Origin: Lachnospiraceae bacterium
GTDB taxonomy: Bacteria; Bacillota; Clostridia; Lachnospirales; Lachnospiraceae
DNA length: 64,000 bases
Assembly (NCBI GenBank): GCA_017613435.1
Contig: JAGADU010000078.1
Location: 1,725-65,724, forward strand
Direction of reading: 5' to 3'
The notes beneath the pieces are model-generated. The model was not told the origin of the DNA and did no database searches. It saw only the letters and a program-made list of their open reading frames with translations. This document shows, one piece after another, positions 1-64,000 of this stretch. Both the position numbers and the translations under genes were made by a program. How positions within the stretch are numbered: the first letter of the stretch is position 1; the number at the start of each line of letters is the position of its first letter.

Positions 1-67
1 CCGAAAATGCCTATTTACCTATGTTTTCGGTAGGTTTTTGTTTCGCTCTTCACGAGCCTCGGATTAC

Positions 68-96
68 TTGAAAAAATCCTTTCCGATTGCTATAAT
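68..96 (+). promoter_or_regulatory. sigma-A promoter for DRTGG/hydrogenase-like operon
   Basis: TTGAAA(68-73)-N17-TATAAT(91-96) with extended -10 TG. Confidence 0.7.
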
Positions 97-193
97 GTTT
101 TATGTATTTTTATGGGGTTACAATTTTCTTTTTTTCTTATTTGTTTTTCTTGATACAATTGTCCCCATTTTTAACTTAATACGGAGGTTTATT

Positions 194-547
194 ATGACAG
201 TAAACGATATTTTGGATATTTTGGACGCCACCGCCATTGCGGGTAAGTCCGGACTTGACAACGAGGTTTTGACCGCATGCGGTTCAGATATGATGAGCGA
301 TGTTTTGGCTTTTGCCAAGACTCAGTGTGTGCTCCTTACCGGTCTTTGCAATCCTCAGGTTATCCGTACGGCTGAAATGATGGATATCGTTGCAATTATA
401 TTTGTAAGAGGCAAGACTCCCGACGAGACCATGATCAAAATGGCCGATGAAATGGGTCTTCCTATTGTTGTAACTTCTCACAGAATGTTTTCCTCGTGCG
501 GATTACTTTACGAACACGGTTTAAGGGGAGGTATCATTGATGGCTGA
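194..547 (+). CDS. DRTGG-domain protein
   Basis: GGAGG RBS before ATG 194 (ORF-track start at 38 is too long); GSDMMSDVL and LLTGL..PQVIRTAEM motifs. Confidence 0.8.
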   Translation: MTVNDILDILDATAIAGKSGLDNEVLTACGSDMMSDVLAFAKTQCVLLTGLCNPQVIRTAEMMDIVAIIFVRGKTPDETMIKMADEMGLPIVVTSHRMFSSCGLLYEHGLRGGIIDG

Positions 548-962
548 TTTAATGGAGCTTAACTACACTGTTTCCAACGAAGATTTTACGAGAGCGGGCG
601 AAGCTTCAAGCGACGTAAAAAAGAAACTCAAACAACTGGGTGTATCACCCGATGCCATCAGAAAAGTTGCAATTGCTCTTTACGAAGGCGAAATTAATAT
701 GATAATTCACGCTTACGGCGGCAAAATCAAAGTCACGATAAGCGAAAATGCAATAACTCTCGTCCTCGCCGACAAAGGCCCAGGCATCGCAGATGTCGAA
801 AAGGCGATGCAGGCGGGATATTCGACGGCACCCGATAAGGTCAGATCCCTCGGATTCGGTGCCGGAATGGGTCTTCCCAATATGAAAAAGAATTCCGACC
901 AAATGGATATCCAGACCGAAATCGGTGTCGGAACAACGGTAACAATGGTAATCAATATTTAG
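540..962 (+). CDS. Anti-sigma-factor-type Ser/Thr kinase (HATPase_c, RsbT/RsbW-like)
   Basis: EGEINMIIHA (N box), DKGPGI (G1), GAGMGL (G2), GVGTTV; overlaps upstream gene. Confidence 0.85.
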   Translation: MADLMELNYTVSNEDFTRAGEASSDVKKKLKQLGVSPDAIRKVAIALYEGEINMIIHAYGGKIKVTISENAITLVLADKGPGIADVEKAMQAGYSTAPDKVRSLGFGAGMGLPNMKKNSDQMDIQTEIGVGTTVTMVINI

Positions 963-990
963 TTGAACGAATTTTGACTCGGAGACAATT

Positions 991-2277
991 ATGGACCACT
1001 ACGGCAATTCCGTATATTTAATAGAGAATCTCTGCAAAGGCTGCACAAACTGCATCAACAGATGTCCCACCCAGGCAATCCGTGTAAGAAACAACAAAGC
1101 GGTCATCACGCCCGGACGCTGCATCGACTGCGGAGAATGCATAAGAATCTGTCCTCATCACGCCAAAAAAGCCAAAAGGGACTTTATCGACGCCACGGAC
1201 AAATACAAATATACCGTTGCACTTCCGGCTCCCAGTCTCTGCGCTCAGTTTAATAATCTCGAGGATATCAACATCCTTCTTTCCGCAATTAAAAACATCG
1301 GTTTCGACGATGTGTTCGAGGTAAGCGCGGCAGCCGAAATCGTTTCGGAAGAATCAAGGAAATACATTGCCGCTCACAAGGAGCAGTGGCCCCTTATCTC
1401 AACCGCCTGTCCGACCGTTGTTCGCCTGGTTCAGGTTCGTTTCCCGAATCTTTGCGACAAACTTCTGCCCCTTATAACTCCGGCGGAACTTGCGGGCGAG
1501 CTTGCAAGAAAACAGGCCGTTGAAAAAACGGGATTAAAGCCAGAGGAAATCGGTATCTTTTTCCTTTCTCCGTGCGCAAGCAAGGTTACAAGCGTTAAGA
1601 ATCCCATAGGAATGGAAAAAAGCAATATAGACGAAGTATTGGCCATAAAAGACATTTATCCCATACTTCTTGCCGAAATGCCCAAATTCGTCGAACAGCC
1701 CGAGGATTTGTCACGTTCGGGCAAAATCGGTTTGAGCTGGGGAATCACGGGCGGCGAAGTCGGCGGACTTCTCTCCGATTCATGCGTTGCTGCCGACGGT
1801 ATCGAAAACGTGATTCATGTTCTCGAAGACCTCGAGGACGACAAATTCTCGCAGAATCTCGAATTCATCGAATTAAATGCCTGCAACGGCGGATGCGTCG
1901 GCGGCGTAATGAATGTCGAGAACCCTTTTGCGGCAAAAGCAAAAATGCAGCATTTGAGAAAATATCTGCCCGTTTCCGCCGCACGTTCGGATTCTTACGG
2001 AGAATACCATATCGACTGGACGACCGAAGTCGAATACCAGCCCGTTTTCGAGCTTGCGGACAATCTTAAGGAATCGATGGAAAAGATGAACAAGATCGAA
2101 GAACTCACCAAGGAATTCCCGGGTCTTGACTGCGGATGCTGCGGTGCTCCCACATGCAAGGCCCTCGCCGAAGACATCGTAAAAGGAATCGCAAGAAAAC
2201 AGGACTGCATACATGTTCTTCGTGAATACATACACAAACTGTCGGAAGATATCGCTGAACTCAGCGAAGGAATTTAG
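991..2277 (+). CDS. Divergent (group D-like, putative sensory) [FeFe]-hydrogenase with N-terminal 2x[4Fe-4S] and C-terminal FeS domain
   Basis: CKGCTNCINRCP and CIDCGECIRICP; H-cluster-like motifs STACP, SPCASK, ELNACNGGCVGG; C-terminal DCGCCGAPTC. Confidence 0.8.
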   Translation: MDHYGNSVYLIENLCKGCTNCINRCPTQAIRVRNNKAVITPGRCIDCGECIRICPHHAKKAKRDFIDATDKYKYTVALPAPSLCAQFNNLEDINILLSAIKNIGFDDVFEVSAAAEIVSEESRKYIAAHKEQWPLISTACPTVVRLVQVRFPNLCDKLLPLITPAELAGELARKQAVEKTGLKPEEIGIFFLSPCASKVTSVKNPIGMEKSNIDEVLAIKDIYPILLAEMPKFVEQPEDLSRSGKIGLSWGITGGEVGGLLSDSCVAADGIENVIHVLEDLEDDKFSQNLEFIELNACNGGCVGGVMNVENPFAAKAKMQHLRKYLPVSAARSDSYGEYHIDWTTEVEYQPVFELADNLKESMEKMNKIEELTKEFPGLDCGCCGAPTCKALAEDIVKGIARKQDCIHVLREYIHKLSEDIAELSEGI

Positions 2278-2286
2278 AGGTTTATT

Positions 2287-2610
2287 ATGAAAGTGATTGA
2301 ATTGACCAAACTCGATGGTTTCACATCGGTTTCGCTTTTAAAAGATACAGATATTACAGGAGTTTTTTGCTGCGATCTTTTATCCGTAGCCATGGGAAAA
2401 GCTCCCGCAGGAAGCGCATGGGTTACCGTTATGGCCAATGTCAATACTCTGGCCGTTGCTTCCCTTACCGATGTTGCCTGCATTATTCTTGCGGAAGGCG
2501 TTTCTTTTGACGAATCTCTCATCGAAAAAGCGAAGGAGGAAGGAATTGCGGTTTTCAAAACAGACCTTCCTGTTTTCGAAGCCGCTCTTCAAATACATAA
2601 GTCCCTATGA
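2287..2610 (+). CDS. DRTGG-domain protein
   Basis: CCDLLSVAM and WVTVMANVNTLAVASL; typical of this locus. Confidence 0.75.
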   Translation: MKVIELTKLDGFTSVSLLKDTDITGVFCCDLLSVAMGKAPAGSAWVTVMANVNTLAVASLTDVACIILAEGVSFDESLIEKAKEEGIAVFKTDLPVFEAALQIHKSL

Positions 2611-3326
2611 TTCCGCTTCATTACGATCTGCATATTCATTCCTGTCTGTCTCCGTGCGGCGATAACGAATCCACGCCCGGAAACATTGTCGGAATGTCCG
2701 TAATCAAAAATCTCAACGTAATCGCTCTCACCGACCACAATACGTGCAAAAACTGCGCCGCAGCGATGGCCATCGGAAAGGAATACGGAATTACCGTAAT
2801 CCCGGGGATGGAACTGACGACAAGCGAAGAAGTTCACGTTCTCTGTCTTTTTCACACCATCGAGGACGCCATGGGCTTTGATGCGTATGTCGAACCGCGC
2901 ATTTTACAGATTCCAAACGATCCGAAAGCTTTCGGGGATCAGTTATTATGCAACGAAGACGATGAAGTAATCGGAACTTTTCCCACGCTTTTGATTTCGG
3001 CAACCGATATCTCCTTTGACAGAGTTGACGATGTCATAAAACCTTTTAACGGCGTAATGATACCCGCGCATATAGACAAAAACTCTTTTTCGTTAATGTC
3101 CAATCTGGGTTTCGTTCCGCCCGATACGGATTTTAAATGTTTTGAACTGGCAAACATGTCCAATCTTCACAAACTTCAGGAATCCAATCCCTATTTGAAA
3201 AACTGTAATGTCATCACGGATTCCGATGCGCATTACATTGACAGAATAAACGAAGCGGTCAATACTCTTTTCGCCGAATCCGATTCCATCGATGACGTAT
3301 TGGCGGCACTGGTAAGAAAAGTTTAG
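2607..3326 (+). CDS. PHP-domain phosphoesterase
   Basis: DLHIHSCLSPC, ALTDHN, PAHID, SDAH metal-binding motifs; ATGA overlap. Confidence 0.88.
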   Translation: MIPLHYDLHIHSCLSPCGDNESTPGNIVGMSVIKNLNVIALTDHNTCKNCAAAMAIGKEYGITVIPGMELTTSEEVHVLCLFHTIEDAMGFDAYVEPRILQIPNDPKAFGDQLLCNEDDEVIGTFPTLLISATDISFDRVDDVIKPFNGVMIPAHIDKNSFSLMSNLGFVPPDTDFKCFELANMSNLHKLQESNPYLKNCNVITDSDAHYIDRINEAVNTLFAESDSIDDVLAALVRKV

Positions 3327-3337
3327 GGGAAAAAATA

Positions 3338-4066
3338 ATGAGAAAAAACGTACTTATAACAGGAGCGAGCGGTGCCATCGGAAGCGCCGCGGCACTCGAA
3401 TTTGCCAAGGCGGGCTGCAATCTTTTTCTTGTCTGCAATTCAAGAATAAACGAGCTCGACGAATTCGCCGACAGACTCTCTTCGGGATACAATATCGAAG
3501 TTTTTACTGCGTCGGTTGATTTTTCGGATACGGCAAAATCCAAAGACGCACTCGAAGATTTTCTCGGAGAAACCACAATCGACATACTCATAAACAATGC
3601 GGGAATTTCCTATGTCGGTCTTTTCCAGGATATGAGTCCTTCGGTCTGGAACAATATCGTAAACATCAATTTAAACAGCGTATACTCGACCTCTTCCGTT
3701 GTAATTCCCGGAATGATAGGAAAACAATCGGGCAAAATCATTAACGTGTCATCGGTTTGGGGAAATGTCGGAGCTTCATGCGAAGTGGCATATTCGGCCA
3801 CAAAAGGAGGAGTCAACGCTTTTACCAAAGCCCTCGCAAAAGAACTTGCGATATCGGGAATAAGCGTAAACGCAATATCTCCAGGTCTTGTAGACACTCC
3901 GATGAATTCGCATTTGTCGGACGATGAATTAAACGCCCTCTTCGAACAGATTCCGATGGGGCGTGCGGCAAGCGCGACGGAAATAGCCCAATGCATAAAA
4001 AAACTCTCCGAAATGCCGTCATATGTCACGGGACAGATCATAACGGCCGACGGAGGCTGGACGTAA
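3338..4066 (+). CDS. Short-chain dehydrogenase/reductase (FabG/YmfI-like)
   Basis: TGASGAIG, INNAG, YSATK, VNAISPG. Confidence 0.85.
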   Translation: MRKNVLITGASGAIGSAAALEFAKAGCNLFLVCNSRINELDEFADRLSSGYNIEVFTASVDFSDTAKSKDALEDFLGETTIDILINNAGISYVGLFQDMSPSVWNNIVNINLNSVYSTSSVVIPGMIGKQSGKIINVSSVWGNVGASCEVAYSATKGGVNAFTKALAKELAISGISVNAISPGLVDTPMNSHLSDDELNALFEQIPMGRAASATEIAQCIKKLSEMPSYVTGQIITADGGWT

Positions 4067-4073
4067 ACACATT

Positions 4074-4105
4074 AAAAATGCGGCTCATAAAGAACCGCAT
4101 TTTTT
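4074..4105. terminator. Bidirectional intrinsic terminator
   Basis: AAAAATGCGG...CCGCATTTTT between convergent genes. Confidence 0.75.
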
Positions 4106-5322
4106 TATTTCTTTTTGGGATTTCTGATCGCATCTATTCTTTGAGAAAGCGTAGGGTGCGAATATTCAAGCATTACCACGAAGGGATGGGGATTTAAATT
4201 GGTAAGCGCATCCTTGCTTAATTGTTTAAGCGCTCCGATAAGCGATTCGCCGTATCCTTCGTTTTCGGCAAACCCGTCCGCCTGATATTCGAAAGTTCTT
4301 GAAATCTTATTGGATGCCATATCAAAGATTCTCGAAATCGGCCAGCTTATCATCGTTAAAACCGAAAATGCAAAGAAATAATTGACGTCTTCAAATCCGA
4401 ATGCCTGACAGATTACGGGAAAATTCAGTATTATTCCCAAGGATAAAATAAGTATCGATATTCTGAAGAATGCAAACCACATCGATTTTAATACGTGTTT
4501 GTATTTTGCGTGACCGAATTCATGCGCAAATACCGCAACGATTTTGTCGGTCGAATAATTGTTTACAAGATTGTCGTCAAGCGAAATCGTCTTCTTGCCG
4601 AAACCCGTGCAAAAAGCATTTGCCCTGGTCGTTCTTTTGGAAGCATCCATAACATAAATGTTTTTTATTTTCACATTGTATTTTTCGCAAAGCGCCGTTA
4701 ACGAGCTTCGAAGTTCGCCATCTTCAAGCGGAGTGAATTTATTGAATATCCTGAGAAAAGTCATCGAAAAAAGCGATACGAAAACATTGAATAAAATTAC
4801 CGCTGCTATCGTAAAAATAATTCCGAGATTATGGAATTTTTCAAAAAGGAACATTACTCCGAGGAAAAGAATAAGCATCAGTACGATACCGATAAGAAAT
4901 TCTTTAACGATGTCCAGAATAAAGGTTTTAATCGTGGTTTTGTTAAAACCGTATTTCTCTTCTATCACAAAATTGCTGTAATACGAAAAAGGAATCGATA
5001 TAAGCGTAGAGAATAACGTGAATACCAAAATAAGCAGAATATTGCTTACGATTTTTCCCGTACCGAAAAGTCCGAAAACTTTCGCATGCACGTTAAATAT
5101 ATATAGTCCGAGAGAAATAAGAGCCGTAATCAGAGTCTGCACACAGGAGAATTTCTTCGAATCGTTCCGGTAATTAATCCATTTGTTGTATTTTTCTTCG
5201 TCGTAAACGTCGCGAACGTTTTCCGGAAGCGGCTTCTTTACATAATTGTCATTCAGTTTTACGAGAATAAAATCGAATATGTTTTCAAGTATAAAAGATA
5301 TAAGCAGTATTGTTTTGATCAT
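4105..5322 (-). CDS. M48 family (Ste24-like) membrane zinc metallopeptidase
   Basis: NAFCTG, AHEFGH (HExxH), EYQAD, SHP; multiple TM segments; start reassigned to MIKTILL. Confidence 0.9.
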   Translation of the reverse strand: MIKTILLISFILENIFDFILVKLNDNYVKKPLPENVRDVYDEEKYNKWINYRNDSKKFSCVQTLITALISLGLYIFNVHAKVFGLFGTGKIVSNILLILVFTLFSTLISIPFSYYSNFVIEEKYGFNKTTIKTFILDIVKEFLIGIVLMLILFLGVMFLFEKFHNLGIIFTIAAVILFNVFVSLFSMTFLRIFNKFTPLEDGELRSSLTALCEKYNVKIKNIYVMDASKRTTRANAFCTGFGKKTISLDDNLVNNYSTDKIVAVFAHEFGHAKYKHVLKSMWFAFFRISILILSLGIILNFPVICQAFGFEDVNYFFAFSVLTMISWPISRIFDMASNKISRTFEYQADGFAENEGYGESLIGALKQLSKDALTNLNPHPFVVMLEYSHPTLSQRIDAIRNPKKK

Positions 5323-5490
5323 TTTGTCTTTTCCTTTTGTTTTTTGACAAAAAAATATTATCACATACGGATATTTTTGCAAATATCGGGCTGCAATTTG
5401 CGTTTCTCTGTTTTTTTTAAATATGGAGAAATTTTACATTCGCAGATGTTTTGCGATAATACAATGATATTTGCCGGCGTTGCCGGACAC

Positions 5491-5520
5491 AAAAAAGCGC
5501 GCCTGTAAAAGCGCGCTTTT
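5491..5520 (-). terminator. Intrinsic terminator after aquaporin gene
   Basis: AAAAGCGCGC-N8-GCGCGCTTTT. Confidence 0.7.
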
Positions 5521-5538
5521 ACATTTATATATATTTTT

Positions 5539-6231
5539 TTATTTTGCTTCTTCCTTTTCAAGGAACATATGAACTCCCGCCGCAAGAGCCGCGCCGGCCA
5601 AAGGTCCCACGATGAAAATCCAAAGAACCTTTATGGGTTCGGGATTGCCGGCAATTGCCGAAACAAGAGCAGGTCCGAAACTTCTCGCGGGGTTAACGCT
5701 TGTTCCGGTAAGTCCGATACCGAAGATATGGATTAGAACAAGTGTAAGACCGATGATAAGTCCGCCAAAAGACCCGTGATTTCCCTTCTTTCCGGTAACG
5801 CCGAGAATTACAAGAACGAAAACAAATGTTAAAATCACTTCAACGATAAGTCCCGTGATAATGCTTCCGTTAACTCCGGCAAGACCGTTGGATCCGAATC
5901 CTCCCGTGGCATCTTCGATTTCCGCAACACCGAAAATCAAAGCGAGGATTCCGCCGCCCAACCATGCACCGAGGCACTGGGCAAGAACATATAATCCGAA
6001 ATCTTTTCCGCTCATTCCCTTGTTCATGAATACGGCAAGGGAAACCGCAGGGTTGATGTGACAACCCGAAACATTGCCCACGCAATAAGCCATTCCGACA
6101 ATTACCAGACCGAATGCCAAAGCGGTAAGCAAATAGCCGTCCCAATGCTCACAACCAGTAAGCATTGCCGTTCCGCAACCGAAGGTTACGAGAACACATG
6201 TACCGATTAATTCCGCAATAAATTTCTTCAT
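5539..6231 (-). CDS. MIP-family aquaporin (AqpZ-like)
   Basis: SGCHINPAVS and SVNPARS NPA motifs; GAGG RBS before MKKFIAE. Confidence 0.92.
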   Translation of the reverse strand: MKKFIAELIGTCVLVTFGCGTAMLTGCEHWDGYLLTALAFGLVIVGMAYCVGNVSGCHINPAVSLAVFMNKGMSGKDFGLYVLAQCLGAWLGGGILALIFGVAEIEDATGGFGSNGLAGVNGSIITGLIVEVILTFVFVLVILGVTGKKGNHGSFGGLIIGLTLVLIHIFGIGLTGTSVNPARSFGPALVSAIAGNPEPIKVLWIFIVGPLAGAALAAGVHMFLEKEEAK

Positions 6232-6287
6232 AGAATCCCTCCTCTTTATATATAAAACCCGCCGGACAGGCGGTATTTTAAACATAA

Positions 6288-6497
6288 TCAGTCTTTGACA
6301 TCGACCGCTTCGGGAAGTTTCCCTTTTTTCCTGAATTTTGCTTTAATCGAATCAAGAATGTTTTCGGGAAGAGAAAAAACTTTCTCAATCAGAAAATCGA
6401 GCGTTTTTTCGACAAAATGAAAAATAATTCTGCTTAAAACAAACACAAATACAAACGGAGCAATCGCACAAAAAACGATAAATGTTAAAGTAATCAT
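6288..6497 (-). CDS. Small hypothetical membrane protein (69 aa)
   Basis: AAAGGAGG RBS 5 nt before ATG; hydrophobic N-terminus. Confidence 0.6.
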   Translation of the reverse strand: MITLTFIVFCAIAPFVFVFVLSRIIFHFVEKTLDFLIEKVFSLPENILDSIKAKFRKKGKLPEAVDVKD

Positions 6498-6596
6498 GCA
6501 CGCCTCCTTTAATTGTTTTTAATCAAATACAAATACGAATTTATTATACAACATATCGAAATTTTTAGCCACTAAGATTATGATTTGAAATTTATG

Positions 6597-6625
6597 TTCT
6601 ACAAAAGATAAAACTGTGCTATAAT
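6597..6625 (+). promoter_or_regulatory. Putative extended -10 promoter of the TM1266/nitrogenase-like/hyp operon
   Basis: TTCTAC-N17-TATAAT(6620-6625) preceded by TG. Confidence 0.55.
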
Positions 6626-6673
6626 TTATGTTCAGGGAAGACAATCCCAAAAAAATAAGGAACGGTAATTTGC

Positions 6674-6922
6674 ATGGAAACACGCGCTGCCGTTATTGCC
6701 ATAATAGTCAAAGACAACGAGTCGGCCAACGAGATCAATTCTCTTTTGCATGAATACCGCGATATCGTTATCGGGCGAATGGGCATTCCCTACAGAGAAA
6801 AAGGAATCAATATCATAAGCGTTGCGGTTGACGCACCTCAGGATACCGTCTCCACTCTGGCGGGAAAAATCGGAAGAATAAAAGGCGTTACGGCCAAAAC
6901 GGTTTATTCTCCCGTCGAATAA
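6674..6922 (+). CDS. TM1266-family 'iron-only hydrogenase system regulator' (ACT/ferredoxin-like fold)
   Basis: 82 aa; METRAAVIAIIV, INSLLHEY..IVIGRMGIPY, LAGKIGRIKGV family signature. Confidence 0.85.
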   Translation: METRAAVIAIIVKDNESANEINSLLHEYRDIVIGRMGIPYREKGINIISVAVDAPQDTVSTLAGKIGRIKGVTAKTVYSPVE

Positions 6923-6951
6923 CTTTCAAAACAAAATAAATCCAAAAAATT

Positions 6952-7045
6952 CTGACGTCGAAACCTGTATGGCAGCTTGAGATGAAAGCGTTTGCAAATA
7001 ATCTTTTTTATGATGCACTCTTTCTATGTCGGAAGGGTGTTTTTT
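6952..7045 (+). promoter_or_regulatory. Putative attenuator / cis-regulatory RNA (terminator plus antiterminator)
   Basis: Terminator stem GCACTCTTTC(7015-7024)/GGAAGGGTGT(7031-7040)+T run; CTGACGTCGAAA(6952-6963) can pair 11/12 (with G:U) with TTTCTATGTCGG(7021-7032). Confidence 0.6.
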
Positions 7046-7114
7046 ATTGGATTTATCCTTTGACGGTTCCCGTGTAACTTTGATTTTCGGCATTAACGAT
7101 TATAGGAAAAACAT

Positions 7115-7864
7115 ATGATTAAATTCGCAATTTACGGAAAAGGAGGGATCGGAAAATCCACCCTCTCTTCAAATCTGAGTGCGGCCTTTGTAAAGAAAGG
7201 CTTAAGAGTCATGCAGATAGGGTGCGATCCCAAAGCGGATTCCACTTCTCTTTTGTGTCCGAAAGAAAAAATAACTTCCGTACTCGATCTGGTAAGAAGT
7301 TCTAAACCCTTTACTCTTCAGGACATGGTAAAAGAGAGCGAATCCAAAGTGTTCTGCGTCGAAGCGGGCGGTCCCGTACCCGGGCTCGGATGTGCGGGAA
7401 GAGGCATCATAAACGCACTCGAATCTCTTGAAAACAAGGGCGCATACGATTATTACAAACCGGACGTGGTTATCTACGACGTACTCGGAGACGTCGTCTG
7501 CGGCGGTTTTACGATGCCCATGAGAAAAGGATTTGCGGATAAGGTGTATATTGTGACATCGGGCGAAAAAATGTCCGTATACGCAGCCGCAAATATCGCG
7601 ATGGCAATCGAAAATTTCAAAAAAAGAGATTACGCCAAACTCGGCGGAATTATTTTAAACTGCAGGGGTGTCGAAAACGAACTCGAAAATGTCGAAACCC
7701 TCGTTAATGACTTTAACACCAAGCTTTCGGCCGTAATTCCCAGAAGCCCTCTTTTCGCCGAAGCCGAAGCGAAAGGAAAAACAATTGTTGAACTTTTCCC
7801 CGAAAGCGATGTATGCAAATCCCTTCTGGAACTTGCCGACAGTATTATCGAAGATTTTAAATAA
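7115..7864 (+). CDS. Nitrogenase-like iron protein 1 (NifH/BchL/CfbC family)
   Basis: [45 protein letters not shown]; both [4Fe-4S] Cys present. Confidence 0.92.
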
Positions 7865-7867
7865 AAT

Positions 7868-9214
7868 ATGTTAAAACAGATTTCTTTAAACGAAAACAAA
7901 ATACCCGAAGGCGTCAGAATTTCCGAAATTGATTTTGACAATCCTTTTTACGACGGACTCCATTACAACCCTCCCGCAAGAGGAGTATGGAATATCGTCC
8001 ATACCGGCATGCTCATTCCCGAAGCGCATCAGATATACGTTTGTGCCCAGGGGTGTCTTCGCGGTGTAATTTTAACCGCCGCGGAAATGAATCGCATGGA
8101 AAACATGAGCTGGGTCGCACTTCGCGAAAAGGACATGTGGAACGGCGAAATGGAATCGAGAGTAATCGAGGGCTGTTCACATATCGTGGACGAAATGGAA
8201 AAACACCCCAAATGCATTCTTGTTTATTTAAGCTGCATGCATTTGTTCGAAGGATGCGATTTTAAAGTAATCGCCGCCGAACTTGAAGAAAGATATCCCG
8301 ACATCGACTGGGTTGACTGCTACATGACCCCCACGATGCGAAAAACTTTCGAACCCGATGTCATGATGAAAAAAAGCCTCTATTCTCCGATCAAAAAACT
8401 TGATTGCGACGAAAAATACATCGGTCTTATCGGGTGCGACCGCGCCACGGATAAAACTTCGGAAATTTATTCGCTCTTAAAAGAAGCAGGCTGCAAAATG
8501 TGGGAGATAACCGAATGCAAAACTTACGAAGATTACCTCTCACTCGGAAAGGCTTCTCTTCTTATCTCCTATCTTCCCGTTGTCGGTTACGCTTCGTCCG
8601 ATCTGACCAAGAGACTGGGCATAGCGCATCTTCCGATGGATTTAAGTTACGATAAAGATGAAATAACTGCCAATCTTAATGCTTTTGCATCTTCTTTGGG
8701 TCTTGACGAAAAAACCGTCGAAAAAATTACGGATATAACAAAAAAAGAAGCCGACGACTCCATGAAAAGAGCTTTGGAGACCATCGGCTCTTCTCCCATA
8801 GCAATCGATGCTTCCGCAACACCCAGACCCATCGGTCTCGCATTGCTTTTAACCGAATACGGATTTAACGTTAAGCGCGTATATACGGATGCTTTCAACA
8901 AAAAAGAAAGAAATGCTTTTGAAAAGTTATGTAAACTAAATCCCGACATCGAGATCTATCCTTCCATGGATCCTTTAATGTTAAATGCCGATCTTGAAAC
9001 AAAAATCGGAGAATCCGAATATTTGTGCATCGGACAAAAAAGCGCATATTTTTGCCAGACAGGAAAATTCGTAAACATCATCGAAGGCGGCGGAATGTAC
9101 GGCTTTGACGGAATAAGGCATCTTGGCGAAATGATGACGGATGCATTTTTAAACGAAAAAGATTTGAAATTAACCATATCATACAAAGGATTGGAGTGTG
9201 AAAGCTGCCTATGA
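7868..9214 (+). CDS. Nitrogenase component 1-like oxidoreductase, subunit A1
   Basis: YVCAQGC, YLSCMHLFEGCD, C-terminal GMYGFDGIRHL; follows NifH-like gene. Confidence 0.8.
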   Translation: MLKQISLNENKIPEGVRISEIDFDNPFYDGLHYNPPARGVWNIVHTGMLIPEAHQIYVCAQGCLRGVILTAAEMNRMENMSWVALREKDMWNGEMESRVIEGCSHIVDEMEKHPKCILVYLSCMHLFEGCDFKVIAAELEERYPDIDWVDCYMTPTMRKTFEPDVMMKKSLYSPIKKLDCDEKYIGLIGCDRATDKTSEIYSLLKEAGCKMWEITECKTYEDYLSLGKASLLISYLPVVGYASSDLTKRLGIAHLPMDLSYDKDEITANLNAFASSLGLDEKTVEKITDITKKEADDSMKRALETIGSSPIAIDASATPRPIGLALLLTEYGFNVKRVYTDAFNKKERNAFEKLCKLNPDIEIYPSMDPLMLNADLETKIGESEYLCIGQKSAYFCQTGKFVNIIEGGGMYGFDGIRHLGEMMTDAFLNEKDLKLTISYKGLECESCL

Positions 9215-10347
9215 ATCAGACCGCAAGAATCATTTCGATATATGCCGCGGATACATCGGGCGTTTGCTCCGCTTTGTACGAATACGGCGGAATGACCGTT
9301 ATTCATGATGCGTCCGGCTGCAATTCCACATATACGACCCATGACGAACCCAGATGGTATGACAAAAAGAGCATGATGTTCATTTCGGGTCTTACCGAAA
9401 AAGACGCCGTAATGGGAAACGATGACAAATTCATTGACGACCTTGTTATAGCCGCAAACGAATTAAAACCCGCGTTCATCGCTCTTTGCGCTTCCCCTCT
9501 TCCCGCCATGATAGGAACGGATCTTGATGCCATTGCATATGCGGTTGAAAGCGAAACTGATATTCCGTCTTTTTGCGTAAAAACAAACGGAATGAATTCG
9601 TATATTTACGGAGCCGGGAATGCATTCCTTGATTTGGCCAAAAGGTTTATCGATAAAAACATGTCCCATAAAACGGACAGATTAAAAGTAAATCTTCTCG
9701 GACTGACTCCTCTGGATTTCCCAAAGACCGAATACGTTAATTCCTTAAAATCCTTCATAAAAGAATCCGGAATGGAATTAAACGCTTCAATCGGAATGGA
9801 GACATCGCTTATTGACATACAAAAAATCGCCGATGCCGATGTCAACCTGATTCTTTCTTCGTCGGGAAAACTTCTGGCGGATTATCTTTTCGAAGAATAC
9901 AACATTCCTTTCGTCAAAGGCGTACCCTACGGAATAAAATTCAGCGAACATATTAAAGAATGCCTTTATAAAGCGGGTGCGGAGAAAATCAATATCGATG
10001 CCACAAAATCATTAAGAGAAGAAGGAAGTACCGCAATACTCGGAGAAAGCATTCTCTCCGCTTCTCTTGCAAGTGCCGTTCTTTCGGATTACGGAATCAA
10101 AGCAAATGTTTTGGAGACGGTCGGCGACGGGGATTTCGATGTTTTAAAGCCTTTTGATTTATCCTGCGACGACGAAAAAATACTTGAAGGCGAGCTTGAA
10201 AAATACGAATGCATCATAGGCGATCCTTTGTTTAAACCGATATGCAAAAACAAAAAATTCATCGCACTTCCCCACGAAGCATTCTCGGGAAGGTGTTTTA
10301 CGAAGAACGCACCGAATATGATAAACAGAAAAATAGAAATATTTTAA
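9211..10347 (+). CDS. Nitrogenase component 1-like oxidoreductase, subunit B1
   Basis: [30 protein letters not shown]; ATGA overlap with A1. Confidence 0.8.
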
Positions 10348-10372
10348 AATATTTTTTCAAACGGAGACACAC

Positions 10373-11140
10373 ATGATTAAGATAGCTGTTTACGGAAAAG
10401 GCGGCATAGGCAAATCGACCGTCACTTCCAATCTTTCGGCCGCATTGGCGCATCTTGGAAAAAGAGTCATACAGATAGGCTGCGATCCCAAAGCGGATTC
10501 AACCGCCAATCTTTTATCCGGAAATCCCGTATTTCCCGTTATGAATTACATGAGGGATTTTGACAGGGAACCCGAATCACTTGAAGAAATTTCAAAGGTC
10601 GGATTCGGAAACGTGCTTTGCATCGAAACCGGCGGACCCACTCCGGGACTCGGCTGTGCCGGAAGGGGCATCATTACAACTTTCTCTCTTCTTGAAGAAC
10701 TGAATCTTTTTGAAAAATACAAACCCGACGCCGTTCTGTACGACGTACTCGGAGACGTTGTCTGCGGAGGATTTGCGGCGCCCATAAGAGAAGGTCTCGC
10801 AAGCAAGGTCATAATCGTAACCTCCGGCGAAAAGATGGCTCTTTATGCGGCAAACAACATAAACAGTGCCGTGGAGAATTTCAGGGAAAGAAGTTATGCA
10901 AGCGTAAGGGGAATCGTTTTTAACAGAAGAAATGTTTTAAACGAGGAAGAAAAAGTTTTTGAATTCGCCAAAAGCCGCAATCTCGAAATAATAGCGGATA
11001 TCCCGAGAAGCGATGACATCATCCGTTTCGAAGACGAGGGAAAAACCGTAATCGAGGGCGATCCGACTCTTGACGTGAGCAAACGTTTTCTCGACCTTGC
11101 ATCGCTTCTTATCGAGGAAGACGAAAAAGAAAACAATTAA
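10373..11140 (+). CDS. Nitrogenase-like iron protein 2 (NifH/BchL/CfbC family)
   Basis: [48 protein letters not shown]. Confidence 0.92.
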
Positions 11141-11154
11141 TTAAAGGATTATTA

Positions 11155-12432
11155 ATGAGCAAAGCTTTTTATCAGACAGCCAAAGAAATAATACAAAACG
11201 GATATGATTCTCTGACTGCGGAACAGGTTTCCAATAAGCATTTGATTTACTCGTCTCCCGCAACACTCTCCTTTAACTCGCCCGGAGCCAAAGGATACGG
11301 TGTAAAACGTGCGGGCCTTGCGGTACCCGAATCCGTAATGCTTCTCGTTTCGCCTTCATGCTGCGGAAGAAACACATCGCTTTTTAAAAGTTCGCCGGAA
11401 TATAAAAGCCGTTTCTTTTTCCAGCTTCTTGACGATACCGACATCGTTACCGGCAGACATTTGATGAAAATAAACGATGCATGCGGCGAAATTCTCTCAT
11501 CTCTTGAAAAAAGACCTTCGGCGATAATGATATGCATAACATGCGTTGACGCTCTTCTCGGTACGGATATGGAGCGAATCTGCCGAAAAGTCACAGAAAC
11601 TCATTCAATTCCCTGCGTTGCATGTTATATGTATGCCTTGACGAGGGAAAAAAGGCTCTCTCCCATGGCTTACGTAAGAACAAGCGTATATTCTCTTTTG
11701 GAAAAGCAAAAAAGAGAAAGCAAAGACATGAACATAATGGGATTTTTCTCTCCCTTAAACGATCGAAGCGAGATTTATCCTCTTTTGAAAAATGCGGGAA
11801 TCGAAAACATCAGGGAACTTGCAAGATGCAAAAAATTCGAGGATTACAAAGAGCTTTCGAAGGCGAATTTCAATCTTTTGCTTAATCCGGAAGCCCGGCA
11901 TGCGGCACAGGATATGCAAAAGCGTTTAAACATTCCTTTTATCGAAATGCTAAGGCTCTATAGGATTGACAAAATACACAATCAATATATGCTTTTGGGC
12001 AATGCTCTCGGAATAAATATCGACGATCGAAAATATTACGAAGAAGCCGAAAAAAGAATTGCCGATTTTAAAAACAAATACGGCGAAATCAGATTTGCTG
12101 TCGGCGAAATATTAAACGGCGATGCGATTGAAATCGCATTAATGCTCGCAAAAGAAGGTTTCAGGGTTGAATGCGTTTTCGCAACGATCGGAGAACTTAA
12201 TTACAGATTCCTAAAAACCCTTTCGGAAGTAAGTCCCGAAACAAAAATTTATTCCAATCTGTCTCCGACGATGCTTAATTACGAAAAAGACGATATCGAC
12301 TGTTATATCGGTTCGGACTGTCTCTATTATTTCCCAGACAAACCGGGTATCGAATGGTGTGAAGAAACCGAGCCCTTCGGGTATCGCGGCGTAATCGATT
12401 TGTTTGATGCATTGGATAAAGTATTGAGGTAA
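11155..12432 (+). CDS. Nitrogenase component 1-like oxidoreductase, subunit A2
   Basis: VSPSCCGR, LDDTDIVTG, ITCVDALLGTD, C-terminal PFGYRGV. Confidence 0.8.
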   Translation: MSKAFYQTAKEIIQNGYDSLTAEQVSNKHLIYSSPATLSFNSPGAKGYGVKRAGLAVPESVMLLVSPSCCGRNTSLFKSSPEYKSRFFFQLLDDTDIVTGRHLMKINDACGEILSSLEKRPSAIMICITCVDALLGTDMERICRKVTETHSIPCVACYMYALTREKRLSPMAYVRTSVYSLLEKQKRESKDMNIMGFFSPLNDRSEIYPLLKNAGIENIRELARCKKFEDYKELSKANFNLLLNPEARHAAQDMQKRLNIPFIEMLRLYRIDKIHNQYMLLGNALGINIDDRKYYEEAEKRIADFKNKYGEIRFAVGEILNGDAIEIALMLAKEGFRVECVFATIGELNYRFLKTLSEVSPETKIYSNLSPTMLNYEKDDIDCYIGSDCLYYFPDKPGIEWCEETEPFGYRGVIDLFDALDKVLR

Positions 12433-12436
12433 TTGC

Positions 12437-13480
12437 ATGAAAAAATTCTTGAAATATATGTCTCCTTTTGCACCGGATCAATCGGGCGCATGCGGTGTCT
12501 TTTACGAACTCGGGGGTCTTATCGTAATCTGCGATGCGGGCGGATGCGCGGGTAATATCTGCGGATTCGACGAACCCAGATGGTTTGACAAAAAAAGCGC
12601 CGTCTTCTCTGCGGGATTAAGAGATATGGACGCAATCATGGGAAGGGATGACAAACTGATTGAAAAACTCTCGACGGCATATGAGCAATTAGGCGGAAAT
12701 TTTGCGCTCATCGTTTCAACACCCGTTCCCGCGATTATCGCAACAGATCTTCGTTCTCTTGAGATAATGGGCGAAAAAAAGCTTGGAATCCCCTGCATTG
12801 CACTCGATTCGACCGGAACAAATTATTACGACTCGGGCGAGGAAAAAGCCTGGTTAAGACTTTTTGAGACTTTTGCGAAAGAATCTTTCGAAAAAATCGA
12901 GAAAAAAACAGCAATTATCGGTGCCACTCCGATTGAAACGGGATTTAAAAACGCCGATTCGCTGAAAAAAATGTCGGAAGAATGTGGTTTACATAATGTA
13001 ACAATCTATTCCATGGGAAGTACTCTCGAAGACGTTAAAAAGGCTTCGGAATGCGAAAAAAACATTGTTATATCGCCTGCGGGATTAAAAGCAGCAAATT
13101 TTCTTAAAAACAAATTCGGCATTCCTTATGAAATCTCATATCCTTTTATCCCGAAGGACATTGTCGAAGAGGCAAAAAAATATTCCGGCAAAAACATACT
13201 CATCATTCATTCGCAGTTTGCCGCTAACGAATTAAGAAAAGAAATCGGATGCATAGAGAAAATAAAATGTGCGACGTTTTTCTTGCAGGATAGGGATTAT
13301 TCTCTTCCCGGAGATATTAAATTAAACGGCGAAGACGATCTTTTCGAATCCGTAAAAAACCAAAATTTCGATCTTATTATCGCCGATTCCGATACCCTGC
13401 CCCTTTTAAAAGCGGCGGGCTTTGACAAAGATTTTATCGACTATCCGGAATTTGCGCTATCGGGAAGAATTTTCGATTAA
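12437..13480 (+). CDS. Nitrogenase component 1-like oxidoreductase, subunit B2
   Basis: ICDAGGC, SAGLRDMDAIMG, STPVPAIIATD; clear paralog of 9211-10347. Confidence 0.8.
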   Translation: MKKFLKYMSPFAPDQSGACGVFYELGGLIVICDAGGCAGNICGFDEPRWFDKKSAVFSAGLRDMDAIMGRDDKLIEKLSTAYEQLGGNFALIVSTPVPAIIATDLRSLEIMGEKKLGIPCIALDSTGTNYYDSGEEKAWLRLFETFAKESFEKIEKKTAIIGATPIETGFKNADSLKKMSEECGLHNVTIYSMGSTLEDVKKASECEKNIVISPAGLKAANFLKNKFGIPYEISYPFIPKDIVEEAKKYSGKNILIIHSQFAANELRKEIGCIEKIKCATFFLQDRDYSLPGDIKLNGEDDLFESVKNQNFDLIIADSDTLPLLKAAGFDKDFIDYPEFALSGRIFD

Positions 13481-13510
13481 ATCCGACAAATTATAATTTG
13501 GAGAAACATT

Positions 13511-15889
13511 TTGAAAACATGTGTAATAAGAGTGTACGGTATCGTTCAGGGCGTCGGTTTTCGCCCCTTTGTAAGCCGCACATGTCTTGACAACAATATA
13601 AAAGGGAGTGTGGCAAACAAAGGCTCCTATGTCGAAATTCACGCACAGGGCGAATCGCTTGAACCTCTGTTTGACGCCTTATCCCACAACCCTCCCAAAA
13701 GATCCGTAATCCTCGAAATAATACATACTTTTGAGGATGAGGATGCGTACGATTCTTTTGAAATCATCGAAAGCGAAAAGGAAGAAGGAGACATATTCGT
13801 ATCCCCCGATATCGCCATATGCGAAGAATGCAAAAAGGAATTGTACACGCCGGGCGACAAAAGATATCTGCATCCTTTTATCAATTGCACGAATTGCGGT
13901 CCTAGACTGACCATACTCGATTCAATGCCCTACGATCGCGAAAGAACAAGCATGGGCGAATTCGAAATGTGCGATTATTGCAAAAACGAATACATCTCCC
14001 CCGCTTCAAGAAGATATGACGCGCAACCCGTATGCTGTAACGAATGCGGACCGAGCTTTTATCTTTTTGACAAAGATATTCTTAAAAACCCCGATTATCT
14101 GTCCCGTAAAAAGGACGCCTTATACAATTCGGATTCTTCGTTATCGGATTTTGCGAAAGCAATCGGAAGCGATGCGATAACAAAGGCAAGAGAATCGATA
14201 ATCGAAGGTAAAATAGTTGCAATAAAAGGCATCGGAGGTTTTCATCTTGCATGCGATGCGACAAACGAAGAAGCCGTAGGGCGCCTTCGAATGTTAAAAA
14301 AGAGACCTATGAAACCCTTCGCCGTAATGATGGATTCCCTCGATACGATCAAAACGTATTGCAAAGCAAACGAATCGCAAAAAGAATTGCTTACCGGTCA
14401 TCAAAAACCGATTGTATTGTTAAAAAAGAAGGATGAAAACGATTTGAAAAAACCGCTTGCACCCTCTCTTGCACCGGACAATCCGACACTCGGAGTAATG
14501 CTTCCGTATGCGCCGATTCAGCTTCTTTTGTTCGATTACAACGACAATTTGAATATGCCGCGCGCCCTTGTCATGACTTCCGGAAACGCATCCGGCGCAC
14601 CGATTTGCAGAACGGACGAGGATGCTTTAAACGAGATATCATCCTTTGCGGATTATATTCTTTCCAACAACAGAAAAATACGTTTAAGGTGCGACGATAC
14701 CGTAACGGACTTTTTCGAAGATAAACCCTACATGATAAGAAGGTCCAGAGGATTCGCGCCCCTTCCCGTAATGATTTCATCCAAAAACAAAGGATGTGTT
14801 TTGGCAATCGGCGGTGAATTGAAAAACACTTTCTGCATAGCAAAAGATTCAATGTTCTATCCTTCGGCATATATCGGAGACATGGAAGATTTGCGAAGTG
14901 TCGATGCATTAAAAGCATCAATCGTTCGTATGGAAACGCTTCTTGAAGCAAAGCCATCGCTGATTGTTTGCGACATGCATCCTCTCTATCACACGACCGA
15001 GGTTGCAAAAGGTATAAATCTCCCTCTTTTGACCGTTCAGCACCACTATGCGCATATTCTTTCGTGCATGGCGGAAAACGATTACCTTGATGACGTAATC
15101 GGGGTTTCGTTTGACGGAACGGGCTACGGAGAGGACGGCACGATATGGGGCGGCGAAATATTAAGATGCGGCCTCAAAGATTATGAAAGATTATCTTTTG
15201 TCGCGCCCTTCATACAATCGGGCGGAGATATTTCCGCAAAAGAAGGCTGGCGAATAGCGGCATCGATTTTAAGAGAAATATCCGATGAAGGTTTAAAAAT
15301 CGCACTTAATCTGAAACTTTGCGAGAAAGCCGAATTCGAATTTCTGGCGCAAATGGCCGAGAAGAACATAAACAGCGTTAAATCGACAAGCGCCGGAAGA
15401 CTCTTTGATGCCGTAAGCGCAATCCTTTCGATAAGACGCTCTTCGACTTTCGAAGGCGAAGCCTCGACATCACTCATGTTCGCCGCAATGCGTTTCGAGG
15501 AAAAAAGCAAAGAAAAATCGGTTGATATCTTTTCCGATTTAGAACCGATAAAAGGAAATGTTTTAAATACAAACGAGCTTGTTTTAAGAATAGCCAAAGC
15601 ATATCTTGAAGGCGAAGACAAAGATTTTCTTGCATATGCGTTCCATGATGAGCTCTCTTCGATGATTGCTCTAAAATGCAGTCTTTGTTCCAAGGAAACA
15701 GGCATTAAAACCATCGCTTTAAGCGGCGGCGTATATCAAAACATTCTTCTTTTGAAACTTACAAAAAGAAAGCTGAAAGAATACGGATTGAATGTGATTC
15801 ACCATAACCTCATTCCTCCCAATGACGGGGGAATCGCCCTCGGGCAGGCGCTCTACGGTTTGTCGCATTTAAACGAAGATTTAAATTAG
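13511..15889 (+). CDS. hypF: Carbamoyltransferase HypF
   Basis: Acylphosphatase GIVQGVGFRPFV, two CxxC..CxxC zinc fingers, KGIGGFHL, QHHYAH, DGTGYG, NDGGIALGQ; TTG start with GGAG RBS. Confidence 0.96.
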   Translation: MKTCVIRVYGIVQGVGFRPFVSRTCLDNNIKGSVANKGSYVEIHAQGESLEPLFDALSHNPPKRSVILEIIHTFEDEDAYDSFEIIESEKEEGDIFVSPDIAICEECKKELYTPGDKRYLHPFINCTNCGPRLTILDSMPYDRERTSMGEFEMCDYCKNEYISPASRRYDAQPVCCNECGPSFYLFDKDILKNPDYLSRKKDALYNSDSSLSDFAKAIGSDAITKARESIIEGKIVAIKGIGGFHLACDATNEEAVGRLRMLKKRPMKPFAVMMDSLDTIKTYCKANESQKELLTGHQKPIVLLKKKDENDLKKPLAPSLAPDNPTLGVMLPYAPIQLLLFDYNDNLNMPRALVMTSGNASGAPICRTDEDALNEISSFADYILSNNRKIRLRCDDTVTDFFEDKPYMIRRSRGFAPLPVMISSKNKGCVLAIGGELKNTFCIAKDSMFYPSAYIGDMEDLRSVDALKASIVRMETLLEAKPSLIVCDMHPLYHTTEVAKGINLPLLTVQHHYAHILSCMAENDYLDDVIGVSFDGTGYGEDGTIWGGEILRCGLKDYERLSFVAPFIQSGGDISAKEGWRIAASILREISDEGLKIALNLKLCEKAEFEFLAQMAEKNINSVKSTSAGRLFDAVSAILSIRRSSTFEGEASTSLMFAAMRFEEKSKEKSVDIFSDLEPIKGNVLNTNELVLRIAKAYLEGEDKDFLAYAFHDELSSMIALKCSLCSKETGIKTIALSGGVYQNILLLKLTKRKLKEYGLNVIHHNLIPPNDGGIALGQALYGLSHLNEDLN

Positions 15890-15902
15890 GAGGATTATAA
15901 AT

Positions 15903-16115
15903 ATGTGTGTAGGTTTACCCGCAAGAGTCGTAAGCGTTAATGACGGTACGGCCATTATCGATGCAAACGGCGCAAAAAGAGACGTTCGCGCGGAACTTCT
16001 CGACGATCTCGAACCCGGCGATTACGTAATGGTTCACGCCGGCGTTGCCATCGCAAAAATCAATTCCGATGACGAAAGCGAAGGAAGCGAAGTCATGGGA
16101 CTTTTATCAATTTAA
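15903..16115 (+). CDS. hypC: HypC/HybG/HupF chaperone
   Basis: N-terminal MCVGLP, GDYVMVHAGVAI; AGGAGG RBS. Confidence 0.95.
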   Translation: MCVGLPARVVSVNDGTAIIDANGAKRDVRAELLDDLEPGDYVMVHAGVAIAKINSDDESEGSEVMGLLSI

Positions 16116-16136
16116 TCTTAAGAACGGAAAATAATC

Positions 16137-17183
16137 ATGAACGAAGTAATAGAAAAAGCCAGAGAAATAATTACGGGGTATGACGGTCCGAAAGTCAGAA
16201 TAATGGAAGTCTGCGGTACCCATACCCATGAAATATTCAGACAGGGAATAAGAAGCCTCCTGCCCGAAAACATCGATTTGATCTCGGGTCCGGGTTGTCC
16301 GGTTTGCGTAACGCCCGTCGGATTTATCGATGAAGCGATTTTCCTTGCAACCGAAAAGAACTGCCTTATTACCACTTTCGGAGATCTTATCAAAGTTCCC
16401 GGAACCGAAATGAATCTCGCAAAAGCCAGAGCAAACGGTGCAAAAATCCGTCCCGTTTACTCTCCCGACGATGCGGTTGAACTCGCAAGGGAAAATCCTG
16501 ACGAAGACGTTGTTTTTCTTTCCGTGGGATTCGAAACCACAACTCCTTCATCCTGCCTTGCGGTCAAAAAAGCAAAAGAACTTAATTTAAATAATTTCTC
16601 TATCCTTACCGCCAACAAATCGATGCCAAACGCCTATCTTAAATTAAAAGGAAGCGCCGACGCATTTATATATCCCGGTCATGTAAATGCAATAACCGGT
16701 AATGCGGTATGCAAAAGCCTTAAAGACAAAGGCGTATCCGGAGTTGTTGCGGGCTTTACCGCAACCGAACTTATGAGTGCGCTTGCCGTTACAATCGAAA
16801 TGTTAAAAAAGGGCGAGCCATTCTTTGTAAACTGTTATCCCAGAGTGGTTAAAGACGAAGGAAACCCTGCGGCAATTAAGCTTATGGACGAAGTAATGGA
16901 ACTTTGCGATACCCAGTGGAGAGGGCTTGGAATTATCGAAAAATCCGGTATGAAATTAAAGGAAGAATTTGCCGATTTCGATTCGAGAATAAAATACAAT
17001 ATTCCGGCAATCGAAGGAAAGCCCAATCCCGGATGCAGATGCGGCGAAGTTTTACAGGGTCACTGCAAACCTTCCGACTGCCCCCTTTTCGGAAAAATAT
17101 GCACTCCCCTTCATGCAATAGGAGCATGCATGGTATCCGATGAAGGCGCATGTTCGGCTTATTATCAATACAATCAAATGTAA
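16137..17183 (+). CDS. hypD: Hydrogenase formation protein HypD
   Basis: MEVCGTHT, GPGCPVC, GFETT, PGHV, C-terminal CRCG..CPLFG.ICTP..GACMVSDEGAC. Confidence 0.96.
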   Translation: MNEVIEKAREIITGYDGPKVRIMEVCGTHTHEIFRQGIRSLLPENIDLISGPGCPVCVTPVGFIDEAIFLATEKNCLITTFGDLIKVPGTEMNLAKARANGAKIRPVYSPDDAVELARENPDEDVVFLSVGFETTTPSSCLAVKKAKELNLNNFSILTANKSMPNAYLKLKGSADAFIYPGHVNAITGNAVCKSLKDKGVSGVVAGFTATELMSALAVTIEMLKKGEPFFVNCYPRVVKDEGNPAAIKLMDEVMELCDTQWRGLGIIEKSGMKLKEEFADFDSRIKYNIPAIEGKPNPGCRCGEVLQGHCKPSDCPLFGKICTPLHAIGACMVSDEGACSAYYQYNQM

Positions 17184-17212
17184 GAAGACAAAAATAAGAA
17201 AGGTATAATCAT

Positions 17213-18217
17213 ATGGAAAACATTATCACTTTGGCTCACGGGTCGGGAAGCATTCAGACTTCGGAACTTATCGACAGCATATTCAAATCGAATTTTGACA
17301 ATCCGTATTTAACCGCCGACGATGCTGCCGTTTTATCTCTCGAAGAAGGAAAAATCGCCATGTCCACCGACGGCTTTATAGTTTCTCCTTACGAATTTCC
17401 CGGGGGAAATATCGGAAAGCTCGCCATCTGCGGCAGCGTAAACGATATAGCATGCATGGGAGCAAAACCCAAATACCTTACATGCTCTTACATTATCGAA
17501 GAAGGTTTTCCCGTTGAAGAACTCGAAAAAATCGCAAAATCCATGGGCGAAACCGCAAGAAAAGCCGGAATACTTATTGTTGCGGGAGATACGAAAGTCG
17601 CAGGCAAAGGTCAGGTAGATAAAATATTTATCACTACAACCGCCGTCGGAAATATTGTCGATGGCGTCAATACATCGGGATCTTTCGCAAAACCCGGGGA
17701 TAAAATCATCGTATCGGGCGATATCGGAAGACACGGCTGCACGATTCTTCTTGCAAGAGGAGAATTCAATATAGATGCGGACATAACAAGCGACTGCGCA
17801 CCGTTATGGAGCAATATAGAAGCGGTATTTAACGAAACAAAGGATATTCATGTAATAAGAGATGCGACAAGGGGCGGTGTCGGAACCGTTCTTTACGAAA
17901 TAGCAAAACAAAGTAACGTCGGAATTTCCATAAACCACGAATCGATTCCCATCGATCCCGGTGTAAAGGGAGTATGCTCGATGTTGGGACTTGAACCCCT
18001 GTATCTGGCATGCGAAGGAAGACTCGTATTCTTCGCACCCGCCGAGGTTGCGGATAAAGTATTAAATGCGTTAAGAGCGTGCGAAAATTCAACAAATGCA
18101 GCAATCATCGGAGAAGTTACCGGGGACAATGTCGGAAAAGTAATACTCAATACGGCGGTAGGCGCCAAAACGATTCTCTCCCGTCCGAGCGGAGAACTGC
18201 TTCCGAGAATATGTTAA
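17213..18217 (+). CDS. hypE: Carbamoyl dehydratase HypE
   Basis: LAHGSG, FPGGNIGKLA, RDATRGG, C-terminal PRIC. Confidence 0.96.
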   Translation: MENIITLAHGSGSIQTSELIDSIFKSNFDNPYLTADDAAVLSLEEGKIAMSTDGFIVSPYEFPGGNIGKLAICGSVNDIACMGAKPKYLTCSYIIEEGFPVEELEKIAKSMGETARKAGILIVAGDTKVAGKGQVDKIFITTTAVGNIVDGVNTSGSFAKPGDKIIVSGDIGRHGCTILLARGEFNIDADITSDCAPLWSNIEAVFNETKDIHVIRDATRGGVGTVLYEIAKQSNVGISINHESIPIDPGVKGVCSMLGLEPLYLACEGRLVFFAPAEVADKVLNALRACENSTNAAIIGEVTGDNVGKVILNTAVGAKTILSRPSGELLPRIC

Positions 18218-18223
18218 ACAAAC

Positions 18224-18253
18224 AAAAAACTGTGGTTTAAACCACAGTTTTTT
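18224..18253. terminator. Bidirectional terminator closing the hyp operon
   Basis: Perfect 30-bp palindrome AAAAAACTGTGGTTTAAACCACAGTTTTTT between convergent genes. Confidence 0.8.
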
Positions 18254-18272
18254 TATTTCGTATAAATCGTCT

Positions 18273-19481
18273 TTAAAATGTTTCGTCGTTAAGTTCCGAA
18301 TAAACGTTTTTGAATGCATTTTTTTCAATTAATTCAAGCATAACTTTTACAATCTCGGGATCGAATTGTTTGCCCGAACCTTCTCTTAATTCATTTACGA
18401 TTTTTTCGGTCGAAAACGCTTTTCTGTAGCATCTGTCGGAATTCATTGCGTCAAACGAATCGGCTACGCAGATGATTCTGGCCACAAGAGGGATTTTGTG
18501 TCCGGCCAAACCTTCGGGATAACCTGTTCCGTCATATCTTTCGTGATGGTATCTCGCACCCTCCACAATGCTCGGAATCGAACTGAAATCCTTAAGAATC
18601 GTGGCACCGTTCGTGGTATGGGTTTTAATCACATCCATTTCCTCTTTGGTCAGCTTTCCGGGTTTATTCAATATCGCATCGGGAATATTGATTTTACCGA
18701 CATCATGCAAAAGCGCAATATAATAAATATTATCGAGATCTTCCACGTCAAATCCGATTCTCTTGGCAATCTTTCTGGTGTAATAAGCCACACGGATCGA
18801 ATGACCTCTTGTATAAGCATCCTTCGCATCGATGAAATTGGTGAAGGTTTTCATTGACTGGATGATAATCTTTCTGTCGTGTTCCTGTCTTATCTGATAC
18901 TGTTTTTCTTTTAAAGCTATGGCAATATTGAGAATCAGGAAAATCAAAAGAAGAAAGATTATCGCAAACAACAGATACAAAAGCGGATAATCTGTAATCT
19001 TAGCTTCGGGTTTTGCCTTTAATACAAAATTCTCGGGCTGATAATCCCCTTTGGTAAAAAGAATGAATCCGAATGTAATATTACCTTTAGGATCGATATG
19101 ATCGTTAAATCCCTGATCGGGCGTATTTATTATGGTAATGGAGCCGTCTTCGTTCTCGTTGATTGTAATATTCCAGGAATCCGTAATCTTTGCGTCCTCG
19201 GGAAGCGTGAGCGTTACCGACCAGTCAATGACTCTGTTGACGGTGTTGTTGTAAAGCGTCACATCGTATTGTTTCGCATGATATCCGCCTTCTTCCCAGC
19301 CTTTTGAAGCGGGCATCTCTATAAACATTTGTGTATTTGCCTTATCATAAACAAACCCGTTTTGCTCTGTATTTATTTTCGGAACGGAATTAACGAGAAT
19401 AAAAAGATACAAAAAACCTGCAACGGTCAGAAAAACCGTCGCAAGACTGACTATCAAAACTGTTTTTCGGTTGCCTAACAT
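18273..19481 (-). CDS. Membrane-anchored HD-GYP phosphodiesterase with extracellular CBM2-like domain
   Basis: TM - YDVTLYNN..DWSVTLTLP..ITDSWN..ITFGFI - TM - HDVGK, HHERYDGTGYP, ADSFDAM. Confidence 0.85.
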   Translation of the reverse strand: MLGNRKTVLIVSLATVFLTVAGFLYLFILVNSVPKINTEQNGFVYDKANTQMFIEMPASKGWEEGGYHAKQYDVTLYNNTVNRVIDWSVTLTLPEDAKITDSWNITINENEDGSITIINTPDQGFNDHIDPKGNITFGFILFTKGDYQPENFVLKAKPEAKITDYPLLYLLFAIIFLLLIFLILNIAIALKEKQYQIRQEHDRKIIIQSMKTFTNFIDAKDAYTRGHSIRVAYYTRKIAKRIGFDVEDLDNIYYIALLHDVGKINIPDAILNKPGKLTKEEMDVIKTHTTNGATILKDFSSIPSIVEGARYHHERYDGTGYPEGLAGHKIPLVARIICVADSFDAMNSDRCYRKAFSTEKIVNELREGSGKQFDPEIVKVMLELIEKNAFKNVYSELNDETF

Positions 19482-19622
19482 CGTTTTCCCCTTTTAATCA
19501 AACCTAAAAACACTTTATTCGTTTTAATACAAAGATATTTTATCACAATTTTAAAAATAGTTAATATAATTTGCGATTTTACGAAAAAAATTTTAAAAGA
19601 ACGCTTCAAATCACCCTTTTTA

Positions 19623-19651
19623 TTGACTTTTACATTCTCTGGTTTTACACT
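19623..19651 (+). promoter_or_regulatory. sigma-A promoter of aspS
   Basis: TTGACT-N17-TACACT. Confidence 0.6.
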
Positions 19652-19688
19652 ATTAGAGGTAAAAATTTTGTTGAAAAGAGGTCTTTTA

Positions 19689-21050
19689 ATGGAACGTATT
19701 TACATTGAAAATGTCAAAGAATACGCTGATAAGGAAGTATCTCTTGCCGGTTTCGTGGACAATTACAGAGACGGCAAGGCAATGGCTTTCATCGTGCTTA
19801 AAGATATTACGGGCAGAGTTCAGATTACAATCGAAAAAGAACTCCATCCCGACTGGGAAGAAATGCTCGCAAAAATCACTCCCGATTCGGTAGTGAAAGT
19901 AACGGGCAAAGTGCTTTTAAGCGATTTCGTAAAACTCGGGGGCGTAGAAATCATTCCCTCTTCCATCGAAATCGAATCCGTGGCATCCGCTCTTCCCATC
20001 GCCAGAGAATATATTCCCGCAACAAAGAAAAAAGCTGCCGTAGAGCGTTCTTCCATCGATCAGAGAATCGATTACAGATGGATTGATTTGAGAACGGATC
20101 AGAATCAGCTTATGTTCAAAGCTCAGACTGCTTTAACCGCTGCGCTTCGAGAATTTTTGCTCGAAAAAGACTTTATCGAAATTCATACACCCAAGCTTAT
20201 TGCTGCGGCATCGGAATCCGGTGCGGACGTTTTCAGACTCGATTACTTCCCCAACTACAACCTTCCGAATGCTTATCTTGCGCAAAGCCCTCAGTTCTAC
20301 AAACAGATGGCAATGGCTTCGGGATTCGAAAAAATATTCGAAGTGGGACCCGTTTTCAGAGCGGAAAAATCCTTCACAAGCAAGCATGCTACCGAATTCA
20401 CGTGTTTCGACCTTGAATTCAGTTACATCAACGGCTGCGAAGACGTTATGAAAATGGAAGAAAACCTCATTGCTTATGCTCTTACAAAAGTTAAGGAAAA
20501 ATACGGCGATAAAATAAAGGAACTTTTCTCCACCGAAGAATTCGATGCCGAAGTTATAGTTCCTTCCACTCCTTTCCCCAGAGTAAAACTCGCGGATCTT
20601 TACGATGCTCTCGAAAAGGAATACGGCTACACGGTTCCCGACTCCGAAAAGGGCGATCTTACAACCGATGCCGAAAGACTCAGTTACCAGTGGGTTAAGA
20701 AGCATTACAATCACGAATTCCTTTTCATCACCGATTACAGTGCCGAAAAGAGAGCTTTCTATCACATGAGAGACGAAAAAGGCGTTCCTCAGGGATATGA
20801 CTTAATCTGGCGCGGCGTTGAAATCACAACGGGTGCGCAGCGTGAGCACAGATACGATGTATTAAAGGCTCAGGCGGATGAGAAGGGACTTACCGAAGAC
20901 GTTAAATTCTATCTTGAATTCTTCAAATACGGATGTCCTCCTCACGGCGGATTCGGTCTGGGAATCGACCGTCTTACAATGCTTCTTCTCGGACTTCCCA
21001 TAAAGGAAGCAATGTTCCTCTTCAGAGGTCCTTCGCATCTTACACCTTAA
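19689..21050 (+). CDS. aspS: Aspartate--tRNA ligase, short archaeal/eukaryotic type (probably non-discriminating)
   Basis: OB fold, LAQSPQFYKQ, GPVFRAE, GAQREH, PPHGGFGLGIDR; ~453 aa, no GAD insertion. Confidence 0.9.
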   Translation: MERIYIENVKEYADKEVSLAGFVDNYRDGKAMAFIVLKDITGRVQITIEKELHPDWEEMLAKITPDSVVKVTGKVLLSDFVKLGGVEIIPSSIEIESVASALPIAREYIPATKKKAAVERSSIDQRIDYRWIDLRTDQNQLMFKAQTALTAALREFLLEKDFIEIHTPKLIAAASESGADVFRLDYFPNYNLPNAYLAQSPQFYKQMAMASGFEKIFEVGPVFRAEKSFTSKHATEFTCFDLEFSYINGCEDVMKMEENLIAYALTKVKEKYGDKIKELFSTEEFDAEVIVPSTPFPRVKLADLYDALEKEYGYTVPDSEKGDLTTDAERLSYQWVKKHYNHEFLFITDYSAEKRAFYHMRDEKGVPQGYDLIWRGVEITTGAQREHRYDVLKAQADEKGLTEDVKFYLEFFKYGCPPHGGFGLGIDRLTMLLLGLPIKEAMFLFRGPSHLTP

Positions 21051-21070
21051 TGATTATTTTAAAGAATATA

Positions 21071-21098
21071 AAAAGGCTGTTTCGTCAACAGCCTTTTT
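21071..21098. terminator. Bidirectional intrinsic terminator
   Basis: AAAAGGCTGTT...AACAGCCTTTT between convergent genes. Confidence 0.75.
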
Positions 21099-21101
21099 TC
21101 T

Positions 21102-22679
21102 TTACCTGTTCTTCGGATTGAATTTTTTGTATTCTTTCGCAAGCATCGAAATTTCCTTTTTCATCGCATGATTCCGTCTGTTTTCCTCACCGAGATTTTT
21201 GAAAAGTTCATACCTCTTTCTTGATAATTTTCCGCTTTCGATCGCTTCCTTAATCGCACATCCGGGTTCGCTTTCATGCCTGCAGTTGCTGAATTTGCAA
21301 TATCTTTCAAGTTCCCTTATATCCGAAAAAGTATTGTCGATGCCATCCTCATTCTCTGCCATTCCGACTTCCCTCATGCCGGGAGTATCGATAACGCATA
21401 CCCCGTTTTTAAGTACAATCATCTGTCTGTGGGTCGTTGTATGCCTGCCTTTCGAATCGTCCTCTCTTATTTCGGAAGTCTTCATAATCTCTTCTTTTGC
21501 AATCGCATTTATAAGTGTGGATTTGCCGGCGCCGGACGAGCCCATGAGGCATATCGTATTGCCCGGCTCAAAATATTCTTCGAGTTCGTCAAGCCCGATA
21601 TCGAGTATCGCGGATACCGCATGGACTCTTATCTTTTCGGAAATCGTTTCTACTTCGCTTACATATCTTCCGACATTGTTGCAAAGATCAGATTTCGTCA
21701 GAATAACAACGGGAATGCTGTTTCCTTCAAATGCAATGCTTGCATATCTTGCTATTCGGTTAAAGCTGTAATCGTCGTTTAACGAAGTCACTATAAAAGT
21801 ATAATCCGCATTTGCGACCATGTACTGCATCACAGCCGTTTTTGCCTGATCCGGTCTTTTAAGGGTGCTTGTCCTCTCGCATACCGAAAGAATGGTTGAA
21901 TCCCCCGTACGATTGTAAAGAAAAGTCACATAATCGCCTACAAGGGGGTAATTCTTTTGAGCATCTTCGTAAAAACTTCCTTTGAGTTTGGCCCTTAATT
22001 CTTCTTCGAAAAATCTGATTTTAAAACTGTTTTTCCTGACTTCGCATATTCTTCCGAGCCTCTCTTTGTGAAGCCATTGCGCCGATAGTTTAAGAGGTTT
22101 GTAATACGGAAAATTCTTCGTATATTCTCTTATTTCTTCCTCATCTTCGCATTCCGCGAATACGGGTGACTCAAAAAAAGTTCCGTGTATTTCCTCAAAG
22201 CTTTCGTTTAAAGGATATGCCATAAAAGCATCCGAATTGCCGAAATCCGGATGAATTATTCCGAACAAATCGCAGGTTTTAAAGCCGAGTCTCGGGTAAT
22301 AACCGGGCTCTCCGCATATGACGATTCCGCTGTACCCCTCCTCCCTCGAAAGTTTAATCAATTCCTCGGTCAGAGCTTTGCCCACTCCCATCGAAAAACA
22401 ACTCGGTTCGACGGCAAGCGGTCCGAAAGTCAATACTTCGTGTTCTTTTTCATTATCGACTACCTTTGCTTTTGATGCAAAAATCGCACCTGCAATCTTT
22501 CCGTCGATCTCCGCCACCCTGCTTAATTCGGGGAGGTAGTCCGGGCTTTCCCTCAATTTATGCACCAATAAATGTTCGTTGCATCCCGGGTCGTGAATAT
22601 TCCAGAATGCTCTTAAAACCATATGTTCGGTATTGTAATAATCTTCTTTGTTTTCTTTTCTTAAAAAAATATTGTTCAA
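21102..22679 (-). CDS. rsgA: GNAT acetyltransferase fused to RsgA-family ribosome small-subunit GTPase
   Basis: TTG start behind AAAGGAG; N-half FGPLAVEP..MGVGKAL, GEPGYYPRLGF; C-half TKSDL, GSSGAGKSTLIN, GRHTTT, DTPGMRE, CKFSNCRHESEPGC. Confidence 0.88.
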   Translation of the reverse strand: MNNIFLRKENKEDYYNTEHMVLRAFWNIHDPGCNEHLLVHKLRESPDYLPELSRVAEIDGKIAGAIFASKAKVVDNEKEHEVLTFGPLAVEPSCFSMGVGKALTEELIKLSREEGYSGIVICGEPGYYPRLGFKTCDLFGIIHPDFGNSDAFMAYPLNESFEEIHGTFFESPVFAECEDEEEIREYTKNFPYYKPLKLSAQWLHKERLGRICEVRKNSFKIRFFEEELRAKLKGSFYEDAQKNYPLVGDYVTFLYNRTGDSTILSVCERTSTLKRPDQAKTAVMQYMVANADYTFIVTSLNDDYSFNRIARYASIAFEGNSIPVVILTKSDLCNNVGRYVSEVETISEKIRVHAVSAILDIGLDELEEYFEPGNTICLMGSSGAGKSTLINAIAKEEIMKTSEIREDDSKGRHTTTHRQMIVLKNGVCVIDTPGMREVGMAENEDGIDNTFSDIRELERYCKFSNCRHESEPGCAIKEAIESGKLSRKRYELFKNLGEENRRNHAMKKEISMLAKEYKKFNPKNR

Positions 22680-22714
22680 TGTCTTTTTCTCCTTTGAATA
22701 AATGCACGGGCAAT

Positions 22715-22806
22715 AAAAAAAGCCCTTCAACAAACAGTGTTCATTGTACAAAGGCCTCAAAAAACATATATTAAATAAAAAAACCGCGACTTCTTATGCC
22801 ACGGTT
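22715..22806 (-). terminator. Two tandem terminator-like hairpins in the rsgA 5' leader
   Basis: Minus strand: AACCGTGGC/GTCGCGGTT+T run (22777-22806) and AGGCCTTT/AAGGGCTT+T run (22715-22758). Confidence 0.6.
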
Positions 22807-22827
22807 AAAAAAGCATATCAAAAAAAA

Positions 22828-22893
22828 TCAGATATGATAAACCGAGGTCTTCATACAATATTCATTAATAGTATAAAATTTTACCAAGCTCAT
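22828..22893 (-). CDS. Putative leader peptide MSLVKFYTINEYCMKTSVYHI
   Basis: GAAAGAGAGG RBS, ATG..TGA 21 codons between promoter and terminators. Confidence 0.5.
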   Translation of the reverse strand: MSLVKFYTINEYCMKTSVYHI

Positions 22894-22932
22894 AAAACAA
22901 GACCTCTCTTTCGTAAAAAATTTATCATGTTG

Positions 22933-22961
22933 ATTCTAACAGACAAAACATATGAAGTCAA
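22933..22961 (-). promoter_or_regulatory. sigma-A promoter of leader/GNAT-rsgA
   Basis: TTGACT-N17-TAGAAT with extended -10 TG. Confidence 0.7.
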
Positions 22962-22969
22962 CCTTCGTT

Positions 22970-23848
22970 TTAAAAATCAAAAATGCTCATCTGCTTTTCC
23001 CTCTCGGGAAATTCGTTCATATACGAAAAAATATCGTCGGGTTTATACATTATACCGTTCTTTTGACAAATGTTTTGCAAAAGTTTAACCAGTTCTCCCG
23101 AATTTGGACTCTCAAGTTCGTACGAATTGCCGTAGGTTTTTATATAACGCTCCTTCAGACCGGGGAAATGCATGTCCAACGCATCATAATAATATTCCCT
23201 GTCGCCGTCCCGAAGCGTAAGTCCCATTCCGAAATCGATAATGCCTTTAACATTAACCCTTACGCATTCGTTTAATATCGGTAGAATGTTTTCCTTCGTG
23301 TCATTGATAAAAGGCAGAATCGGAGTCAGCCAAACTATCGTCGGAATTCCTCTTTTATTTATTTCTTCGAGAACTTCGATTCTCCTTTTTGTATTGCAGA
23401 CATTCGGCTCAAGGATTTTGCACATATCGTCGTCGTATGTCGTAAGTGTCATCTCCACAACGCATTTTGCGTTTCTGTTAATATCGTCAAGCAAATCGAT
23501 GTCTCTTAATATTCTGTCCGATTTGGTCTGAATCGCGAGTCCGAAACCGTATTTTTTTATTATTTCGAGGCATTTTTTCGTGATTTCCAATTCTTCTTCG
23601 CAATGCATATAAGGGTCAGACATCGATCCGGTACCTATCATGCATTTGCTTCTTTTGGATTTAAGAGCTTCTTCCAAAAGAATCGGAGCGTTTTGTTTTA
23701 CTTCGACATCTTCGAATTTGTGTTTAAACTGATAACAATCGCTCCTTGAATCGCAATAAATACAGCCGTGGGTACACCCGCGGTATACATTCATTCCGAC
23801 CCTTCCTCCGCTCTTATTCAATATTCCTTTGGCATTCACAAAATGCAT
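22970..23848 (-). CDS. Radical SAM protein (spore-photoproduct-lyase-like family)
   Basis: MNVYRGCTHGCIYCD (CxxxCxxC), GSMSDPY, IQTKSD. Confidence 0.85.
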   Translation of the reverse strand: MHFVNAKGILNKSGGRVGMNVYRGCTHGCIYCDSRSDCYQFKHKFEDVEVKQNAPILLEEALKSKRSKCMIGTGSMSDPYMHCEEELEITKKCLEIIKKYGFGLAIQTKSDRILRDIDLLDDINRNAKCVVEMTLTTYDDDMCKILEPNVCNTKRRIEVLEEINKRGIPTIVWLTPILPFINDTKENILPILNECVRVNVKGIIDFGMGLTLRDGDREYYYDALDMHFPGLKERYIKTYGNSYELESPNSGELVKLLQNICQKNGIMYKPDDIFSYMNEFPEREKQMSIFDF

Positions 23849-23852
23849 ATAA

Positions 23853-24233
23853 TCAGACTCTCTCCTTAAAGAATTCGATTTCTTCACCGAGCGGTCCGAA
23901 GCAAAAAGCCATTCTTGCCAAAAATTCGGGTTCGGATTTAATCACGATGTCTTTGGGTTCGATGAATACTTCGTAGCCTGCTTCTTTAACCTTTTTTGCA
24001 ATGCCGTCAACATCGTCGGTGGCAAAAGCTATATGGCGAAGAGCACCCTTGGTCTTTATTCCTTCGCCGTTACAAAAAATCTCGAGCATGCCGTTTCCGA
24101 AATCGATCATTACTCCCTCCGGCCATTCTCTTACAATCTTAAATCCGAGGATGTTTTGATAAAAATCCTTCGCTTTTTCGAATTCTTCTTTTTTGCCGCA
24201 TTTAAGCGATATATGATGCATTCCTTTAATCAT
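23853..24233 (-). CDS. VOC/glyoxalase family protein
   Basis: HHISL, FYQNILGF, HIAFATDDVD, GPLGEEIEF. Confidence 0.85.
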   Translation of the reverse strand: MIKGMHHISLKCGKKEEFEKAKDFYQNILGFKIVREWPEGVMIDFGNGMLEIFCNGEGIKTKGALRHIAFATDDVDGIAKKVKEAGYEVFIEPKDIVIKSEPEFLARMAFCFGPLGEEIEFFKERV

Positions 24234-24247
24234 TTTATGCTTCTTTC

Positions 24248-24733
24248 TTATAATTCTTTTTCGTAACAAAAGAAATCCTGCTCGTACATATGAATCTCTC
24301 CGACATTTTTGTAACCGAAAGAATCATAGAGCCGAACCGCTTTTAAATTATAACGGTTCACCAGAATATGAATGCCCTTAAAGCCTCTTTTTCTTAATTC
24401 GTCGTCAATGTATTTAAGCATGATTTTTGCAATGCCCCTGCCCTGCATTTCGGGAAGAACCGCAATTCTCGCAAATTCCGCTTCGGGTTCCAGCTCTTTG
24501 TTCCAAAAAGGAAGTTTGTTGACTTCCTCGTCCTCTTCTATCGAAACCGCGCCTGCGATTTTCCCCTCTGTTTTAAGAACGAAAAGCGCGTTTCTCGACA
24601 AATCGAAATTAATCGTAAAATCCGAAGGATATTCTTCGCTCCAGGGGCATCCTTCGCGACCTAACTGCGCATGATACAAATCAAGCAGTTCTTTTCTGTC
24701 TCCTTCTTTGGCGAGACATATTTCGTAATCCAT
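24248..24733 (-). CDS. GNAT N-acetyltransferase
   Basis: RIAVLPEMQGRGIA, NLKAVRLYDSFGY. Confidence 0.85.
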   Translation of the reverse strand: MDYEICLAKEGDRKELLDLYHAQLGREGCPWSEEYPSDFTINFDLSRNALFVLKTEGKIAGAVSIEEDEEVNKLPFWNKELEPEAEFARIAVLPEMQGRGIAKIMLKYIDDELRKRGFKGIHILVNRYNLKAVRLYDSFGYKNVGEIHMYEQDFFCYEKEL

Positions 24734-24747
24734 AATCTACCTCTGTT

Positions 24748-25200
24748 TTATTTGAATTTATACTGCATGAAATTTCCGTTTTTCTCAAATCCGAAATCGG
24801 TATAAAGCAGCACTCCCATATCCGATGCGGTAATCTGCACCGAGCCGCATCCGTAATTTTTCGCTTCCTCAACCACCCTTGACAAAAGTTCTTTCGCGAT
24901 TCCCATTCTTCTGTAGGAAGGGTCCGTAAACATACTCGACAAAAGACCTATTCTTCCTGTCGGGCAGCTGAAATAAGGCGGTTTTTCGACAAATGACATA
25001 CCGCTTGTTCCGACTATTTTATCCCCGTCCATGGCAAGCCACGAAACAAATGTTTTGTCGGACAAATGACGATTGTAATAATCCTTCAGTGCGGGAACAA
25101 TATCTATGTCTTCCTTGGCGCCTTCTTCTCTAAGCTGTTTTATTCTCATGTCGATAAAAGTATCAAGATCTTCTTTTGTAAGTTTGCGATAATTAATCAT
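24748..25200 (-). CDS. GNAT N-acetyltransferase
   Basis: SMFTDPSYRRMGIA, LLYTDFGF. Confidence 0.85.
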   Translation of the reverse strand: MINYRKLTKEDLDTFIDMRIKQLREEGAKEDIDIVPALKDYYNRHLSDKTFVSWLAMDGDKIVGTSGMSFVEKPPYFSCPTGRIGLLSSMFTDPSYRRMGIAKELLSRVVEEAKNYGCGSVQITASDMGVLLYTDFGFEKNGNFMQYKFK

Positions 25201-25210
25201 TTTGGCCTCC

Positions 25211-25687
25211 TTACTGCAATTTAAGACGCATGTCTTTGTATTTTTGCTTTCTGTCTTCGAATCCTGTCTTTTTGTATATGGGATATCCTTCGTCGGTTGC
25301 GCAAAGGTCTATTCGACAGATTTTGTTTTCCTTTGCATATTCAATCATATTTTTGATAAGTGTCGAACAAATACCCCTTCCCCTGAATTCTTCCTCGGTA
25401 TATACGCTTAAAACCTCGGAATCAAAGCCGTTTGGCAAAAAAGGATTCGCCGGTTTTTCGATTATAAGCAAATATGCGGCGGCAATCAGCTTATCGCCCT
25501 TTCTTGCGACAAAAGCAATAAGTTCCTTTCCGAGTCTTCTTTTAAAATAATCCGGAAGCTGCTCTTCCATGCATTTTCTTTCGTAATCCGTAATGCTTTT
25601 GAAATCATCAATCATATATGCGATTCTAAGCCTTACAAGTTCGTTTATGTCATTGATGTTTGCCGTATCAAAAATAATTTCTTCCAT
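25211..25687 (-). CDS. GNAT N-acetyltransferase
   Basis: SVYTEEEFRGRGIC, PIYKKTGF. Confidence 0.85.
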   Translation of the reverse strand: MEEIIFDTANINDINELVRLRIAYMIDDFKSITDYERKCMEEQLPDYFKRRLGKELIAFVARKGDKLIAAAYLLIIEKPANPFLPNGFDSEVLSVYTEEEFRGRGICSTLIKNMIEYAKENKICRIDLCATDEGYPIYKKTGFEDRKQKYKDMRLKLQ

Positions 25688-25710
25688 GGAAAAACCTCAC
25701 AAAAACATTT

Positions 25711-26226
25711 TTACGTTTCATCTTTGTTTATAACGGAAACGTGAGTAAATCCGTTCGCCTCGTCGGGATATTCTTTTTCAAAATGCATTCCTATCGCTTC
25801 GGCGGTTTTATATGACGCTTCATTTGTATATTTGCAATAAGAATAAAGCGAGTGATAATCCGTATTTTCAAAAGCCCAGTCTCTTACTGCGGCGGCCGCT
25901 TCCTTGGCATAACCCTTTCTTTGACAGTCGCGTCGTATATGGTAACCGATTTCCGGAAGCATTTCGCCTTCTATGTTTTGCAGCGTCAGACCGCAGTCTC
26001 CGATCATTTCGTCATTCGATTTAAGACATACCGCCCATAAACCGAAGCCGTCTCTCTCATATCTTTTCATGTTTCGCTCAATCCAGTCCATGACGCGTTT
26101 TTCGTCAAAAACATAGGGATAATGCTTCATGATTTCTTCATCAGCCAATACCGCATAAAGAGCTTCGAAATCATCCGTATTCATTTCGCGAAGATACAGT
26201 CTTTTTGTTTCGATTATCTTTATCAC
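25711..26226 (-). CDS. RimJ/RimL-type GNAT acetyltransferase
   Basis: ETKRLYLR, EIGYHIRRDCQRKGYAKEA, NEASYKTAEAIGM. Confidence 0.85.
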   Translation of the reverse strand: MIKIIETKRLYLREMNTDDFEALYAVLADEEIMKHYPYVFDEKRVMDWIERNMKRYERDGFGLWAVCLKSNDEMIGDCGLTLQNIEGEMLPEIGYHIRRDCQRKGYAKEAAAAVRDWAFENTDYHSLYSYCKYTNEASYKTAEAIGMHFEKEYPDEANGFTHVSVINKDET

Positions 26227-26229
26227 TTT

Positions 26230-27651
26230 TTATTCCCCCGTATATTCGAGCATGCACACGGTTTCGCAATGATACGTGCTCGGGAACAAATCGGTCAGAC
26301 AGAGTTTTTTTATCATGTAACCTTTATCGTAAAAGAACGAAAGATCCCTTGCGAGACTCGAAGGTTTGCACGAAACATATACTATCCTTTTTACGCCGTA
26401 ATTCAATATCTTCTCCAAAGCTTTGGGATTGATACCGTCACGGGGCGGGTCGAGTATTATATAATCGGGAAGAACTTTTATGTCATCAAGGCATTTAAGC
26501 ACGTCTCCCGCAATAAATTCACAATTCGAAATGCCGTTTCTTTCGGCACTCTCCCTTGCCGCAGCTACCGCTTCCTCTACTATTTCAACGCCCACGGTTT
26601 TGCTTGTTGCGCCCGATATTAACTGCGCTATCGTTCCGGTTCCGGTATAAAGATCGTATACAACGGGTTTGTTCGAAACATCGAAAAGCAAATAATCCTT
26701 AACCTTCGAATAAAGAATTTCCGCAGCGAGAGAATTGTTTTGAAAGAAAGAAAAAAGAGATATTTTAAATCTTAATCCGAGCAGTTCTTCTTCAAAATAA
26801 TCCCTTCCGTAAAGGATAATTTTGCCTTCGTCCCTTACAGCATCCGCAAGGCAGTCGTTGTTGACATGAAGAATACCCGCAAATGTTCCCTTGGTCTTTA
26901 TATTCAAAAGACTGTTTTTCCAGTCGTTTAAAACCGCCGTCCATTTTTCTTCGTCAAAATAATTGATCCACTGCGAAGAAGTAACAAGGAAAACGAGTAT
27001 TTCCCCGGTCTTTCTTCCCTTTCTCACACAAAGATGTCTTAATACTCCTTCATGTGTCATTTTGTGGAAAAACGGCAGATTGTATTTCTCGAAAAATTCT
27101 TTGGTTACCCTTAATATGCTTCTGTAATCCTCATCGACTATGTTGCATTCAAAAGTATTGACAACGTCATAGGTACTGCCTCTTTTGTGCATTCCGAGGG
27201 CAAGAGGACCGCCTTTGTATTCGTCTCCGAACGAAAATTCCATTTTGTTTCTGTATTCGCTCTCGTCGATGCTGCCCAAAATCCCTTCATATGCTTCATC
27301 AATATCCGCTGCATTTTCGCCGAGGGATTTTTTTAACATATCAAGGATTTGTTTTTCTTTGATTTTAAGCTGGCTTTTGTACGGAAAAGTCTGATAAGTG
27401 CATCCGCCGCATTCGCGAAAATGCGGACAGGGGATTGCGGTTTCCTCGGGTGATCTTTCAAGTATTTCCCCAAGTCTTGCTTCCAAAAGTCCGTGCTTCT
27501 TTTTGTTTATCACGCCTCTGACTTTTTGCCCGATAATCGCATTTTTAATTTTTATGTCAAAAATTTCGCCGTCTTCTTCGACGGTTACGTGTCCGATATT
27601 CGGAAAATCGTATTTGGTTACGTATCCTTCGATCGTATCGCCCTTTTTCAT
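26230..27651 (-). CDS. rlmD: 23S rRNA (uracil-C5)-methyltransferase RlmD/RumA
   Basis: CPHFRECGGC, YRNKMEF, SFFQNN, DLYTGTGTI, LDPPRDG, DLFPSTYHCETV. Confidence 0.93.
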   Translation of the reverse strand: MKKGDTIEGYVTKYDFPNIGHVTVEEDGEIFDIKIKNAIIGQKVRGVINKKKHGLLEARLGEILERSPEETAIPCPHFRECGGCTYQTFPYKSQLKIKEKQILDMLKKSLGENAADIDEAYEGILGSIDESEYRNKMEFSFGDEYKGGPLALGMHKRGSTYDVVNTFECNIVDEDYRSILRVTKEFFEKYNLPFFHKMTHEGVLRHLCVRKGRKTGEILVFLVTSSQWINYFDEEKWTAVLNDWKNSLLNIKTKGTFAGILHVNNDCLADAVRDEGKIILYGRDYFEEELLGLRFKISLFSFFQNNSLAAEILYSKVKDYLLFDVSNKPVVYDLYTGTGTIAQLISGATSKTVGVEIVEEAVAAARESAERNGISNCEFIAGDVLKCLDDIKVLPDYIILDPPRDGINPKALEKILNYGVKRIVYVSCKPSSLARDLSFFYDKGYMIKKLCLTDLFPSTYHCETVCMLEYTGE

Positions 27652-27722
27652 TCTGTCTCCATACACAAATTTCGCCGGTAGAAGGACTGCCGGCGAATTG
27701 TCATTTATATTTATTCAATCAA

Positions 27723-28922
27723 TTAAGCATTTGCTTTTTCGGAATCTGCGTTTGATGCATCGTTTGTTTCCCCTGCAAGGGGTTCCGTTACGGGTCCCTC
27801 CGAAAAATCTTGTGCCGAAGCGCTTGCTTCCAAAGGTTTTGCTTCATTGTTTGCCGCTGCCGCGGGATTATCGTTTATAACATTCGTATCGGTATTAACA
27901 GAAGCCAGCTCTGCAATGTTAACCGCGGGTTCGGCTGTCTGGGGAGCAGCATTGTATGCGTTTGCATACATCTGCGTATTGGTTCCGGCATCAGCCGTAT
28001 TGTATACAGGTGCGTTTGCGTACATCTGAGGATTTGTTTGGTCAGTTGCGGCATTATAAACGGGCGCATTTGCATACATTTGGGGATTTGCACCGGCTGC
28101 TGCGGCATTATATACGGGCGCGTTTGCATACATTTGAGTATTTGCGCCGGGTGCGGCGTTATATACGGGTGCGTTTGCGTACATCTGATTGGGATATGCA
28201 CCGGGTGCGGCATACTGAGGATTGGCGGGATAAGCCTGAGGATTGTATGCATTAACGTTATCATCCATATTTACGAAATAATAATTTCCCGCACCGTAAT
28301 CCGGATCTCTCTTCATGATTACCAAAAGAACAATCGCATAAATCAAAGGAATGAATGTTCCCAAAATGGATATCGGAAGTGCGAGTTCTTTATCCTTGAA
28401 GGTACAGATAACGTCGTATCTTCTTCTCCATGCAAAAAGTATAAGGACAACCGGCAAAAGAACATCCAAAAGCTGTCCGAGCGCAGGAACAATATTCAAA
28501 ATTACGATAATCGTCGTTCCGAAATACGTTAAAATAATATCCGCTATTGCAACGACATTTCTCTTCTTCGTCTTGAAAAGAAGTTTGAATTCTTTTCTCG
28601 GAAGCACGTATTCAAGATATGTCTGAGCTATGGGAATAAACGCAAGCCAGGGGTATTTGTATCCAGCTTTTCTTGCCATCTTAAAAAGTGCGATTGCGGG
28701 AAGAATAAATTCTATGAGGGTAAAAAGGAATCCTATTACCGCCACGATTGCGGAGATGATAAAAGCCACTGCGCCGCTTGCAATTCCAAGCAGTTCGGGT
28801 AAGACAAATAATATTTCGGAAAGCGAATCGGCGGTTTTTTCGACGGACTGTATTCCGTCGGAAACATTCTGAATACCTTCAAGCACATCGGTTGCACTTG
28901 CACTTAAGAGCATAAAATTCAT
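27723..28922 (-). CDS. Hypothetical membrane protein with low-complexity repeat tail
   Basis: Several TM segments (LFKMARKAG..PWLAFIP) followed by QMYANAPVYN repeats and an acidic end. Confidence 0.75.
   Translation of the reverse strand: MNFMLLSASATDVLEGIQNVSDGIQSVEKTADSLSEILFVLPELLGIASGAVAFIISAIVAVIGFLFTLIEFILPAIALFKMARKAGYKYPWLAFIPIAQTYLEYVLPRKEFKLLFKTKKRNVVAIADIILTYFGTTIIVILNIVPALGQLLDVLLPVVLILFAWRRRYDVICTFKDKELALPISILGTFIPLIYAIVLLVIMKRDPDYGAGNYYFVNMDDNVNAYNPQAYPANPQYAAPGAYPNQMYANAPVYNAAPGANTQMYANAPVYNAAAAGANPQMYANAPVYNAATDQTNPQMYANAPVYNTADAGTNTQMYANAYNAAPQTAEPAVNIAELASVNTDTNVINDNPAAAANNEAKPLEASASAQDFSEGPVTEPLAGETNDASNADSEKANA
27951..28190 (-). repeat. Intragenic tandem repeat, five QMYANA(PVYN) units of 17-18 aa
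   Basis: Seen directly in translation; DNA unit TTTGC(A/G)TACAT recurs five times. Confidence 0.85.
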
Positions 28923-29480
28923 TTATATTTCCTCCTTAAAGTATCTGTAAAATATATCCAGATATTCTTTTTCAACTTCTTCGAAAACCCTGTATTTGAT
29001 ATCGGGAATTCTTTTTAAGCGAAATCCCCCCTCGGGTTCGTCTTCTTTTAAAAGCATGGCCATATCGTAATCCAGCAGATCGTCATCTATGCTTTTGACC
29101 ATTAATTCTTCATCGGGGGACAATTGCCCCAAACCAAATCTATTATACACTTTTTCAAGGAAATTGTTCTCAATTTCTTTGTATTTCGGAAGAAATTGTT
29201 TTATGGGTCTTATTACATCCGACATATATGCCTCGGATGCATCATGAAGGAGAGCCGCCAGAATCACTCTGGAGCTCTCCTCTCTTGCTATCGCTTCTTT
29301 GGCCGCATTGATACAATGCTGTCCGACCGAATAAAAATGACTGACCTGACCGTTTCCCCTGCAGATATACGAGAGCGCATGTGCAATATCCTCGATGCGT
29401 ATGTCTTTCTCATCGGGATTAAGGGGATTAAGTTTAATCCCGAGATAGGTTTTCATATATACACTGCTCTCGTCAATCAT
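28923..29480 (-). CDS. HD-domain phosphohydrolase (YfbR-like)
   Basis: EDIAHALS.ICR, YSVGQHC, ALLHDASEAYMSD. Confidence 0.85.
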   Translation of the reverse strand: MIDESSVYMKTYLGIKLNPLNPDEKDIRIEDIAHALSYICRGNGQVSHFYSVGQHCINAAKEAIAREESSRVILAALLHDASEAYMSDVIRPIKQFLPKYKEIENNFLEKVYNRFGLGQLSPDEELMVKSIDDDLLDYDMAMLLKEDEPEGGFRLKRIPDIKYRVFEEVEKEYLDIFYRYFKEEI

Positions 29481-29481
29481 T

Positions 29482-29655
29482 TTATTCTTCCGACCCTGTT
29501 CCGTCTTCGACGGTTTTTTCTTCGTTCTCTTTTACATAGATGGGATTGTGTTTCAGTTGAGGATTTCCGCCGCCCTGGGCAAGCGTCATCGCCCACAGAT
29601 CTCTGCCCACCGTATTATTCTGATTAAACCAGTTAAGACCAATCAAACCGATCAT
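29482..29655 (-). CDS. Small hypothetical protein (57 aa)
   Basis: AAAGGAGG RBS; stop 1 nt from next start. Confidence 0.6.
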   Translation of the reverse strand: MIGLIGLNWFNQNNTVGRDLWAMTLAQGGGNPQLKHNPIYVKENEEKTVEDGTGSEE

Positions 29656-29827
29656 GACAAATCCTCCTTTCCGTAACAAAAGATTATCGTCTTTTCATAC
29701 TTCAATTATACCATCCGATGCCTTTAAAGACCATACTTTGAGGTGTTTGTAATTGCATCAAATAAGCGAATTAAAGCATTGTAAAAAATCTTATGCGGAA
29801 AATTAAATCTGTAACGTATTCAATCGA

Positions 29828-31201
29828 TTATAAATTCAGGAAAAAGTTGCTTATGAGAATAATCAGCATGCATATGGGACATATCGCAAGTATCATAACT
29901 TTGTAAAGTCCCTTTGCCCGGAATTTTTCCTCTCCGACAAGCACTTCGTCTTCGATATACTTCGTCTTTACGAAATATCCGATAAGAACGCATGTCAGAA
30001 GCGATACAACAGGCATAATCACGTTGTTTGATATGAAATCGTAAAAATCCAGGAACTGATATCCGAAGATTGTCACTTTGTCCCAAATACTGTATCCGAA
30101 TACCGATGTGAGTCCTACGACAAGAACAAAGACAAAACAGATCGTGGTTCCAAGGAATCTGTTCATTTTGGTCTTTTCGCAGACTATCGATACTATGGTT
30201 TCAAGGAGCGAAATCGCCGATGTCAGAGCAGCAAGCGCAACAAGGAAGAAGAAAAATCCTCCGACAATCTGTCCGCCCTTCATGGTTTTAAAAACATTCG
30301 GAAGCGTTATAAACATAAGGCTCGGACCTTTGTTCAAAGCTGCCGGATCGCCGTTGCTGAAAGCAAATACCGAAGGAACTATAATCATTCCCGCAAGGAT
30401 TGCAACGGATGTGTCGAATATTTCTATCTGTCTTACCGAACCTTCGAGAGAGTCTTCTTTTCTCATATAAGAGCCGTATGTTACCATGATGCCCATGGCA
30501 AGCGACATAGAATAAAAAAGCTGTCCCATCGCAGCAATGAGCGTCTTCAAAAATGCGGAAAAAGTAAATCCGGAAAAGTTCGGCAAAAGATAATATTTAA
30601 GGCCGTTGAGGGCTCCTGGAATCGTAAGGGTGTAAACAGCTATTCCCACAATCAATACCAAAAGTACGGGCATTAAAATCTTGCTTATCATTTCAATGCC
30701 TTTTTGTACGCCGAGAATAACGACGAGAGCGGTTAAAAACGCAAATACCGCAAAGAAGAGCGTGGGCTGTGACCACTCTCCGATAAAGCCCGTAAAGAAT
30801 TCTCCGTCATCGGCGACATTTTTGCCGAATCCCGTCGCAAAAACAGCCAGATATTTAAGTACCCAGCCGCCGATTACGCAATAATAAGGCGTAATGATAA
30901 AAGGCACGATTGCCGCAATCGGTCCGAGGAAAGAAAACCTTTTATCGGCCTCTTTGTATGCGCCGATAACCGATTTGCCGGTCTTTCTGCCTATCGCTAT
31001 TTCCGATATCATTAAGGAGAAACCGAAAGTAATCGCAAGAATTATGTAAACCAACAGAAAAATGCCGCCTCCGTATTTGGCGGCAAGATACGGAAATCTC
31101 CAGATATTTCCGAGTCCGACAGCCGAACCCGCCGCGGCAAAAATAAATCCTATCTTACTTCCGAAACCTTCTTTTTTGTTTTCATTCTTATTCATGTCCA
31201 T
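29828..31201 (-). CDS. Sodium-dependent transporter, NSS/SNF family
   Basis: AGSAVGLGNIWRFPY, GQLFYSMSL, AALTSAISLLE. Confidence 0.93.
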   Translation of the reverse strand: MDMNKNENKKEGFGSKIGFIFAAAGSAVGLGNIWRFPYLAAKYGGGIFLLVYIILAITFGFSLMISEIAIGRKTGKSVIGAYKEADKRFSFLGPIAAIVPFIITPYYCVIGGWVLKYLAVFATGFGKNVADDGEFFTGFIGEWSQPTLFFAVFAFLTALVVILGVQKGIEMISKILMPVLLVLIVGIAVYTLTIPGALNGLKYYLLPNFSGFTFSAFLKTLIAAMGQLFYSMSLAMGIMVTYGSYMRKEDSLEGSVRQIEIFDTSVAILAGMIIVPSVFAFSNGDPAALNKGPSLMFITLPNVFKTMKGGQIVGGFFFFLVALAALTSAISLLETIVSIVCEKTKMNRFLGTTICFVFVLVVGLTSVFGYSIWDKVTIFGYQFLDFYDFISNNVIMPVVSLLTCVLIGYFVKTKYIEDEVLVGEEKFRAKGLYKVMILAICPICMLIILISNFFLNL

Positions 31202-31314
31202 AACAAAATTTATTATATTATTTTCTTAAAACCAATTCAATCTTTATAAGTCATTTAGTCTCATTTTTCCAAATTGATATTGAGGAAAAGCACAAAATAT
31301 GGTATTTTATAAAC

Positions 31315-32385
31315 ATGAAAGCCACTAATAAGAATAAAAACTCTCTGGCAAAGCGAATCGGTCGTATAATTGGTCGATTCTTTATTTGGTTTGGGGCGAC
31401 TCTTCTTATTCTGACAGTGGGTTTTTATATTTTTCTTTACTTCGTCAACAAGGGTCCGTCCCCGAGAATCAGAGATCTCTTTGTCGCTTCCGCAAAAGAA
31501 TCAAGCGTCGGCGGAATCATGGCGGACATATATCTTTCCGAAGAAGAAATCGACGAAATTCTCTCCAAAAACAACACATCCGAATTTGACGAAATCACGG
31601 ATATCGCTCTCATAAAAACCAAAACATCCCAAAACGAAAACCCAGATACCGAATCCGTAAGCAAAACCGAAGAAGAAGCGGATATCGATCCCGACGGCGA
31701 CGGAATAGATGTTTTTGACGTTCACGGAGACACTTACAAAGGGAAAATGATGGTTGTGTACGACCCTTCCCGCGTAAAGGTCGCAACCCTCGATTATTAC
31801 GATTACGACGCACCCGGTCTGACGCTTTCGAAACTGGTTGAAAAATACGACTGCATTGCAGGAATAAACGGCGGAAAATACGATGACGAAATCGGACTCG
31901 GCTCGGGCGGAATGCCTGAGGGCGTTGTCTTTTCGGAAGGTGTTTTGCGCTTCGGCGATCCCGATACATCATATGACGTTTACGGTTTCACAAATGACGA
32001 TGTACTTGTAGTCGGAAGAATGAGTGCGGGTTATGCACAGTCCATAGGCGTTCGCGATGCGGTATCCTTCGGTCCCGCTTTGATTGTTAACGGAAAATCC
32101 GCCAAATATTCGGGTTCGGGCAGCGGTCTCAATCCCCGTACCGCCATAGGCCAGCGAGAAAACGGAGATGTTTTGCTCCTTGTAATCGAAGGAAGACAGC
32201 CCTCATCCCTCGGAGCTTCAATGGCCGATTTGATTACCGTAATGGAAGAATTCGGTGCCGTAAACGCCGCCAATCTCGACGGCGGCATGTCGTCATCGAT
32301 GGTTTTTAACAACGAAGAAATCGTATCGAGTTGCACTCTCGGTTCAAGAGCCATGCCTACGGCATTCGTCGTGGAAAAGAGGTAA
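31315..32385 (+). CDS. Phosphodiester glycosidase (NAGPA-like) membrane-anchored protein
   Basis: AGINGG, SFGPALIVNG, NPRTAIGQ, AANLDGGMSS. Confidence 0.85.
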   Translation: MKATNKNKNSLAKRIGRIIGRFFIWFGATLLILTVGFYIFLYFVNKGPSPRIRDLFVASAKESSVGGIMADIYLSEEEIDEILSKNNTSEFDEITDIALIKTKTSQNENPDTESVSKTEEEADIDPDGDGIDVFDVHGDTYKGKMMVVYDPSRVKVATLDYYDYDAPGLTLSKLVEKYDCIAGINGGKYDDEIGLGSGGMPEGVVFSEGVLRFGDPDTSYDVYGFTNDDVLVVGRMSAGYAQSIGVRDAVSFGPALIVNGKSAKYSGSGSGLNPRTAIGQRENGDVLLLVIEGRQPSSLGASMADLITVMEEFGAVNAANLDGGMSSSMVFNNEEIVSSCTLGSRAMPTAFVVEKR

Positions 32386-32387
32386 AT

Positions 32388-33743
32388 ATGAATCGGGATC
32401 TTTTCAATCAAAAAAAGAAATTAAGCGAAATGCCTGACAATCCCGATGCAACATGGGCTGATGACGTTTCTTTCGATACGCTCGAAAAGAAAATAAGGGA
32501 AAGCAAAAAAGCCACTCTTTTCGCCCTGAGGCCTCTTGACGACAAGACCTGGAGGAAAGAAAAAGCCTTAGAGAGAGAGGCCGCCAAATCCGCTTCCAAA
32601 GCAAAGGGAGACGGAAACGCTGCTTTAAAATCTCCCAAGACCAAGGGCGAAGAATACGCCGAACCCAAAAAATTTCCGAAGAAATTCGTTATTTTCATGT
32701 CCGTATGGTCGGCTTCGCTCATTCTTTTGATATCCGCATTTTTATTCTTTTTCTATAAATTCCTCGAAGATTACGAAAAAGTCTACAACGAATCCCTGCC
32801 TTATCATGTAATGGATGATTTCCTCGGTAATTTCGAACCCGTTAACATCGATTATATTTATTCGGGGATTACCGAGAAACCCGAAATCTGCGAATTCGAA
32901 ACGGAGGAGAATGTCAAAAATTATCTGAACAGGCTTCTTGACTCCAAAGAGATATCATATGTCGAAGACAGGGATTCCACCGAAAAAACCCCTGTTTTCC
33001 TTTTGACCGCTGATAATTACGTCTTCGGAAAAGTTTCGATGGTTCAGGGCGAGGACAAAAGAAATTACGACCTTCCCAAATACAGAATAAACAAATTTGA
33101 AATGTATTGCGAACCAGAATGGAACGTAAGCATAAAATCCTATGACAACTGTGTTGTTTACGTAAACGGTATAGCCTTAAACGACTCATATCTTTACAGA
33201 ACGGATCCGAACAAAGAAACGCATTTCGAAGATTACGTCGAACTCCCCGATGAGAAATATTACAAAATATCGTCTCTTTACGAGAGACCGGATATAAGGG
33301 TCATAAACGAATTCAATCAGGAAGTCATACCCGAAGTAAACAATACTACGGGCGTGTTTGAAACTCCCTTCTCGGCTCCCGAAGAAATCGAAAACGAAAT
33401 GATCGATTTTGCCAAGGATGCCGTATCCGTATATGCACAGGTCGTATGCCGCGAAATAAACGATTCCGCTTTGGACAGAATATTTATCAAAAACAGCATG
33501 ATTGCCAAGGAAATAAAGCAAAACAGCGGCAATCTCAAATATTTCCCGAGTCACGTTACAAACGAGACCGAGGATGAAATAATCGAATTCATTCCTTACC
33601 GCGAAGACGCATTCTATTGCGAAATCAAACACGTTCAGCACATGGTTATTTACGGTGCAAGACCCCGTGACGTCGAAACCGATGCTCGCATTTACTGCTG
33701 CAGGGAAAACGGCGAATGGAAAGTTTATACCATGCTTTTCTGA
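32388..33743 (+). CDS. Hypothetical single-pass membrane protein
   Basis: GAGG RBS, long ORF with one TM (FVIFMSVW..FLFFFY). Confidence 0.75.
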   Translation: MNRDLFNQKKKLSEMPDNPDATWADDVSFDTLEKKIRESKKATLFALRPLDDKTWRKEKALEREAAKSASKAKGDGNAALKSPKTKGEEYAEPKKFPKKFVIFMSVWSASLILLISAFLFFFYKFLEDYEKVYNESLPYHVMDDFLGNFEPVNIDYIYSGITEKPEICEFETEENVKNYLNRLLDSKEISYVEDRDSTEKTPVFLLTADNYVFGKVSMVQGEDKRNYDLPKYRINKFEMYCEPEWNVSIKSYDNCVVYVNGIALNDSYLYRTDPNKETHFEDYVELPDEKYYKISSLYERPDIRVINEFNQEVIPEVNNTTGVFETPFSAPEEIENEMIDFAKDAVSVYAQVVCREINDSALDRIFIKNSMIAKEIKQNSGNLKYFPSHVTNETEDEIIEFIPYREDAFYCEIKHVQHMVIYGARPRDVETDARIYCCRENGEWKVYTMLF

Positions 33744-33772
33744 TTATATTCAAAAACAAAAAAAGGCAAAAT

Positions 33773-33804
33773 AAAAAGGAACAACCTCCGTGTTGTTCCC
33801 TTTT
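33773..33804. terminator. Bidirectional intrinsic terminator
   Basis: AAAAGGAACAAC...GTTGTTCCCTTTT between convergent genes. Confidence 0.65.
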
Positions 33805-33839
33805 ATAACCTTTATAATAACAAATTTAGAAAAGTCAAA

Positions 33840-34160
33840 TTATTCTTCTTCCTTGTCTTCTTTGAGTTCAATAGCTTCTTCGTCATCAAAGAAATCATCG
33901 TCAAAATCATCATCAAAATCATCATCGAAATCTTCGAGATAATCAGGTGTAAGATAACGATAAACAAGATAAGCGATACCTGCAACGGCAGCGATTGCAC
34001 CTACAATGGCAAGAATCGTAATAATGATATTACGTCTCTTGGCAGCTTCGGCTTCTTCCTGCTCTCTCTTCTTTTTGTTTAAAATTCCGTCTAATTTAGT
34101 CATTTCAAGGAAATCATCAAAATCCTTAATCTTCTTGAATACTTTAAAAATATTAGCCAT
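33840..34160 (-). CDS. Small membrane protein with acidic tail (DUF4366-like)
   Basis: TM AIVGAIAAVAGIAYLVYRYLTPDYLEDFDDDF. Confidence 0.75.
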   Translation of the reverse strand: MANIFKVFKKIKDFDDFLEMTKLDGILNKKKREQEEAEAAKRRNIIITILAIVGAIAAVAGIAYLVYRYLTPDYLEDFDDDFDDDFDDDFFDDEEAIELKEDKEEE

Positions 34161-34250
34161 CGATCTAGACCCCCTTTTATTTATTCAGAAGTACTTTGAA
34201 GTTATTATATCACGACAGGGATAAAAAAGATACAACTTTTTTAATTTTGA

Positions 34251-37016
34251 TTAATTCAAATACTTATTCCACTCTGCCGCTTCCGCTTCGGTAAGATGAC
34301 CGCCGTTTATTATATCGCGAATGTATCCCCTGGGGTCTTCCGCTCCGATGTAACCGTTATCCGTAGCTTTTGCGAACCATTTAAGCGATTCTTTATATTC
34401 TCCCGAGTTATAATACTCGATGCCGGCGTTAAACATGTCCATCGGATCGTTGTTTAGCTCAGCTGCCTTTTTGAAATATTCGGCAGATAATTTATGATCA
34501 CCGTCAGAATAATAGCACATACCCAGATTTGAAAACAAATCGGCATCTTCGAGACCTTTCCTGACAGCTTCAAGATAGCAGTTTTTGGCCTTTTCGTCAT
34601 CCTGATATCCCGTATAACCGTAAAAATATATGTCTCCGATTTTTTTGTGTGTTTCCCCCGAAACACTTCCGTTTTCCGCGGCAGTCTGCAAATAGTTCAG
34701 AGCCTCATTGAAATCCCTGAATACGCCCTCGCCTTCGAAATACATATTTCCGAGTTCTTCGCAAGCGGCTCCCGTGCCCCAACTCGATGCTTTTGTAAGG
34801 TATTGCACGGCTTTATCGAGATCTTTGTCAACACCGAGCCCTTTATGGTATATGGTACCGAGATTGCTGTAGGTTATTGCATCGGCCTGTCCGTTTAAAA
34901 CGGCTTTTTCAAGATTTATTCTGGCTTTTGTATAATCTTTTTCCACTACGGTGCCGTCATAATACATGTTTCCGATTTTTTGCGCGGAATAGGAATCGCC
35001 GAATTCGGTCGCTTTTTCATACCACCCGAATGCGATTTCATAATCGGGATTCGGAATGATTTTCGCATAATAATACAGTTCGGCAATATATCTCATGGCA
35101 ACGGCATTATTTCCGATCGATGCCTTAAGATACCATTTTTTCGCCTCATCGTATTCGTTGATTTCTTCCATTTTCATTCCGAGGTAAAGCATGGCGTCGG
35201 TATCGCCCTCAAGCGCAGCTTTTTTATACCATTTCCAAGCCTCCGCAAGGTTGTCGTCGCTTGAAATATATCCCCATGAATACATTCTTCCTATATATGC
35301 CATTGCGCGGGGATCGCCGTAATCGGCACTTTTTTTGTAATAGTCGAACGCACCTTCAAAATCCGCTTCGCCGTTATATCCGTTTTCAATCATGTTACCG
35401 ATTGAGGAATAGGCATATACATATCCTCCGGACAATGCAAGGTCATACCATTCCCTGGCCAGATTATTGCATTCTTCGACATTTTCCTTATCGCCCAGGT
35501 TTTGCGTAACATACAAATCTCCGATTCGATTCATTGCCTTTGCAAAGCCTTTGTCGGCTGCGGTTTTGTACCATTTGAATGCTTTGTCGTAATCCTGCTC
35601 GACATTTCCGGAACCTGTTTCGTAAAGATTGCCCATCATGTACATGGCTTCTAAGATTCCCTTATCCGCCGCCCTTCGATAATATTCAATGGCTTTTTCG
35701 CCGTCCGTCTCGCAGCCCCTGCCGTACTGCAGGCAATATCCCGCTCTCATTGTCGAACAAAGATCTCCCTCGGCTGCGGCTCTTTCGTAGAATTCCAAAG
35801 CTTTTTTGTAATTGATTCCTGAATTTATTTCGTCATCGGAAATCAGATAGGCTTCTGCGATATATTCATTCGCAATACCCTGATAATAGGGGAAAACATC
35901 CATGGCTTTTTTATAATTGTCCAAAGCCTTTGTCTCGTCGCATTCGATTTCGTCGTAGCCGTTTTGATAAATGTTTCCGATAGCCGTATAAGCATCCGCG
36001 GATATCTTCGAAACTTCGCTTTCGCTGCATTTTTCAAAATAATCCAACGCTTTTTTGGCATCTATGTTTTCGCCGAGATATCCGCAAAGATAAAATTCGC
36101 CCTCGAAGTAATTTGCTTCGATGCAGCCGTCCTTCAGGGCTTCGTCGTAATAATTTTTGGCAAGTTTAACGTCCGCAGATACGCCGAGTCCTTTTTCGTA
36201 AAGGTATCCGAGTTCGATTTTGGCCAGATTGCTGCCCTTTTCGACTCCTTTTTCGTATTTTTTCCTTGCAGCCTCGTAATCGTATTTTCTTTCATCAAGC
36301 ATTCCGAGATAATAATATGCGTCGACGACTCCGCCTTTTGCGGCTTTTTCAAAATATTCCGTCGCGGATGCGTTGTCTTTTTCGCCGTGATATTCCGAAT
36401 TGAAAGCCTCGATTCCGTCTTTCATCGCCTTGTTTTTGCTTCCGAAGAAAATAAAATACAAAGGCAGTAAAATCAACGCCAAAAGAAGAACGACTGCTGC
36501 CGCGCCTCCCAAAACGATCGGAACGATAAACGATTTGGCTTTCTTTTTCTTTTTTTCTTCCTTCCTTAAGGGAATATCGCTTTCATAATCCGTATTCTCG
36601 ACTCCCGTCAAAATGATTTCGACGTATTTTCTGAGTTTCGTTATGTTTTCCGAAAGGGATTTCGTAATTGCGTCAAGCCAGTGAACACGCGTAAGATAAT
36701 ATTCGAATTCCGAACTCATTTTGGTTTCGGTCAAACGAAAAGGAACAATGGTTTTTCCGGCATTGAAGGCAACCGCAACTTCGTTCATTACCTGTCTCGA
36801 ATCGTTTGATTCGTCGGTGTAAACAAGAACAAGAACCTTTGTTTTTTGCAAAGCTTCCGTAATTGCGGTGACCCATTCCTCTCCGGGCATAATATCTCTG
36901 GGCGCGTACCAGCATTTTATTCCGTTTGCTTCGAAATCCGAAACTATGCTGTCCGCCACCGTTTTGTTTTTTGATGAATAACTGACAAAAACATCAATAT
37001 CTTCCGTTATCGCCAT
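34251..37016 (-). CDS. TIR domain - TM - Sel1-like repeat protein
   Basis: DVFVSYSS, CWYAPRDI.PG, VMNEV; TM at ~aa 163-190; many (A)xxxLGxxYxxGxGVxxDxxxAxxWYxKAA repeats. Confidence 0.88.
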   Translation of the reverse strand: MAITEDIDVFVSYSSKNKTVADSIVSDFEANGIKCWYAPRDIMPGEEWVTAITEALQKTKVLVLVYTDESNDSRQVMNEVAVAFNAGKTIVPFRLTETKMSSEFEYYLTRVHWLDAITKSLSENITKLRKYVEIILTGVENTDYESDIPLRKEEKKKKKAKSFIVPIVLGGAAAVVLLLALILLPLYFIFFGSKNKAMKDGIEAFNSEYHGEKDNASATEYFEKAAKGGVVDAYYYLGMLDERKYDYEAARKKYEKGVEKGSNLAKIELGYLYEKGLGVSADVKLAKNYYDEALKDGCIEANYFEGEFYLCGYLGENIDAKKALDYFEKCSESEVSKISADAYTAIGNIYQNGYDEIECDETKALDNYKKAMDVFPYYQGIANEYIAEAYLISDDEINSGINYKKALEFYERAAAEGDLCSTMRAGYCLQYGRGCETDGEKAIEYYRRAADKGILEAMYMMGNLYETGSGNVEQDYDKAFKWYKTAADKGFAKAMNRIGDLYVTQNLGDKENVEECNNLAREWYDLALSGGYVYAYSSIGNMIENGYNGEADFEGAFDYYKKSADYGDPRAMAYIGRMYSWGYISSDDNLAEAWKWYKKAALEGDTDAMLYLGMKMEEINEYDEAKKWYLKASIGNNAVAMRYIAELYYYAKIIPNPDYEIAFGWYEKATEFGDSYSAQKIGNMYYDGTVVEKDYTKARINLEKAVLNGQADAITYSNLGTIYHKGLGVDKDLDKAVQYLTKASSWGTGAACEELGNMYFEGEGVFRDFNEALNYLQTAAENGSVSGETHKKIGDIYFYGYTGYQDDEKAKNCYLEAVRKGLEDADLFSNLGMCYYSDGDHKLSAEYFKKAAELNNDPMDMFNAGIEYYNSGEYKESLKWFAKATDNGYIGAEDPRGYIRDIINGGHLTEAEAAEWNKYLN

Positions 37017-38062
37017 ATCTGTCTCCCAACAATTCTTTTGATTTCATCCGCCATGCGGGAAGCACCGAGGCCGTCCGTAATACTGCCTGCGATTTCTGCC
37101 ATTCGGGCAAGTTTTTTCGGATTATGCGAAAGGTCTTTCAGGATATTCGAAACATCCTCATGGAAGTTTTCGTTTTCTCTCGCATCGCCCGCATAAATAA
37201 ACGCTCCCAATTCGTCGAATTTCTTACCGCCCTCGATCTGGTTGTCCGCCATCGAAAAGCAGATGCAGGGTCTTTTGCACGCGCAAATTTCGTATTGCGT
37301 GCTTCCTGCCGCGGAAATAACGACATCGGCGTTTTCTATCATTTCCTTCATGTTTTTTATATTTATAAAAACATTCAGATTGTTTTTCTTTTCGCTTAAA
37401 GCTTTTATCTCTTCGATATCGGGCTCCATTTTCCCGAGTATCATATTAATTTTCATATCATCGTAAAAAGTGTCATTTGAAAACTTTTTTGCAAATCCGA
37501 TTGCAAGATGAAGCGGATCCGCTCCCCCTACCGAAAGAGCTATGGTTTTAATGCCGTCAGGGCTTCTTTTTGATGTATCGACGAATTCGCTCCTTAACGG
37601 CGCAAAGGAAGGTCCGATAATCATTTCGGGACAGTCCTTCCCTTCTTTTTTGTACATATCGATATATTTATCCCTGTCGGCATATACATTGTAATTGACA
37701 AGGCAGTCAACATTATAAGCAAAATCATATACGTCATCAAGATAAACCGTTTTGATTTGTTTGTTCAACGCATCGAAATATTTTTCGGTGACGTAATAAC
37801 TGTCTATCATCAGGATTTCGGCGCTTTCTTTCGACAAAAAATCAATGAGTTCGCCGATCTCCGATTCCGTATTGTCAAATGACGTTTTAAGAAGATATGC
37901 CTTATATCCTCTTTGTTCGATCATTTCGACAGCCGTCTCTTCGGCAGTTGCAAACACGCAAAAATCACCTTTTTTCGAAAAGGCATCCGCTATTGACAGG
38001 CATCTCATAACATGTCCCTGTCCGATTGTTGAATTGGCATCCGCACGAAATGCTACAGTCAT
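37007..38062 (-). CDS. pseG: PseG/SpsG-like UDP-sugar hydrolase (GT-B fold)
   Basis: FRADANSTIGQGHVMRCLSIA, IDSY, GGADP, ISAAGSTQYE, ADNQ. Confidence 0.8.
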   Translation of the reverse strand: MTVAFRADANSTIGQGHVMRCLSIADAFSKKGDFCVFATAEETAVEMIEQRGYKAYLLKTSFDNTESEIGELIDFLSKESAEILMIDSYYVTEKYFDALNKQIKTVYLDDVYDFAYNVDCLVNYNVYADRDKYIDMYKKEGKDCPEMIIGPSFAPLRSEFVDTSKRSPDGIKTIALSVGGADPLHLAIGFAKKFSNDTFYDDMKINMILGKMEPDIEEIKALSEKKNNLNVFINIKNMKEMIENADVVISAAGSTQYEICACKRPCICFSMADNQIEGGKKFDELGAFIYAGDARENENFHEDVSNILKDLSHNPKKLARMAEIAGSITDGLGASRMADEIKRIVGRQIWR

Positions 38063-38071
38063 ATTTTCCCT

Positions 38072-40483
38072 TTACAATACATCGAGTTTGGCAAATCTCG
38101 AATCGAGGATTCTTGAGCCGTATTTGTCGAATTCTATCTTAACGTAGGTGTTTACCTTGCTTGTATCAATCTCCGTCACGACACCTTCACCGAATTTGAT
38201 GTGATTTACCCTGTCGCCGACCTTGTAATTAATATTGCTCTTTAAATCGCTTCCCTTGGTAAACATCGAAGAAGCGATGCTCTTTTTTTCCGAAGCGCTT
38301 TTGTTTTCGTTTCTGACGTTTGTCACATTGATTTTCGCCACGGCTTTTGGTTTGTCTTTTTCAAGCATATTGCAGGAAGCATAGGGCTTGCCGCCGGGAA
38401 TATTCTTTGAAGAAGTTTTGTTTCCCGACGAAGCGTTCTTTAAATATCCGCCGTAAATTCCGAAATTTCCGTATTTTGAGCGCGGTACAAACGGAATATC
38501 GTCCGCATTTCCCCTCGAAAATTTCGTATCGGAATCAAGAAGTTCGGAAGGTATTTCCCTTACGAATCTGCTTACGGGATAATTGACCCACTGCCCCCTC
38601 ATCATTCTGCTCGATGCGGCGGTCAGAGTCAAATCATCCTTGGCTCTTGTGATACCCACATATGCAAGTCTTCTTTCTTCTTCCATATCTTCCGAAGAAA
38701 GACTCATGACGGTCCTGTCTCCGGGGAATAATCCGTCTTCCATACCAACGATGTAAACATGTGAAAATTCAAGGCCTTTGGCGGAATGAAGAGTCATCAT
38801 AAGCACTCTGTCCGCCGCGGTATCCGCATTGTCTATGTCCGCAACGAGCGATACGTCGTTTAGGAATTCCTGAAGCGAGGGTCCTTTTTCGGCTTCCGGA
38901 TTGTCATTTATGTATTTTTCTTCAAAATATGCGGCTTTCGAGAAAAGTTCGTCGATATTGGCGAGTCTGTCCGCCGCGGTATCCTGATCCTCTGTCTCTT
39001 TGACGTAATCGGAATATTTTATCTTATCGATAAGTTCGCTTATAAGCTCGGGAATGTCTTCGAATTCGCATTCGTTTATTCTTTCCCTGAAAACCATGAT
39101 ATCCGAGGCAAAATTCTTCATTTTGTCGGCGGCTTTGCCGATTGAGGGTATTCTGTCCGCATGAAGCAGGGCTTCAAACAGCGAAATCTCGTTGTTTTCG
39201 GCATATGCTCTGGCTTTTGACAGGGATGTTTCGCCTATGCCTCGTTTCGGAACGTTTACGATACGCTCGACATTGAGATTGTCGCTCCCGTTTGCGATGG
39301 TTTTCAAATATGCGAGAATATCCTTGATTTCTTTTCTCGCATAGAAATTGGTACCGCCCACAATCGTATACGGAATGTTCTCTCGAAGCATGACTTCTTC
39401 AAGTTCTCTCGACTGCTGGTTGGTACGGTAGAGCACAGCTATATCGTTTCTTAAACAGTCCCTTCTTCTGACCTTGGTGTAAATGTCGTTTGCGACAAAC
39501 ATCGCTTCTTCCTTCGAAGAAGAAAACTGTCTGAAATGTATTTTGCTTCCGTCCCCTCTCGAAGACCATAGAGTCTTGTCTTTTCTTCCGACATTATGCG
39601 CTATTACTGCATTGGCGGAATTGAGAATGTTTTCGGTGGAACGGTAATTCTGTTCGAGTTTGATGACTTTTGCATCGGGATAATTCTTTTCAAAATCCAG
39701 AATATTTCTGATATTTGCGCCTCTGAAACGGTAAATCGACTGGTCGTCGTCACCTACAACGCAAAGATTCCTGTATTTGTCGGCAAGCATTTTCACAAAA
39801 GAAAACTGTACCGTGTTGGTATCCTGATACTCGTCTACAAGGATGTATCTGAATCTGTTTCTGTAATTTTCCAAAACATCGTTGTTCTTTTTAAAAAGCT
39901 CAACGGTAAGAAGGAGGAGATCGTCAAAATCGAGAGCATTGTTGTCGAAAAGAACCTTTTGATATTCTCTGTAAAGAAAAGCGGTTTTCTTCTCAAAATC
40001 CTCTCTCGCGTATTTCTCGTATTCTTCGGGAGAAACCATTTCGTTCTTGTTGGCGCTTATAACGGCCAAAAGGGCCTTGGGCGGATAATCCTTCGGATTA
40101 AGGTTATGTTTCTTTAAAAGATCGTTCATAACCTTCTTGGAATCGTCCGTGTCGTAAATGGTAAAATCCGTATTGTATCCGAGCAGATCTATATGACGTC
40201 TTAATATTCTCGCACAGGTCGAATGAAACGTCGAAACCCAGACCGAATCGGCGCCGAATCCAACAATGTCATCGACTCTCTTTCGCATTTCTTCCGCAGC
40301 TTTGTTTGTAAACGTAATCGCAAGGATATTGTAGGGCGAAATACCCATGTCAATCATATGTGCGATTCTGTAAGTAATTACTCTCGTCTTCCCCGAACCC
40401 GCTCCGGCAAGTATCAAAAGCGGTCCCTCAGTATGCATTACGGCTTCATACTGTTCGGGATTCAAAAATCTTTCCAAATCCAT
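38072..40483 (-). CDS. pcrA: ATP-dependent DNA helicase PcrA/UvrD
   Basis: LAGAGSGKT, VDEYQD, GDDDQSIYRFRGA, EQNYRST, HSAKGLEF, EEERRLAYVGITRA. Confidence 0.96.
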   Translation of the reverse strand: MDLERFLNPEQYEAVMHTEGPLLILAGAGSGKTRVITYRIAHMIDMGISPYNILAITFTNKAAEEMRKRVDDIVGFGADSVWVSTFHSTCARILRRHIDLLGYNTDFTIYDTDDSKKVMNDLLKKHNLNPKDYPPKALLAVISANKNEMVSPEEYEKYAREDFEKKTAFLYREYQKVLFDNNALDFDDLLLLTVELFKKNNDVLENYRNRFRYILVDEYQDTNTVQFSFVKMLADKYRNLCVVGDDDQSIYRFRGANIRNILDFEKNYPDAKVIKLEQNYRSTENILNSANAVIAHNVGRKDKTLWSSRGDGSKIHFRQFSSSKEEAMFVANDIYTKVRRRDCLRNDIAVLYRTNQQSRELEEVMLRENIPYTIVGGTNFYARKEIKDILAYLKTIANGSDNLNVERIVNVPKRGIGETSLSKARAYAENNEISLFEALLHADRIPSIGKAADKMKNFASDIMVFRERINECEFEDIPELISELIDKIKYSDYVKETEDQDTAADRLANIDELFSKAAYFEEKYINDNPEAEKGPSLQEFLNDVSLVADIDNADTAADRVLMMTLHSAKGLEFSHVYIVGMEDGLFPGDRTVMSLSSEDMEEERRLAYVGITRAKDDLTLTAASSRMMRGQWVNYPVSRFVREIPSELLDSDTKFSRGNADDIPFVPRSKYGNFGIYGGYLKNASSGNKTSSKNIPGGKPYASCNMLEKDKPKAVAKINVTNVRNENKSASEKKSIASSMFTKGSDLKSNINYKVGDRVNHIKFGEGVVTEIDTSKVNTYVKIEFDKYGSRILDSRFAKLDVL

Positions 40484-40584
40484 ATATATCTCCGAAACTC
40501 ATCCGCATGAGTAAATTTTGTATAATTTATTTTGGTTTTCTCAAAAACCATACTTTAATATCATACCATAAAAAAGGGCAAAAT

Positions 40585-40609
40585 AAAAACGGAACCTTGG
40601 TTCCGTTTT
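40585..40609 (-). terminator. Intrinsic terminator of ior/paaK operon
   Basis: AAAACGGAACC-TT-GGTTCCGTTTT. Confidence 0.7.
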
Positions 40610-40628
40610 CATTATTTATGCGATTTTT

Positions 40629-41057
40629 TTACATTGCGTATGCCGTTTCGGGATCAACGAGCGTAAGGTTGGCTTTCTTTACCGCTTCGTATCCTTTGTC
40701 GATATCGGAGCATTTGATAATCATCGAGCCTGCTTCGCGGCTTGAATTCAAGGTATACATATATTCGATATTTATGCCTTCTTCGGTAATTATCTTTGTA
40801 AGGCGGTTAAGCGAACCCGCTTTTTGTTCCATGCTGATTGCAAGAACATCGGTAAGTCTTGCGAGGCATCCCGCTTCCTTTAATACAGCTTTTGCCTTTT
40901 CCGGATCGGAAACTATCATTCTGATAACTCCGTATTCGCTTGTATCGGCAAGTGACAGACATACAATATTGATATTGTTTTTGGCAAGAACATCCGTCAC
41001 ATTGTCAAGTCTTCCTTCTCTGTTTTCAAGAAATACCGTCAACTGTTTTAAATACAT
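40629..41057 (-). CDS. Tandem ACT-domain protein
   Basis: KQLTVFLENREGRL, LSLADTSEYGVIR, INIEYMY. Confidence 0.88.
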   Translation of the reverse strand: MYLKQLTVFLENREGRLDNVTDVLAKNNINIVCLSLADTSEYGVIRMIVSDPEKAKAVLKEAGCLARLTDVLAISMEQKAGSLNRLTKIITEEGINIEYMYTLNSSREAGSMIIKCSDIDKGYEAVKKANLTLVDPETAYAM

Positions 41058-41068
41058 ACTGCCACCCC

Positions 41069-42385
41069 CTAATCTTCAAATGTACGTTTATCGATAACAC
41101 GCTTTGATTTGCCTTCGAAACGGTCAAGCGTTCTGGGCTCAACGAGCTTAACCTTAACCGCAATAAGAAGTGCGCTCTGCAAAGCTGCGGAAATCTTCTT
41201 GGTGAGATTTTCCATTTCTCTGATTTCATCGGAGAATACGTTCTCGTCAACTTCAACCTGAACTTCGAGAGTATCGAGATTGTTGACTCTGTCCACTATC
41301 ATCTGGTAGTGAGGAGATACGCCTTCGATTTCAAGAAGTGCCGTTTCAACCTGCGAAGGGAATACATTTACGCCGCGGATGATAAGCATATCGTCGCTTC
41401 TGCCCTTGAATTTGGAAATTCTGGGAGTCGTACGTCCGCATTCGCACTTCGAATGGTCGATACTTGTAAGGTCTTTCGTACGATAACGAAGAAGGGGCAT
41501 GCCTTCCTTTGTGAGTGTTGTAAATACAAGTTCTCCGACCTGACCGTCTCCCAAAGGATTGAGAGTTTCCTTGTCGACGATTTCGGCAAAGAAATGGTCT
41601 TCCTGAATATGAAGTCCTTTGTGGAATGAACAGTCGCATGCGACACCGGGGCCGCATACTTCGCTCAAACCGTAAATATCGTGTGCGTTGATTCCGAGTT
41701 TTTCTTCAATCTGCAGTCGCATTTTTTCCGTCCAGGGCTCTGCGCCGCAAATAGCCGTCTTTAATTTGAGTTTGTCTCTAAGACCCATCTCTTCGATCAC
41801 TTCGGCGATGTGAAGAAGATATGAAGGTGTACATGCGATTGCAGTTGCACCGAAGTCTTCCATCATCGTTACGAGTCTTTTGGTGTTTCCGGTAGACATG
41901 GGAACGGTCATACAGCCTAAATTCTCGGCACCGTAGTGAAGTCCGAGACCGCCCGTGAACAAACCGTATCCGTATGCAACCTGAATCAAATCGTCCTTGG
42001 TCACGCCGCACATTACAAGATCTCTTGCAACGCATTCCTGCCATGCTTCGATATCTCTTCTTGTGTAGGAAACAACCGTAGCTTTGCCCGTTGTACCGCT
42101 CGAAGCATGTACGCGGACTATCTGCGACTGGGGAACTGCCAAAAGACCGAAAGGATAATTGTCTCTCAAATCGTTCTTTGTGGTAAAAGGAAGTTTGGTA
42201 ATATCTTCGATTCCTTTGATATCACCGGGTTCAAGTCCCATCTCCTGCATTTTTTTACGATAAAATTCAACGTTGTGATAAACGTTGGAGACGAGTTTTC
42301 TTAATCTTGCACCCTGCATGTTGGCCATCTCGTCGCGGCTCATGCATTCTCTTGCTTCATTCCAAATCATACCAGGTAACCTCAT
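41069..42385 (-). CDS. paaK: Phenylacetate--CoA ligase family protein
   Basis: HASSGTTGK, YGLFTGGLG, DIYGLSE, GRSDDMLIIRGVNVFP. Confidence 0.9.
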   Translation of the reverse strand: MRLPGMIWNEARECMSRDEMANMQGARLRKLVSNVYHNVEFYRKKMQEMGLEPGDIKGIEDITKLPFTTKNDLRDNYPFGLLAVPQSQIVRVHASSGTTGKATVVSYTRRDIEAWQECVARDLVMCGVTKDDLIQVAYGYGLFTGGLGLHYGAENLGCMTVPMSTGNTKRLVTMMEDFGATAIACTPSYLLHIAEVIEEMGLRDKLKLKTAICGAEPWTEKMRLQIEEKLGINAHDIYGLSEVCGPGVACDCSFHKGLHIQEDHFFAEIVDKETLNPLGDGQVGELVFTTLTKEGMPLLRYRTKDLTSIDHSKCECGRTTPRISKFKGRSDDMLIIRGVNVFPSQVETALLEIEGVSPHYQMIVDRVNNLDTLEVQVEVDENVFSDEIREMENLTKKISAALQSALLIAVKVKLVEPRTLDRFEGKSKRVIDKRTFED

Positions 42386-42471
42386 TTTTCTTGGAAATAA
42401 AATGTTTACGTGTTCTTTATAAGCGCCCTAAACTTACAAAAATACAAAAATCTTCCTGAAACCCTAAATTA

Positions 42472-43041
42472 TTACAGATTGTAGCCTGCTTCAAAAGCGG
42501 CTTTGTTGATATCGACCGTCTTTGCGGGAACCGTTTTTTCGATAACCTTAATCCAGTCTTCCTTGGCAAAATCCATATGCTTTGCCGCAATTCCGACGAT
42601 AATCGTATTAAATACCCTCGCATTGCCTATTTTCTTGGCTTCGGCCATTGCATCTATATCGATTACTTTGTATTTCGCCTTAAGATTTTCGATGATATTT
42701 TCGGGATATTCCGCTGCACCCGTCAAAACGGTCATCGGATCTATTCTTTGGTCGTTAACGATCAAAACGCCGTCCTTTTTCAGGAAATGAGCATATCTTA
42801 AAGCTTCAAGTCTCTCGAATGCGATAAGAACATCCGCACATCCTTCTTCGACGATGGGTTCGAAAACCTTTTCGCCGTAACGCACGAAAGTAACAACGCT
42901 TCCGCCTCTTTGAGCCATACCGTGAACTTCGGAAAGCTTTACGTCATATCCTGCTTCGGTTATCACGCCGCCTAAAATTCTGCTTGTAAGCAAAGTACCC
43001 TGACCGCCTACACCAACTATCATAATACTCTTTGTTTCCAT
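42472..43041 (-). CDS. iorB: Indolepyruvate:ferredoxin oxidoreductase beta subunit
   Basis: GVGGQG, SEVHGMAQRGGSV. Confidence 0.92.
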   Translation of the reverse strand: METKSIMIVGVGGQGTLLTSRILGGVITEAGYDVKLSEVHGMAQRGGSVVTFVRYGEKVFEPIVEEGCADVLIAFERLEALRYAHFLKKDGVLIVNDQRIDPMTVLTGAAEYPENIIENLKAKYKVIDIDAMAEAKKIGNARVFNTIIVGIAAKHMDFAKEDWIKVIEKTVPAKTVDINKAAFEAGYNL

Positions 43042-43043
43042 GC

Positions 43044-44780
43044 TTACACCTCTCTTGTCTCGATTGCACCGAATTTACATCTTGATGCGCAAAGTCCGCA
43101 GCCGTTGCACATTGTATCGTCGATCGATATCGTGCCGTCCGCATTCTTTCTCATTGCGGGACATCCGGGCTTTAAGCATGCGCCGCATTTCTTGCATTTA
43201 TCGGGAATCGCATAACATTTTTTATGAGATATGTTGGTTTTGAGCAAAGCGCAGGGTGCCTGGGAAATAATAACGGACACTGCGTCTCTTGCAACTTCTT
43301 CCTTGATTACGGCTTTGAGTTTTTCGGTATCGAAAGCGTTTACAACCGTAACATGTTCAACGCCGAGAGCATGGCAGAGGTCAATCAAATCAACCGCATA
43401 TGTTGCTTCTCCGCTTAATGTCTTTCCCGTTGCGGCATGATCCTGATGACCGGTCATTCCTGTGGTTGAGTTGTCAACTATGATAACCGTACCCGTCGCC
43501 TTGTTGTATACCATGTTAAGAAGCGAGTTGATACCGGTATGAAGGAATGTGGAATCTCCTATAACCGCAACCCAGTTCTTGATGTAATCTTTTCCTTTTG
43601 CCTTTTCCATACCGTGAAGCGTGGAAATGGATGAACCCATGCAGACCGTCGTGTCGATTACGTTTAAGGGTGCAACAGCGCCTAAAGTATAACATCCGAT
43701 ATCTCCGGCAGCATGAAGTTTAAGTTCGTTTAAAACGGTAAATGTGCTTCTGTGAGGGCAACCCGGACAAAGAATCGGAGGTCTTGCGGGAACTTTTGCG
43801 CTCTCCTCGATTTCAACCTCTTCGTTAAGGATTGCTTTTTTAAGCATATTTGCCGAATATTCGCCCTGAATCGTAAGGATGTCTTTGCCGTGGCATTTGA
43901 TGCCCCAGGATTTAACCTGCTCTTCGATAAGGGGCTCGAGTTCTTCTATTACATAAAGCGTATCCACTTTGGATGCGAATTCTTCGATTAATTTTTTGGG
44001 AAGGGGATGAACCAGTCCAAGTTTAAGAACGCTTGCTTCGGGAAGAGCTTCTTTTACGTACTGATAAGGGATACCGGATGTGATTACGCCGATCTTGGTA
44101 TCGTTCATCTCAACCTTGTTGATGGGAAGAGTACATGCATCTGCTGCCATATCTTTTAAACGTTTTTCGACGAATACATGTCTTCCTTTTGCCATTGCGG
44201 GCATCATAACGTTCTTGGGAACGCTTCTTTCATAAGGCTTGTCCTCAACCTCGACTCTGTCGCAAAGTTCGACAACGCCCTGGCTGTGCGCAAGACGCGT
44301 GGTTGTTCTTAACATTATGGGACAGTCGTATTTTTCGGAAAGTTCGAAAGCGATTTTGGTGAAGTCTTTTGCTTCGGCGGAATCCGAAGGCTCAAGAACC
44401 GGAATTTGTGCCACTCTTGCGACACATCTCGAATCCTGTTCGTTCTGTGATGAATAAAGACCGGGATCGTCGGCAGCAACAAGTACGAGACCGCCGTTGA
44501 CTCCGATATAGGAAACCGTGTAAAGAGGGTCGGATGCTACGTTTACACCAACCATTTTCATTGAGCAAAGTGCTCTTACGCCGCTCATGGAAGCACCGAT
44601 TGCAACTTCCATCGCCACCTTCTCGTTGGGTGACCACTCAGCGTATATTTCAGGATATTTGACTATGTTTTCGCTTATTTCGGTACTGGGTGTGCCGGGA
44701 TAAGCGGAAGACACTTTTACGCCTGCTTCATATGCACCGCGGGCTATAGCCTCATTTCCGAGCATAATCTTTTTTTCCAT
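43044..44780 (-). CDS. iorA: Indolepyruvate:ferredoxin oxidoreductase alpha subunit
   Basis: GNEAIARG, YPGTPSTE, LCPGCPH, GDIGCY, GDSTF, C-terminal ferredoxin Cys motifs. Confidence 0.94.
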   Translation of the reverse strand: MEKKIMLGNEAIARGAYEAGVKVSSAYPGTPSTEISENIVKYPEIYAEWSPNEKVAMEVAIGASMSGVRALCSMKMVGVNVASDPLYTVSYIGVNGGLVLVAADDPGLYSSQNEQDSRCVARVAQIPVLEPSDSAEAKDFTKIAFELSEKYDCPIMLRTTTRLAHSQGVVELCDRVEVEDKPYERSVPKNVMMPAMAKGRHVFVEKRLKDMAADACTLPINKVEMNDTKIGVITSGIPYQYVKEALPEASVLKLGLVHPLPKKLIEEFASKVDTLYVIEELEPLIEEQVKSWGIKCHGKDILTIQGEYSANMLKKAILNEEVEIEESAKVPARPPILCPGCPHRSTFTVLNELKLHAAGDIGCYTLGAVAPLNVIDTTVCMGSSISTLHGMEKAKGKDYIKNWVAVIGDSTFLHTGINSLLNMVYNKATGTVIIVDNSTTGMTGHQDHAATGKTLSGEATYAVDLIDLCHALGVEHVTVVNAFDTEKLKAVIKEEVARDAVSVIISQAPCALLKTNISHKKCYAIPDKCKKCGACLKPGCPAMRKNADGTISIDDTMCNGCGLCASRCKFGAIETREV

Positions 44781-44860
44781 TTATAAATCCTCCGTAATTT
44801 GCCGTACTAAATAAGTATTATATACTTTTTTGCCGACCAATTCAATTTATTTATAGACAA

Positions 44861-44898
44861 AAAGAATGCCAAACAACGATAATTGTCTGGCATTTTTT
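44861..44898 (-). terminator. Terminator downstream of rnpB
   Basis: AATGCCA...TGGCATT hairpin flanked by A/T runs. Confidence 0.55.
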
Positions 44899-44910
44899 CT
44901 TTATCGATCC

Positions 44911-45239
44911 GAGTGAAACTGTAAGCCGGGTTCTGTCTTGGACGATCATCTGTCTAGAATCCGTGTTGCCACGAATTTCAAGCAACCTACCTGAGCCAAG
45001 CCGGGCAAGCTTATAGGCTACGTTTGGTCTTGCTTCGGATGGGGTTTACACAGCCTTATCCGTTACCGGATAAGCGGTGGTCTCTTACACCGCCTTTTCA
45101 CCCTTACCGCTTGCGCGGCGGTTGTTTTCTGTTGCACTTTCCTGAGAGTCACCTCTACCGGACGTTATCCGGCATCCTGCCCTGTGAAGCCCGGACTTTC
45201 CTCACCTCCGAATCGGAGCCGCGATCGCCCGTTTCACTC
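44911..45239 (-). ncRNA. rnpB: RNase P RNA (class A)
   Basis: Minus strand has GAGGAAAGTCCGGGCT, AGTGCAACAGAAA and ACAGAACCCGGCTTAC; terminal P1 helix GAGTGAAAC/GTTTCACTC. Confidence 0.96.
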
Positions 45240-45247
45240 AGATTTAA

Positions 45248-45276
45248 ATTATAATAAGATTCTTTGAAAAAATCAA
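45248..45276 (-). promoter_or_regulatory. sigma-A promoter of rnpB
   Basis: TTGATT-N17-TATAAT just upstream of the RNA 5' end. Confidence 0.7.
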
Positions 45277-45381
45277 ATAAAGCCCCGTTTTATACAAAAA
45301 TTTTGTGTTTTGCCCCTCAATATTGTATAATGGTTTTTGTTTGAAGAAACTCTTTTTTCAGAATTTGCGGAGACATTTCAG

Positions 45382-46557
45382 ATGATGACTTTTGAGAAAA
45401 AAATTGCGGAATTTTTCGAAAAGAACGTTCTTACGATCGCTTTTGCGACGGGGCTTATCGTTTCTTTGTTAATAAGGCTTTCGGCTTATTCTTTTATAAG
45501 TTCGGATATGAGCGGTTTTTTGATCGGATGGTTCGGTCAGATCGAACAGCTCGGCCGCTTTAAGGCTTTAAGCGTGCAGGTCGGCAATTACAGCGTCGCA
45601 TACCAGACCCTTATAGCTTTAATGACCTATATTCCGGTCGATCCTGTTTATCAGTACAAAACTCTTTCGGTTATCTTCGATTATTCTTTGGCCCTCGGAG
45701 TTTACTTCCTTGTTTTTGAACTCAAAAATCACGACAGAAAGATTGCGCTTCTTTCTTTTCTTGCCGTTGTTTTTTCTCCGCTCGTATTTATGAATTCATC
45801 TCTTTGGGGACAGTGCGATTCGATTTACACATCCTTCATCGTCTGGTCTCTTTACTTTTTCATTAAAAAGAAATATCCCGTATCCTTTATCCTTTACGGT
45901 CTCGCATGCGCTTTCAAACTTCAGGCGGTGTTCTTTCTGCCCTTCCTTTTGTTCTCGTATGTCAGAAAAAAGGATTTCTCGATTTTCAATTTCCTTTTGA
46001 TTCCCTTTGTAATGGAATTCGTCTGCATTCCCGCAATGTGTGTCGGAAGGGGATTCAAAGCCGCTTTCAGCGTATATTATTATCAGACCGGTTCCTGCGA
46101 CAAAATGTATTTTTCATACCCTTCGTTCTGGGCACTTTTCTCGGATTTAAAAGACATTTCCCTAAGCAGGGATTTCATAGACGGAATGAAAATCGCGGCG
46201 GTTCTTCTTACGTTTTCAATCATCATGATTTTAATGTGCGTCATGTTTTTAAAGAAATTTACCGTAAACGAAAAGAACGCGCTTTATATCGCATTTATCC
46301 TTGTATACACATGCGTCCTCTTCCTTCCCGGAATGCATGAAAGATACGGTTTCGTATATGAAATACTCGCAATTGCGATTGCGTTTTTGATTCCGAAAAC
46401 CGTATGGGCCCTTGTTGCAATCTCATCGCTTACATGCATAACTTACGGCATTTCGCTTTTCGGAAACATGAATGTTACGCCTTTAATGTCGATAATCAAT
46501 ATCATTGCATATATTTACTATATTGTCGTTTTGTATAAATCATCCGAAAAAGAATGA
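45382..46557 (+). CDS. Polytopic GT-C-type glycosyltransferase (mannosyltransferase-like)
   Basis: SSDM, VGNY, NSSLWGQCDSIY, FKLQAVF, FLPGMHERY; many TM segments. Confidence 0.75.
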   Translation: MMTFEKKIAEFFEKNVLTIAFATGLIVSLLIRLSAYSFISSDMSGFLIGWFGQIEQLGRFKALSVQVGNYSVAYQTLIALMTYIPVDPVYQYKTLSVIFDYSLALGVYFLVFELKNHDRKIALLSFLAVVFSPLVFMNSSLWGQCDSIYTSFIVWSLYFFIKKKYPVSFILYGLACAFKLQAVFFLPFLLFSYVRKKDFSIFNFLLIPFVMEFVCIPAMCVGRGFKAAFSVYYYQTGSCDKMYFSYPSFWALFSDLKDISLSRDFIDGMKIAAVLLTFSIIMILMCVMFLKKFTVNEKNALYIAFILVYTCVLFLPGMHERYGFVYEILAIAIAFLIPKTVWALVAISSLTCITYGISLFGNMNVTPLMSIINIIAYIYYIVVLYKSSEKE

Positions 46558-46573
46558 TTTAATCGAGGTACAT

Positions 46574-48058
46574 ATGTCTCCCTATCAAAAATATACTAAA
46601 ATATTTGCATATGTTTCTTTATCAGCCCTCATCTTAAGTCTGATACCGCTTATGGTTCTGGGTTTTTTCGCTCATCCTTTGGGCGATGATTTCCATTACG
46701 GATATCATGCCGCAAAAGCAATCAGGGAAAGCGGAAACATCCTTATGGCGATTCCCGAAGCCATAAAGGGAACCTTTCATGAATATAATGTATGGCAGGG
46801 AACTTATTCCGCCATTTTCCTGATGTATCTTCCGCCCCATCTTTTGGGTGAATTTTTTTACAAACTCTATCCCTCAATCCTTCTTTTGTTCTTTACGGTC
46901 GGGATTTTTTATATGCTTTATCCCATTGTCAAACATAACGAAAAAATATCCCTCCACGCATGGGTCGGAATTTCAAGCATTCTTGTTCTTTTATGCATAA
47001 CTCAGGTTCCGGCATGCGGCGAAACGTTTTATTGGTATAACGGATCGGTTTATTATACGGGATTTTTGTCCGTTACGTTTTTCTTTTTCGGACTTCTTTT
47101 CAGATTTTTAAAAGACAAAAAAACTTACAGGATTGTGCTTCTTTGCATTTTATCCTTATTCATCGCGGGCGGAAATTACGCATCCCTCCTTCCCTCGGTT
47201 TTAACGGTATCTTTTATCCTTTTTATTTCGATTTTAAAAAAGAGGGAGAAGAAAATAACAATTTCGCTTATCGTAATTCTTCTTTTGCTTTTAACGGGTT
47301 TGGCCGTAAGCATACTTGCGCCCGGCAATTCCGTAAGGGCAGCCACGACATCCGGTACGACTCCGATAAAAGCCGTCGCAAAATCGGTTATCCAATGTAT
47401 TCATTTCACGCTTTATTGGAACGGAATAGCATCTTTTGTCTCACTCTTTCTTGTTACACCGATATTCATAAACGTCATTTCGAATTCGGATAAAAAGATT
47501 AAATTACCGATTCCTCTTTGCATACTTTTCTTTTTGATTTATTCGTCATGCGAAACCGCTTCTTTTTACGGACAAAACAACGGCGGTCCCGCAAGACTTT
47601 TCGATATAAGTTTTTATATGACAATCATTGTCGTATTTATAATTTATTATCTTTTGCTCTATGCGATTGCACCTCTTTTTGAAGCAAAAAAAGAAAAGAA
47701 GAATCACGATAATTCTTCTTTTCTTACCATAGCTTTATGTTTTCTCGGATTGATATTCGTTTTGCTTCTTATAGTCAGACCCTTAAAGGAATCAACGATA
47801 ATTCCGAATCAAATCAGGGCTTCGATCTGCTTATTTAACGGCGAAGCTTCGGATTACAATTCGCAATATCTTAAACGTATGGATACCGTTTCGGCAAATA
47901 AGGGAGCGGATGTTGTCTTTGAGCCTTACGAGGTACCCAAACGCCTTGAAATCTTCCTTCATCTGGGCGATTTGTCCGATGATCCGAACGATTTTAACAA
48001 CGAAGCGTTTGCCGAATTCTACGGTTTAAACAGCGTTAAAATCAATTCCCCCGATTAA
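46574..48058 (+). CDS. Polytopic membrane protein (possible GT-C / cell-surface glycan modification)
   Basis: HPLGDDFHY, WQGTYS, FYWYNGSVYY, APGN.VR; GAGG RBS. Confidence 0.65.
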   Translation: MSPYQKYTKIFAYVSLSALILSLIPLMVLGFFAHPLGDDFHYGYHAAKAIRESGNILMAIPEAIKGTFHEYNVWQGTYSAIFLMYLPPHLLGEFFYKLYPSILLLFFTVGIFYMLYPIVKHNEKISLHAWVGISSILVLLCITQVPACGETFYWYNGSVYYTGFLSVTFFFFGLLFRFLKDKKTYRIVLLCILSLFIAGGNYASLLPSVLTVSFILFISILKKREKKITISLIVILLLLLTGLAVSILAPGNSVRAATTSGTTPIKAVAKSVIQCIHFTLYWNGIASFVSLFLVTPIFINVISNSDKKIKLPIPLCILFFLIYSSCETASFYGQNNGGPARLFDISFYMTIIVVFIIYYLLLYAIAPLFEAKKEKKNHDNSSFLTIALCFLGLIFVLLLIVRPLKESTIIPNQIRASICLFNGEASDYNSQYLKRMDTVSANKGADVVFEPYEVPKRLEIFLHLGDLSDDPNDFNNEAFAEFYGLNSVKINSPD

Positions 48059-49716
48059 ACGTTAAAACACGATCCGCCCACGAATTCTCTTACTATGGAG
48101 TTCTTGGGTAAATTTGTCGTGTCCATGCAAAGGAAATATTCGAGCAGTTTGAGAAGTCTCTTTGCTTCGAAATATTCGGGGTCATCCTGCGTAACCTGAT
48201 AAAGGATGGGCTCTGCAATCGCTTTGAGCGCCGCTATTTCATAAATCTGTGCGGAATTGAACATTGCGTCCGCCGTTTCCTGGAACGGGAAAATATTCTC
48301 CTCTTCGCCCCTTCTTACCGAAGGCCACATTCCGATTGTTTTCTTTGCGGAAGCGCCCCTGGTTCTGAAATCCCTTACCATTCTTCTTATCAGTCTCGCA
48401 TCCGTTGTGGGAATGCAGTTATGCTCGTCGATATTAAGTGTCGTAAGAGCGGAAATATAAATCTTGTATTTGCTTTCCACGGGAAGCGTCTCGCTCATTT
48501 TGTCGTTTAAGGCATGAATACCCTCGATTACGAGTACGTCTTCGGGACCGAGCTGCTTATAATTGCCCTTGTATTCTCTTGCGCCGATTTTGAAATTGAA
48601 GGTCGGAATCTCAACTCTTTCTCCCGCAAGAAGTCTGTTCATATCGTTATTGAAAAGTTTGACGTCAATCGCTTCAAGGCATTCGAAATTGTAATTGCCG
48701 TCCTCATCCAAAGGAGTGTCTGCCCTGTTGACGAAATAATCGTCAACCGCAATGGGATGGGGCTTAAGTCCGAGGGTTCTGAGCTGCACGGAGAGTCTGT
48801 GCGAAAAGCTGGTCTTACCCGATGATGAAGGTCCCGCTATCATGATGAATTTAACGCCTTTTCTCGATGCGATATCCTTTGCGATATCTCCGATTCTTCT
48901 CTCCTGCAAAGCTTCCTGAACAAGAACCATGTCGTCAATGTCGCCCGAGCAAATGCAGTCGTTCAAATCTCCGACGGTATCGATTCCGAGCATATCGCCC
49001 CATTCGGTGGCCGTCATCATGGTATCGAAAACTTTTTCAAGAGGAACGAATTCTTCCAAAACATCGGGAGTTTTTCTTCTGGGCATGTTTAAAATAAGTC
49101 CGTCCCTGAAAGGAAGCACTTCGAAATATTTGACATATCCGCAGTTGGGAAGCATGTATCCGTAATAATAATCGATATATCCGTCAAGATCGTAAAGATT
49201 GATGACGGAGCTCTTTCTGTATTTGCAAAGTTTGAGTTTGTCTTCCATTCCCTGCATCGCAAAAATCTCTTTGGCTTCTTCGAGCGGCCTGGATTTTTTG
49301 ATAATGGGAATGCAATTGTCGGACATTTCCTTCATTCTCTCCTGAATCTTTTTCGCAAGTTCGACAGAATTCGAGAATTTTCCCATGCAGGAGAAATAAT
49401 ATCCGGTATTAACCGAAAATTCCAATTTGATTTTTCTTATATTGTCTTCGCCGATTATGTCATTGCAGGCTTTCATAAACATAATCGTTGCGGTTCTCTT
49501 GTAAGCCCTGTGCCCCGTACCGCTTTTGAAATCAAGGAATTCAAGAGTACCGTCGCACTCGGGAGTTTTTGATAATTCCCTCATCTTCCCGTTGAATACG
49601 GCAATCGCTATTTCGCTTGAATATTTGTCCTTAAATTCGTTTGCGATAACCTCAAAAGTCGTACCTTCCTGATATTCTTTCGTAACATCACCGATTTGAA
49701 TTTTTAAACTGTTCAT
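48055..49716 (-). CDS. Nucleoside (uridine) kinase with ThrRS-like N-terminal domain
   Basis: AGPSSSGKT, VDDYFVNR, IEGIHALN, RRMVRD. Confidence 0.85.
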   Translation of the reverse strand: MNSLKIQIGDVTKEYQEGTTFEVIANEFKDKYSSEIAIAVFNGKMRELSKTPECDGTLEFLDFKSGTGHRAYKRTATIMFMKACNDIIGEDNIRKIKLEFSVNTGYYFSCMGKFSNSVELAKKIQERMKEMSDNCIPIIKKSRPLEEAKEIFAMQGMEDKLKLCKYRKSSVINLYDLDGYIDYYYGYMLPNCGYVKYFEVLPFRDGLILNMPRRKTPDVLEEFVPLEKVFDTMMTATEWGDMLGIDTVGDLNDCICSGDIDDMVLVQEALQERRIGDIAKDIASRKGVKFIMIAGPSSSGKTSFSHRLSVQLRTLGLKPHPIAVDDYFVNRADTPLDEDGNYNFECLEAIDVKLFNNDMNRLLAGERVEIPTFNFKIGAREYKGNYKQLGPEDVLVIEGIHALNDKMSETLPVESKYKIYISALTTLNIDEHNCIPTTDARLIRRMVRDFRTRGASAKKTIGMWPSVRRGEEENIFPFQETADAMFNSAQIYEIAALKAIAEPILYQVTQDDPEYFEAKRLLKLLEYFLCMDTTNLPKNSIVREFVGGSCFNV

Positions 49717-49737
49717 AACAATTTCCCCCAATGTTTT

Positions 49738-51105
49738 TTATATTTTCAAATCTTTAATATTGTCAATAAATACTAAATCCATACCCTTCGCATCCCTGAT
49801 GCTCTTTTTGCAGGATAGCGGAAGGATTATTTTTTTGAATCCGAGCTTGGCTGCTTCGTTGATCCTTGCTTCGGTCTGCGCCACGGTCCTTATTTCGCCC
49901 GAAAGTCCGACTTCGCCGAATACCGCGGTATCTTCCTTAATCGGTTTGTTGTGAAAACTCGAAAGAATTGCGGCAACAAGTCCCAAATCTATCGCGGGCT
50001 CCGATACTTTGATTCCTCCCGCAACATTTATGTAGGCGTCGCAGTTTCCGAGAGGTATTCCCAATTTCTTTTCCAAAACGGCAAGAAGGAGCACTACCCT
50101 GTTATTGTCAACGCCGTCCGACTGGCGTCTTGGAATTCCGAAATTCGTAGGTGTTATAAGCGCCTGTATTTCTATGAAAATCGGTCTCGTGCCTTCCATC
50201 GAGCAGGATACGACGCTTCCCGATGTATTCTCGGGTCTTCCGTCCAAAAGAAGTTCGGAAGGATTGCCGACTTCGACAAGACCCTGATTTCTCATTTCGA
50301 AAACACCGATTTCGTTGGTCGAACCGAATCTGTTTTTAACGCCTCTTAATATTCTGTATGTCGCATGTCTGTCGCCTTCGAAATAAAGCACGGTATCCAC
50401 CATATGCTCCAATAATTTCGGACCTGCGACATTTCCGTCCTTTGTGACGTGTCCGACGATAAAAATGCTGACTCCCATGCCCTTTGCGATCTTCATCAAA
50501 ACTCCGGTTGCTTCACGAACCTGAGCCACGCTTCCGGGAGCACTTGCCACATCCTCGAGATACATTGTCTGAATGGAATCTATCACGACGACATCGGGCT
50601 TTTCTTTTTCGATTACTTCTTTTATATCGTCAAGACATGTTTCGCAATAAAGCTTTACATTGTCTTTGAATTCACCGATTCTGTCGGCGCGAAGTTTAAT
50701 CTGGGCGTGTGATTCCTCGCCCGATATATACAATATTTCTTTTCCTGATTCTCCGAGAGATTTGCAGACTTGCAAAAGAAGCGTTGATTTTCCGATTCCG
50801 GGATCACCGCCTATGAGAGTTAAAGAGCCCCAAACGATACCACCGCCCAGGACTCTGTCAAGTTCACCGATATTTGTTTTTATCTTGTCTTCTTTTTTGA
50901 TTTCGACCTTGGATACAGGGATTATGACCGAATTGTCAATCCCGTTTCTTTTTGCAAAAGAAGAATCCTTTGAGTTTGATTTTGAATCCAAACCTTCCCT
51001 GAATGTGTTCCAAGCCTTGCATCCCGGGCACTGGCCCATCCATTTGGGGCTTTCGTAACCGCATTCGGTACAAAAGAAAACAGTCTTAACTTTATCTTTC
51101 GACAT
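49738..51105 (-). CDS. radA: DNA repair protein RadA/Sms
   Basis: CTECG..CPGC zinc finger, GDPGIGKST, KNRFG. Confidence 0.96.
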   Translation of the reverse strand: MSKDKVKTVFFCTECGYESPKWMGQCPGCKAWNTFREGLDSKSNSKDSSFAKRNGIDNSVIIPVSKVEIKKEDKIKTNIGELDRVLGGGIVWGSLTLIGGDPGIGKSTLLLQVCKSLGESGKEILYISGEESHAQIKLRADRIGEFKDNVKLYCETCLDDIKEVIEKEKPDVVVIDSIQTMYLEDVASAPGSVAQVREATGVLMKIAKGMGVSIFIVGHVTKDGNVAGPKLLEHMVDTVLYFEGDRHATYRILRGVKNRFGSTNEIGVFEMRNQGLVEVGNPSELLLDGRPENTSGSVVSCSMEGTRPIFIEIQALITPTNFGIPRRQSDGVDNNRVVLLLAVLEKKLGIPLGNCDAYINVAGGIKVSEPAIDLGLVAAILSSFHNKPIKEDTAVFGEVGLSGEIRTVAQTEARINEAAKLGFKKIILPLSCKKSIRDAKGMDLVFIDNIKDLKI

Positions 51106-51112
51106 ATTCCCT

Positions 51113-51511
51113 CTATTTAACTATTTTAACGTCTTTGGCTTCTCCTTTTTGAAGTTCAACGCTAAAACTTACTTTTCCGGATCCGTTGGACTTAATTTTG
51201 CCGATTGATTTTCCGTCGATGGTGATATCGTATTCGGTATTCTCTTCAAGGCCCACGGTTATCTGTGAATCCTTGTCCGATTCAACTTTAAAAAACATAC
51301 CTTTATCGTTTTCTTCAAATTCCGTAACATTCGTTCCGGGAACGGATTCGAAAAGGAACAGACCGTTTTTCTCAAGTTTGGTCATGGTGTTGTACGTTTT
51401 GATCTTGTACAGATCTCCGCAATGAGGAAAATCTTCTTTCTTCTGTTTCTCGGAAAGTTCGTAATTTCCGAAAGAAAGTTTCCCGTTTTCCAAAGTAGTA
51501 ATGATATCCAT
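51113..51511 (-). CDS. Conserved hypothetical protein
   Basis: 132-aa ORF co-oriented between clpC and radA; LSFGNYEL, GDLYKIKT, FESVPGT. Confidence 0.75.
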   Translation of the reverse strand: MDIITTLENGKLSFGNYELSEKQKKEDFPHCGDLYKIKTYNTMTKLEKNGLFLFESVPGTNVTEFEENDKGMFFKVESDKDSQITVGLEENTEYDITIDGKSIGKIKSNGSGKVSFSVELQKGEAKDVKIVK

Positions 51512-51581
51512 TTAGGTTACCCCCATGTTAAATTTCCACACTTTTATTATAACTTAATTCGAGTTTAAGTTCCATAAAATT

Positions 51582-54035
51582 TTAGTTAAAATTTACCTTT
51601 CCTTTGTTGAAGGAAACCTTAACCGAATCACCTTCGTTTATGTCTCCCGAAAGGATCTTCGTCGCAAGCAAATCTTCGATTTCACACATGATTCCGCGCT
51701 TTAAGGGTCTTGCTCCCATCAAAGGATTGGAATACTTCTCGACAATGTGAAGTTTGAGTGCGTTCGTGAATTTCAAATCGACGTTCATCTGATCTTTGGC
51801 ACGCTTCGAAAGATTCGAAAGAAGAAGGGACGTGATTTCTTCGAGTTCTTTTTGGTCAAGCTTGTGGAATACGATAAAATCGTCGATTCTGTTGATAAAT
51901 TCGGGCTTGAAAAGCTGTTTGACCTCTTCCATGACATTGCTCTTCATGGTCTCGTAACTCTTTTCCTTGGTTTCTTTGGCACCAAAGCCGAGATTCTTGG
52001 GTTCGGTTATTCTTTTTGCGCCGACATTGCTTGTCATAATGATTATCGTGTTTTTGAAATTGATCTTTCTTCCCTGGGAATCGGTAACCTGTCCGTCGTC
52101 AAGGATTTGCAAAAGCACGTTAAAAACATCCGGATGGGCTTTTTCGATTTCGTCGAAAAGCACAACGGAATAGGGATTCTTTCTTACTCTTTCGGATAAC
52201 TGACCTCCGTCATCAAATCCGACATATCCGGGCGGCGAACCGAGAATCTTTGATACCGAATGGGCTTCCATGTATTCGGACATGTCAACTCTTATAAGAG
52301 CGTCTTCCGAGCCGAATACCGCCTCGGCCAATGCCTTCGACAATTCCGTTTTGCCGACACCCGTAGGTCCTAAAAATACAAAGCTTCCTATGGGACGTTT
52401 CGGGTCCGAAAGGCCGATACGTCCTCTTCTTATAGCCTTGCTTACGGCTTCCACGGCCTCTTTCTGGCCCACGATTCTTTTATGAAGATTCTTTTCGAGA
52501 CCTATGAGTCTCTCCGATTCTTTCTTTGAAAGTTCCGAAACGGGAACCTTGCTCCATCTTGAAATTACGGCTTCGACCTGAGCGGTTGTTACCGTTTTTT
52601 CCTTACTCTTGTTTTTCCTTCTCTCCGACGCTTCTGCCTTTCTTAAAGCTTCGAAATATGCGTCCTGCTCGCTCTTTGCTTCGCCGGCTTTTTCGAATTC
52701 GCCCTTTTCGATGCTTTCCTTCATGGTTTTGTCGCATTCGGATATTTTTTCGCGTATGGTTCTGATTTTGTCCGAAGGTTTGTAACCGTCAAGCGCGATA
52801 AGCGCAGCAGCCTCATCCATGACGTCAATAGCTTTGTCGGGAAGATTTCTGTCGGTAATATATCTGTCGGATAAATTGACGCAGGCCTCAATCGCAGCGT
52901 CTTCGTAAATCACATTATGGTGTTCTTCGTATTTGCTTTTTATTCCGTAAAGAATTTTAAGAGTGTCTTCCTTGGAAGGCTGAGAAACGGCTATGGGCTG
53001 GAATCTTCTCTCGAGCGCAGCGTCTTTTTCGAAATATTTTCTGAATTCCTCTTCGGTTGTGGCACCGATTAACTGAATTTCGCCTCTCGATAATGCGGGT
53101 TTTAAAATATTGGATGCATCAAGTGTTCCTTTTGCTCCGCCCGCGCCGATAAGAGTATGTATTTCATCCATAAAAAGAACGATGTTGCCGTCATCGGTAA
53201 CTTCCTCTATTACGGCTTTAAGCCTTTTTTCGAATTCACCCCTGTACTGTGTGCCCGCTACAAGCGAAGACATGTCAAGAGAGAGAATTCTTTTGTCCTT
53301 TATGATTTCGGGAACGCTTCCGTCTGCTATTCTTTGAGCAAGTCCTTCGACGATTGCCGTTTTGCCGACACCCGGCTGGCCCACCAGGCAGGGATTGTTT
53401 TTGCTTCTTCTCGCAAGCACCTGAACGATACGCATGATTTCGTCATCGCGTCCTATAACGGGATCGAGTTCACCCATCGAAGCCATTTCCGTAATGTCTT
53501 TAGTATAATCCTCAAGGCTGAATTTGGAATTTCCCTCACCCATCGAAGCCTCGTCGGCTCTTACGAATTCCTCGGGAAAATCACCTTCGTCTTCATAACC
53601 GAAATTGGCTACTATTTCATCTGCGATTTTGCCTATGGGAGTATTGCTGTCTTTCAAAAGATAAGTAAGCAGATTGTATGCCAGGCATTTTTCTTCGGTA
53701 ACGATTGCATAAAGAATATGCTCGGTTCCGACCATGGCCGAACCGGTTTCCTCTGCGGTTCTTTGCGCGATATCGAGTATTCTTTTAACCTGGGGTGTAT
53801 GTTCGAGTTTGCCTTTTACGCTTACTTTTCTTAAAGATTCGCTTCTCGTCTCAAAGCTTTTCTTTACATCCGCACTCGTAATATTGTGGCTTAAAAGAAT
53901 ACTTCCGGCCAAAGAATTCTCGCATTTTGCGAGACCGTACAAAAGATGCTGGGTATCAAGTGCGCTTGCTCCCAGACTTTTGCCTATCTGATTGGCATAT
54001 TTAAGTACCTGTTTGCTTTGTTCGTTTAATTCCAT
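51582..54035 (-). CDS. clpC: ATP-dependent Clp protease ATP-binding subunit ClpC
   Basis: Clp N repeats, GQPGVGKT, GPTGVGKT, GSPPGYVG, GARPL. Confidence 0.93.
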   Translation of the reverse strand: MELNEQSKQVLKYANQIGKSLGASALDTQHLLYGLAKCENSLAGSILLSHNITSADVKKSFETRSESLRKVSVKGKLEHTPQVKRILDIAQRTAEETGSAMVGTEHILYAIVTEEKCLAYNLLTYLLKDSNTPIGKIADEIVANFGYEDEGDFPEEFVRADEASMGEGNSKFSLEDYTKDITEMASMGELDPVIGRDDEIMRIVQVLARRSKNNPCLVGQPGVGKTAIVEGLAQRIADGSVPEIIKDKRILSLDMSSLVAGTQYRGEFEKRLKAVIEEVTDDGNIVLFMDEIHTLIGAGGAKGTLDASNILKPALSRGEIQLIGATTEEEFRKYFEKDAALERRFQPIAVSQPSKEDTLKILYGIKSKYEEHHNVIYEDAAIEACVNLSDRYITDRNLPDKAIDVMDEAAALIALDGYKPSDKIRTIREKISECDKTMKESIEKGEFEKAGEAKSEQDAYFEALRKAEASERRKNKSKEKTVTTAQVEAVISRWSKVPVSELSKKESERLIGLEKNLHKRIVGQKEAVEAVSKAIRRGRIGLSDPKRPIGSFVFLGPTGVGKTELSKALAEAVFGSEDALIRVDMSEYMEAHSVSKILGSPPGYVGFDDGGQLSERVRKNPYSVVLFDEIEKAHPDVFNVLLQILDDGQVTDSQGRKINFKNTIIIMTSNVGAKRITEPKNLGFGAKETKEKSYETMKSNVMEEVKQLFKPEFINRIDDFIVFHKLDQKELEEITSLLLSNLSKRAKDQMNVDLKFTNALKLHIVEKYSNPLMGARPLKRGIMCEIEDLLATKILSGDINEGDSVKVSFNKGKVNFN

Positions 54036-54054
54036 AAGTAATTCCCTTATAACA

Positions 54055-54082
54055 AAGCCCCTGTTATTTCTAACAGAGGCTT
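54055..54082 (-). terminator. Putative terminator
   Basis: AAGCCCCTGTTA...TAACAGAGGCTT hairpin after SH3 gene. Confidence 0.5.
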
Positions 54083-54088
54083 AAAATT

Positions 54089-55435
54089 TTAGATGTCAAT
54101 AAAATCTATATCATCATCGTCATCTTCGTCAACGTCATCGTAATATTCGTCGTCGACACCGTCGTCATCAACCTCGGTTGTAAAGTAATTTAAGAACTTA
54201 TCCTTGGCTCTGGACGCTTTGCTTTGTATCGGTTCTCTATCCGAGTTTCGCGAACTTCTCGATTCGCTTGTTCTTCTTCTAGAATTCTCGATTGAGGATA
54301 CGGGAATTTCATCCTCGTCGTCCTCTTCGTCATCCTCGTCGTCGTAATCGTCGTAATCGTAGTCGTCATCGTTTTCAACGCCTCTGGAAAGCTTGAGCGC
54401 CATAAAGAATACAACGCCGAGAAGAAGAATAATTAATATGATTAAAACAACAAGGATTACCTTGATGTTGATACCGAAAATCTTGGCATCCGAACTCTTT
54501 TGTTTGCCGCCGTCCAACAGACCTTCATACGAAATATAGGTATCCGTCTTCTGATCGAAAATATACCATCCGGTATTATCCTTTTCGTTTACGCCGTAAA
54601 GGATTGTATAATCACCTTTGTTCCATACTTTAACGCCCGCATCCTCAAGTGTTTTTTCCTTAAAACCTTCGGGAAGATTCTTGGGCTCTTCAACGGGCTC
54701 GAGGGGATCGATTTTTTTCTTGGTCTCTTTTACGGGTTCGGGTTCGGATTCATCTGGCAAAACATCGGTTTCATCCTGATTTGCATCGACATCCGTATTC
54801 TGAGTATCATCGGGTTTGTCGGTGTTTGGTGTGGTCGAATCGATATTTGTCTCGGCGGGAGTATTGGTGGGTTTTGTAAAAGTAAGAAGATCGCTTCTTA
54901 TAAAACCTGTCTTTGTTGCTCCGTCTGCGACAAAAGATACCTTATACCATTTGTAGCCGTCGGAAGCGGTTGCTTCTCCCGTAACGGTAACTTCAGTATT
55001 CTTTTGAGCTCTTGCAACCAAATCCGAAGTAGCCGAAGCCTGGGAACGGATATTTACCGTATCGCCCGCGATATAAGCGGCTTTGGCATCGATATTCGTA
55101 ACATTTGTAGTGGTAGTCGTGGTTGTTGTATTTCCGCTTGATTTTGTAATCAAATCGCTTCTTACATAACCCGTAGTGCCTGTGGCAGTGGTAACTTTAT
55201 ACCATGTTTCGCTACCGTTTTTCTTCTCTTCGAGAATGGTAACCTTGTCTCCGGAATTGACTTTTCCGAGAGAAGTACTTGTTTGATTTGCATCGGAACG
55301 GATATTTACGTTATTGTCGTTTACCGTACCGGGTACATCGGCTTTTGCGATGATCGGAAATATAAATATACATGAAATCAAAACCGCTAAAGCAGATGCA
55401 GCTTTAATACAAAATTTCTTATTGATTAATTTCAT
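54089..55435 (-). CDS. Membrane-anchored protein with two SH3b domains and acidic cytoplasmic tail
   Basis: Signal peptide; VNIRS..WYKV..GYVRSDL twice; TM; D/E-rich C-terminus. Confidence 0.82.
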   Translation of the reverse strand: MKLINKKFCIKAASALAVLISCIFIFPIIAKADVPGTVNDNNVNIRSDANQTSTSLGKVNSGDKVTILEEKKNGSETWYKVTTATGTTGYVRSDLITKSSGNTTTTTTTTNVTNIDAKAAYIAGDTVNIRSQASATSDLVARAQKNTEVTVTGEATASDGYKWYKVSFVADGATKTGFIRSDLLTFTKPTNTPAETNIDSTTPNTDKPDDTQNTDVDANQDETDVLPDESEPEPVKETKKKIDPLEPVEEPKNLPEGFKEKTLEDAGVKVWNKGDYTILYGVNEKDNTGWYIFDQKTDTYISYEGLLDGGKQKSSDAKIFGINIKVILVVLIILIILLLGVVFFMALKLSRGVENDDDYDYDDYDDEDDEEDDEDEIPVSSIENSRRRTSESRSSRNSDREPIQSKASRAKDKFLNYFTTEVDDDGVDDEYYDDVDEDDDDDIDFIDI

Positions 55436-55507
55436 TTTGTCACCTCTTGAATGTATCTACACAACTATAAAATATACCTTTTTTTGACAAATACGTCAAG
55501 TCGCGCA

Positions 55508-56779
55508 CTACGCCTCGTCTATCGCTTTTCCTATGTCGTGACGCATGTATTTGTTGTCAAAATCAACCCATTCGGTTGCCTCGTAAGCCTTCTTTCTGGC
55601 TTCGACGAGATTGCTTCCGAGAGCGGTGATACCGAGTACTCTTCCTCCGTTTGTAACGACTTTTCCGTCAACCTTCTTGCTGCCCGCATGGAAGCAGAAA
55701 TAATCGTCCTTACCGTTGAAATTCTCAAGTCCTCTGATTTCCTTTCCTTTTTCGTAGGAAACGGGATAACCGTCGCTTGCGAGAATTACGCATACGGCCG
55801 CATTGTCTTCGAATTCGAGTTCTATTCTGTCAAGATGTCCTTCGATGCATGCTTCGAAAACATCCACAATATCATTCTTCATTCTGGGAATGACAACCTG
55901 TGCTTCGGGATCTCCGAATCTTGCATTGTATTCAAGAACCCTGGGTCCTTCGGAGGTCAACATAAGTCCGAAGAAAATGATTCCCTTGAATTCTCTTCCT
56001 TCTGCTCTCATGGCATCAACGGTTGCCTGATAAATGTATTTTTTGCAGAAATCATCCACTCTCTCGGTATAAAAAGGTGAAGGTGAAAAAGTACCCATAC
56101 CGCCGGTATTGAGTCCTTCGTCATTATCTTTCGCTCTTTTGTGATCCTGAGCGGATGTCATGATCTTGATTGTTTTTCCGTCGGTATACGAAAGAACGCT
56201 GACTTCCCTGCCGGTCATGAATTCCTCGATAACCATTTTGTTGCCTGCTGCACCGAATTTCTTGTCATCCATGATTTCATGAATTCCTTCTACAGCCTCA
56301 TCGTAATCTTTGCAGATCAATACGCCTTTTCCGAGTGCAAGACCGTCCGCTTTCAATACGACGGGGAATTTGCATTTGTCAAGGAATTCGATTGCAAGCG
56401 AAGAATCTTCGAAAACTTCGTATTTTGCGGTCGGAATGTTGTATTTTTTCATCAAATCCTTGGAAAAAGCTTTGCTTCCTTCAAGAATTGCGGCTTTTTT
56501 ATTGGGTCCGAACACTTTAAGACCTGCAGTCTCAAGTACATCCACAATACCTGCAACCAGGGGATCGTCAGGTCCGATAACAACCATATCCACCTGCTTT
56601 TCCAATGCAAACATGGCTATCTTGTCAAATTCAAAAACTCCGATGGGAGCACATTCCGCAAGCTCTTCGATTCCCGCGTTTCCCGGAACGCAATACAATT
56701 TGTCAACTCTTTTGCTCTTAGCCAATGCGGATACTATGGCATGTTCTCTTCCGCCGCCTCCGACTACCAAAATTTTCAT
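55508..56779 (-). CDS. purD: Phosphoribosylamine--glycine ligase
   Basis: GGGGREHA, KADGLALGKGV, NTGGMG, EYNARFGDPE. Confidence 0.96.
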   Translation of the reverse strand: MKILVVGGGGREHAIVSALAKSKRVDKLYCVPGNAGIEELAECAPIGVFEFDKIAMFALEKQVDMVVIGPDDPLVAGIVDVLETAGLKVFGPNKKAAILEGSKAFSKDLMKKYNIPTAKYEVFEDSSLAIEFLDKCKFPVVLKADGLALGKGVLICKDYDEAVEGIHEIMDDKKFGAAGNKMVIEEFMTGREVSVLSYTDGKTIKIMTSAQDHKRAKDNDEGLNTGGMGTFSPSPFYTERVDDFCKKYIYQATVDAMRAEGREFKGIIFFGLMLTSEGPRVLEYNARFGDPEAQVVIPRMKNDIVDVFEACIEGHLDRIELEFEDNAAVCVILASDGYPVSYEKGKEIRGLENFNGKDDYFCFHAGSKKVDGKVVTNGGRVLGITALGSNLVEARKKAYEATEWVDFDNKYMRHDIGKAIDEA

Positions 56780-57375
56780 TTCTTCTCGGTCTCCTTTGCA
56801 ATCAATCCAATACTTTCGGGTAAAATAATCCATTCGGCCTGCTCCATAACCCTTCTTTGAAGAATTTCCGGAGTATCGCCTTCTTTAACTTCCACGGCTT
56901 TTTGCATTATTATGGGGCCGGTGTCGGTTCCTTCATCGACATAATGAACCGTGGCTCCCGTAATCTTTACGCCTCTTTGCAAAGCGGCTTCGTGAACTTT
57001 GAGTCCGTAGTAGCCGGTTCCGCAAAAAGAAGGAATAAGCGATGGATGAATATTGATGATTCGTCCTCTGTAAGCTTCTATGACATTTTTCGGAATTACA
57101 ACCAAAAAGCCGGCCAAAACCACCAAATCGGGTTTTGCTTCGTTTAACGAATCAAGCAAAGCCGAATTGAATTCGTCCCTGGTTGAAAAGCTCTTCGGTG
57201 AAACGCAAACGGCATCTATACCTTCATTTCGGGCTCTCTCAAGCGCATAAGCGTTCGGATTGTTTGAAATCACGCGTACAATTTCGACATTTTCGAGTCT
57301 GCCTGATTTGATTGAATCGATGATTGCCTGAAGGTTGGTGCCTCCGCCCGATACACAGACAGCAATTTTTAACAT
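56776..57375 (-). CDS. purN: Phosphoribosylglycinamide formyltransferase
   Basis: [24 protein letters not shown]. Confidence 0.96.
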
Positions 57376-58394
57376 AATTCGACTCCCTTTTCACCGTTTA
57401 CGCATTTGCCTACAATATAGGGTTCTTCGCCTGCGGCGATAATTGCCTGCATTGTCTTATCGGCATCTGCGGGATCTACGGCGATAACCATTCCGAGACC
57501 CATGTTAAATGTGTTATACATCATTTCCTCCGCAATCTGGCCTTCTTTTTGGATAAGACCGAAAATGGGAGGTACGGGATAGGAATCTTTTTTAACGGAT
57601 GCCTTGATTCCGTCGGGAAGCATTCTGGGAATGTTTTCGTAGAATCCGCCGCCGGTAATATGGCTGCATCCTTTAATCTTAACACCTGCGTCCTTTATGC
57701 TCTTTAAAGCTTTGACATAAATCTTGGTGGGTGTGATAAGCGTTTCGCCGAGTGTATTTCCGAGTTCGTCTCTGTAACGGTTCAAATTGTCTTCGGTCAT
57801 TCTGAATACTTTTCTTACAAGCGAGAAACCGTTTGAATGAACACCGCTTGATGCCATACCGATAAGAACATCTCCGTCTTTGATATCCTGACCGGTAATC
57901 AGGTCTTTTCTGTCAACAACGCCTACGGCAAATCCCGCAAGATCGTATTCGTCCTCGGGCATAAGTCCGGGATGCTCTGCCGTTTCTCCTCCGACAAGCG
58001 CGCAGCCCGACTGCTTGCATCCTTCCGCAACGCCTTTTACGATGGTTGCTATTTTTTCGGGAATGTTCTTTCCGCAAGCTATATAATCAAGGAAAAAGAG
58101 GGGTTCGCCGCCGGCACACGCAACGTCGTTTACACACATTGCAACCGCATCGATTCCGATGGTGTCATGCTTGTTCAAAAGAAATGCGAGTTTGACTTTC
58201 GTTCCGCATCCGTCCGTGCCGGACAAAAGAACGGGATCGTCCATTTCTTTAAACTTGTTCATCGAGAATGCGCCGGAAAATCCGCCGATTCCGCCGAGAA
58301 CTTCGCTTCGAAACGTCTCTTTTACATAACCTTTCATCAGTTCGACTGATTTGTAACCAGCCTCAATGTCTACTCCGGATGATTTGTAATCCAT
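57369..58394 (-). CDS. purM: AIR synthase
   Basis: [35 protein letters not shown]. Confidence 0.96.
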
Positions 58395-58433
58395 TTTTTT
58401 CTCCTTTATATGTTTTTTGTTTAAAACAATTAA

Positions 58434-58934
58434 TTAATAATTTTTGTATCCGACTTCCTGAAGTCTTGCATCCTTTTCCTGAACGCTATTCTTAAGTGAT
58501 TCCGAATAATCTTTGAGTTTATTCAAAAGTTCCTCGTCGGATGTTGCCAGAATTTTTGCCGCAAGTATGCCTGCATTCGCACCGCCGTTGATGGCAACGG
58601 TTGCCACGGGAATTCCCGAAGGCATCTGTACGATCGAATAAAGCGAATCCCTGCCGCCCAGGCTCGTTGTATGCATGGGAATACCGATAACCGGCATCGG
58701 GAAAATAGCCGCGCACATACCGGGAAGGTGAGCCGCCATTCCGGCACCTGCGATAATTACCTTAAATCCTTTCGATTCAGCCGTCTTGGCATATTCGAAA
58801 AACACATCGGGTTCTCTGTGAGCGGATATGATTGTCATTTCGTAGGAAATACCGAATTTGTCAAGCATTTCGGCTGCTTTGCTCATTACGGGCATATCCG
58901 AATCCGAACCCATTACAATACCGACTTTAGCCAT
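58434..58934 (-). CDS. purE: N5-CAIR mutase
   Basis: MGSDSD, SAHR, AAHLPG, VQMPSGIPVATV. Confidence 0.96.
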   Translation of the reverse strand: MAKVGIVMGSDSDMPVMSKAAEMLDKFGISYEMTIISAHREPDVFFEYAKTAESKGFKVIIAGAGMAAHLPGMCAAIFPMPVIGIPMHTTSLGGRDSLYSIVQMPSGIPVATVAINGGANAGILAAKILATSDEELLNKLKDYSESLKNSVQEKDARLQEVGYKNY

Positions 58935-58960
58935 TTTTTTCTCCTTAAATCTTTTATCTT

Positions 58961-60637
58961 TTACCAGTTTGAATAATGTTCAAACAAATCAAACGTGGTT
59001 TTTCCGTTAATGATTATTTCGTGATCGTCTCTTATAGTAATGTCAAAAGAGTAATAATTTCCGTTTTCGTCAATCAATACGATGAAGGATTCATGATCCG
59101 TGGAATAAGGCGTTACAACCGTTCCTTTTTTAAGGGTTGTTTCGCCCTCCAGGGGTTTGCCGTCCTTATCGGAAGTCTTGCATTTCAAATCTTCGCTTGC
59201 CGTATAATAATCGTCGTCTTCCCAGTTGTTGTATATGTAATAGAAATATACGTCCGATATCTCAAGCTGTCCGTCTTCGCCTATAACGGAATCCGCTTTC
59301 GAAAAAGCAAAGTTGAAGCAGAAAGAACCGTTTGATTCGTAATCGACTCCGGTAAGTTCGTTGGTGTTGAAACTTATGCCTCCGGAGAATTTTTCTTTTT
59401 CGACAAACTCACCGTCCTCATATTCAAAGAACTGAAGCATTTCAACGCCGTCGAAATAATAATTCTGAACATAGATATAATCTTTGCCGTTACGTCTTAT
59501 TATATAAACCACGGGGTCCATCATCGAGCCCGCAAGACGTTCTTCCTGGTAAAAATCATCTCCCCAGATGTGCAATATTTCATATGTTTCGGAATAATAT
59601 CCGCTTTCTTCGTTATAGCTTTTATCCCAGCTGAAGCAAATATTTTTTTCTTCGCCGTCAATCAATATGGGGTAATACGCGTTTGCGTTTGCCCTTAAAA
59701 CATATTCGGTGTCGGCATCGGTAAAATATTCCGGATTGAGATATTCGGGATATTCGTCGTAATTTACGTATACCACCTGATGTCCGCAGGCATAGGGAGC
59801 CACAAAATAATCTCCGAAATAAAACGCCACGCCCTGATAATTGATCGTCCATCCGATGCTGTTTGTATCAAAAAGATCGTCAATGGTATCTTTCAGCGCT
59901 TCCTTTGTTTCGGCAAAGAAAATATCTTGATCGTAATTTTCATAAAGTTCGTCGGCAAGAATTTCGCTTAATCCTTCGGTTTTCAGAAATACGTCTTCGA
60001 ATGCGATGTCTTCGCCGGTCTGAGAATTGATATTGTATCCGCCGAGATAATTTCCGCCGTGAGCTCCTCCGTAATAGGTTTCGGCATTGCACATTACGGA
60101 AAATACTTTTTGATCGGCTCTTATTACGCCCTTGTGGTCGGTTTCGTAAAAGACCGGACCCCAGTTTATATCCGAATCCTTAAATGTTTCTTCCCAGTCG
60201 TTAATAAAACCTTCAAATGTTTTTTCGAGATTCGTTCTGTTATCTTCGTTTATCTTCTGAAGTCTTTCGGAAAGTTCCTTGTATTCGTATCCGTTTCCCT
60301 CATACGAAGAAACATGTATGTCGGAATATTCCGTTCTGGCTTTTTCGAAATACTGCCCTTCGGAATTCGTAAAATAATCGTTTTCAACTATCGAATCGTA
60401 CACGCTCCATGCGGGATAGGAAGTATATTTCATATCCGCATAGGGACTTTTTTTGTCGTCCTCGGTTACGTTTTGAGAGTTAACGTCATTGTTTGCGTCG
60501 GTTTCAATCTTCTGCACGATATTCGCAACACTGTTGTTTGTATCCTTGTCCGCCGTTTTGATATAGGCATCGGGGGTACATGCGCTCAATGACGCAACCA
60601 AAGCCGTCGAAATCAATAATGCCTTGAATTTTTTCAT
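58961..60637 (-). CDS. Lipoprotein with PdaC/RsiV (DUF4163/DUF3298)-like domain
   Basis: GGAGGAG RBS, lipobox LSAC, YYGGAHG..GYNINSQTG, VAPYACG. Confidence 0.72.
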   Translation of the reverse strand: MKKFKALLISTALVASLSACTPDAYIKTADKDTNNSVANIVQKIETDANNDVNSQNVTEDDKKSPYADMKYTSYPAWSVYDSIVENDYFTNSEGQYFEKARTEYSDIHVSSYEGNGYEYKELSERLQKINEDNRTNLEKTFEGFINDWEETFKDSDINWGPVFYETDHKGVIRADQKVFSVMCNAETYYGGAHGGNYLGGYNINSQTGEDIAFEDVFLKTEGLSEILADELYENYDQDIFFAETKEALKDTIDDLFDTNSIGWTINYQGVAFYFGDYFVAPYACGHQVVYVNYDEYPEYLNPEYFTDADTEYVLRANANAYYPILIDGEEKNICFSWDKSYNEESGYYSETYEILHIWGDDFYQEERLAGSMMDPVVYIIRRNGKDYIYVQNYYFDGVEMLQFFEYEDGEFVEKEKFSGGISFNTNELTGVDYESNGSFCFNFAFSKADSVIGEDGQLEISDVYFYYIYNNWEDDDYYTASEDLKCKTSDKDGKPLEGETTLKKGTVVTPYSTDHESFIVLIDENGNYYSFDITIRDDHEIIINGKTTFDLFEHYSNW

Positions 60638-60762
60638 TTTCTCCTCCATGGTCTGCGGCCGTTCTTCCGCCAATTCTCAAAAAACCACAGACATAGTTAT
60701 TTTACTACAAACAATCGTGTATCACAAGATAAAATCATATTCCTCGCTTCGTTATAATTACC

Positions 60763-60793
60763 AAAAAAGAAGAGAAGTTTGGAGCTTCTCTTC
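60763..60793 (-). terminator. Terminator after htpG
   Basis: AGAAGAGAAG/CTTCTCTTCT hairpin with T run on minus strand. Confidence 0.6.
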
Positions 60794-60802
60794 TACATTT
60801 TT

Positions 60803-62851
60803 TTATTTGGCCAGTATCATCATTATCTTGTTCGATCTGTTTACGAATTTGGTCATCTCTTCGGGTGAAAGAGGTCCGTGCTGTATAAGCGCAAGATCGT
60901 AGAGCTGCTCGCAGATAATATTAACGTTTTCGCCGTCCTTTTCGTCGATTAAGTACTGTACGAGCTTGTTGTTGGCGTTAAGAACGAGTGTCAAACCTTC
61001 TTTGCTGAATTCGTCTATGCCCATTCCGCTTGCGTACATACGCATCATTTCCTGCATCTTTCTCGTTTCGCCGGACATTGTCATCATTGCCGAAATGTCT
61101 TTGTTTTTAAGCTTCTCGAGTTTGATTTTGATATCGTCTTTCTTGACTATTTTTTTGAAGAGTTTTCCGAGTTCCTCTTCGTTTGCCTTAAGTTCTTCTT
61201 CTGCCTTTGCGGAAGTCTTGCTCTTTAAGGCATCGGATAAATCTTCGTCGATTCTCTTGAAGATTACGCCCTCGTTCTTCATTTCAAGCTGATTTACAAA
61301 AGGCATATCGATATTGTCCGTAAGCATAACGGCATCCATCTTTGCCTTTTTGAACATTGCCACATACTGGCTTTGCTCAATGGGATCCGTAACGAAGTAA
61401 ATAATCTTTTCCTTCTTTTCGCCCTCTTTATCTCCTTCGGGTGTTTCGTCTGTATTTTCTCCTTCGGATACAACTTCCGCTTCCACGGGATTTCCGTCTT
61501 CGTCAACCGCCTCGGATACATCGATGGGCTTTGTTTCAAGGCACTCGGGAAGCGTCATGTAATTGCCGTCCAAATTCTTAAAGAGAATGTAATCGTTCAT
61601 CTTTTCGCAGAATTTGTCATCCTTTAAGCAGCCGTATTTGATGAAGGGTGAAATGTCTCCCCAGTATTTCTCGTAATTTTCCTTATCCGTTTTGCACATT
61701 CCGGATAATTTGTCTGCCACTTTCTTTGTGATGTATTCACTGATTTTGTTGACAAATCCGTCGTTTTGAAGTGCTGAACGGGAAACGTTCAAAGGAAGGT
61801 CCGGACAGTCGAGAACACCCTTTAAAAGAAGCAGGAATTCCGGAATAACCTCTTTGATGTTATCCGCAATGAACACCTGATTGTTATAAAGTTTAATGGT
61901 TCCCTCTATCGCATCGTATTCCATGTTAATCTTGGGGAAGTACAAAATTCCCTTGAGATTGAAAGGATAATCCATATTAAGATGAATCCAGAACAGGGGC
62001 TCTTTGTAATCGTTGAAAACCTTGCGGTAGAATGCAAGATAATCGTCCTTTTCGCACTCTGCGGGATTCTTCATCCACAAAGGATGAGTATCGTTCAAAA
62101 GTTCGGGACGCTTTTTGATTTTGATCTTTGCTTCGTCCTCTCCCTCTTTCTTTTCCAATTCTTCCACAACAATGTCGTCTTCAAGTTTTTCGCTCGCCTT
62201 GATTGTCTGTGTTTCCTTTGTGTCTTCCTTGCTTAAATAGATTTCGGTGGGCATGAAGGAGCAGTATTTTTTGATGATTTCCCTTGCTCTGTATTCGTTG
62301 CAAAATTCGACGCAGTCTTCAGTAAGATGCAAAGTAATTACCGTACCGATATCCTTTTTGTCTGAATCTTCCATTGTGAATTCGGTTCCGCCGTCGCATT
62401 CCCAGTGTACTGGTTTGGCTCCGTCTTTGTAGGAAAGCGTATCGATGGTAACCTTTCCTGCAACCATAAATGCGGAATAAAATCCCAGACCGAAATGTCC
62501 GATAATCTGGTCGTCGTTGGCCTTGTCCTTATATTTTTCGATAAAGTCCGTAGCTCCCGAGAAAGCAATCTGGTTGATGTATTCTTCGACTTCCTCGGCA
62601 GTCATTCCGAGACCGTTGTCCGTAAAAGTAATTGTTTTCTTTTCGGGATTGACGCATACATCTATTCTTTCCTTAAAACCGTCGGGAAGAGTATATTCTC
62701 CCATCATGTCGAGTTTCTTTAATTTGGTGATTGCGTCACAACCGTTTGAAATAAGCTCACGCATAAAAATATCGTGATCGGAATAAAGCCATTTTTTGAT
62801 AATCGGAAATATGTTTTCCGAATTGATTGATAACGAACCCTTTTTTGCCAT
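60803..62851 (-). CDS. htpG: Chaperone HtpG (Hsp90)
   Basis: FMRELISNGCDA, DNGLGM, IGHFGLGFYSAF, LPLNVSRS; GAGG RBS before MAKKG. Confidence 0.96.
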   Translation of the reverse strand: MAKKGSLSINSENIFPIIKKWLYSDHDIFMRELISNGCDAITKLKKLDMMGEYTLPDGFKERIDVCVNPEKKTITFTDNGLGMTAEEVEEYINQIAFSGATDFIEKYKDKANDDQIIGHFGLGFYSAFMVAGKVTIDTLSYKDGAKPVHWECDGGTEFTMEDSDKKDIGTVITLHLTEDCVEFCNEYRAREIIKKYCSFMPTEIYLSKEDTKETQTIKASEKLEDDIVVEELEKKEGEDEAKIKIKKRPELLNDTHPLWMKNPAECEKDDYLAFYRKVFNDYKEPLFWIHLNMDYPFNLKGILYFPKINMEYDAIEGTIKLYNNQVFIADNIKEVIPEFLLLLKGVLDCPDLPLNVSRSALQNDGFVNKISEYITKKVADKLSGMCKTDKENYEKYWGDISPFIKYGCLKDDKFCEKMNDYILFKNLDGNYMTLPECLETKPIDVSEAVDEDGNPVEAEVVSEGENTDETPEGDKEGEKKEKIIYFVTDPIEQSQYVAMFKKAKMDAVMLTDNIDMPFVNQLEMKNEGVIFKRIDEDLSDALKSKTSAKAEEELKANEEELGKLFKKIVKKDDIKIKLEKLKNKDISAMMTMSGETRKMQEMMRMYASGMGIDEFSKEGLTLVLNANNKLVQYLIDEKDGENVNIICEQLYDLALIQHGPLSPEEMTKFVNRSNKIMMILAK

Positions 62852-62922
62852 TTTTGTCACCTCTTTTATTGTTATCGAAGGATAAAATCCTCTATTAATA
62901 CTTGTTTTTTCGTACATGGATA

Positions 62923-62951
62923 ATTATAAAACCGCGAAAATCAAAAGTCAA
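62923..62951 (-). promoter_or_regulatory. sigma-A promoter of htpG
   Basis: TTGACT-N17-TATAAT. Confidence 0.8.
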
Positions 62952-62958
62952 CAAAAAA

Positions 62959-62985
62959 TTAGCACTCAATTTATCTGAGTGCTAA
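62959..62985. promoter_or_regulatory. CIRCE element (HrcA operator)
   Basis: Exact TTAGCACTC-N9-GAGTGCTAA upstream of htpG. Confidence 0.93.
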
Positions 62986-62988
62986 TAA

Positions 62989-63999
62989 TCATTTTCCTTC
63001 TATCATTATGTCCGTATAAATGTCGAAAAAAGAATCCGTGGTAACCTCCGAATCGTGAATAATTGCAATACTGTTCCATTCTTTTTCGTTAAGATTTGCG
63101 ATGATATTCGGCAGATATTCGTTGTATTTTTCTTCAAAGGCCTTTCTCTTGGCCTCGTTTATAATCGCTTCCTTATTTTCGTTTGTGGCTTTTCTCTCGT
63201 AGGTGCTGATGCATTTAAGTATGTAATAACCGTCTTCGGTGGTTATAATATCGCTTATTTCACCCTCTTCGAGTTCGAAAGCCTTTTCTTCGAAAGACTC
63301 GGGCATTTCGCCCCTTCTGTACGCATGTGTGCTCTCGTCGTCTTCGTTGTAAAGAGCACAGAGGCTTTCAAAATCGGCTCCGGTTACGGCTTTTTCCCTT
63401 ATTTCCAAAGCCCGCTCCCTTGCTTCTTTTTTTGCGGAAGGCGAATAATCGGTAAGTCTTCCGTGCGAATCCTCATGATAGGTCTTTATGAATATTTCCT
63501 GTACAATAATGCTTCTTGCATCGTCGTCGCTTATTTCAAAATCAACTTCGTCTACGATTGAATTGTATACTTTTTCGGCCAATGCGTATTCAAGATACAT
63601 CTGATAAATCAGATCCTCGTCGGCCCCAAGCTCCGTCTTTTCTTTTTTGGACAAAGTCTTCATGTAGGCTTTGGCGGCCTTTTTGACCGATTTCTTTTCG
63701 TCTGATGAAAGCGAAACCTTTTCGCTCTTTGCCATGAGATTCAAAACCTTGATTCTCGTAACTTTGGCCAAAACGGTTTCCTTGAACGCATCTTCGATTG
63801 TTGTGTTTCCTGCATTCGTTTCCCAGATTTCCTTGCCGAAAGTCGATTCGTATGCATTTGCCATATTGGTAAGATACACATTCATCTCCGCTCTGCTGCA
63901 GCTTGCGGTATTGATTCTGAAAACTTCGCCCTCGGAAAATCCGTCCGTAACGACCACGGTTTTCGCGCACGAGGACAAAAAAACAATCGAAACAACCAA
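62989..63999 (-). CDS. PrsA-like parvulin peptidyl-prolyl isomerase lipoprotein (5' end outside window)
   Basis: LSSC lipobox, GADFESLC, GEMPESFEEKAFELEEGEISDIITTEDGYYILK. Confidence 0.85.
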   Translation of the reverse strand: MVVSIVFLSSCAKTVVVTDGFSEGEVFRINTASCSRAEMNVYLTNMANAYESTFGKEIWETNAGNTTIEDAFKETVLAKVTRIKVLNLMAKSEKVSLSSDEKKSVKKAAKAYMKTLSKKEKTELGADEDLIYQMYLEYALAEKVYNSIVDEVDFEISDDDARSIIVQEIFIKTYHEDSHGRLTDYSPSAKKEARERALEIREKAVTGADFESLCALYNEDDESTHAYRRGEMPESFEEKAFELEEGEISDIITTEDGYYILKCISTYERKATNENKEAIINEAKRKAFEEKYNEYLPNIIANLNEKEWNSIAIIHDSEVTTDSFFDIYTDIMIEGK

Positions 64000-64000
64000 C

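Follow-up and report, generated by a model that had tools for sequence, protein, structure and literature searches.

A nitrogenase-like and HypFCDE-encoding operon as a candidate HydG-independent route to the [FeFe]-hydrogenase cofactor

The window, i.e. the whole 64,000-nucleotide stretch of DNA analysed here, derives from a rumen Lachnospiraceae bacterium whose genome is available as a metagenome-assembled genome (MAG) of 84% completeness. It contains a gene for a small TM1266-like protein followed by ten plus-strand genes in the order H1-A1-B1-H2-A2-B2-hypF-hypC-hypD-hypE, in which H1-A1-B1 and H2-A2-B2 are two nitrogenase-like modules (Table 1). The recomputed ORF coordinates agree exactly with a preliminary description of ten same-strand genes separated, from H1 through hypE, by gaps of 3, -4, 25, 14, 4, 30, 13, 21 and 29 nt. 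That description had recognized no terminator ahead of the palindrome at the operon end; a strong intrinsic terminator is indeed present there, but a terminator-like hairpin with a T run also occurs in the interval between the TM1266-like gene and H1, 5' of all ten genes. Terminator-like matches within genes were near the chance level (23, against 16.0 +/- 4.1 expected from shuffles). None of the listed plus-strand promoter-like sites falls in the 30-nt gap between B2 and hypF, and this gap carries a GGAG ribosome-binding site ahead of the hypF start codon.

Table 1. Features of the operon and its flanks, with scores given in bits against the model cut-off where one applies
Feature	Position	Strand	Evidence and remarks
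Best sigma-70-like promoter	6598..6625	+	TCTACA-16-TATAAT with TG extension; 5' of TM1266-like gene; consensus match only
TM1266-family small protein, putative [FeFe]-hydrogenase-system regulator or ligand sensor	6674-6922	+	PF21699 111.6; TIGR03959 114 vs cut-off 60.8
Leader element	6952..7040	+	CTGACGTCGAAA at 6952-6963; TTGAGATGAAAG at 6977-6988; terminator-like T-run hairpin at 7015-7040
H1, NifH-like ATPase, module 1	7115-7864	+	PF00142 284.6
A1, very divergent alpha-like component-1 protein	7868-9214	+	PF00148 70.5 (cut-off 28.6)
B1, beta-like partner of A1	9211-10347	+	PF00148 102.5; start overlaps A1 stop by 4 nt
H2, NifH-like ATPase, module 2	10373-11140	+	PF00142 286.8; under all NCBIfam cut-offs
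A2, NifE/NifD-like alpha-type protein	11155-12432	+	PF00148 97.8
B2, beta-like partner of A2	12437-13480	+	PF00148 75.9
hypF, full-length carbamoyltransferase	13511-15889	+	TIGR00143 729 vs 466; TTG start
hypC, chaperone	15903-16115	+	TIGR00074 63.9 vs 48
hypD, scaffold	16137-17183	+	TIGR00075 397.9 vs 192.8; CGTHTH, GPGCPVC and C-terminal Cys motifs
hypE	17213-18217	+	TIGR02124 429 vs 251.6; C-terminus PRIC
Bidirectional intrinsic terminator, operon end	18224..18253	both	13-bp stem, T runs on either strand; strong

The first gene belongs to the TM1266 family, as indicated by its score against an equivalog model (TIGR03959), by the position of the family at the head of [FeFe] maturase operons and by homology to the protein of PDB 2nzc (E = 7e-14). 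A TM1266 gene precedes the cluster at 62 of 80 related loci, and elsewhere the domain is a C-terminal fusion on an ABC ATPase. The interval 3' of TM1266 genes contains a recurrent leader: its first box (CTGAYRYCRAAA) was recovered in 46 of 75 such regions, 41 of which show the two boxes in order; these come from several phyla, and the element matched no Rfam family. The TM1266-like protein, along with this conserved leader and terminator, might sense an intermediate of the pathway and thereby control the operon.

Both H1 and H2 are members of the NifH/BchL/CfbC family of Fe-proteins, with PF00142 matches and an intact P-loop (GKGGIGKST in H1) and the two bridging [4Fe-4S] Cys (C93 and C129 in H1, with equivalents in H2). 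They share 52.6% identity, and H1 remains under every NCBIfam cut-off (NifH 299 vs 394 bits; CfbC 299 vs 402). The A and B proteins are members of the nitrogenase component-1 superfamily, as supported by their PF00148 scores and the three-domain fold. The most divergent of these is A1, to which no NCBIfam model matched; its predicted structure nevertheless resembles Nif/Anf/Vnf DK, NifEN, MarDK (PDB 9d9u, 9fmg) and BchN, with a TM score of ~0.6 at 13-17% identity. Across 84 orthologues A1 conserves C59, C63, C123, C151, C217, C444 and C447, and displays an invariant C-terminal CxxC, while its further conserved Cys are not ligands of the P-cluster type. B1 has BchB as its best PDB match (1.6e-7) and conserves C19, C37 and a DEPRW motif; B2, which is 30% identical to it, conserves C32, C37, C42 and the same DEPRW motif. 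A2 recovers NifD and NifE structures (8e-9 to 2e-6) and conserves C69, C70, C127, C130, C143 and C225. The position of the FeMo-cofactor ligand Cys275 is occupied by L236 in A1 (alignment to VnfD) and by N244 in A2.

The succession of an ATPase gene, an alpha-like gene and a beta-like gene, twice in tandem, is reminiscent of nifHDK-nifEN. However, in addition to the replaced cofactor Cys, the proteins fall below every Nif cut-off (NifH 299 vs 394 bits; NifD 26-37 vs 654 for B1, A2 and B2), which rejects a true nitrogenase of the Nif, Vnf or Anf type, and the window's genome, at 84% completeness, encodes neither NifB nor any PF00148 protein beyond A1, B1, A2 and B2. The other characterised ATP-driven low-potential reductases of this superfamily fare no better as candidates: DPOR and COR (BchLNB, BchXYZ) are rejected by scores of 182-197 vs 345 bits for BchL, 154-197 vs 331 for BchX and 27-70 vs 490 for BchB, and CfbCD by 286-299 vs 402 for CfbC. 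In the case of MarBHDK the profile E-value to MarD structures is only 6e-4. Unlike these systems, the operon has hyd and hyp genes as neighbors and no tetrapyrrole or sulfur-salvage genes nearby, and it differs from them in its Cys pattern and in the C-terminal CxxC of A1. Family-profile scores and structure comparisons thus agree with the earlier placement of these proteins outside the Nif, Bch, Cfb and Mar families.

The remaining four genes code for HypF, HypC, HypD and HypE, with scores above the NCBIfam family cut-offs and with all catalytic motifs intact; the models for HypF, HypD and HypE are equivalogs, while that for HypC defines the HypC/HybG/HupF subfamily. HypF displays the full set of Pfam domains (acylphosphatase, two Zn fingers, YrdC and Kae1), HypC has an invariant Cys2 and His45 (alignment of 17 orthologues), HypD the CGxHxH and GPGCPVC motifs, and HypE the terminal Cys that serves as the cyanide carrier. 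In [NiFe]-hydrogenase maturation carbamoyl phosphate is turned into cyanide by HypF and HypE, and assembly on iron falls to HypC and HypD. In contrast to that system, the hyp genes of this operon are always joined to the nitrogenase-like module, and most genomes with the cluster (hereafter carriers) are devoid of a [NiFe] large subunit. In keeping with the preliminary interpretation, the window's 84% complete MAG and four reference genomes, including the closed chromosome of a Synergistaceae member, yielded no [NiFe] large subunit, HypA, HypB or NuoD/EchE-like protein (PF00374, PF01155, TIGR00073 and PF00346, none over cut-off). Among 50 carriers, 45 have no PF00374 match whatsoever, four have a 70-residue N-terminal match in ORFs of ~360 aa (possibly Ech-like), and a single one encodes a full-length large subunit; the locus of that genome lacks hyp genes.

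In a species-level genome collection relatives of A1 are encoded at 549 loci. Among the 58 loci with at least 9.5 kb past the A1 start, 48 preserve the order H1-A1-B1-H2-A2-B2-HypF-C-D, and these span four phyla, with representatives in Lachnospiraceae, Ruminococcus (including R. albus), Clostridium, Victivallales, Spirochaetaceae and Synergistaceae. Cultured carriers include R. albus, Lachnospiraceae bacterium G41 and AC2031, Clostridium aromativorans and Hominimerdicola aceti. The linkage of nitrogenase-like and hyp genes first noted in this window is real, tight and conserved across phyla. In the 48 complete loci hypFCDE directly follows A2B2, it adjoins A2B2 in permuted and split loci too, and H2-A2-B2 always accompanies hypFCDE. 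Most relatives additionally contain bona fide hydF and hydE genes in the interval between the TM1266 gene and H1 (HydF 553 vs 325.6 bits; HydE 547-571 vs 254.6). A distinct type II architecture combines TM1266, a BtuCD-type importer, hydE, H1A1B1 and hydF, with no Hyp genes; HypD is absent from the type II genomes in which H1A1B1 occurs with hydE and hydF. Of the modules, H1-A1-B1 alone recurs in all architectures that lack HydG.

These associations place the operon next to the canonical TM1266/HydE/HydG/HydF system, in which the tyrosine lyase HydG produces Fe(CO)2(CN)Cys. The two have in common the TM1266-family first gene, the partners HydE and HydF and the presumed client HydA, and a congener of a carrier has the operon TM1266-hydE-hydG-hydF (locus L100). 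They differ in that HydG is gone from all 50 carriers, whose best matches are ThiH (506 bits in R. albus), with six nitrogenase-like genes and hypFCDE found instead. All 50 encode a PF02906 [FeFe] hydrogenase, and HydA occurs in carriers in several types, the main 580-615 aa enzymes among them; their HydF proteins do not form a separate lineage. The window's MAG itself has HydE and HydF (on other contigs) and HydA-like genes, with no HydG detected, so that the canonical HydEFG set is incomplete in it. The same exclusion is seen in wider samples. HydG occurs in 186 of 300 sampled Clostridia, never alongside a true A1 gene; 13 of 113 HydG-negative Clostridia have HydF, and seven of these 13 carry A1, while the six without A1 might be explained by gaps in the assemblies or by a further route. 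In one subset (G051-G110) 33 of 34 HydF-positive genomes have HydG, the remaining one being an A1 carrier, and in the order sampled around a Victivallales carrier HydG is found in 53 of 61 genomes, with both A1 carriers negative. The exchange is also visible within a single genus (g72): one genome (G208) has TM1266-HydE-HydG-HydF, whereas two others (G262, G120) have H2-A2-B2-HypFCDE-TM1266-A1-B1-HydF and no HydG. Many of the sampled genomes are MAGs and the carriers share kinship, such that the independent switches between HydG and the cluster number a handful rather than dozens.

Thus, in the genomes tested the cluster takes the place of hydG in canonical TM1266-hydE-hydG-hydF operons, is restricted to genomes with HydA, HydE and HydF and without HydG, and mostly resides in genomes devoid of [NiFe] hydrogenase, HypA and HypB. 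The presence of hydF and hydE in the operons of relatives, together with [FeFe] hydrogenases in all carriers and the lack of HydG, points to H-cluster maturation. We therefore favor, with a probability of roughly 0.6 on comparative genomic grounds, the reading that the operon provides a HydG-independent route to the Fe-CO/CN unit from which the [2Fe] subsite of the [FeFe]-hydrogenase H-cluster is built. It would work with the ordinary maturases HydE and HydF, and the lack of a separate HydF lineage in carriers fits a module that passes an ordinary intermediate to them. HypF and HypE would supply cyanide derived from carbamoyl phosphate, for HypC and HypD to place on iron. HypCD builds Fe(CN)2CO while HydE uses an Fe(CO)2CN unit, and hence such a replacement would require extra, hypothetical chemistry. 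The ATP-driven NifH- and NifEN-like H2-A2-B2 might perform the low-potential chemistry that Hyp lacks, most plausibly by providing extra CO (CO2-derived, for example) or by reducing the iron centre, and H1-A1-B1 could be a NifEN-like scaffold or a reductase that turns the product into the substrate of HydE/HydF. These roles of A1B1 and A2B2 are read only from which genes travel together. Counting against replacement of HydG are the Hyp-less type II architectures, for which there is no known cyanide source, and the six HydF-positive, HydG-negative genomes devoid of A1.

The type II architecture itself suggests a core formed by H1A1B1, with H2A2B2 plus HypFCDE as one of two feeder modules. A possible, if rather unlikely, extension is a modular system in which an invariant H1A1B1 core acting with HydE and HydF is fed either by synthesis through H2A2B2 and HypFCDE or by ABC import of a diffusible metal complex. 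The importer would be the BtuCD/FecCD-type transporter with a TM1266 domain on its ATPase, encoded by genes intermingled with hydE, H1A1B1 and hydF in genomes lacking both HydG and Hyp. The intermediate might then be an iron-carbonyl-cyanide species or a close precursor, made by some gut and rumen bacteria and scavenged by others; if true, this would be the first case in nature of salvage of an organometallic precursor of a hydrogenase cofactor, and TM1266 would act as the sensor. The preliminary description had instead regarded the component-1-like proteins as end users of a CN/CO-ligated iron centre built by HypFCDE and inserted into them, that is, as a new ATP-driven metalloenzyme apart from hydrogenase maturation. 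The constant position of hypFCDE next to A2B2, the missing [NiFe] client and the C-terminal CxxC and unusual conserved Cys of A1 are in keeping with this proposal, as is the loss of the FeMo-cofactor Cys from A1 and A2, which implies that any cofactor would be of another kind. However, it leaves unexplained the hydE and hydF genes inside the operon and the universal presence of HydA and absence of HydG in carriers. The H1A1B1 genes found with hydE and hydF in Hyp-less genomes likewise go unexplained, and they argue against A1B1 as an obligate Hyp client. We consider a free-standing metalloenzyme unlikely, and the earlier interpretation as a whole is only partly supported. The alternative raised in the preliminary description, in which the reductases supply the Hyp pathway, for example with CO derived from CO2, would be compatible with the reading favored here.

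A role in [FeFe] maturation at a step other than that of HydG, such as a modified [2Fe] cofactor or the servicing of particular hydrogenases of the HydS type, with HydG being dispensable otherwise (e.g. by use of free CO and cyanide), has its attractions: a HydS-type gene lies at 991-2277, 4.4 kb upstream of the operon, low-level HydG-independent activation by free CO and cyanide is described in the literature reviewed in PMC9431212, and type II genomes offer no known source of cyanide. Nevertheless, the diversity of HydA types in carriers, which extends to the main enzymes, and a strict mutual exclusion that concerns HydG while sparing HydE and HydF, as predicted by replacement of HydG, make it quite improbable. 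Still harder to sustain is the view that a [NiFe] hydrogenase that escaped notice is the client of the hyp genes, their place beside the nitrogenase-like genes being meaningless. The five carriers with full or partial PF00374 matches and the incompleteness of the window's MAG could be invoked in its favor, but it is at odds with the 45 carriers devoid of such matches, with the failure to find HypA, HypB or PF00346 proteins in five genomes including a closed chromosome, with a gene order kept over four phyla, and with the hyp-less locus of the sole carrier of a full large subunit; we regard it as highly improbable.

Genes of this kind were the subject of one speculative sentence by Dos Santos et al. 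(2012, PMC3464626), on NifHEN-like pairs in Coprococcus catus and Dorea longicatena. [quoted passage not shown] Unlike the present analysis, that work connects the genes neither with a missing HydG nor with HydE/HydF, and it does not treat the transporter-linked variant as part of the system. How [FeFe] hydrogenases mature when HydEFG is incomplete has been acknowledged as an open question (Greening et al. 2024, PMC11216029), and a related puzzle is posed by Clostridium acetogens in which hydG is missing and hypCDEF occurs without hypAB (PMC9431212).

The operon offers a concrete candidate route for such HydEFG-incomplete maturation, and its retention in hundreds of species, including cultured rumen and gut bacteria, makes the question directly testable. 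If the favored reading is true, nitrogenase-like ATP-driven reductases would gain a role in organometallic cofactor assembly, and HypCDEF would serve iron-only hydrogenases too. The long-unknown source of the CO ligand in anaerobes may also become approachable, and other hosts could be equipped with a tyrosine-independent tool kit for [FeFe]-hydrogenase production. Given that major H2 producers of the rumen, namely R. albus and Lachnospiraceae, carry the system, it is likely to be relevant to rumen H2 turnover.

In its source, a Lachnospiraceae MAG of 2.1 Mb (146 contigs, 84% complete), the ORF map agrees with the preliminary description in placing ten genes on one strand after the TM1266-like gene, a small putative regulator of [FeFe]-hydrogenase systems. 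These are two nitrogenase-like modules, each combining a NifH-like ATPase with alpha- and beta-like component-1 proteins (H1-A1-B1 and H2-A2-B2), followed by hypFCDE, with successive gaps of 3, -4, 25, 14, 4, 30, 13, 21 and 29 nt. The terminator noted earlier as closing the operon was also recovered, and an extra hairpin precedes H1. The 30-nt gap between B2 and hypF contains a ribosome-binding site, and the list of + strand promoters gives none there. An Rfam search of 6200-18500 found no family, with only sub-threshold sRNA matches on the terminator. The convergent neighbor encodes a protein uniting an HD-GYP-type domain (HD_5/HD) with a CBM_2-like domain (residues 71-154), both backed by Pfam (CBM_2 31 bits).

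Features of the operon, its surroundings and related loci (window coordinates unless a locus is named)
Feature	Position	Strand	Evidence or remark
Sensory-type [FeFe]-hydrogenase cluster	2-3326		upstream of operon
HydS-type [FeFe]-hydrogenase gene	991-2277		HydA-like protein
Best + strand promoter-like site	6598-6625	+	upstream of TM1266
TM1266-like gene	6674-6922	+	ORF map
Leader	6952-7040		downstream of TM1266
Terminator-like hairpin	7015-7040		between TM1266 and H1
H1	7115-7864	+	NifH-type ATPase (Pfam, NCBIfam)
A1	7868-9214	+	PF00148 protein
Conserved A1 motifs	7952-8005, 8327-8350, 9179-9211		residues 29-46, 154-161, 438-448
B1	9211-10347	+	PF00148 protein
H2	10373-11140	+	NifH-type ATPase (Pfam, NCBIfam)
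A2	11155-12432	+	PF00148 protein
B2	12437-13480	+	PF00148 protein
hypF	13511-15889	+	above NCBIfam equivalog cut-off
hypC	15903-16115	+	above NCBIfam subfamily cut-off
hypD	16137-17183	+	above NCBIfam equivalog cut-off
hypE	17213-18217	+	above NCBIfam equivalog cut-off
Bidirectional terminator, 13-bp	18224-18253	both	end of operon
HD-GYP-type/CBM_2-like gene	18273-19481	-	convergent neighbor
Three ORFs, R. albus AR67	L066:6346-8180		between hydF and hydE
Permuted loci, genus g72 and G071	L102:1733-13028; L103; L105		single NifH-like gene in the g72 form
Transporter-linked loci	L068:5844-14812; L062:1263-10846; L071; L081:6636-13826; L104		second architecture; binding protein at L081:12663-13829

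An A1 alignment search of a one-genome-per-species collection recovered 549 loci, and the window proteins were mapped onto the best 80 of these. In this set 58 loci continue for 9.5 kb or more beyond the start of A1, and 48 of them retain the order H1-A1-B1-H2-A2-B2-HypF-HypC-HypD; these 48 belong to Lachnospiraceae, Eubacterium, Ruminococcus (including two R. albus strains), Clostridium, Victivallales/Lentisphaeria, Spirochaetaceae and Synergistaceae; hence the objection of non-conservation, which the preliminary description had raised against its own linkage of nif-like and hyp genes, fails. TM1266 and H1 lie 2.5-6 kb apart in most relatives, and in two of these (L015 and L066) the intervening genes code for bona fide versions of the H-cluster maturases HydF (553 bits; cut-off 325.6) and HydE (547-571 bits; cut-off 254.6), indicating that the general form of the operon is TM1266-hydF-hydE-H1A1B1-H2A2B2-hypFCDE. 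The window lineage has relocated hydE and hydF, which occur on contigs C36 and C111 of its genome, respectively. All 50 examined genomes with an A1 locus (carriers) possess an [FeFe] hydrogenase (PF02906), mostly in several copies. Thus, the map, gaps and linkage first described stand, while their interpretation as a new metalloenzyme system with a Hyp-made iron center is borne out only in part, as the operon reads as a hydrogenase-maturase set.

The cluster upstream of the operon comprises a DRTGG protein, a HATPase_c_2 kinase-like protein, the HydA-like protein (428 aa, with two Fer4 domains, Fe_hyd_lg_C and PF04060), a second DRTGG protein and a PHP-domain protein. In four close relatives a HydA-like ORF of 432-438 aa scores just as weakly against PF02906 (about 113 bits); that of Lachnospiraceae bacterium G41 is situated some 8 kb upstream of the nif-like cluster. 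The R. albus AR67 operon includes three ORFs of 168, 222 and 214 aa, which had no Pfam or NCBIfam match and no counterpart in a tblastn search of the window genome.

HydG, as defined by TIGR03955 with a cut-off of 312 bits, was found in none of the 50 carriers. The possibility that a divergent HydG persists in them was rejected: their best matches to the model (175-228 bits) span HydG positions 31-382 only, the one tested (from R. albus AR67) is a ThiH (506 bits), and 33 of the 50 have no match at E <= 1e-30. Among 300 genomes sampled evenly from the same class, 186 have HydG over the cut-off; seven of the 300 encode a true A1 relative (33-43% identity), and each of these is HydG-negative and HydF-positive. 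HydF is present in only 13 of the 113 HydG-negative genomes, seven of the 13 being A1 carriers, and in one subset (G051-G110) HydG accompanies HydF in 33 of 34 genomes, the lone exception being an A1 carrier. For a second phylum, sampling of the order around a Victivallales carrier (G005) gave HydG in 53 of 61 genomes and A1 in two, both HydG-negative. Even within a single genus (g72) one genome (G208) has the canonical TM1266-hydE-hydG-hydF, and two others (G262 and G120) carry H2-A2-B2-hypFCDE-TM1266-A1-B1-hydF without hydG. The pattern recurs in separate lineages, and no P-value is attached to the exclusion because related genomes are not independent.

Distant A1-like matches of 29-30% identity in three genomes were set aside as probably belonging to another nitrogenase-like subfamily; HydF and HydG are both absent from two of these genomes (G283 and G338), and the third (G245) has HydG. 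Six sampled Clostridia (G113, G131, G189, G215, G112 and G170) possess HydF without HydG or A1. A PF00148 search found no member in four of them and a true nitrogenase in G113 and G112, the former additionally having HypD; gaps in the assemblies or an additional HydG-independent route could account for these six. A specialized HydF in carriers should form a single clade; in the HydF tree the carrier versions do group together (7 changes, compared with 23.7 in shuffles), though not exclusively, with those of the window genome and G071 placed elsewhere. As they do not constitute a separate lineage, this possibility was rejected, and the tree fits the hand-over of an ordinary intermediate to HydF.

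Family placement of the nitrogenase-like proteins was based on NCBIfam cut-offs and PDB comparisons. H1 and H2 share 52.6% identity, and each retains the P-loop and both cluster cysteines, with scores under all curated NifH, CfbC, BchL and BchX cut-offs. A1 has no NCBIfam match, and its profile reaches VnfD at no better than E 8e-6; its AlphaFold model (pLDDT 78, pTM 0.79) displays the nitrogenase component-1 fold, equally far from NifDK, AnfDK, VnfDK, NifEN, MarDK and BchN (TM about 0.6, 13-17% identity). The nearest relatives of A2 are NifD and NifE (E 8e-9 to 2e-6) and that of B1 is BchB. A1 and A2 are only 26% identical, and B1 and B2 30%, implying that the duplication is old. Across 59-84 orthologs the conserved cysteines are C59, C63, C123, C151, C217 and the C-terminal C444-x-x-C447 in A1 (C123 aligns with the NifD Cys154-type position in VnfD; C59 and C63 fall outside the P-cluster-ligand mapping, since alignments begin at residue 85-96), C19 and C37 in B1, C69, C70, C127, C130, C143 and C225 in A2, and C32, C37 and C42 in B2. 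The position of the FeMo-cofactor cysteine is occupied by L236 in A1 and N244 in A2, and therefore these are not nitrogenases; by the same cut-offs and comparisons, they fall outside every characterized nitrogenase-like family. The most conserved A1 motifs, namely NPPARGVWNIVHTGM, TPTMRK and a C-terminal KGxxCxxCL, are the lowest-confidence regions of the model (pLDDT < 50), as would be expected for metal- or partner-binding loops ordered only in a complex.

The window Hyp proteins are canonical, with Cys2 and His45 in HypC, a C-terminal PRIC in HypE, and the CGTHTH, GPGCPVC and C-terminal Cys motifs in HypD. A full-length [NiFe] large subunit was recovered in one of the 50 carriers, whose A1 locus lacks hyp genes; four further carriers have only a 70-residue N-terminal match. 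No HypA, HypB or NuoD/EchE-type protein scored over cut-off in the window genome, R. albus AR67, Lachnospiraceae AC2031, C. aromativorans or a closed Synergistaceae chromosome.

A second architecture, seen in seven of the 58 long loci as well as L071 and genome G306 (L104), has the order TM1266, FecCD/BtuC-type permease, ABC ATPase with a C-terminal TM1266 domain, (hydE), H1-A1-B1, class III binding protein, (hydF). Four such genomes have HydF and HydA and only two PF00148 genes; HypD, H2A2B2 and HydG were found in none of those tested. HypD was likewise not found in two high-quality genomes, G306 (99% complete) and G158 (100%), both A1-positive and HydG-negative. In G047 the two modules occupy separate loci, with A2B2 still adjoining hypFCDE. 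Together, these arrangements identify H1A1B1 as the module that every HydG-less system shares; H2A2B2 invariably accompanies hypFCDE, and in some genomes a metal-chelate-class importer stands in its place. The permuted operon of genus g72 has a single NifH-like gene, so one such protein may serve both component-1 pairs; another permutation, H2A2B2-hypFCDE-H1A1B1, is seen in G071.

Where TM1266 is fused to the ABC ATPase, its domain holds the same position as the regulatory ligand-binding domains of other importers; by analogy with MetN and ModC, this suggests that TM1266 proteins sense a pathway compound. The leader downstream of TM1266 carries two boxes, CTGAYRYCRAAA and TTGAGRYRGAAG, ahead of the terminator hairpin; the first box is able to pair with the 5' arm or loop of this hairpin. 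Of 75 regions downstream of TM1266, 46 contain the first box, across phyla, and 41 contain both in order; the leader is also present in L006, L010, L015, L031, L037, L038, L058, L061, L066, L074 and L081, and absent from L100, where TM1266 directly abuts hydE. It matches no Rfam family and does not fold more stably than shuffled versions (z -0.67). It looks like an uncharacterized attenuator or riboswitch, and is possibly the target of TM1266.

In the classical pathway HydG converts tyrosine to an Fe(CO)2(CN)Cys synthon, which HydE and HydF then process. Carbamoyl phosphate is the substrate from which HypF and HypE generate cyanide; the Fe(CN)2CO unit is built by HypC and HypD, and NifH-type proteins mediate ATP-driven low-potential electron transfer. 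Given the observed co-occurrence pattern, we put at about 0.6 the probability that the operon is a HydG-independent route of H-cluster maturation, for which we infer the following mechanism. HypFCDE and H2A2B2 would make a CN/CO-iron species, the latter perhaps contributing extra CO or reducing power, and H1A1B1, as a scaffold or reductase, would convert this species into a substrate of HydE/HydF. A 2022 survey of Clostridium acetogens noted both a missing hydG and hypCDEF without hypAB, left both unexplained and drew no nitrogenase-like link (PMC9431212), and Greening et al. 2024 (PMC11216029) considered an alternative [FeFe] maturation pathway likely, leaving its identity open. Literature searches combining nitrogenase-like genes with Hyp, TM1266, HydE, HydF or HydG found no paper on the system, and none proposing replacement of HydG. 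The exception is a single remark by Dos Santos et al. [quoted passage not shown] The system is accessible to direct testing in cultured rumen bacteria.

Follow-up and report, generated by a model that had tools for sequence, protein, structure and literature searches.

A gene for a small protein of the TM1266 family and a large nitrogenase-like operon follow one another on the same strand in the 64,000-nt stretch of Lachnospiraceae DNA analysed here (the window), and a gap of 192 nt separates the end of the TM1266 gene (6922) from the first start codon of the operon (7115). An earlier note on this DNA had placed a terminator in the gap, and proposed that it belongs to a terminator/antiterminator switch, possibly read by the TM1266 protein, rather than serving as a plain end of the TM1266 gene. 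TM1266 has carried the label "putative iron-only hydrogenase system regulator", ever since its structure appeared in 2006, and to our knowledge this label carries no mechanism. In a search of the literature we found neither this RNA nor a mechanism of TM1266 described, and no paper on the control of [FeFe]-hydrogenase maturase genes. What, then, does the gap do, which of its elements decides, and what might read it? The two alternative folds of the leader are mutually exclusive, and the gap is most likely a transcription on/off switch. Its putative sensor is a small irregular hairpin, P1, which turns up beside genes for TM1266 and hydrogenase maturases in many anaerobes, and the TM1266 protein is a candidate for the factor that binds it.

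The leader and its alternative folds

The features of the locus are collected in Table 1. The operon runs in the order nifH-like 1, D-like, K-like, nifH-like 2, D-like, K-like, HypF, HypC, HypD and HypE. A promoter-like site ahead of the TM1266 gene would drive this gene and, by read-through, the leader, in which P1 begins 30 nt past the TM1266 gene end. HydE and HydF are encoded on other contigs of the source genome (84% complete), in which no HydG scored above the family cut-off. Contigs from RNA libraries, which cannot show transcript ends or levels, comprise two from bovine gut (one study) that span 6731-6973 and 6736-6957, and others, of sheep-gut relatives, that begin at about 7115; none bridges the terminator. 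Farther upstream, an inverted repeat that is rich in G+C and has T runs on either strand (6257-6273) resembles a bidirectional terminator and sits between a MIP-channel gene (5539-6285, minus strand) and a 69-codon open reading frame without a Pfam match (6288-6497, minus strand).

Table 1. Features of the TM1266-to-nifH-like gap and its surroundings (positions refer to the window unless a locus is named)
Feature	Position	Strand	Basis or remark
Promoter-like site (extended -10)	6598..6625	+	Consensus match only: 10/12, extended TG
TM1266-like gene (82 aa)	6674..6922	+	Pfam PF21699, E 1.8e-32; TIGR03959
P1, putative sensor hairpin (irregular, 37 nt)	6952..6988	+	RNAalifold consensus, covariation, covariance model
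Strand a, putative antiterminator strand mimicking the terminator 3' arm	6984..6995	+	Window folding, family-wide a:b test
Strand b, terminator 5' arm, partner of either a or c	7015..7024	+	Folding, ortholog alignment
Genus-specific anti-P1 element (inner 5' arm, loop, start of 3' arm)	7021..7034	+	Complementary to 6950-6963
Strand c (3' arm, 7031-7040) with T run	7031..7048	+	Folding, ortholog alignment
Putatively controlled operon	7115..18217	+	Pfam, NCBIfam
ABC ATPase-TM1266 fusion	L099:3323-4756	-	PF21699
ABC ATPase-TM1266 fusion	L103:1575-3002	+	PF21699

The earlier note described a 10-bp terminator stem with a T run, 70 nt before nifH-like 1, and this held on folding. Strands b and c form 10 pairs, three of them G-U (-11.7 kcal/mol), and the G+C-containing stem-loop is directly followed by T6-A-TT. 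The stem covaries among orthologs, an A-U pair being replaced by G-C in one of them (G019). The note also stated that 6952-6963 can pair with 7021-7032 at 11 of 12 positions, in a fold that excludes the terminator, and both points were borne out. The duplex includes two G-U pairs (-9.4 kcal/mol) and, when extended to 6950-6963 and 7021-7034, reaches -12.9 kcal/mol. When the upstream region was dinucleotide-shuffled, only 4 of 1000 versions did as well against this target; a looser test, in which the best duplex between the whole upstream region and the whole terminator was scored, was not significant (72/1000 shuffles).

The upstream partner of that duplex is itself one side of P1. This hairpin opens with the pairs C6952-G6988 and U6953-A6987, followed by a 2x2 internal loop (GA/AA), a 4-bp helix (6956-6959 with 6981-6984), a second 2x2 loop (GA/GA), two A-U pairs (6962-6963 with 6977-6978) and an apical stem (6965-6967 with 6973-6975). 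Its ends read CUGA on the 5' side and RAAG on the 3' side, and the 4-bp helix, which covaries, lies between the two purine-rich loops. The element CTG-tatgg-CAG, taken in the note for an incidental small hairpin, is actually the tip of this conserved structure. The apical stem, a new feature of this window's copy, also covaries (CUG/CAG versus CUC/GAG).

Strand a shares its first 5 nt with the 3' end of P1 and complements the 5' arm of the terminator. Most relatives have a stronger a:b helix than the window, where nine positions pair with 7015-7024 in blocks of 5, 2 and 2 pairs, with one mismatch and a 2-nt bulge. Because strand a starts within the 3' end of P1, a complete P1 would withhold part of a and leave b free for the terminator, and an open P1 would release a to form an antiterminator with b. 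As P1 is compatible with the terminator and overlaps strand a, stabilisation of P1 should favour termination. For the transcript 6948-7041, the calculated energies were -20.7 kcal/mol for the fold of the earlier note, -20.3 for P1 plus terminator, and -19.6 for the composite antiterminator. Since these three folds differ by only ~1 kcal/mol and a:b is weak in the window, it is the structural logic that gives the predicted direction of control.

The earlier note could not match the leader to the consensus of T-box, SAM-I, TPP, cobalamin or Moco, and a comparison with Rfam agreed. Rfam 15, searched at E values up to 10 over 6300-7400, gave best matches of 9-19 bits (E 1.4-8.8), where the thresholds are 40-50 bits, and none was relevant; one of these, L10_leader (15.7 bits), was merely the terminator. 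A scan of 18 related loci at the gathering thresholds found no family at the motif. Several other candidates were rejected. A kink-turn, the site of L7Ae/YbxF, consists of an asymmetric 3-nt bulge followed by tandem sheared G.A pairs, whereas both internal loops of P1 are symmetric 2x2 loops, and the likeness of CUGA to box D is superficial. A HutP- or TRAP-type site was set aside as well, there being no TAG in 6923-7045 and no spaced array of GAG triplets to be seen. Judged by eye, a sigma-54 promoter has the wrong spacing for -24/-12 elements, and a leader peptide would have to come from the leader's only open reading frame, of three codons.

Conservation and distribution of the motif

The arrangement of TM1266 gene, gap and nifH-like gene recurs in 12 genomes of the same genus, at 70-82% DNA identity, with P1 and the terminator kept; these are the two best-conserved blocks of the gap, far above the rest. 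Besides the 12 orthologs, a P1 covariance model found shorter and more divergent copies in the genus. Such copies precede hydG (G023), a TM1266-hydG pair (G014) and, in G027 and G015, a gene for an SsuA/NMT1-like binding protein, whose apparent operon takes in a same-strand TM1266 gene 2.4-3.3 kb further downstream. Their apical stem is absent or different, and their 4-bp helix is altered on both strands. In every one of these divergent copies, a strand a right after P1 complements the terminator 5' arm b, b pairs with c, and a T run follows. The letters of a, b and c are wholly different between lineages, and the complementarity of a:b and b:c is retained. Family-wide, cognate a:b duplexes have a mean of -11.4 kcal/mol versus -8.3 for non-cognate ones, and none of 2000 permutations was as low. 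In one ortholog (G012; L012:1880-2230, plus strand), a repetitive insert of ~330 nt that includes several near-repeats of 20-25 nt follows the terminator and precedes the nifH-like start. The source genome contains exactly one copy of P1 according to the covariance model, matched once in the window (model R2, 66.7 bits); neither the rest of the window nor the surroundings of HydE and HydF in the same genome showed a second copy.

As the earlier note had expected of a true switch, conservation and covariation in homologous loci were found, namely in P1, in the a:b pairing and in the terminator stem. Within the genus set, 100% of P1 cells are paired and 6 of 11 pairs show compensatory changes. 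In 89 distinct sequences, aligned by fitting to the model and mostly drawn from a pattern that fixes three of the helix pairs, 99.6% are paired and 8 of 11 pairs are compensatory. The helix occurs in seven versions, pairing being possible in every one, and the model-found copies contribute four versions outside the reach of the DNA pattern. The one helix pair that the pattern leaves free covaries (60 C-G, 7 U-A, 1 U-G and 2 C-A; Fisher p=2e-7, a value that overstates the case because related genomes are not independent). In the upper loop, G.A opposition occurs 42 times, A.C 15 times and A.A 13 times, and G-C never, which points to a fixed non-canonical geometry. By this comparison of sequences, P1 is the putative sensor of the switch and the sole element common to all relatives.

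A strict DNA pattern of the P1 core, run over one genome per prokaryote species, matched at least 119 genome stretches, with ~7.3 expected by chance. Among the matches listed, 81 instances were examined, of which 78 appear real and 3 look like chance matches in coding regions. Pattern matches L100, L118 and L157, which were coding-like or lacked a terminator, were set aside, and two model matches, L046 (from the search of the order) and L049, were false positives inside long open reading frames. A terminator lies within 260 nt of the motif in 76 of the 78 real instances. The matches listed are mostly from Clostridia (Lachnospiraceae, Oscillospiraceae, Ruminococcaceae, Acutalibacteraceae and Christensenellales), with others in Desulfovibrio, Flexilinea, two Lactobacillaceae and one Erysipelotrichia metagenome-assembled genome (MAG). 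Searches with models R1 and R2 gave one false match in 150 sampled genomes of the order and three matches in 150 sampled genomes of the class, figures that say little on distribution, given the strict filters and the bias of both models towards the long form.

Two variants of the hairpin were also seen. Tandem P1 hairpins occupy one leader in L088:4186-4276 (minus strand) and in L137:6428-6514 (plus strand), the upstream copy having a fully different 4-bp helix (UAUG/CAUA). In G032 (L014:1501-1760, minus strand), a degenerate P1-like hairpin (CAUC..GAUG, with purine loops), which scored below the model threshold, lies upstream of a divergent TM1266 gene and directly abuts the ribosome-binding site; perhaps this variant acts on translation.

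The TM1266 protein and known attenuation systems

TM1266 is the first gene 3' of the motif in 57 of the 78 real instances. Elsewhere, the first gene encodes a NifH-like protein (7, one of them in a Ruminococcus MAG), HydE (4), a FecCD-type permease (4), HydF (3) or a binding protein (1), or the contig ends (2); HydG comes first in two model-found copies (L044 and L208). Nine further instances have the TM1266 gene upstream of the motif, as in the window, ending 50-70 nt before it, and in L089 the gene ends 347 nt upstream. The TM1266 gene stands beside the motif in 66 of the 78 instances. In all five cases where the motif locus lacked TM1266, the gene was present elsewhere in the genome; every motif-bearing genome tested has it, and in the window it is adjacent. 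Within the genus, 16 of the 28 genomes that encode TM1266 showed the motif, against none of the 15 that do not; the genomes counted are related and hence not independent, and the co-occurrence is in part trivial, since no gene is controlled more often than TM1266. The other 12 of the 28 showed no motif. In the 12 genus genomes that the model did not match, no P1 copy lies closer to TM1266 than 1.5 kb; the motif in G023, G027 and G015 is located more than 1.5 kb from TM1266.

The TM1266 protein of the window is a single NikR-C/ACT-type domain (model pLDDT 94). It shares the beta-alpha-beta-beta-alpha-beta fold of NikR C-terminal and ACT domains, with TM-scores of 0.85-0.87 to NikR C-domains, but differs from NikR in having no ribbon-helix-helix DNA-binding domain, and we know of no RNA-binding role in this fold family. 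Its sole solved relative is the uncharacterised PDB entry 2NZC (E 7e-14), which holds four chains. Counted from the alignment, the protein has no net positive charge. The FecCD-type importer operons controlled by the motif include an ABC ATPase with a C-terminal TM1266-like domain (PF21699, E 1e-17 to 1e-19; Table 1). The best-conserved motifs of TM1266, GRMGxPY and DAP, are retained in this fused copy, which marks the TM1266 domain as a ligand sensor. There, these motifs should bind a ligand, not RNA, and the presence of the domain on an ABC ATPase suggests that it senses the imported substrate.

The closest parallel is PyrR. In the pyr operon of Bacillus subtilis (RF00515), a protein-binding hairpin acts as an anti-antiterminator and is followed by an antiterminator and a terminator, so that binding favours termination; pyrR itself lies within the operon that it controls and has attenuators on both sides. 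The present system resembles this in its three-part leader, in the predicted coupling of binding to termination, and in having the regulator's gene in the controlled operon. Serial attenuators occur here, too: in L095:2329-2747 (minus strand), one motif precedes TM1266 and a second lies between TM1266 and a FecCD permease gene. However, the P1 leader matches RF00515 neither in sequence nor in structure, and the fold of the candidate protein is of the NikR-C/ACT rather than the phosphoribosyltransferase type. HutP of the B. subtilis hut operon, a small ligand-activated oligomer without a DNA-binding domain, binds spaced UAG triplets and prevents termination. The window has the same gene order, that is, a small regulator gene, an intergenic terminator with an RNA site, and structural genes, but its leader is devoid of TAG and its structural logic predicts that binding leads to termination. 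The link between the leader and TM1266 that the earlier note suggested is strongly backed by gene neighbourhood and co-occurrence, and the PyrR/TRAP-like logic that it invoked is the best fit; the binding of RNA by TM1266 is the part that we infer.

Rival readings and the proposed switch

It is extremely improbable that the gap is a plain terminator of the TM1266 gene and that the nitrogenase-like operon has its own promoter in 7046-7114. A strong intrinsic terminator 92 nt past the TM1266 stop codon would suit such an arrangement, but no promoter-like site was found between the terminator and the nifH-like start. This stretch is not conserved, and in G006-type orthologs only ~25 nt lie between the T run and the start codon, leaving no room for a promoter. 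Moreover, the P1/a/b/c module stands in the 5' leaders of at least 57 other loci with no upstream gene to terminate. The preference of the earlier note for a switch over a plain terminator is supported. Very improbable, too, is the strict two-state form of that switch, in which the pairing of 6952-6963 with 7021-7032 alone decides and the hairpins between are incidental. The pairing is real and unusual by the shuffling test, it belongs to the slightly most stable of the three folds, and the partner letters are kept in 10 of 12 orthologs. Nonetheless, no partner for the P1 5' strand is visible in G011 (L008), and its complement lies at a different place in G012 (L012) and G027, whereas G011 and G012 both retain P1 and a:b. 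Strong among members of the genus, the pairing reaches p<=0.05 in only 5 of 67 instances outside it, about the level of chance, whereas P1 and a:b are universal; the 5' strand is, in addition, constrained by P1 itself. As an antiterminator, the pairing is confined to this genus, and family-wide the antiterminator would be strand a with the terminator 5' arm. We read the former as a lineage-specific second antiterminator that compensates for an unusually weak a:b helix and captures the freed P1 5' strand and part of strand c. This anti-P1 element is new in this window.

P1 might also be a very small riboswitch aptamer, whose two purine loops bind a metabolite or metal ion (an iron species, for example, or an intermediate in the synthesis of Fe-CO/CN cofactors) under the same terminator logic, TM1266 being only the gene most often controlled. 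We consider this unlikely, though worth serious attention. The non-canonical loops are conserved, with substitutions of an isosteric type, the terminator/antiterminator platform is strict, the controlled genes (hydE/F/G, nif-like genes and importers) all belong to one pathway theme, and the tandem copies of L088 and L137 recall those of some cooperative riboswitches. However, the conserved core is a single hairpin of ~30 nt with no family-wide junction or pseudoknot, and its two-fold layout is a better fit for a symmetric protein. Most loci, moreover, encode beside the motif a regulator-like protein that has none of the known types of nucleic-acid-binding domain, and it occurs in every motif-bearing genome tested. 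That some other factor, either an RNA-binding protein or a processing nuclease, binds P1, with TM1266 acting on the maturases at the protein level only, appears quite improbable. The TM1266 domain, a candidate RNA binder, is also fused to an ABC ATPase and so can act through protein contacts, but the 78 loci show no consistent link of the motif with any other gene, and the motif was not found in the 15 genus genomes that lack TM1266.

Our preferred reading, to which we give a little better than an even chance, is that TM1266, a NikR-C/ACT-fold protein without a DNA-binding domain, binds P1 and thereby promotes termination, acting on the leader in the manner of PyrR or HutP. Transcription would run from the TM1266 promoter through the TM1266 gene into the ~190-nt leader. 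In the OFF state, a full P1 would hold the first 5 nt of strand a, the b:c stem (7015-7040, with its T run) would form, and RNA polymerase would stop before the nifH-like/Hyp operon. In the ON state, P1 would open and strand a would pair with the terminator 5' arm, allowing read-through; once freed, the P1 5' strand (6950-6963) would, in members of this genus, additionally pair with the terminator loop and 3' arm. The sensing step would consist of an effector-loaded TM1266 oligomer binding and stabilising P1. TM1266 would then act by attenuation under the control of a ligand, repressing its own gene, hydE/F/G, the FecCD-type importers and, here, the nitrogenase-like/Hyp operon.

A bolder form of this proposal, which we put forward tentatively and at somewhat less than an even chance, is that TM1266 may be the founding member of a new class of attenuation proteins, of NikR-C/ACT fold, whose binding to RNA is gated by a ligand. 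A symmetric oligomer would clamp both purine loops of P1 and set the expression of an Fe-CO/CN cofactor toolkit, made up of hydE/F/G, the double nitrogenase-like cassette with HypFCDE, and chelate-type importers that carry the same sensor domain on their ATPase.

The position of the motif in the window, downstream of TM1266 and at the head of a double nifHDK-like plus HypFCDE operon, is new, and the motif is a candidate for a new Rfam family. With a conserved RNA site and a terminator logic, TM1266 gets a directly testable role. The motif defines a regulon, which here reaches an uncharacterised double nitrogenase-like and HypFCDE operon, and this regulon ties an orphan nitrogenase-like enzyme system to the biosynthesis of H-cluster-type cofactors.

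Follow-up and report, generated by a model that had tools for sequence, protein, structure and literature searches.

The canonical TM1266/HydE/HydG/HydF system matures [FeFe] hydrogenases, with HydG serving as the radical-SAM enzyme that cleaves tyrosine to supply the Fe(CO)2(CN) unit. Within [NiFe]-hydrogenase maturation, the HypCDEF branch synthesizes Fe(CN)2CO from carbamoyl phosphate. Nitrogenase and NifEN, together with the nitrogenase-like DPOR BchLNB, CfbCD and methylthio-alkane reductase, form the third set of systems relevant here. The Lachnospiraceae operon described below shares with the canonical [FeFe] system the proposed group-A HydA client, HydE and HydF equivalogs, TM1266 and clustering with hydE/hydF, and differs from it in lacking HydG, in whose place it has ten genes drawn from the two other metallocofactor lineages. 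The operon probably represents an undescribed route to the CO- and cyanide-bearing iron of iron-only hydrogenases. In the literature, the only trace found of this operon type is a single sentence by Dos Santos et al. (2012, BMC Genomics 13:162; PMC3464626) on two closely linked NifHEN-like copies in Lachnospiraceae beside hydrogenase maturation genes; these loci are almost certainly of the same type, and the sentence is silent on which maturases are meant, and on the absence of [NiFe] hydrogenase and HydG. For some Clostridium acetogens, Di Leonardo et al. (2022; PMC9431212) described HypCDEF lacking HypAB as well as an unidentified HydG, leaving the two facts unlinked.

The window, i.e., the whole 64-kb stretch of DNA that was analyzed, stems from the metagenome-assembled genome (MAG) of a rumen bacterium that is 84.5% complete and carries intact hypF, hypC, hypD and hypE. 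These four genes form the end of an 11-gene operon that begins with a TM1266 regulator and continues with two NifH/D/K-like modules. The features of the window are as follows (coordinates, strand, identity, evidence):

2..3326, +, regulatory genes of an adjoining [FeFe] hydrogenase: DRTGG, HATPase, Fe_hyd_lg_C/FeS sensor-type, DRTGG and PHP (Pfam, synteny)
6674..6922, +, first gene, TM1266-family "iron-only hydrogenase system" putative regulator, 82 aa (NCBIfam TIGR03959 equivalog, 114 bits vs. cut-off 60.8)
7015..7040, +, terminator-like hairpin between the TM1266 gene and H1, a possible attenuator (pattern scan only)
7115..7864, +, H1, NifH-like ATPase/reductase of module 1 (Pfam Fer4_NifH, 285 bits; below every NCBIfam cut-off)
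7868..9214, +, A1, NifD/E-like subunit of module 1 (Pfam Oxidored_nitro, 70 bits)
9211..10347, +, B1, NifK/N-like subunit of module 1 (Pfam Oxidored_nitro, 102 bits)
10373..11140, +, H2, NifH-like ATPase/reductase of module 2 (Pfam Fer4_NifH, 287 bits)
11155..12432, +, A2, NifD/E-like subunit of module 2 (Pfam Oxidored_nitro)
12437..13480, +, B2, NifK/N-like subunit of module 2 (Pfam Oxidored_nitro)
13511..15889, +, hypF, carbamoyltransferase, 792 aa (Pfam, motifs, NCBIfam)
15903..16115, +, hypC, predicted iron-carrying chaperone with N-terminal Cys2, 70 aa (Pfam HupF_HypC, motifs)
16137..17183, +, hypD, predicted [4Fe-4S] scaffold of the nitrogenase-like-linked clade, 348 aa (Pfam, NCBIfam, motifs, tree)
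17213..18217, +, hypE, dehydratase predicted to carry thiocyanate on its C-terminal PRIC cysteine, 334 aa (Pfam AIRS/AIRS_C, motifs)
18224..18253, bidirectional (no single strand), terminator with a 13-bp stem that closes the operon (pattern scan)

The ten nitrogenase-like and hyp genes are separated by gaps of only 3–30 nt or overlap, the sole terminator of this run lies 3' of hypE, and the gene order was the same in all 21 related loci of sufficient length, for which reasons hypFCDE and the nitrogenase-like genes were taken as one operon. The TM1266 gene lies 192 nt upstream of the ten-gene run, with the terminator-like hairpin inside that gap and a promoter-like site (6598–6625, pattern scan) ahead of it; in other genera, too, it is found inside or beside the cluster. 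The next gene after the operon, an HD-GYP gene (18273–19481), is convergently oriented.

The initial annotation had described hypFCDE as intact with all key motifs present, which was borne out by motif reading and by Pfam and NCBIfam scores. Pfam recovered five of five HypF domains (acylphosphatase, two zinc fingers, YrdC-like and Kae1-like being among the expected features), and the protein scored 729 bits against the equivalog TIGR00143 (cut-off 466), with two CxxC...CxxC zinc fingers between C104 and C179 (CxxC pairs at 104/126 and 154/176). The first residues of HypC are MCVGLP, and its conserved His is retained (VHAG). HypD matched Pfam HypD at 442 bits and TIGR00075 at 398 bits (cut-off 193), and contains CGTH at position 26, GPGCPVC at 51, GFETT at 131, PGHV at 180 and a C-terminal Cys cluster, while HypE ends in PRIC. 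The motif set of the HypCDEF branch (HypE PRIC, HypC Cys2, HypD motifs and FeS cysteines) is thus complete, and clade-specific substitutions in HypC and HypD are very few. The operon therefore shares with the HypCDEF branch all four proteins, every catalytic motif and over-cut-off hypF and hypD equivalogs, and differs from it in having no large-subunit recipient, no HypA or HypB over cut-off in the six genomes tested, a separate HypD clade and hyp genes that are always joined to nitrogenase-like genes.

Both modules have the H-A-B architecture of the nitrogenase-like systems, and the two cluster cysteines of NifH-like proteins are invariant in H1 (Cys93, Cys129) and H2 (Cys95, Cys131). Conserved residues were also found in A1 (C59, C63, C123, C151, C444), B1 (H32, C37, H44) and B2 (C37, C42); in A2, C69, C70, C127, C130 and C225 are invariant and C143 is 93% conserved. 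By sequence, A2 comes closest among solved structures to a nitrogenase alpha chain (9p1x, E 8e-9) and to NifE, each of them only a weak match. Its AlphaFold model (pLDDT 83) adopts the nitrogenase component-1 fold, with TM scores of 0.62–0.72 to NifK, NifD, AnfK, NifEN, a methylthio-alkane reductase chain and BchB at 12–17% sequence identity. The pairing of two paralogous modules recalls that of NifDK and NifEN. In contrast to the described nitrogenase-like systems, no subunit reached a curated cut-off, the cysteines are arranged differently from the ligands of the P-cluster and FeMo-co, and the partners are hydrogenase maturases instead of nif, bch or cfb genes.

Several known families were considered and rejected as identities for the modules. 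Nitrogenase proper and NifEN were excluded by nifH scores of 299 (H1) and 298 bits (cut-off 394) and nifE/nifD/nifK scores of 25–69 (cut-offs 427–654), with no NCBIfam match at all for A1. The known nitrogenase-like reductases, COR BchXYZ among them, fell short likewise (CfbC, 299 for H1 and 286 vs. 402; BchL, 182 and 197 vs. 345; BchB, 70 vs. 490), and the methylthio-alkane reductase chain was only one among many fold matches.

Conservation was assessed in a family sample of one genome per genus (250 genera; 251 genomes in the HydG count), using the A2 orthologue as marker. The operon is conserved in 18 of the 250 genera; HypD lies ~5 kb from A2 on the same contig in 15 of these and on a separate contig in three (G055, G130, G179). 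Within the sample, module 2 occurs only with hypFCDE and never otherwise. Module 1 is found alone in a second arrangement (variant B), together with hydE and hydF, in the order TM1266, FecCD permease, ABC ATPase, HydE, H1A1B1, binding protein, HydF and without Hyp. Phylogenetic analysis placed the HypD proteins encoded beside nitrogenase-like genes in a single clade (SH-like support 100, stem 0.52), apart from Ech-linked HypD. Identity is 57–92% within this clade vs. 39–45% to Ech-linked HypD of the same family, and two genomes (G097, G118) possess a HypD of either kind, located next to the corresponding partner genes.

No HypA, HypB, HycI-type protease, [NiFe] subunit or nickel transporter was found in the rest of the window. 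When the entire 84.5%-complete assembly was searched, PF00374, PF00346, PF01058 and PF01750 gave no match, HypA and HypB gave nothing over cut-off, and no HycI/HybD-type protease was found (the protease was searched genome-wide in this assembly only, not in relatives). Neither the large and small subunits nor the HypA, HypB and protease components of a complete HypABCDEF system with protease and client were thus in place. Five close relatives, two of which are the isolates Lachnospiraceae bacterium G41 and LC2019, likewise lacked PF00374 and PF00346 matches and any HypA or HypB over cut-off. Of the 17 other carrier genera sampled in the family, 15 yielded no [NiFe] large subunit (16 of 18 counting all); most of these genomes are 96–100% complete and one is closed, and the same searches did recover the genes in control genomes. 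HypA exceeded its cut-off in 2 of these 15 genera (G214 and G140), vs. 19 of 20 Ech-type genomes, and both carrier genera with a [NiFe] large subunit hold a second, Ech-linked HypD. The genome-wide searches and the HypD clade thereby support the earlier inference of a nickel-independent client.

The initial annotation had also stated that the nickel half and any client hydrogenase were absent from the 64 kb, which held for [NiFe] hydrogenase, HypA, HypB, protease and nickel transporter; "no hydrogenase" is true for the [NiFe] type only. Within the regulatory block at the left end of the window lies a weak [FeFe]-hydrogenase-like, sensor-type gene (991–2277, 428 aa, Pfam Fe_hyd_lg_C/FeS). Judging by synteny with isolate G41, in which genes for HydA (585 aa, PF02906, 331 bits), a NuoF-like and a NuoE-like protein precede the equivalent block, an hydABC-type (hydCBA) operon is predicted just beyond the left edge, divergent from the regulatory genes. 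The last 95 HydA residues were located in the same genome at the end of contig C94, 99% identical to the G41 HydA C-terminus.

Across the sample, HydG (TIGR03955) and the operon exclude each other. HydG exceeded its cut-off in none of the 23 carrier genomes, as opposed to 114 of 251 sampled genomes with no carrier among them (114 of 233 other genera), and the best HydG-model matches examined (G247, G002) were ThiH equivalogs beside thiE. This complementarity is strict and, like the anatomy and conservation of the operon, the separate HypD clade and the absence of the nickel branch, was observed directly. HydE and HydF were over cut-off in all 23 carriers, and nearly all have a strong or true HydA; the genome analyzed here encodes HydE on contig C36 (580 bits) and HydF on contig C111 (563 bits). 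Every component of a canonical HydEFG system is accordingly present (HydE, HydF, the HydA client and, in the window, the TM1266-family regulator) except HydG. In at least eight carriers (G040, G055, G064, G097, G099, G118, G145 and locus L019), hydE and hydF adjoin the cluster. Among 140 HydF-positive genomes, 112 have HydG and 28 do not; 18 of the latter have the operon and six the module-1-only variant, giving 24 with a nitrogenase-like cluster and leaving four unexplained, one with a truncated HydF and one 69% complete. In other HydG-less genomes with HydA, HydE and HydF are also absent (9 of 10 tested). In about 62 of the sampled genera, a strong HydA occurs with neither HydF nor HydG (HydE being absent in 9 of 10 of those tested), so maturase content is only a loose predictor in this family. 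These co-occurrence counts are uncorrected for phylogeny. In the HydF tree, operon-type and HydG-type sequences are interleaved and well-supported branches force at least six changes, indicating that the swap was repeated and that HydF is not specialized. In the 100%-complete genome of a species from the same genus (G161), hydG-hydF is present, whereas both Hyp and the nitrogenase-like cluster are lacking.

With HydE, HydF and HydA in place but no HydG, with hydE and hydF next to the cluster in other genera and with TM1266 at the head of the operon, the final client indicated by the evidence is the [FeFe]-hydrogenase maturation pathway and not the nitrogenase-like proteins. We lean towards the reading that hypFCDE are not [NiFe]-hydrogenase maturases and that the nickel-independent client is the H-cluster of [FeFe] hydrogenase, the operon taking the place of HydG and acting together with HydE and HydF encoded elsewhere in the genome; neither bench nor expression data are available, and all chemical steps are inferred. 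HypF and HypE would convert carbamoyl phosphate into HypE-bound thiocyanate, from which cyanide would pass to an iron held by HypC/HypD that also gains CO, a step inferred from the intact motifs and the established chemistry of the Hyp families. The ATP-driven nitrogenase-like modules would then receive the CO/CN-iron unit, provide low-potential electrons and a NifEN-like scaffold, and possibly adjust the CO:CN ratio, e.g., by reducing CO2 to CO; this second step is pure inference. The product would finally join the normal HydE to HydF to HydA route, as inferred from gene content and linkage.

Several observations sit uneasily with a replacement of HydG. Ten genes in place of one are unparsimonious. 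HypCD yields Fe(CN)2(CO) and HydG yields Fe(CO)2(CN)(Cys), a mismatch that requires one to suppose a further source of CO or an exchange of ligands. Since Hyp is missing altogether from the module-1-only variant, it cannot be the sole possible ligand source. G176 and G237, both good genomes, have HydF without HydG and without any nitrogenase-like homologue, HypA occurs in G214 and G140, and the genome analyzed here is only 84% complete.

It remains possible, if unlikely, that the nitrogenase-like proteins are themselves the final client, an idea implicit in the initial annotation. HypFCDE, perhaps with HydE and HydF, would then build a CO/CN-iron cofactor that stays in the A/B protein of a new ATP-driven enzyme, such as a new kind of hydrogenase or a small-molecule reductase, and the lack of HydG would be a side effect of lineage or life-style. 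The joining of Hyp genes to nitrogenase-like genes in every carrier fits this well, as do invariant Cys and His residues in the A and B subunits that are suited to metal clusters, and two full H-A-B sets resembling the catalyst-plus-scaffold pair of NifDK and NifEN. However, it leaves unexplained why genomes without HydG keep HydE and HydF almost exclusively when they have the cluster, why hydE, hydF and TM1266 interleave with it and why HydG is absent from every carrier, and the ordinary HydA genes of the carriers would otherwise be without a CO/CN source. Improbable, in our judgment, is an indirect hydrogenase link in which HypF and HypE merely draw on carbamoyl phosphate to supply cyanide or thiocarboxamide for a different product, such as a small molecule or another cofactor. 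HypE/HypF chemistry is in principle separable from hydrogenases, and the substrates of the nitrogenase-like family are diverse and mostly unknown (PMC3464626); yet the HypC and HypD iron scaffold is always co-conserved with intact motifs, which argues for full Fe(CN)x(CO) chemistry, and the linkage to hydE, hydF and TM1266 also speaks against it. We give very little credence to hypFCDE as ordinary [NiFe] maturation genes whose hydrogenase, hypAB and protease either are too divergent to recognize or belong to the 16% of the MAG that was not assembled. The incompleteness of the genome, the frequent scattering of hyp genes and the two HypA-bearing carriers would allow it, but the large subunit is missing from the five relatives (two of them cultured isolates) and from the largely complete carrier genera, Ech genomes hold a second HypD of another clade beside Ech, and the control genomes were positive. 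That the locus is a decaying or silent remnant is barely credible, since nothing but the absent usual partners suggests it, and the genes are, as the initial annotation had held, not decaying: intact motifs, occurrence in at least 18 genera with HypD 57–92% identical, kept gene order and tight spacing all oppose it.

Returning to HydG replacement, the modules may also be read jointly, as a supply unit (module 2 with HypFCDE), a core (module 1) and an importer (variant B) within a precursor economy of gut and rumen communities, which we offer as speculation that is decidedly more doubtful than not. If true, module 2 and HypFCDE would form a self-sufficient unit that builds a CO/CN-iron synthon out of carbamoyl phosphate and CO2, and the module 1 core would hand this synthon to HydE and HydF. 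Variant B would exchange the supply unit for a siderophore/cobalamin-type ABC importer, implying that a ready-made organometallic or iron precursor is taken up from neighbors, and the ~62 genera with HydA and no HydF or HydG would be wholly reliant on exogenous precursors.

Ten tightly packed plus-strand genes, from H1 to hypE, span 7115-18217, and a small regulator gene (6674-6922) lies upstream of them. The ten comprise two modules, each made of a NifH-like protein and two NifD/K-like subunits (module 1, H1A1B1; module 2, H2A2B2), followed by hypFCDE.

Genes of the cluster, with window coordinates and strand
6674-6922, plus strand: TM1266, an 82-aa TM1266-family "iron-only hydrogenase system" regulator (TIGR03959, 114 bits against a cut-off of 60.8)
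7115-7864, plus strand: H1, NifH-like
7868-9214, plus strand: A1, NifD/K-like
9211-10347, plus strand: B1, NifD/K-like
10373-11140, plus strand: H2, NifH-like
11155-12432, plus strand: A2, NifD/K-like
12437-13480, plus strand: B2, NifD/K-like
13511-15889, plus strand: hypF, carbamoyltransferase
15903-16115, plus strand: hypC, chaperone
16137-17183, plus strand: hypD, scaffold
17213-18217, plus strand: hypE, dehydratase

From H1 to hypE the genes overlap or are separated by 3 to 30 nt; 192 nt lie between the TM1266 gene and H1, which are separated by a terminator-like hairpin (7015-7040). A terminator with a 13-bp stem (18224-18253) follows hypE, and the neighbouring gene beyond it is convergent, encoding an HD-GYP protein with a CBM_2-like segment (18273-19481, minus strand; Pfam E 2.8e-7). 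No family was found in an Rfam scan of the operon region. Also on the minus strand of the window are an in-frame fusion of a GNAT domain with an RsgA GTPase (21102-22760), a little beyond it four separate GNAT acetyltransferase genes in a run (24248-26226), and a protein of 921 aa whose N-terminal TIR domain is accompanied by many Sel1/TPR repeats (34251-37016).

The initial annotation regarded hypFCDE as intact, stripped of the nickel half of the pathway, and serving a nickel-independent client. Domains and motifs were indeed complete in all four Hyp proteins, and no hypA/hypB, maturation protease, nickel transporter or [NiFe] hydrogenase was present elsewhere in the 64 kb. The absence extends beyond the window (G000:C57:1725-65724): whole-genome profile searches of its 2.1-Mb, 84.5%-complete MAG detected no [NiFe] large subunit (PF00374, PF00346), small subunit (PF01058) or HycI, and nothing over the cut-off for HypA or HypB. 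A HypD scan recovered 21 loci from rumen Lachnospiraceae, including the cultured isolates G41 and LC2019, and the order H1A1B1-H2A2B2-hypFCDE was kept at every sufficiently long locus. The large subunit, HypA and HypB were sought in five genomes of this set and were missing from all of them. That a hydrogenase was merely missed in an incomplete MAG was ruled out by searches of isolates, a closed genome and 250 genera. Clade-specific catalytic changes in the Hyp proteins were also rejected, with fixed differences limited to 1 in HypD, 3 in HypC, 7 in HypF and 11 in HypE, and the known motifs untouched.

Two kinds of Hyp set were distinguished in a sample to which each genus of the family contributed one genome (250 genera, with the window's own genome added, 251 in total; the range outside the family was not covered). 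HypD exceeded the cut-off in 38 genomes and a [NiFe] large subunit, mostly Ech-type, was found in 24. All 18 genomes with a strong A2 orthologue also carry HypD, approximately 5 kb away on one contig in 15 of them and on separate contigs in G055, G130 and G179. The large subunit is absent from 16 of these 18; the other two (G097 and G118) have two HypD each, one next to A2 and one next to the Ech large subunit. The distribution of identity to the window's HypD is bimodal (57-92% for nitrogenase-like-linked copies, 39-45% for Ech-linked copies). In a tree that included 110 representatives drawn from a library of 1.8 billion proteins, the 39 nitrogenase-like-linked copies all fell into a single clade with support of 100, on a stem of 0.52 that is the longest inner branch; its only other members are two library representatives whose gene context is unknown. 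HypA exceeded the cut-off in 19 of 20 Ech-type genomes against 2 of 15 sampled cluster genera without a large subunit; these two copies are full length (G214:C66:9499-9837) and partial (G140:C62:869-1105). The proposal of a nickel-independent client is thus supported by the genome-wide absence of the nickel branch and by the separate HypD clade, both of which had been suggested as checks.

Both [4Fe-4S] cysteines are retained in H1 and H2, which nevertheless score below every curated NifH, CfbC, BchL and BchX cut-off. A1 had no NCBIfam match, and A2, B1 and B2 gave only weak matches to NifE, NifD and BchB. The AlphaFold model of A2 (pLDDT 83) presented a component-1 fold, with TM scores of 0.62-0.72 and 12-17% identity to NifK, NifD, AnfK, NifEN, a methylthio-alkane reductase chain and BchB; all six matched about equally, so the structure did not discriminate a nearest family. 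In every subunit a few Cys and His residues are invariant. The window's nitrogenase-like proteins form their own branch of the superfamily, as yet uncharacterised.

In the prevailing view, HydE, HydF and HydG are needed everywhere for H-cluster biosynthesis, with tyrosine as the sole source of the CO and CN ligands. None of 23 genomes carrying the cluster had HydG over the TIGR03955 cut-off, and all 23 had HydE and HydF over theirs; nearly all encode a HydA of 570-610 aa with a 280-350-bit H-cluster domain. Of the 251 sampled genomes, 114 gave full-length HydG in the same TIGR03955 search, with scores mostly above 800 bits. A divergent HydG in carriers was rejected, as matches of ~180-210 bits, checked in G247 and G002, are ThiH equivalogs adjoining thiE, the checked ones scoring about 180-190 bits and lacking the C-terminal domain; seven carriers lack even such matches. 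HydG accompanies HydF in 112 of 140 HydF-positive genomes, and the remaining 28 divide into 18 with the operon, six with a module-1-only variant and four unexplained (one with a truncated HydF, one 69% complete and two good genomes). The latter two, G176 and G237 (97-98% complete), have HydF and lack both HydG and a nitrogenase-like B1 homologue; they are exceptions to an either/or rule and perhaps represent a third solution. A naive Fisher test of cluster against HydG, uncorrected for phylogeny, gave p = 2e-5. On the HydF tree the two kinds of genome are interleaved, leaving no HydF lineage specialised to carriers, and well-supported branches force at least six changes. Moreover, a 100%-complete species of the window organism's own genus (G161) has hydG-hydF and no cluster, which together with the forced changes indicates that the exchange occurred many times.

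Gene order links the modules to the maturation genes. The order H2A2B2-hypFCDE-TM1266-(H1)A1B1-hydF-hydE was found in G064, G145 and G097, and as far as hydF in G040; locus L019 reads hydE-H1A1B1-H2A2B2-hypFCDE, G118 reads TM1266-hydE-A1B1-H2A2B2-hypFCDE, and in G099 hydE directly follows hypFCDE. The hyp genes lie between the two modules in many genomes. Seven HydG-less genera (G013, G059, G157, G171, G177, G220 and G233) carry a second architecture, variant B, ordered TM1266, FecCD permease, ABC ATPase, hydE, H1A1B1, Peripla_BP_2 binding protein, hydF (loci L076 at G013:C2:12000-31000, L079, L081, L082, L083 and L085), and no Hyp, module 2 or HydG was found in these genomes. The ABC ATPase is sometimes fused to a TM1266 domain. 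Taken together, these orders indicate that module 1 accompanies hydE and hydF, and module 2 accompanies hypFCDE. In variant B, an iron-chelate/cobalamin-type importer occupies the place that module 2 and hypFCDE hold in the other variant. In G099 (L041:3754-6192) and G039 (L035:12616-14919) the A2 reading frame is ~770-810 aa and a separate B2 gene is absent, which suggests, from the frames alone, an A2-B2 fusion; gene order in G039 is scrambled (H2, A2B2, HypF, C, D, A1, HypE).

The window organism's HydA is represented by its last 95 residues, on the end of contig C94, which are 99% identical to HydA of isolate G41. By alignment with G41, the hydCBA operon (NuoE-like, NuoF-like, HydA) falls in a gap of ~3 kb in the assembly and the initial 1.7 kb of contig C57, immediately to the left of the window and ~12 kb from H1. 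A regulatory block at 2-3326 encodes DRTGG, HATPase_c_2, a 428-aa Fe_hyd_lg_C and PF04060 FeS protein (sensor-type, with a weak H-domain score), DRTGG and PHP proteins; its equivalent in G41 is divergent from hydCBA. A rule requiring HydG or this cluster in every genome with HydA was refuted by 69 sampled genera with strong HydA and neither. HydE and HydF were also absent from 9 of 10 such genomes tested, and the informative variable is HydF or HydE, not HydA. About 62 of 168 sampled genera with strong HydA (PF02906, about 265-350 bits) lack both HydG and HydF (e.g., G014, G029, G106, G110, G134, G137 and G156); most of the tested genomes lacking HydE are 97-100% complete.

Gene content, linkage, intact motifs, the separate HypD clade, the missing nickel branch and HydG complementarity are observed; our best reading of them, which we hold to be probable without being secure, is that the operon replaces HydG in [FeFe] hydrogenase maturation. 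Carbamoyl phosphate is the starting point for HypF and HypE, which build a thiocyanate on the terminal cysteine of HypE, and from this iron on HypC/HypD is cyanated. By extension of this established chemistry, and without experiment, the Hyp proteins here would cyanate HypCD-held iron, which would also gain CO. Genomic context alone, with no experiment or expression data, suggests that the two ATP-driven modules may receive and remodel this unit, for which a NifEN-like scaffold role is the closest analogy. Nitrogenase Fe proteins are known to reduce CO2 to CO, and the modules could conceivably supply extra CO in this way, although the ligand stoichiometry is unexplained. The modules would then pass a unit replacing the HydG synthon to HydE, HydF and lastly HydA, a step likewise inferred from context. 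The main rival, which we consider unlikely, is that the cofactor is ultimately used by an A/B protein.

In one sentence, Dos Santos et al. (2012, PMC3464626) describe what is almost certainly this type of locus, a closely linked pair of NifHEN-like copies in Lachnospiraceae beside hydrogenase maturation genes. Some Clostridium acetogens were reported to have HypCDEF without HypAB and to lack an identified HydG, two observations that were left unconnected (Di Leonardo et al. 2022, PMC9431212). Our literature search found no paper joining nitrogenase-like proteins with HypD, HypF or hypCDEF; papers pairing HydG with nitrogenase-like proteins, or NifH with HydE and HydF, appeared unrelated from their titles and abstracts. 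The hypothesis is directly testable in cultured carriers, namely G41 and LC2019 (both searched here) and Coprococcus catus GD/7 (PMC3464626). If true, a second natural route to the H-cluster would represent a new biosynthetic logic for organometallic iron, with cyanide drawn from carbamoyl phosphate via Hyp proteins and with ATP-driven nitrogenase-like reductases. A large branch of the nitrogenase superfamily, so far uncharacterised, would thereby gain its first function; the three great assembly lines for iron cofactors (nitrogenase, [NiFe] and [FeFe]) would be linked; and [FeFe] hydrogenases could possibly be made in heterologous hosts with a tool set that does not depend on tyrosine. The organisms concerned are rumen and gut Lachnospiraceae, H2 producers that feed methanogens.
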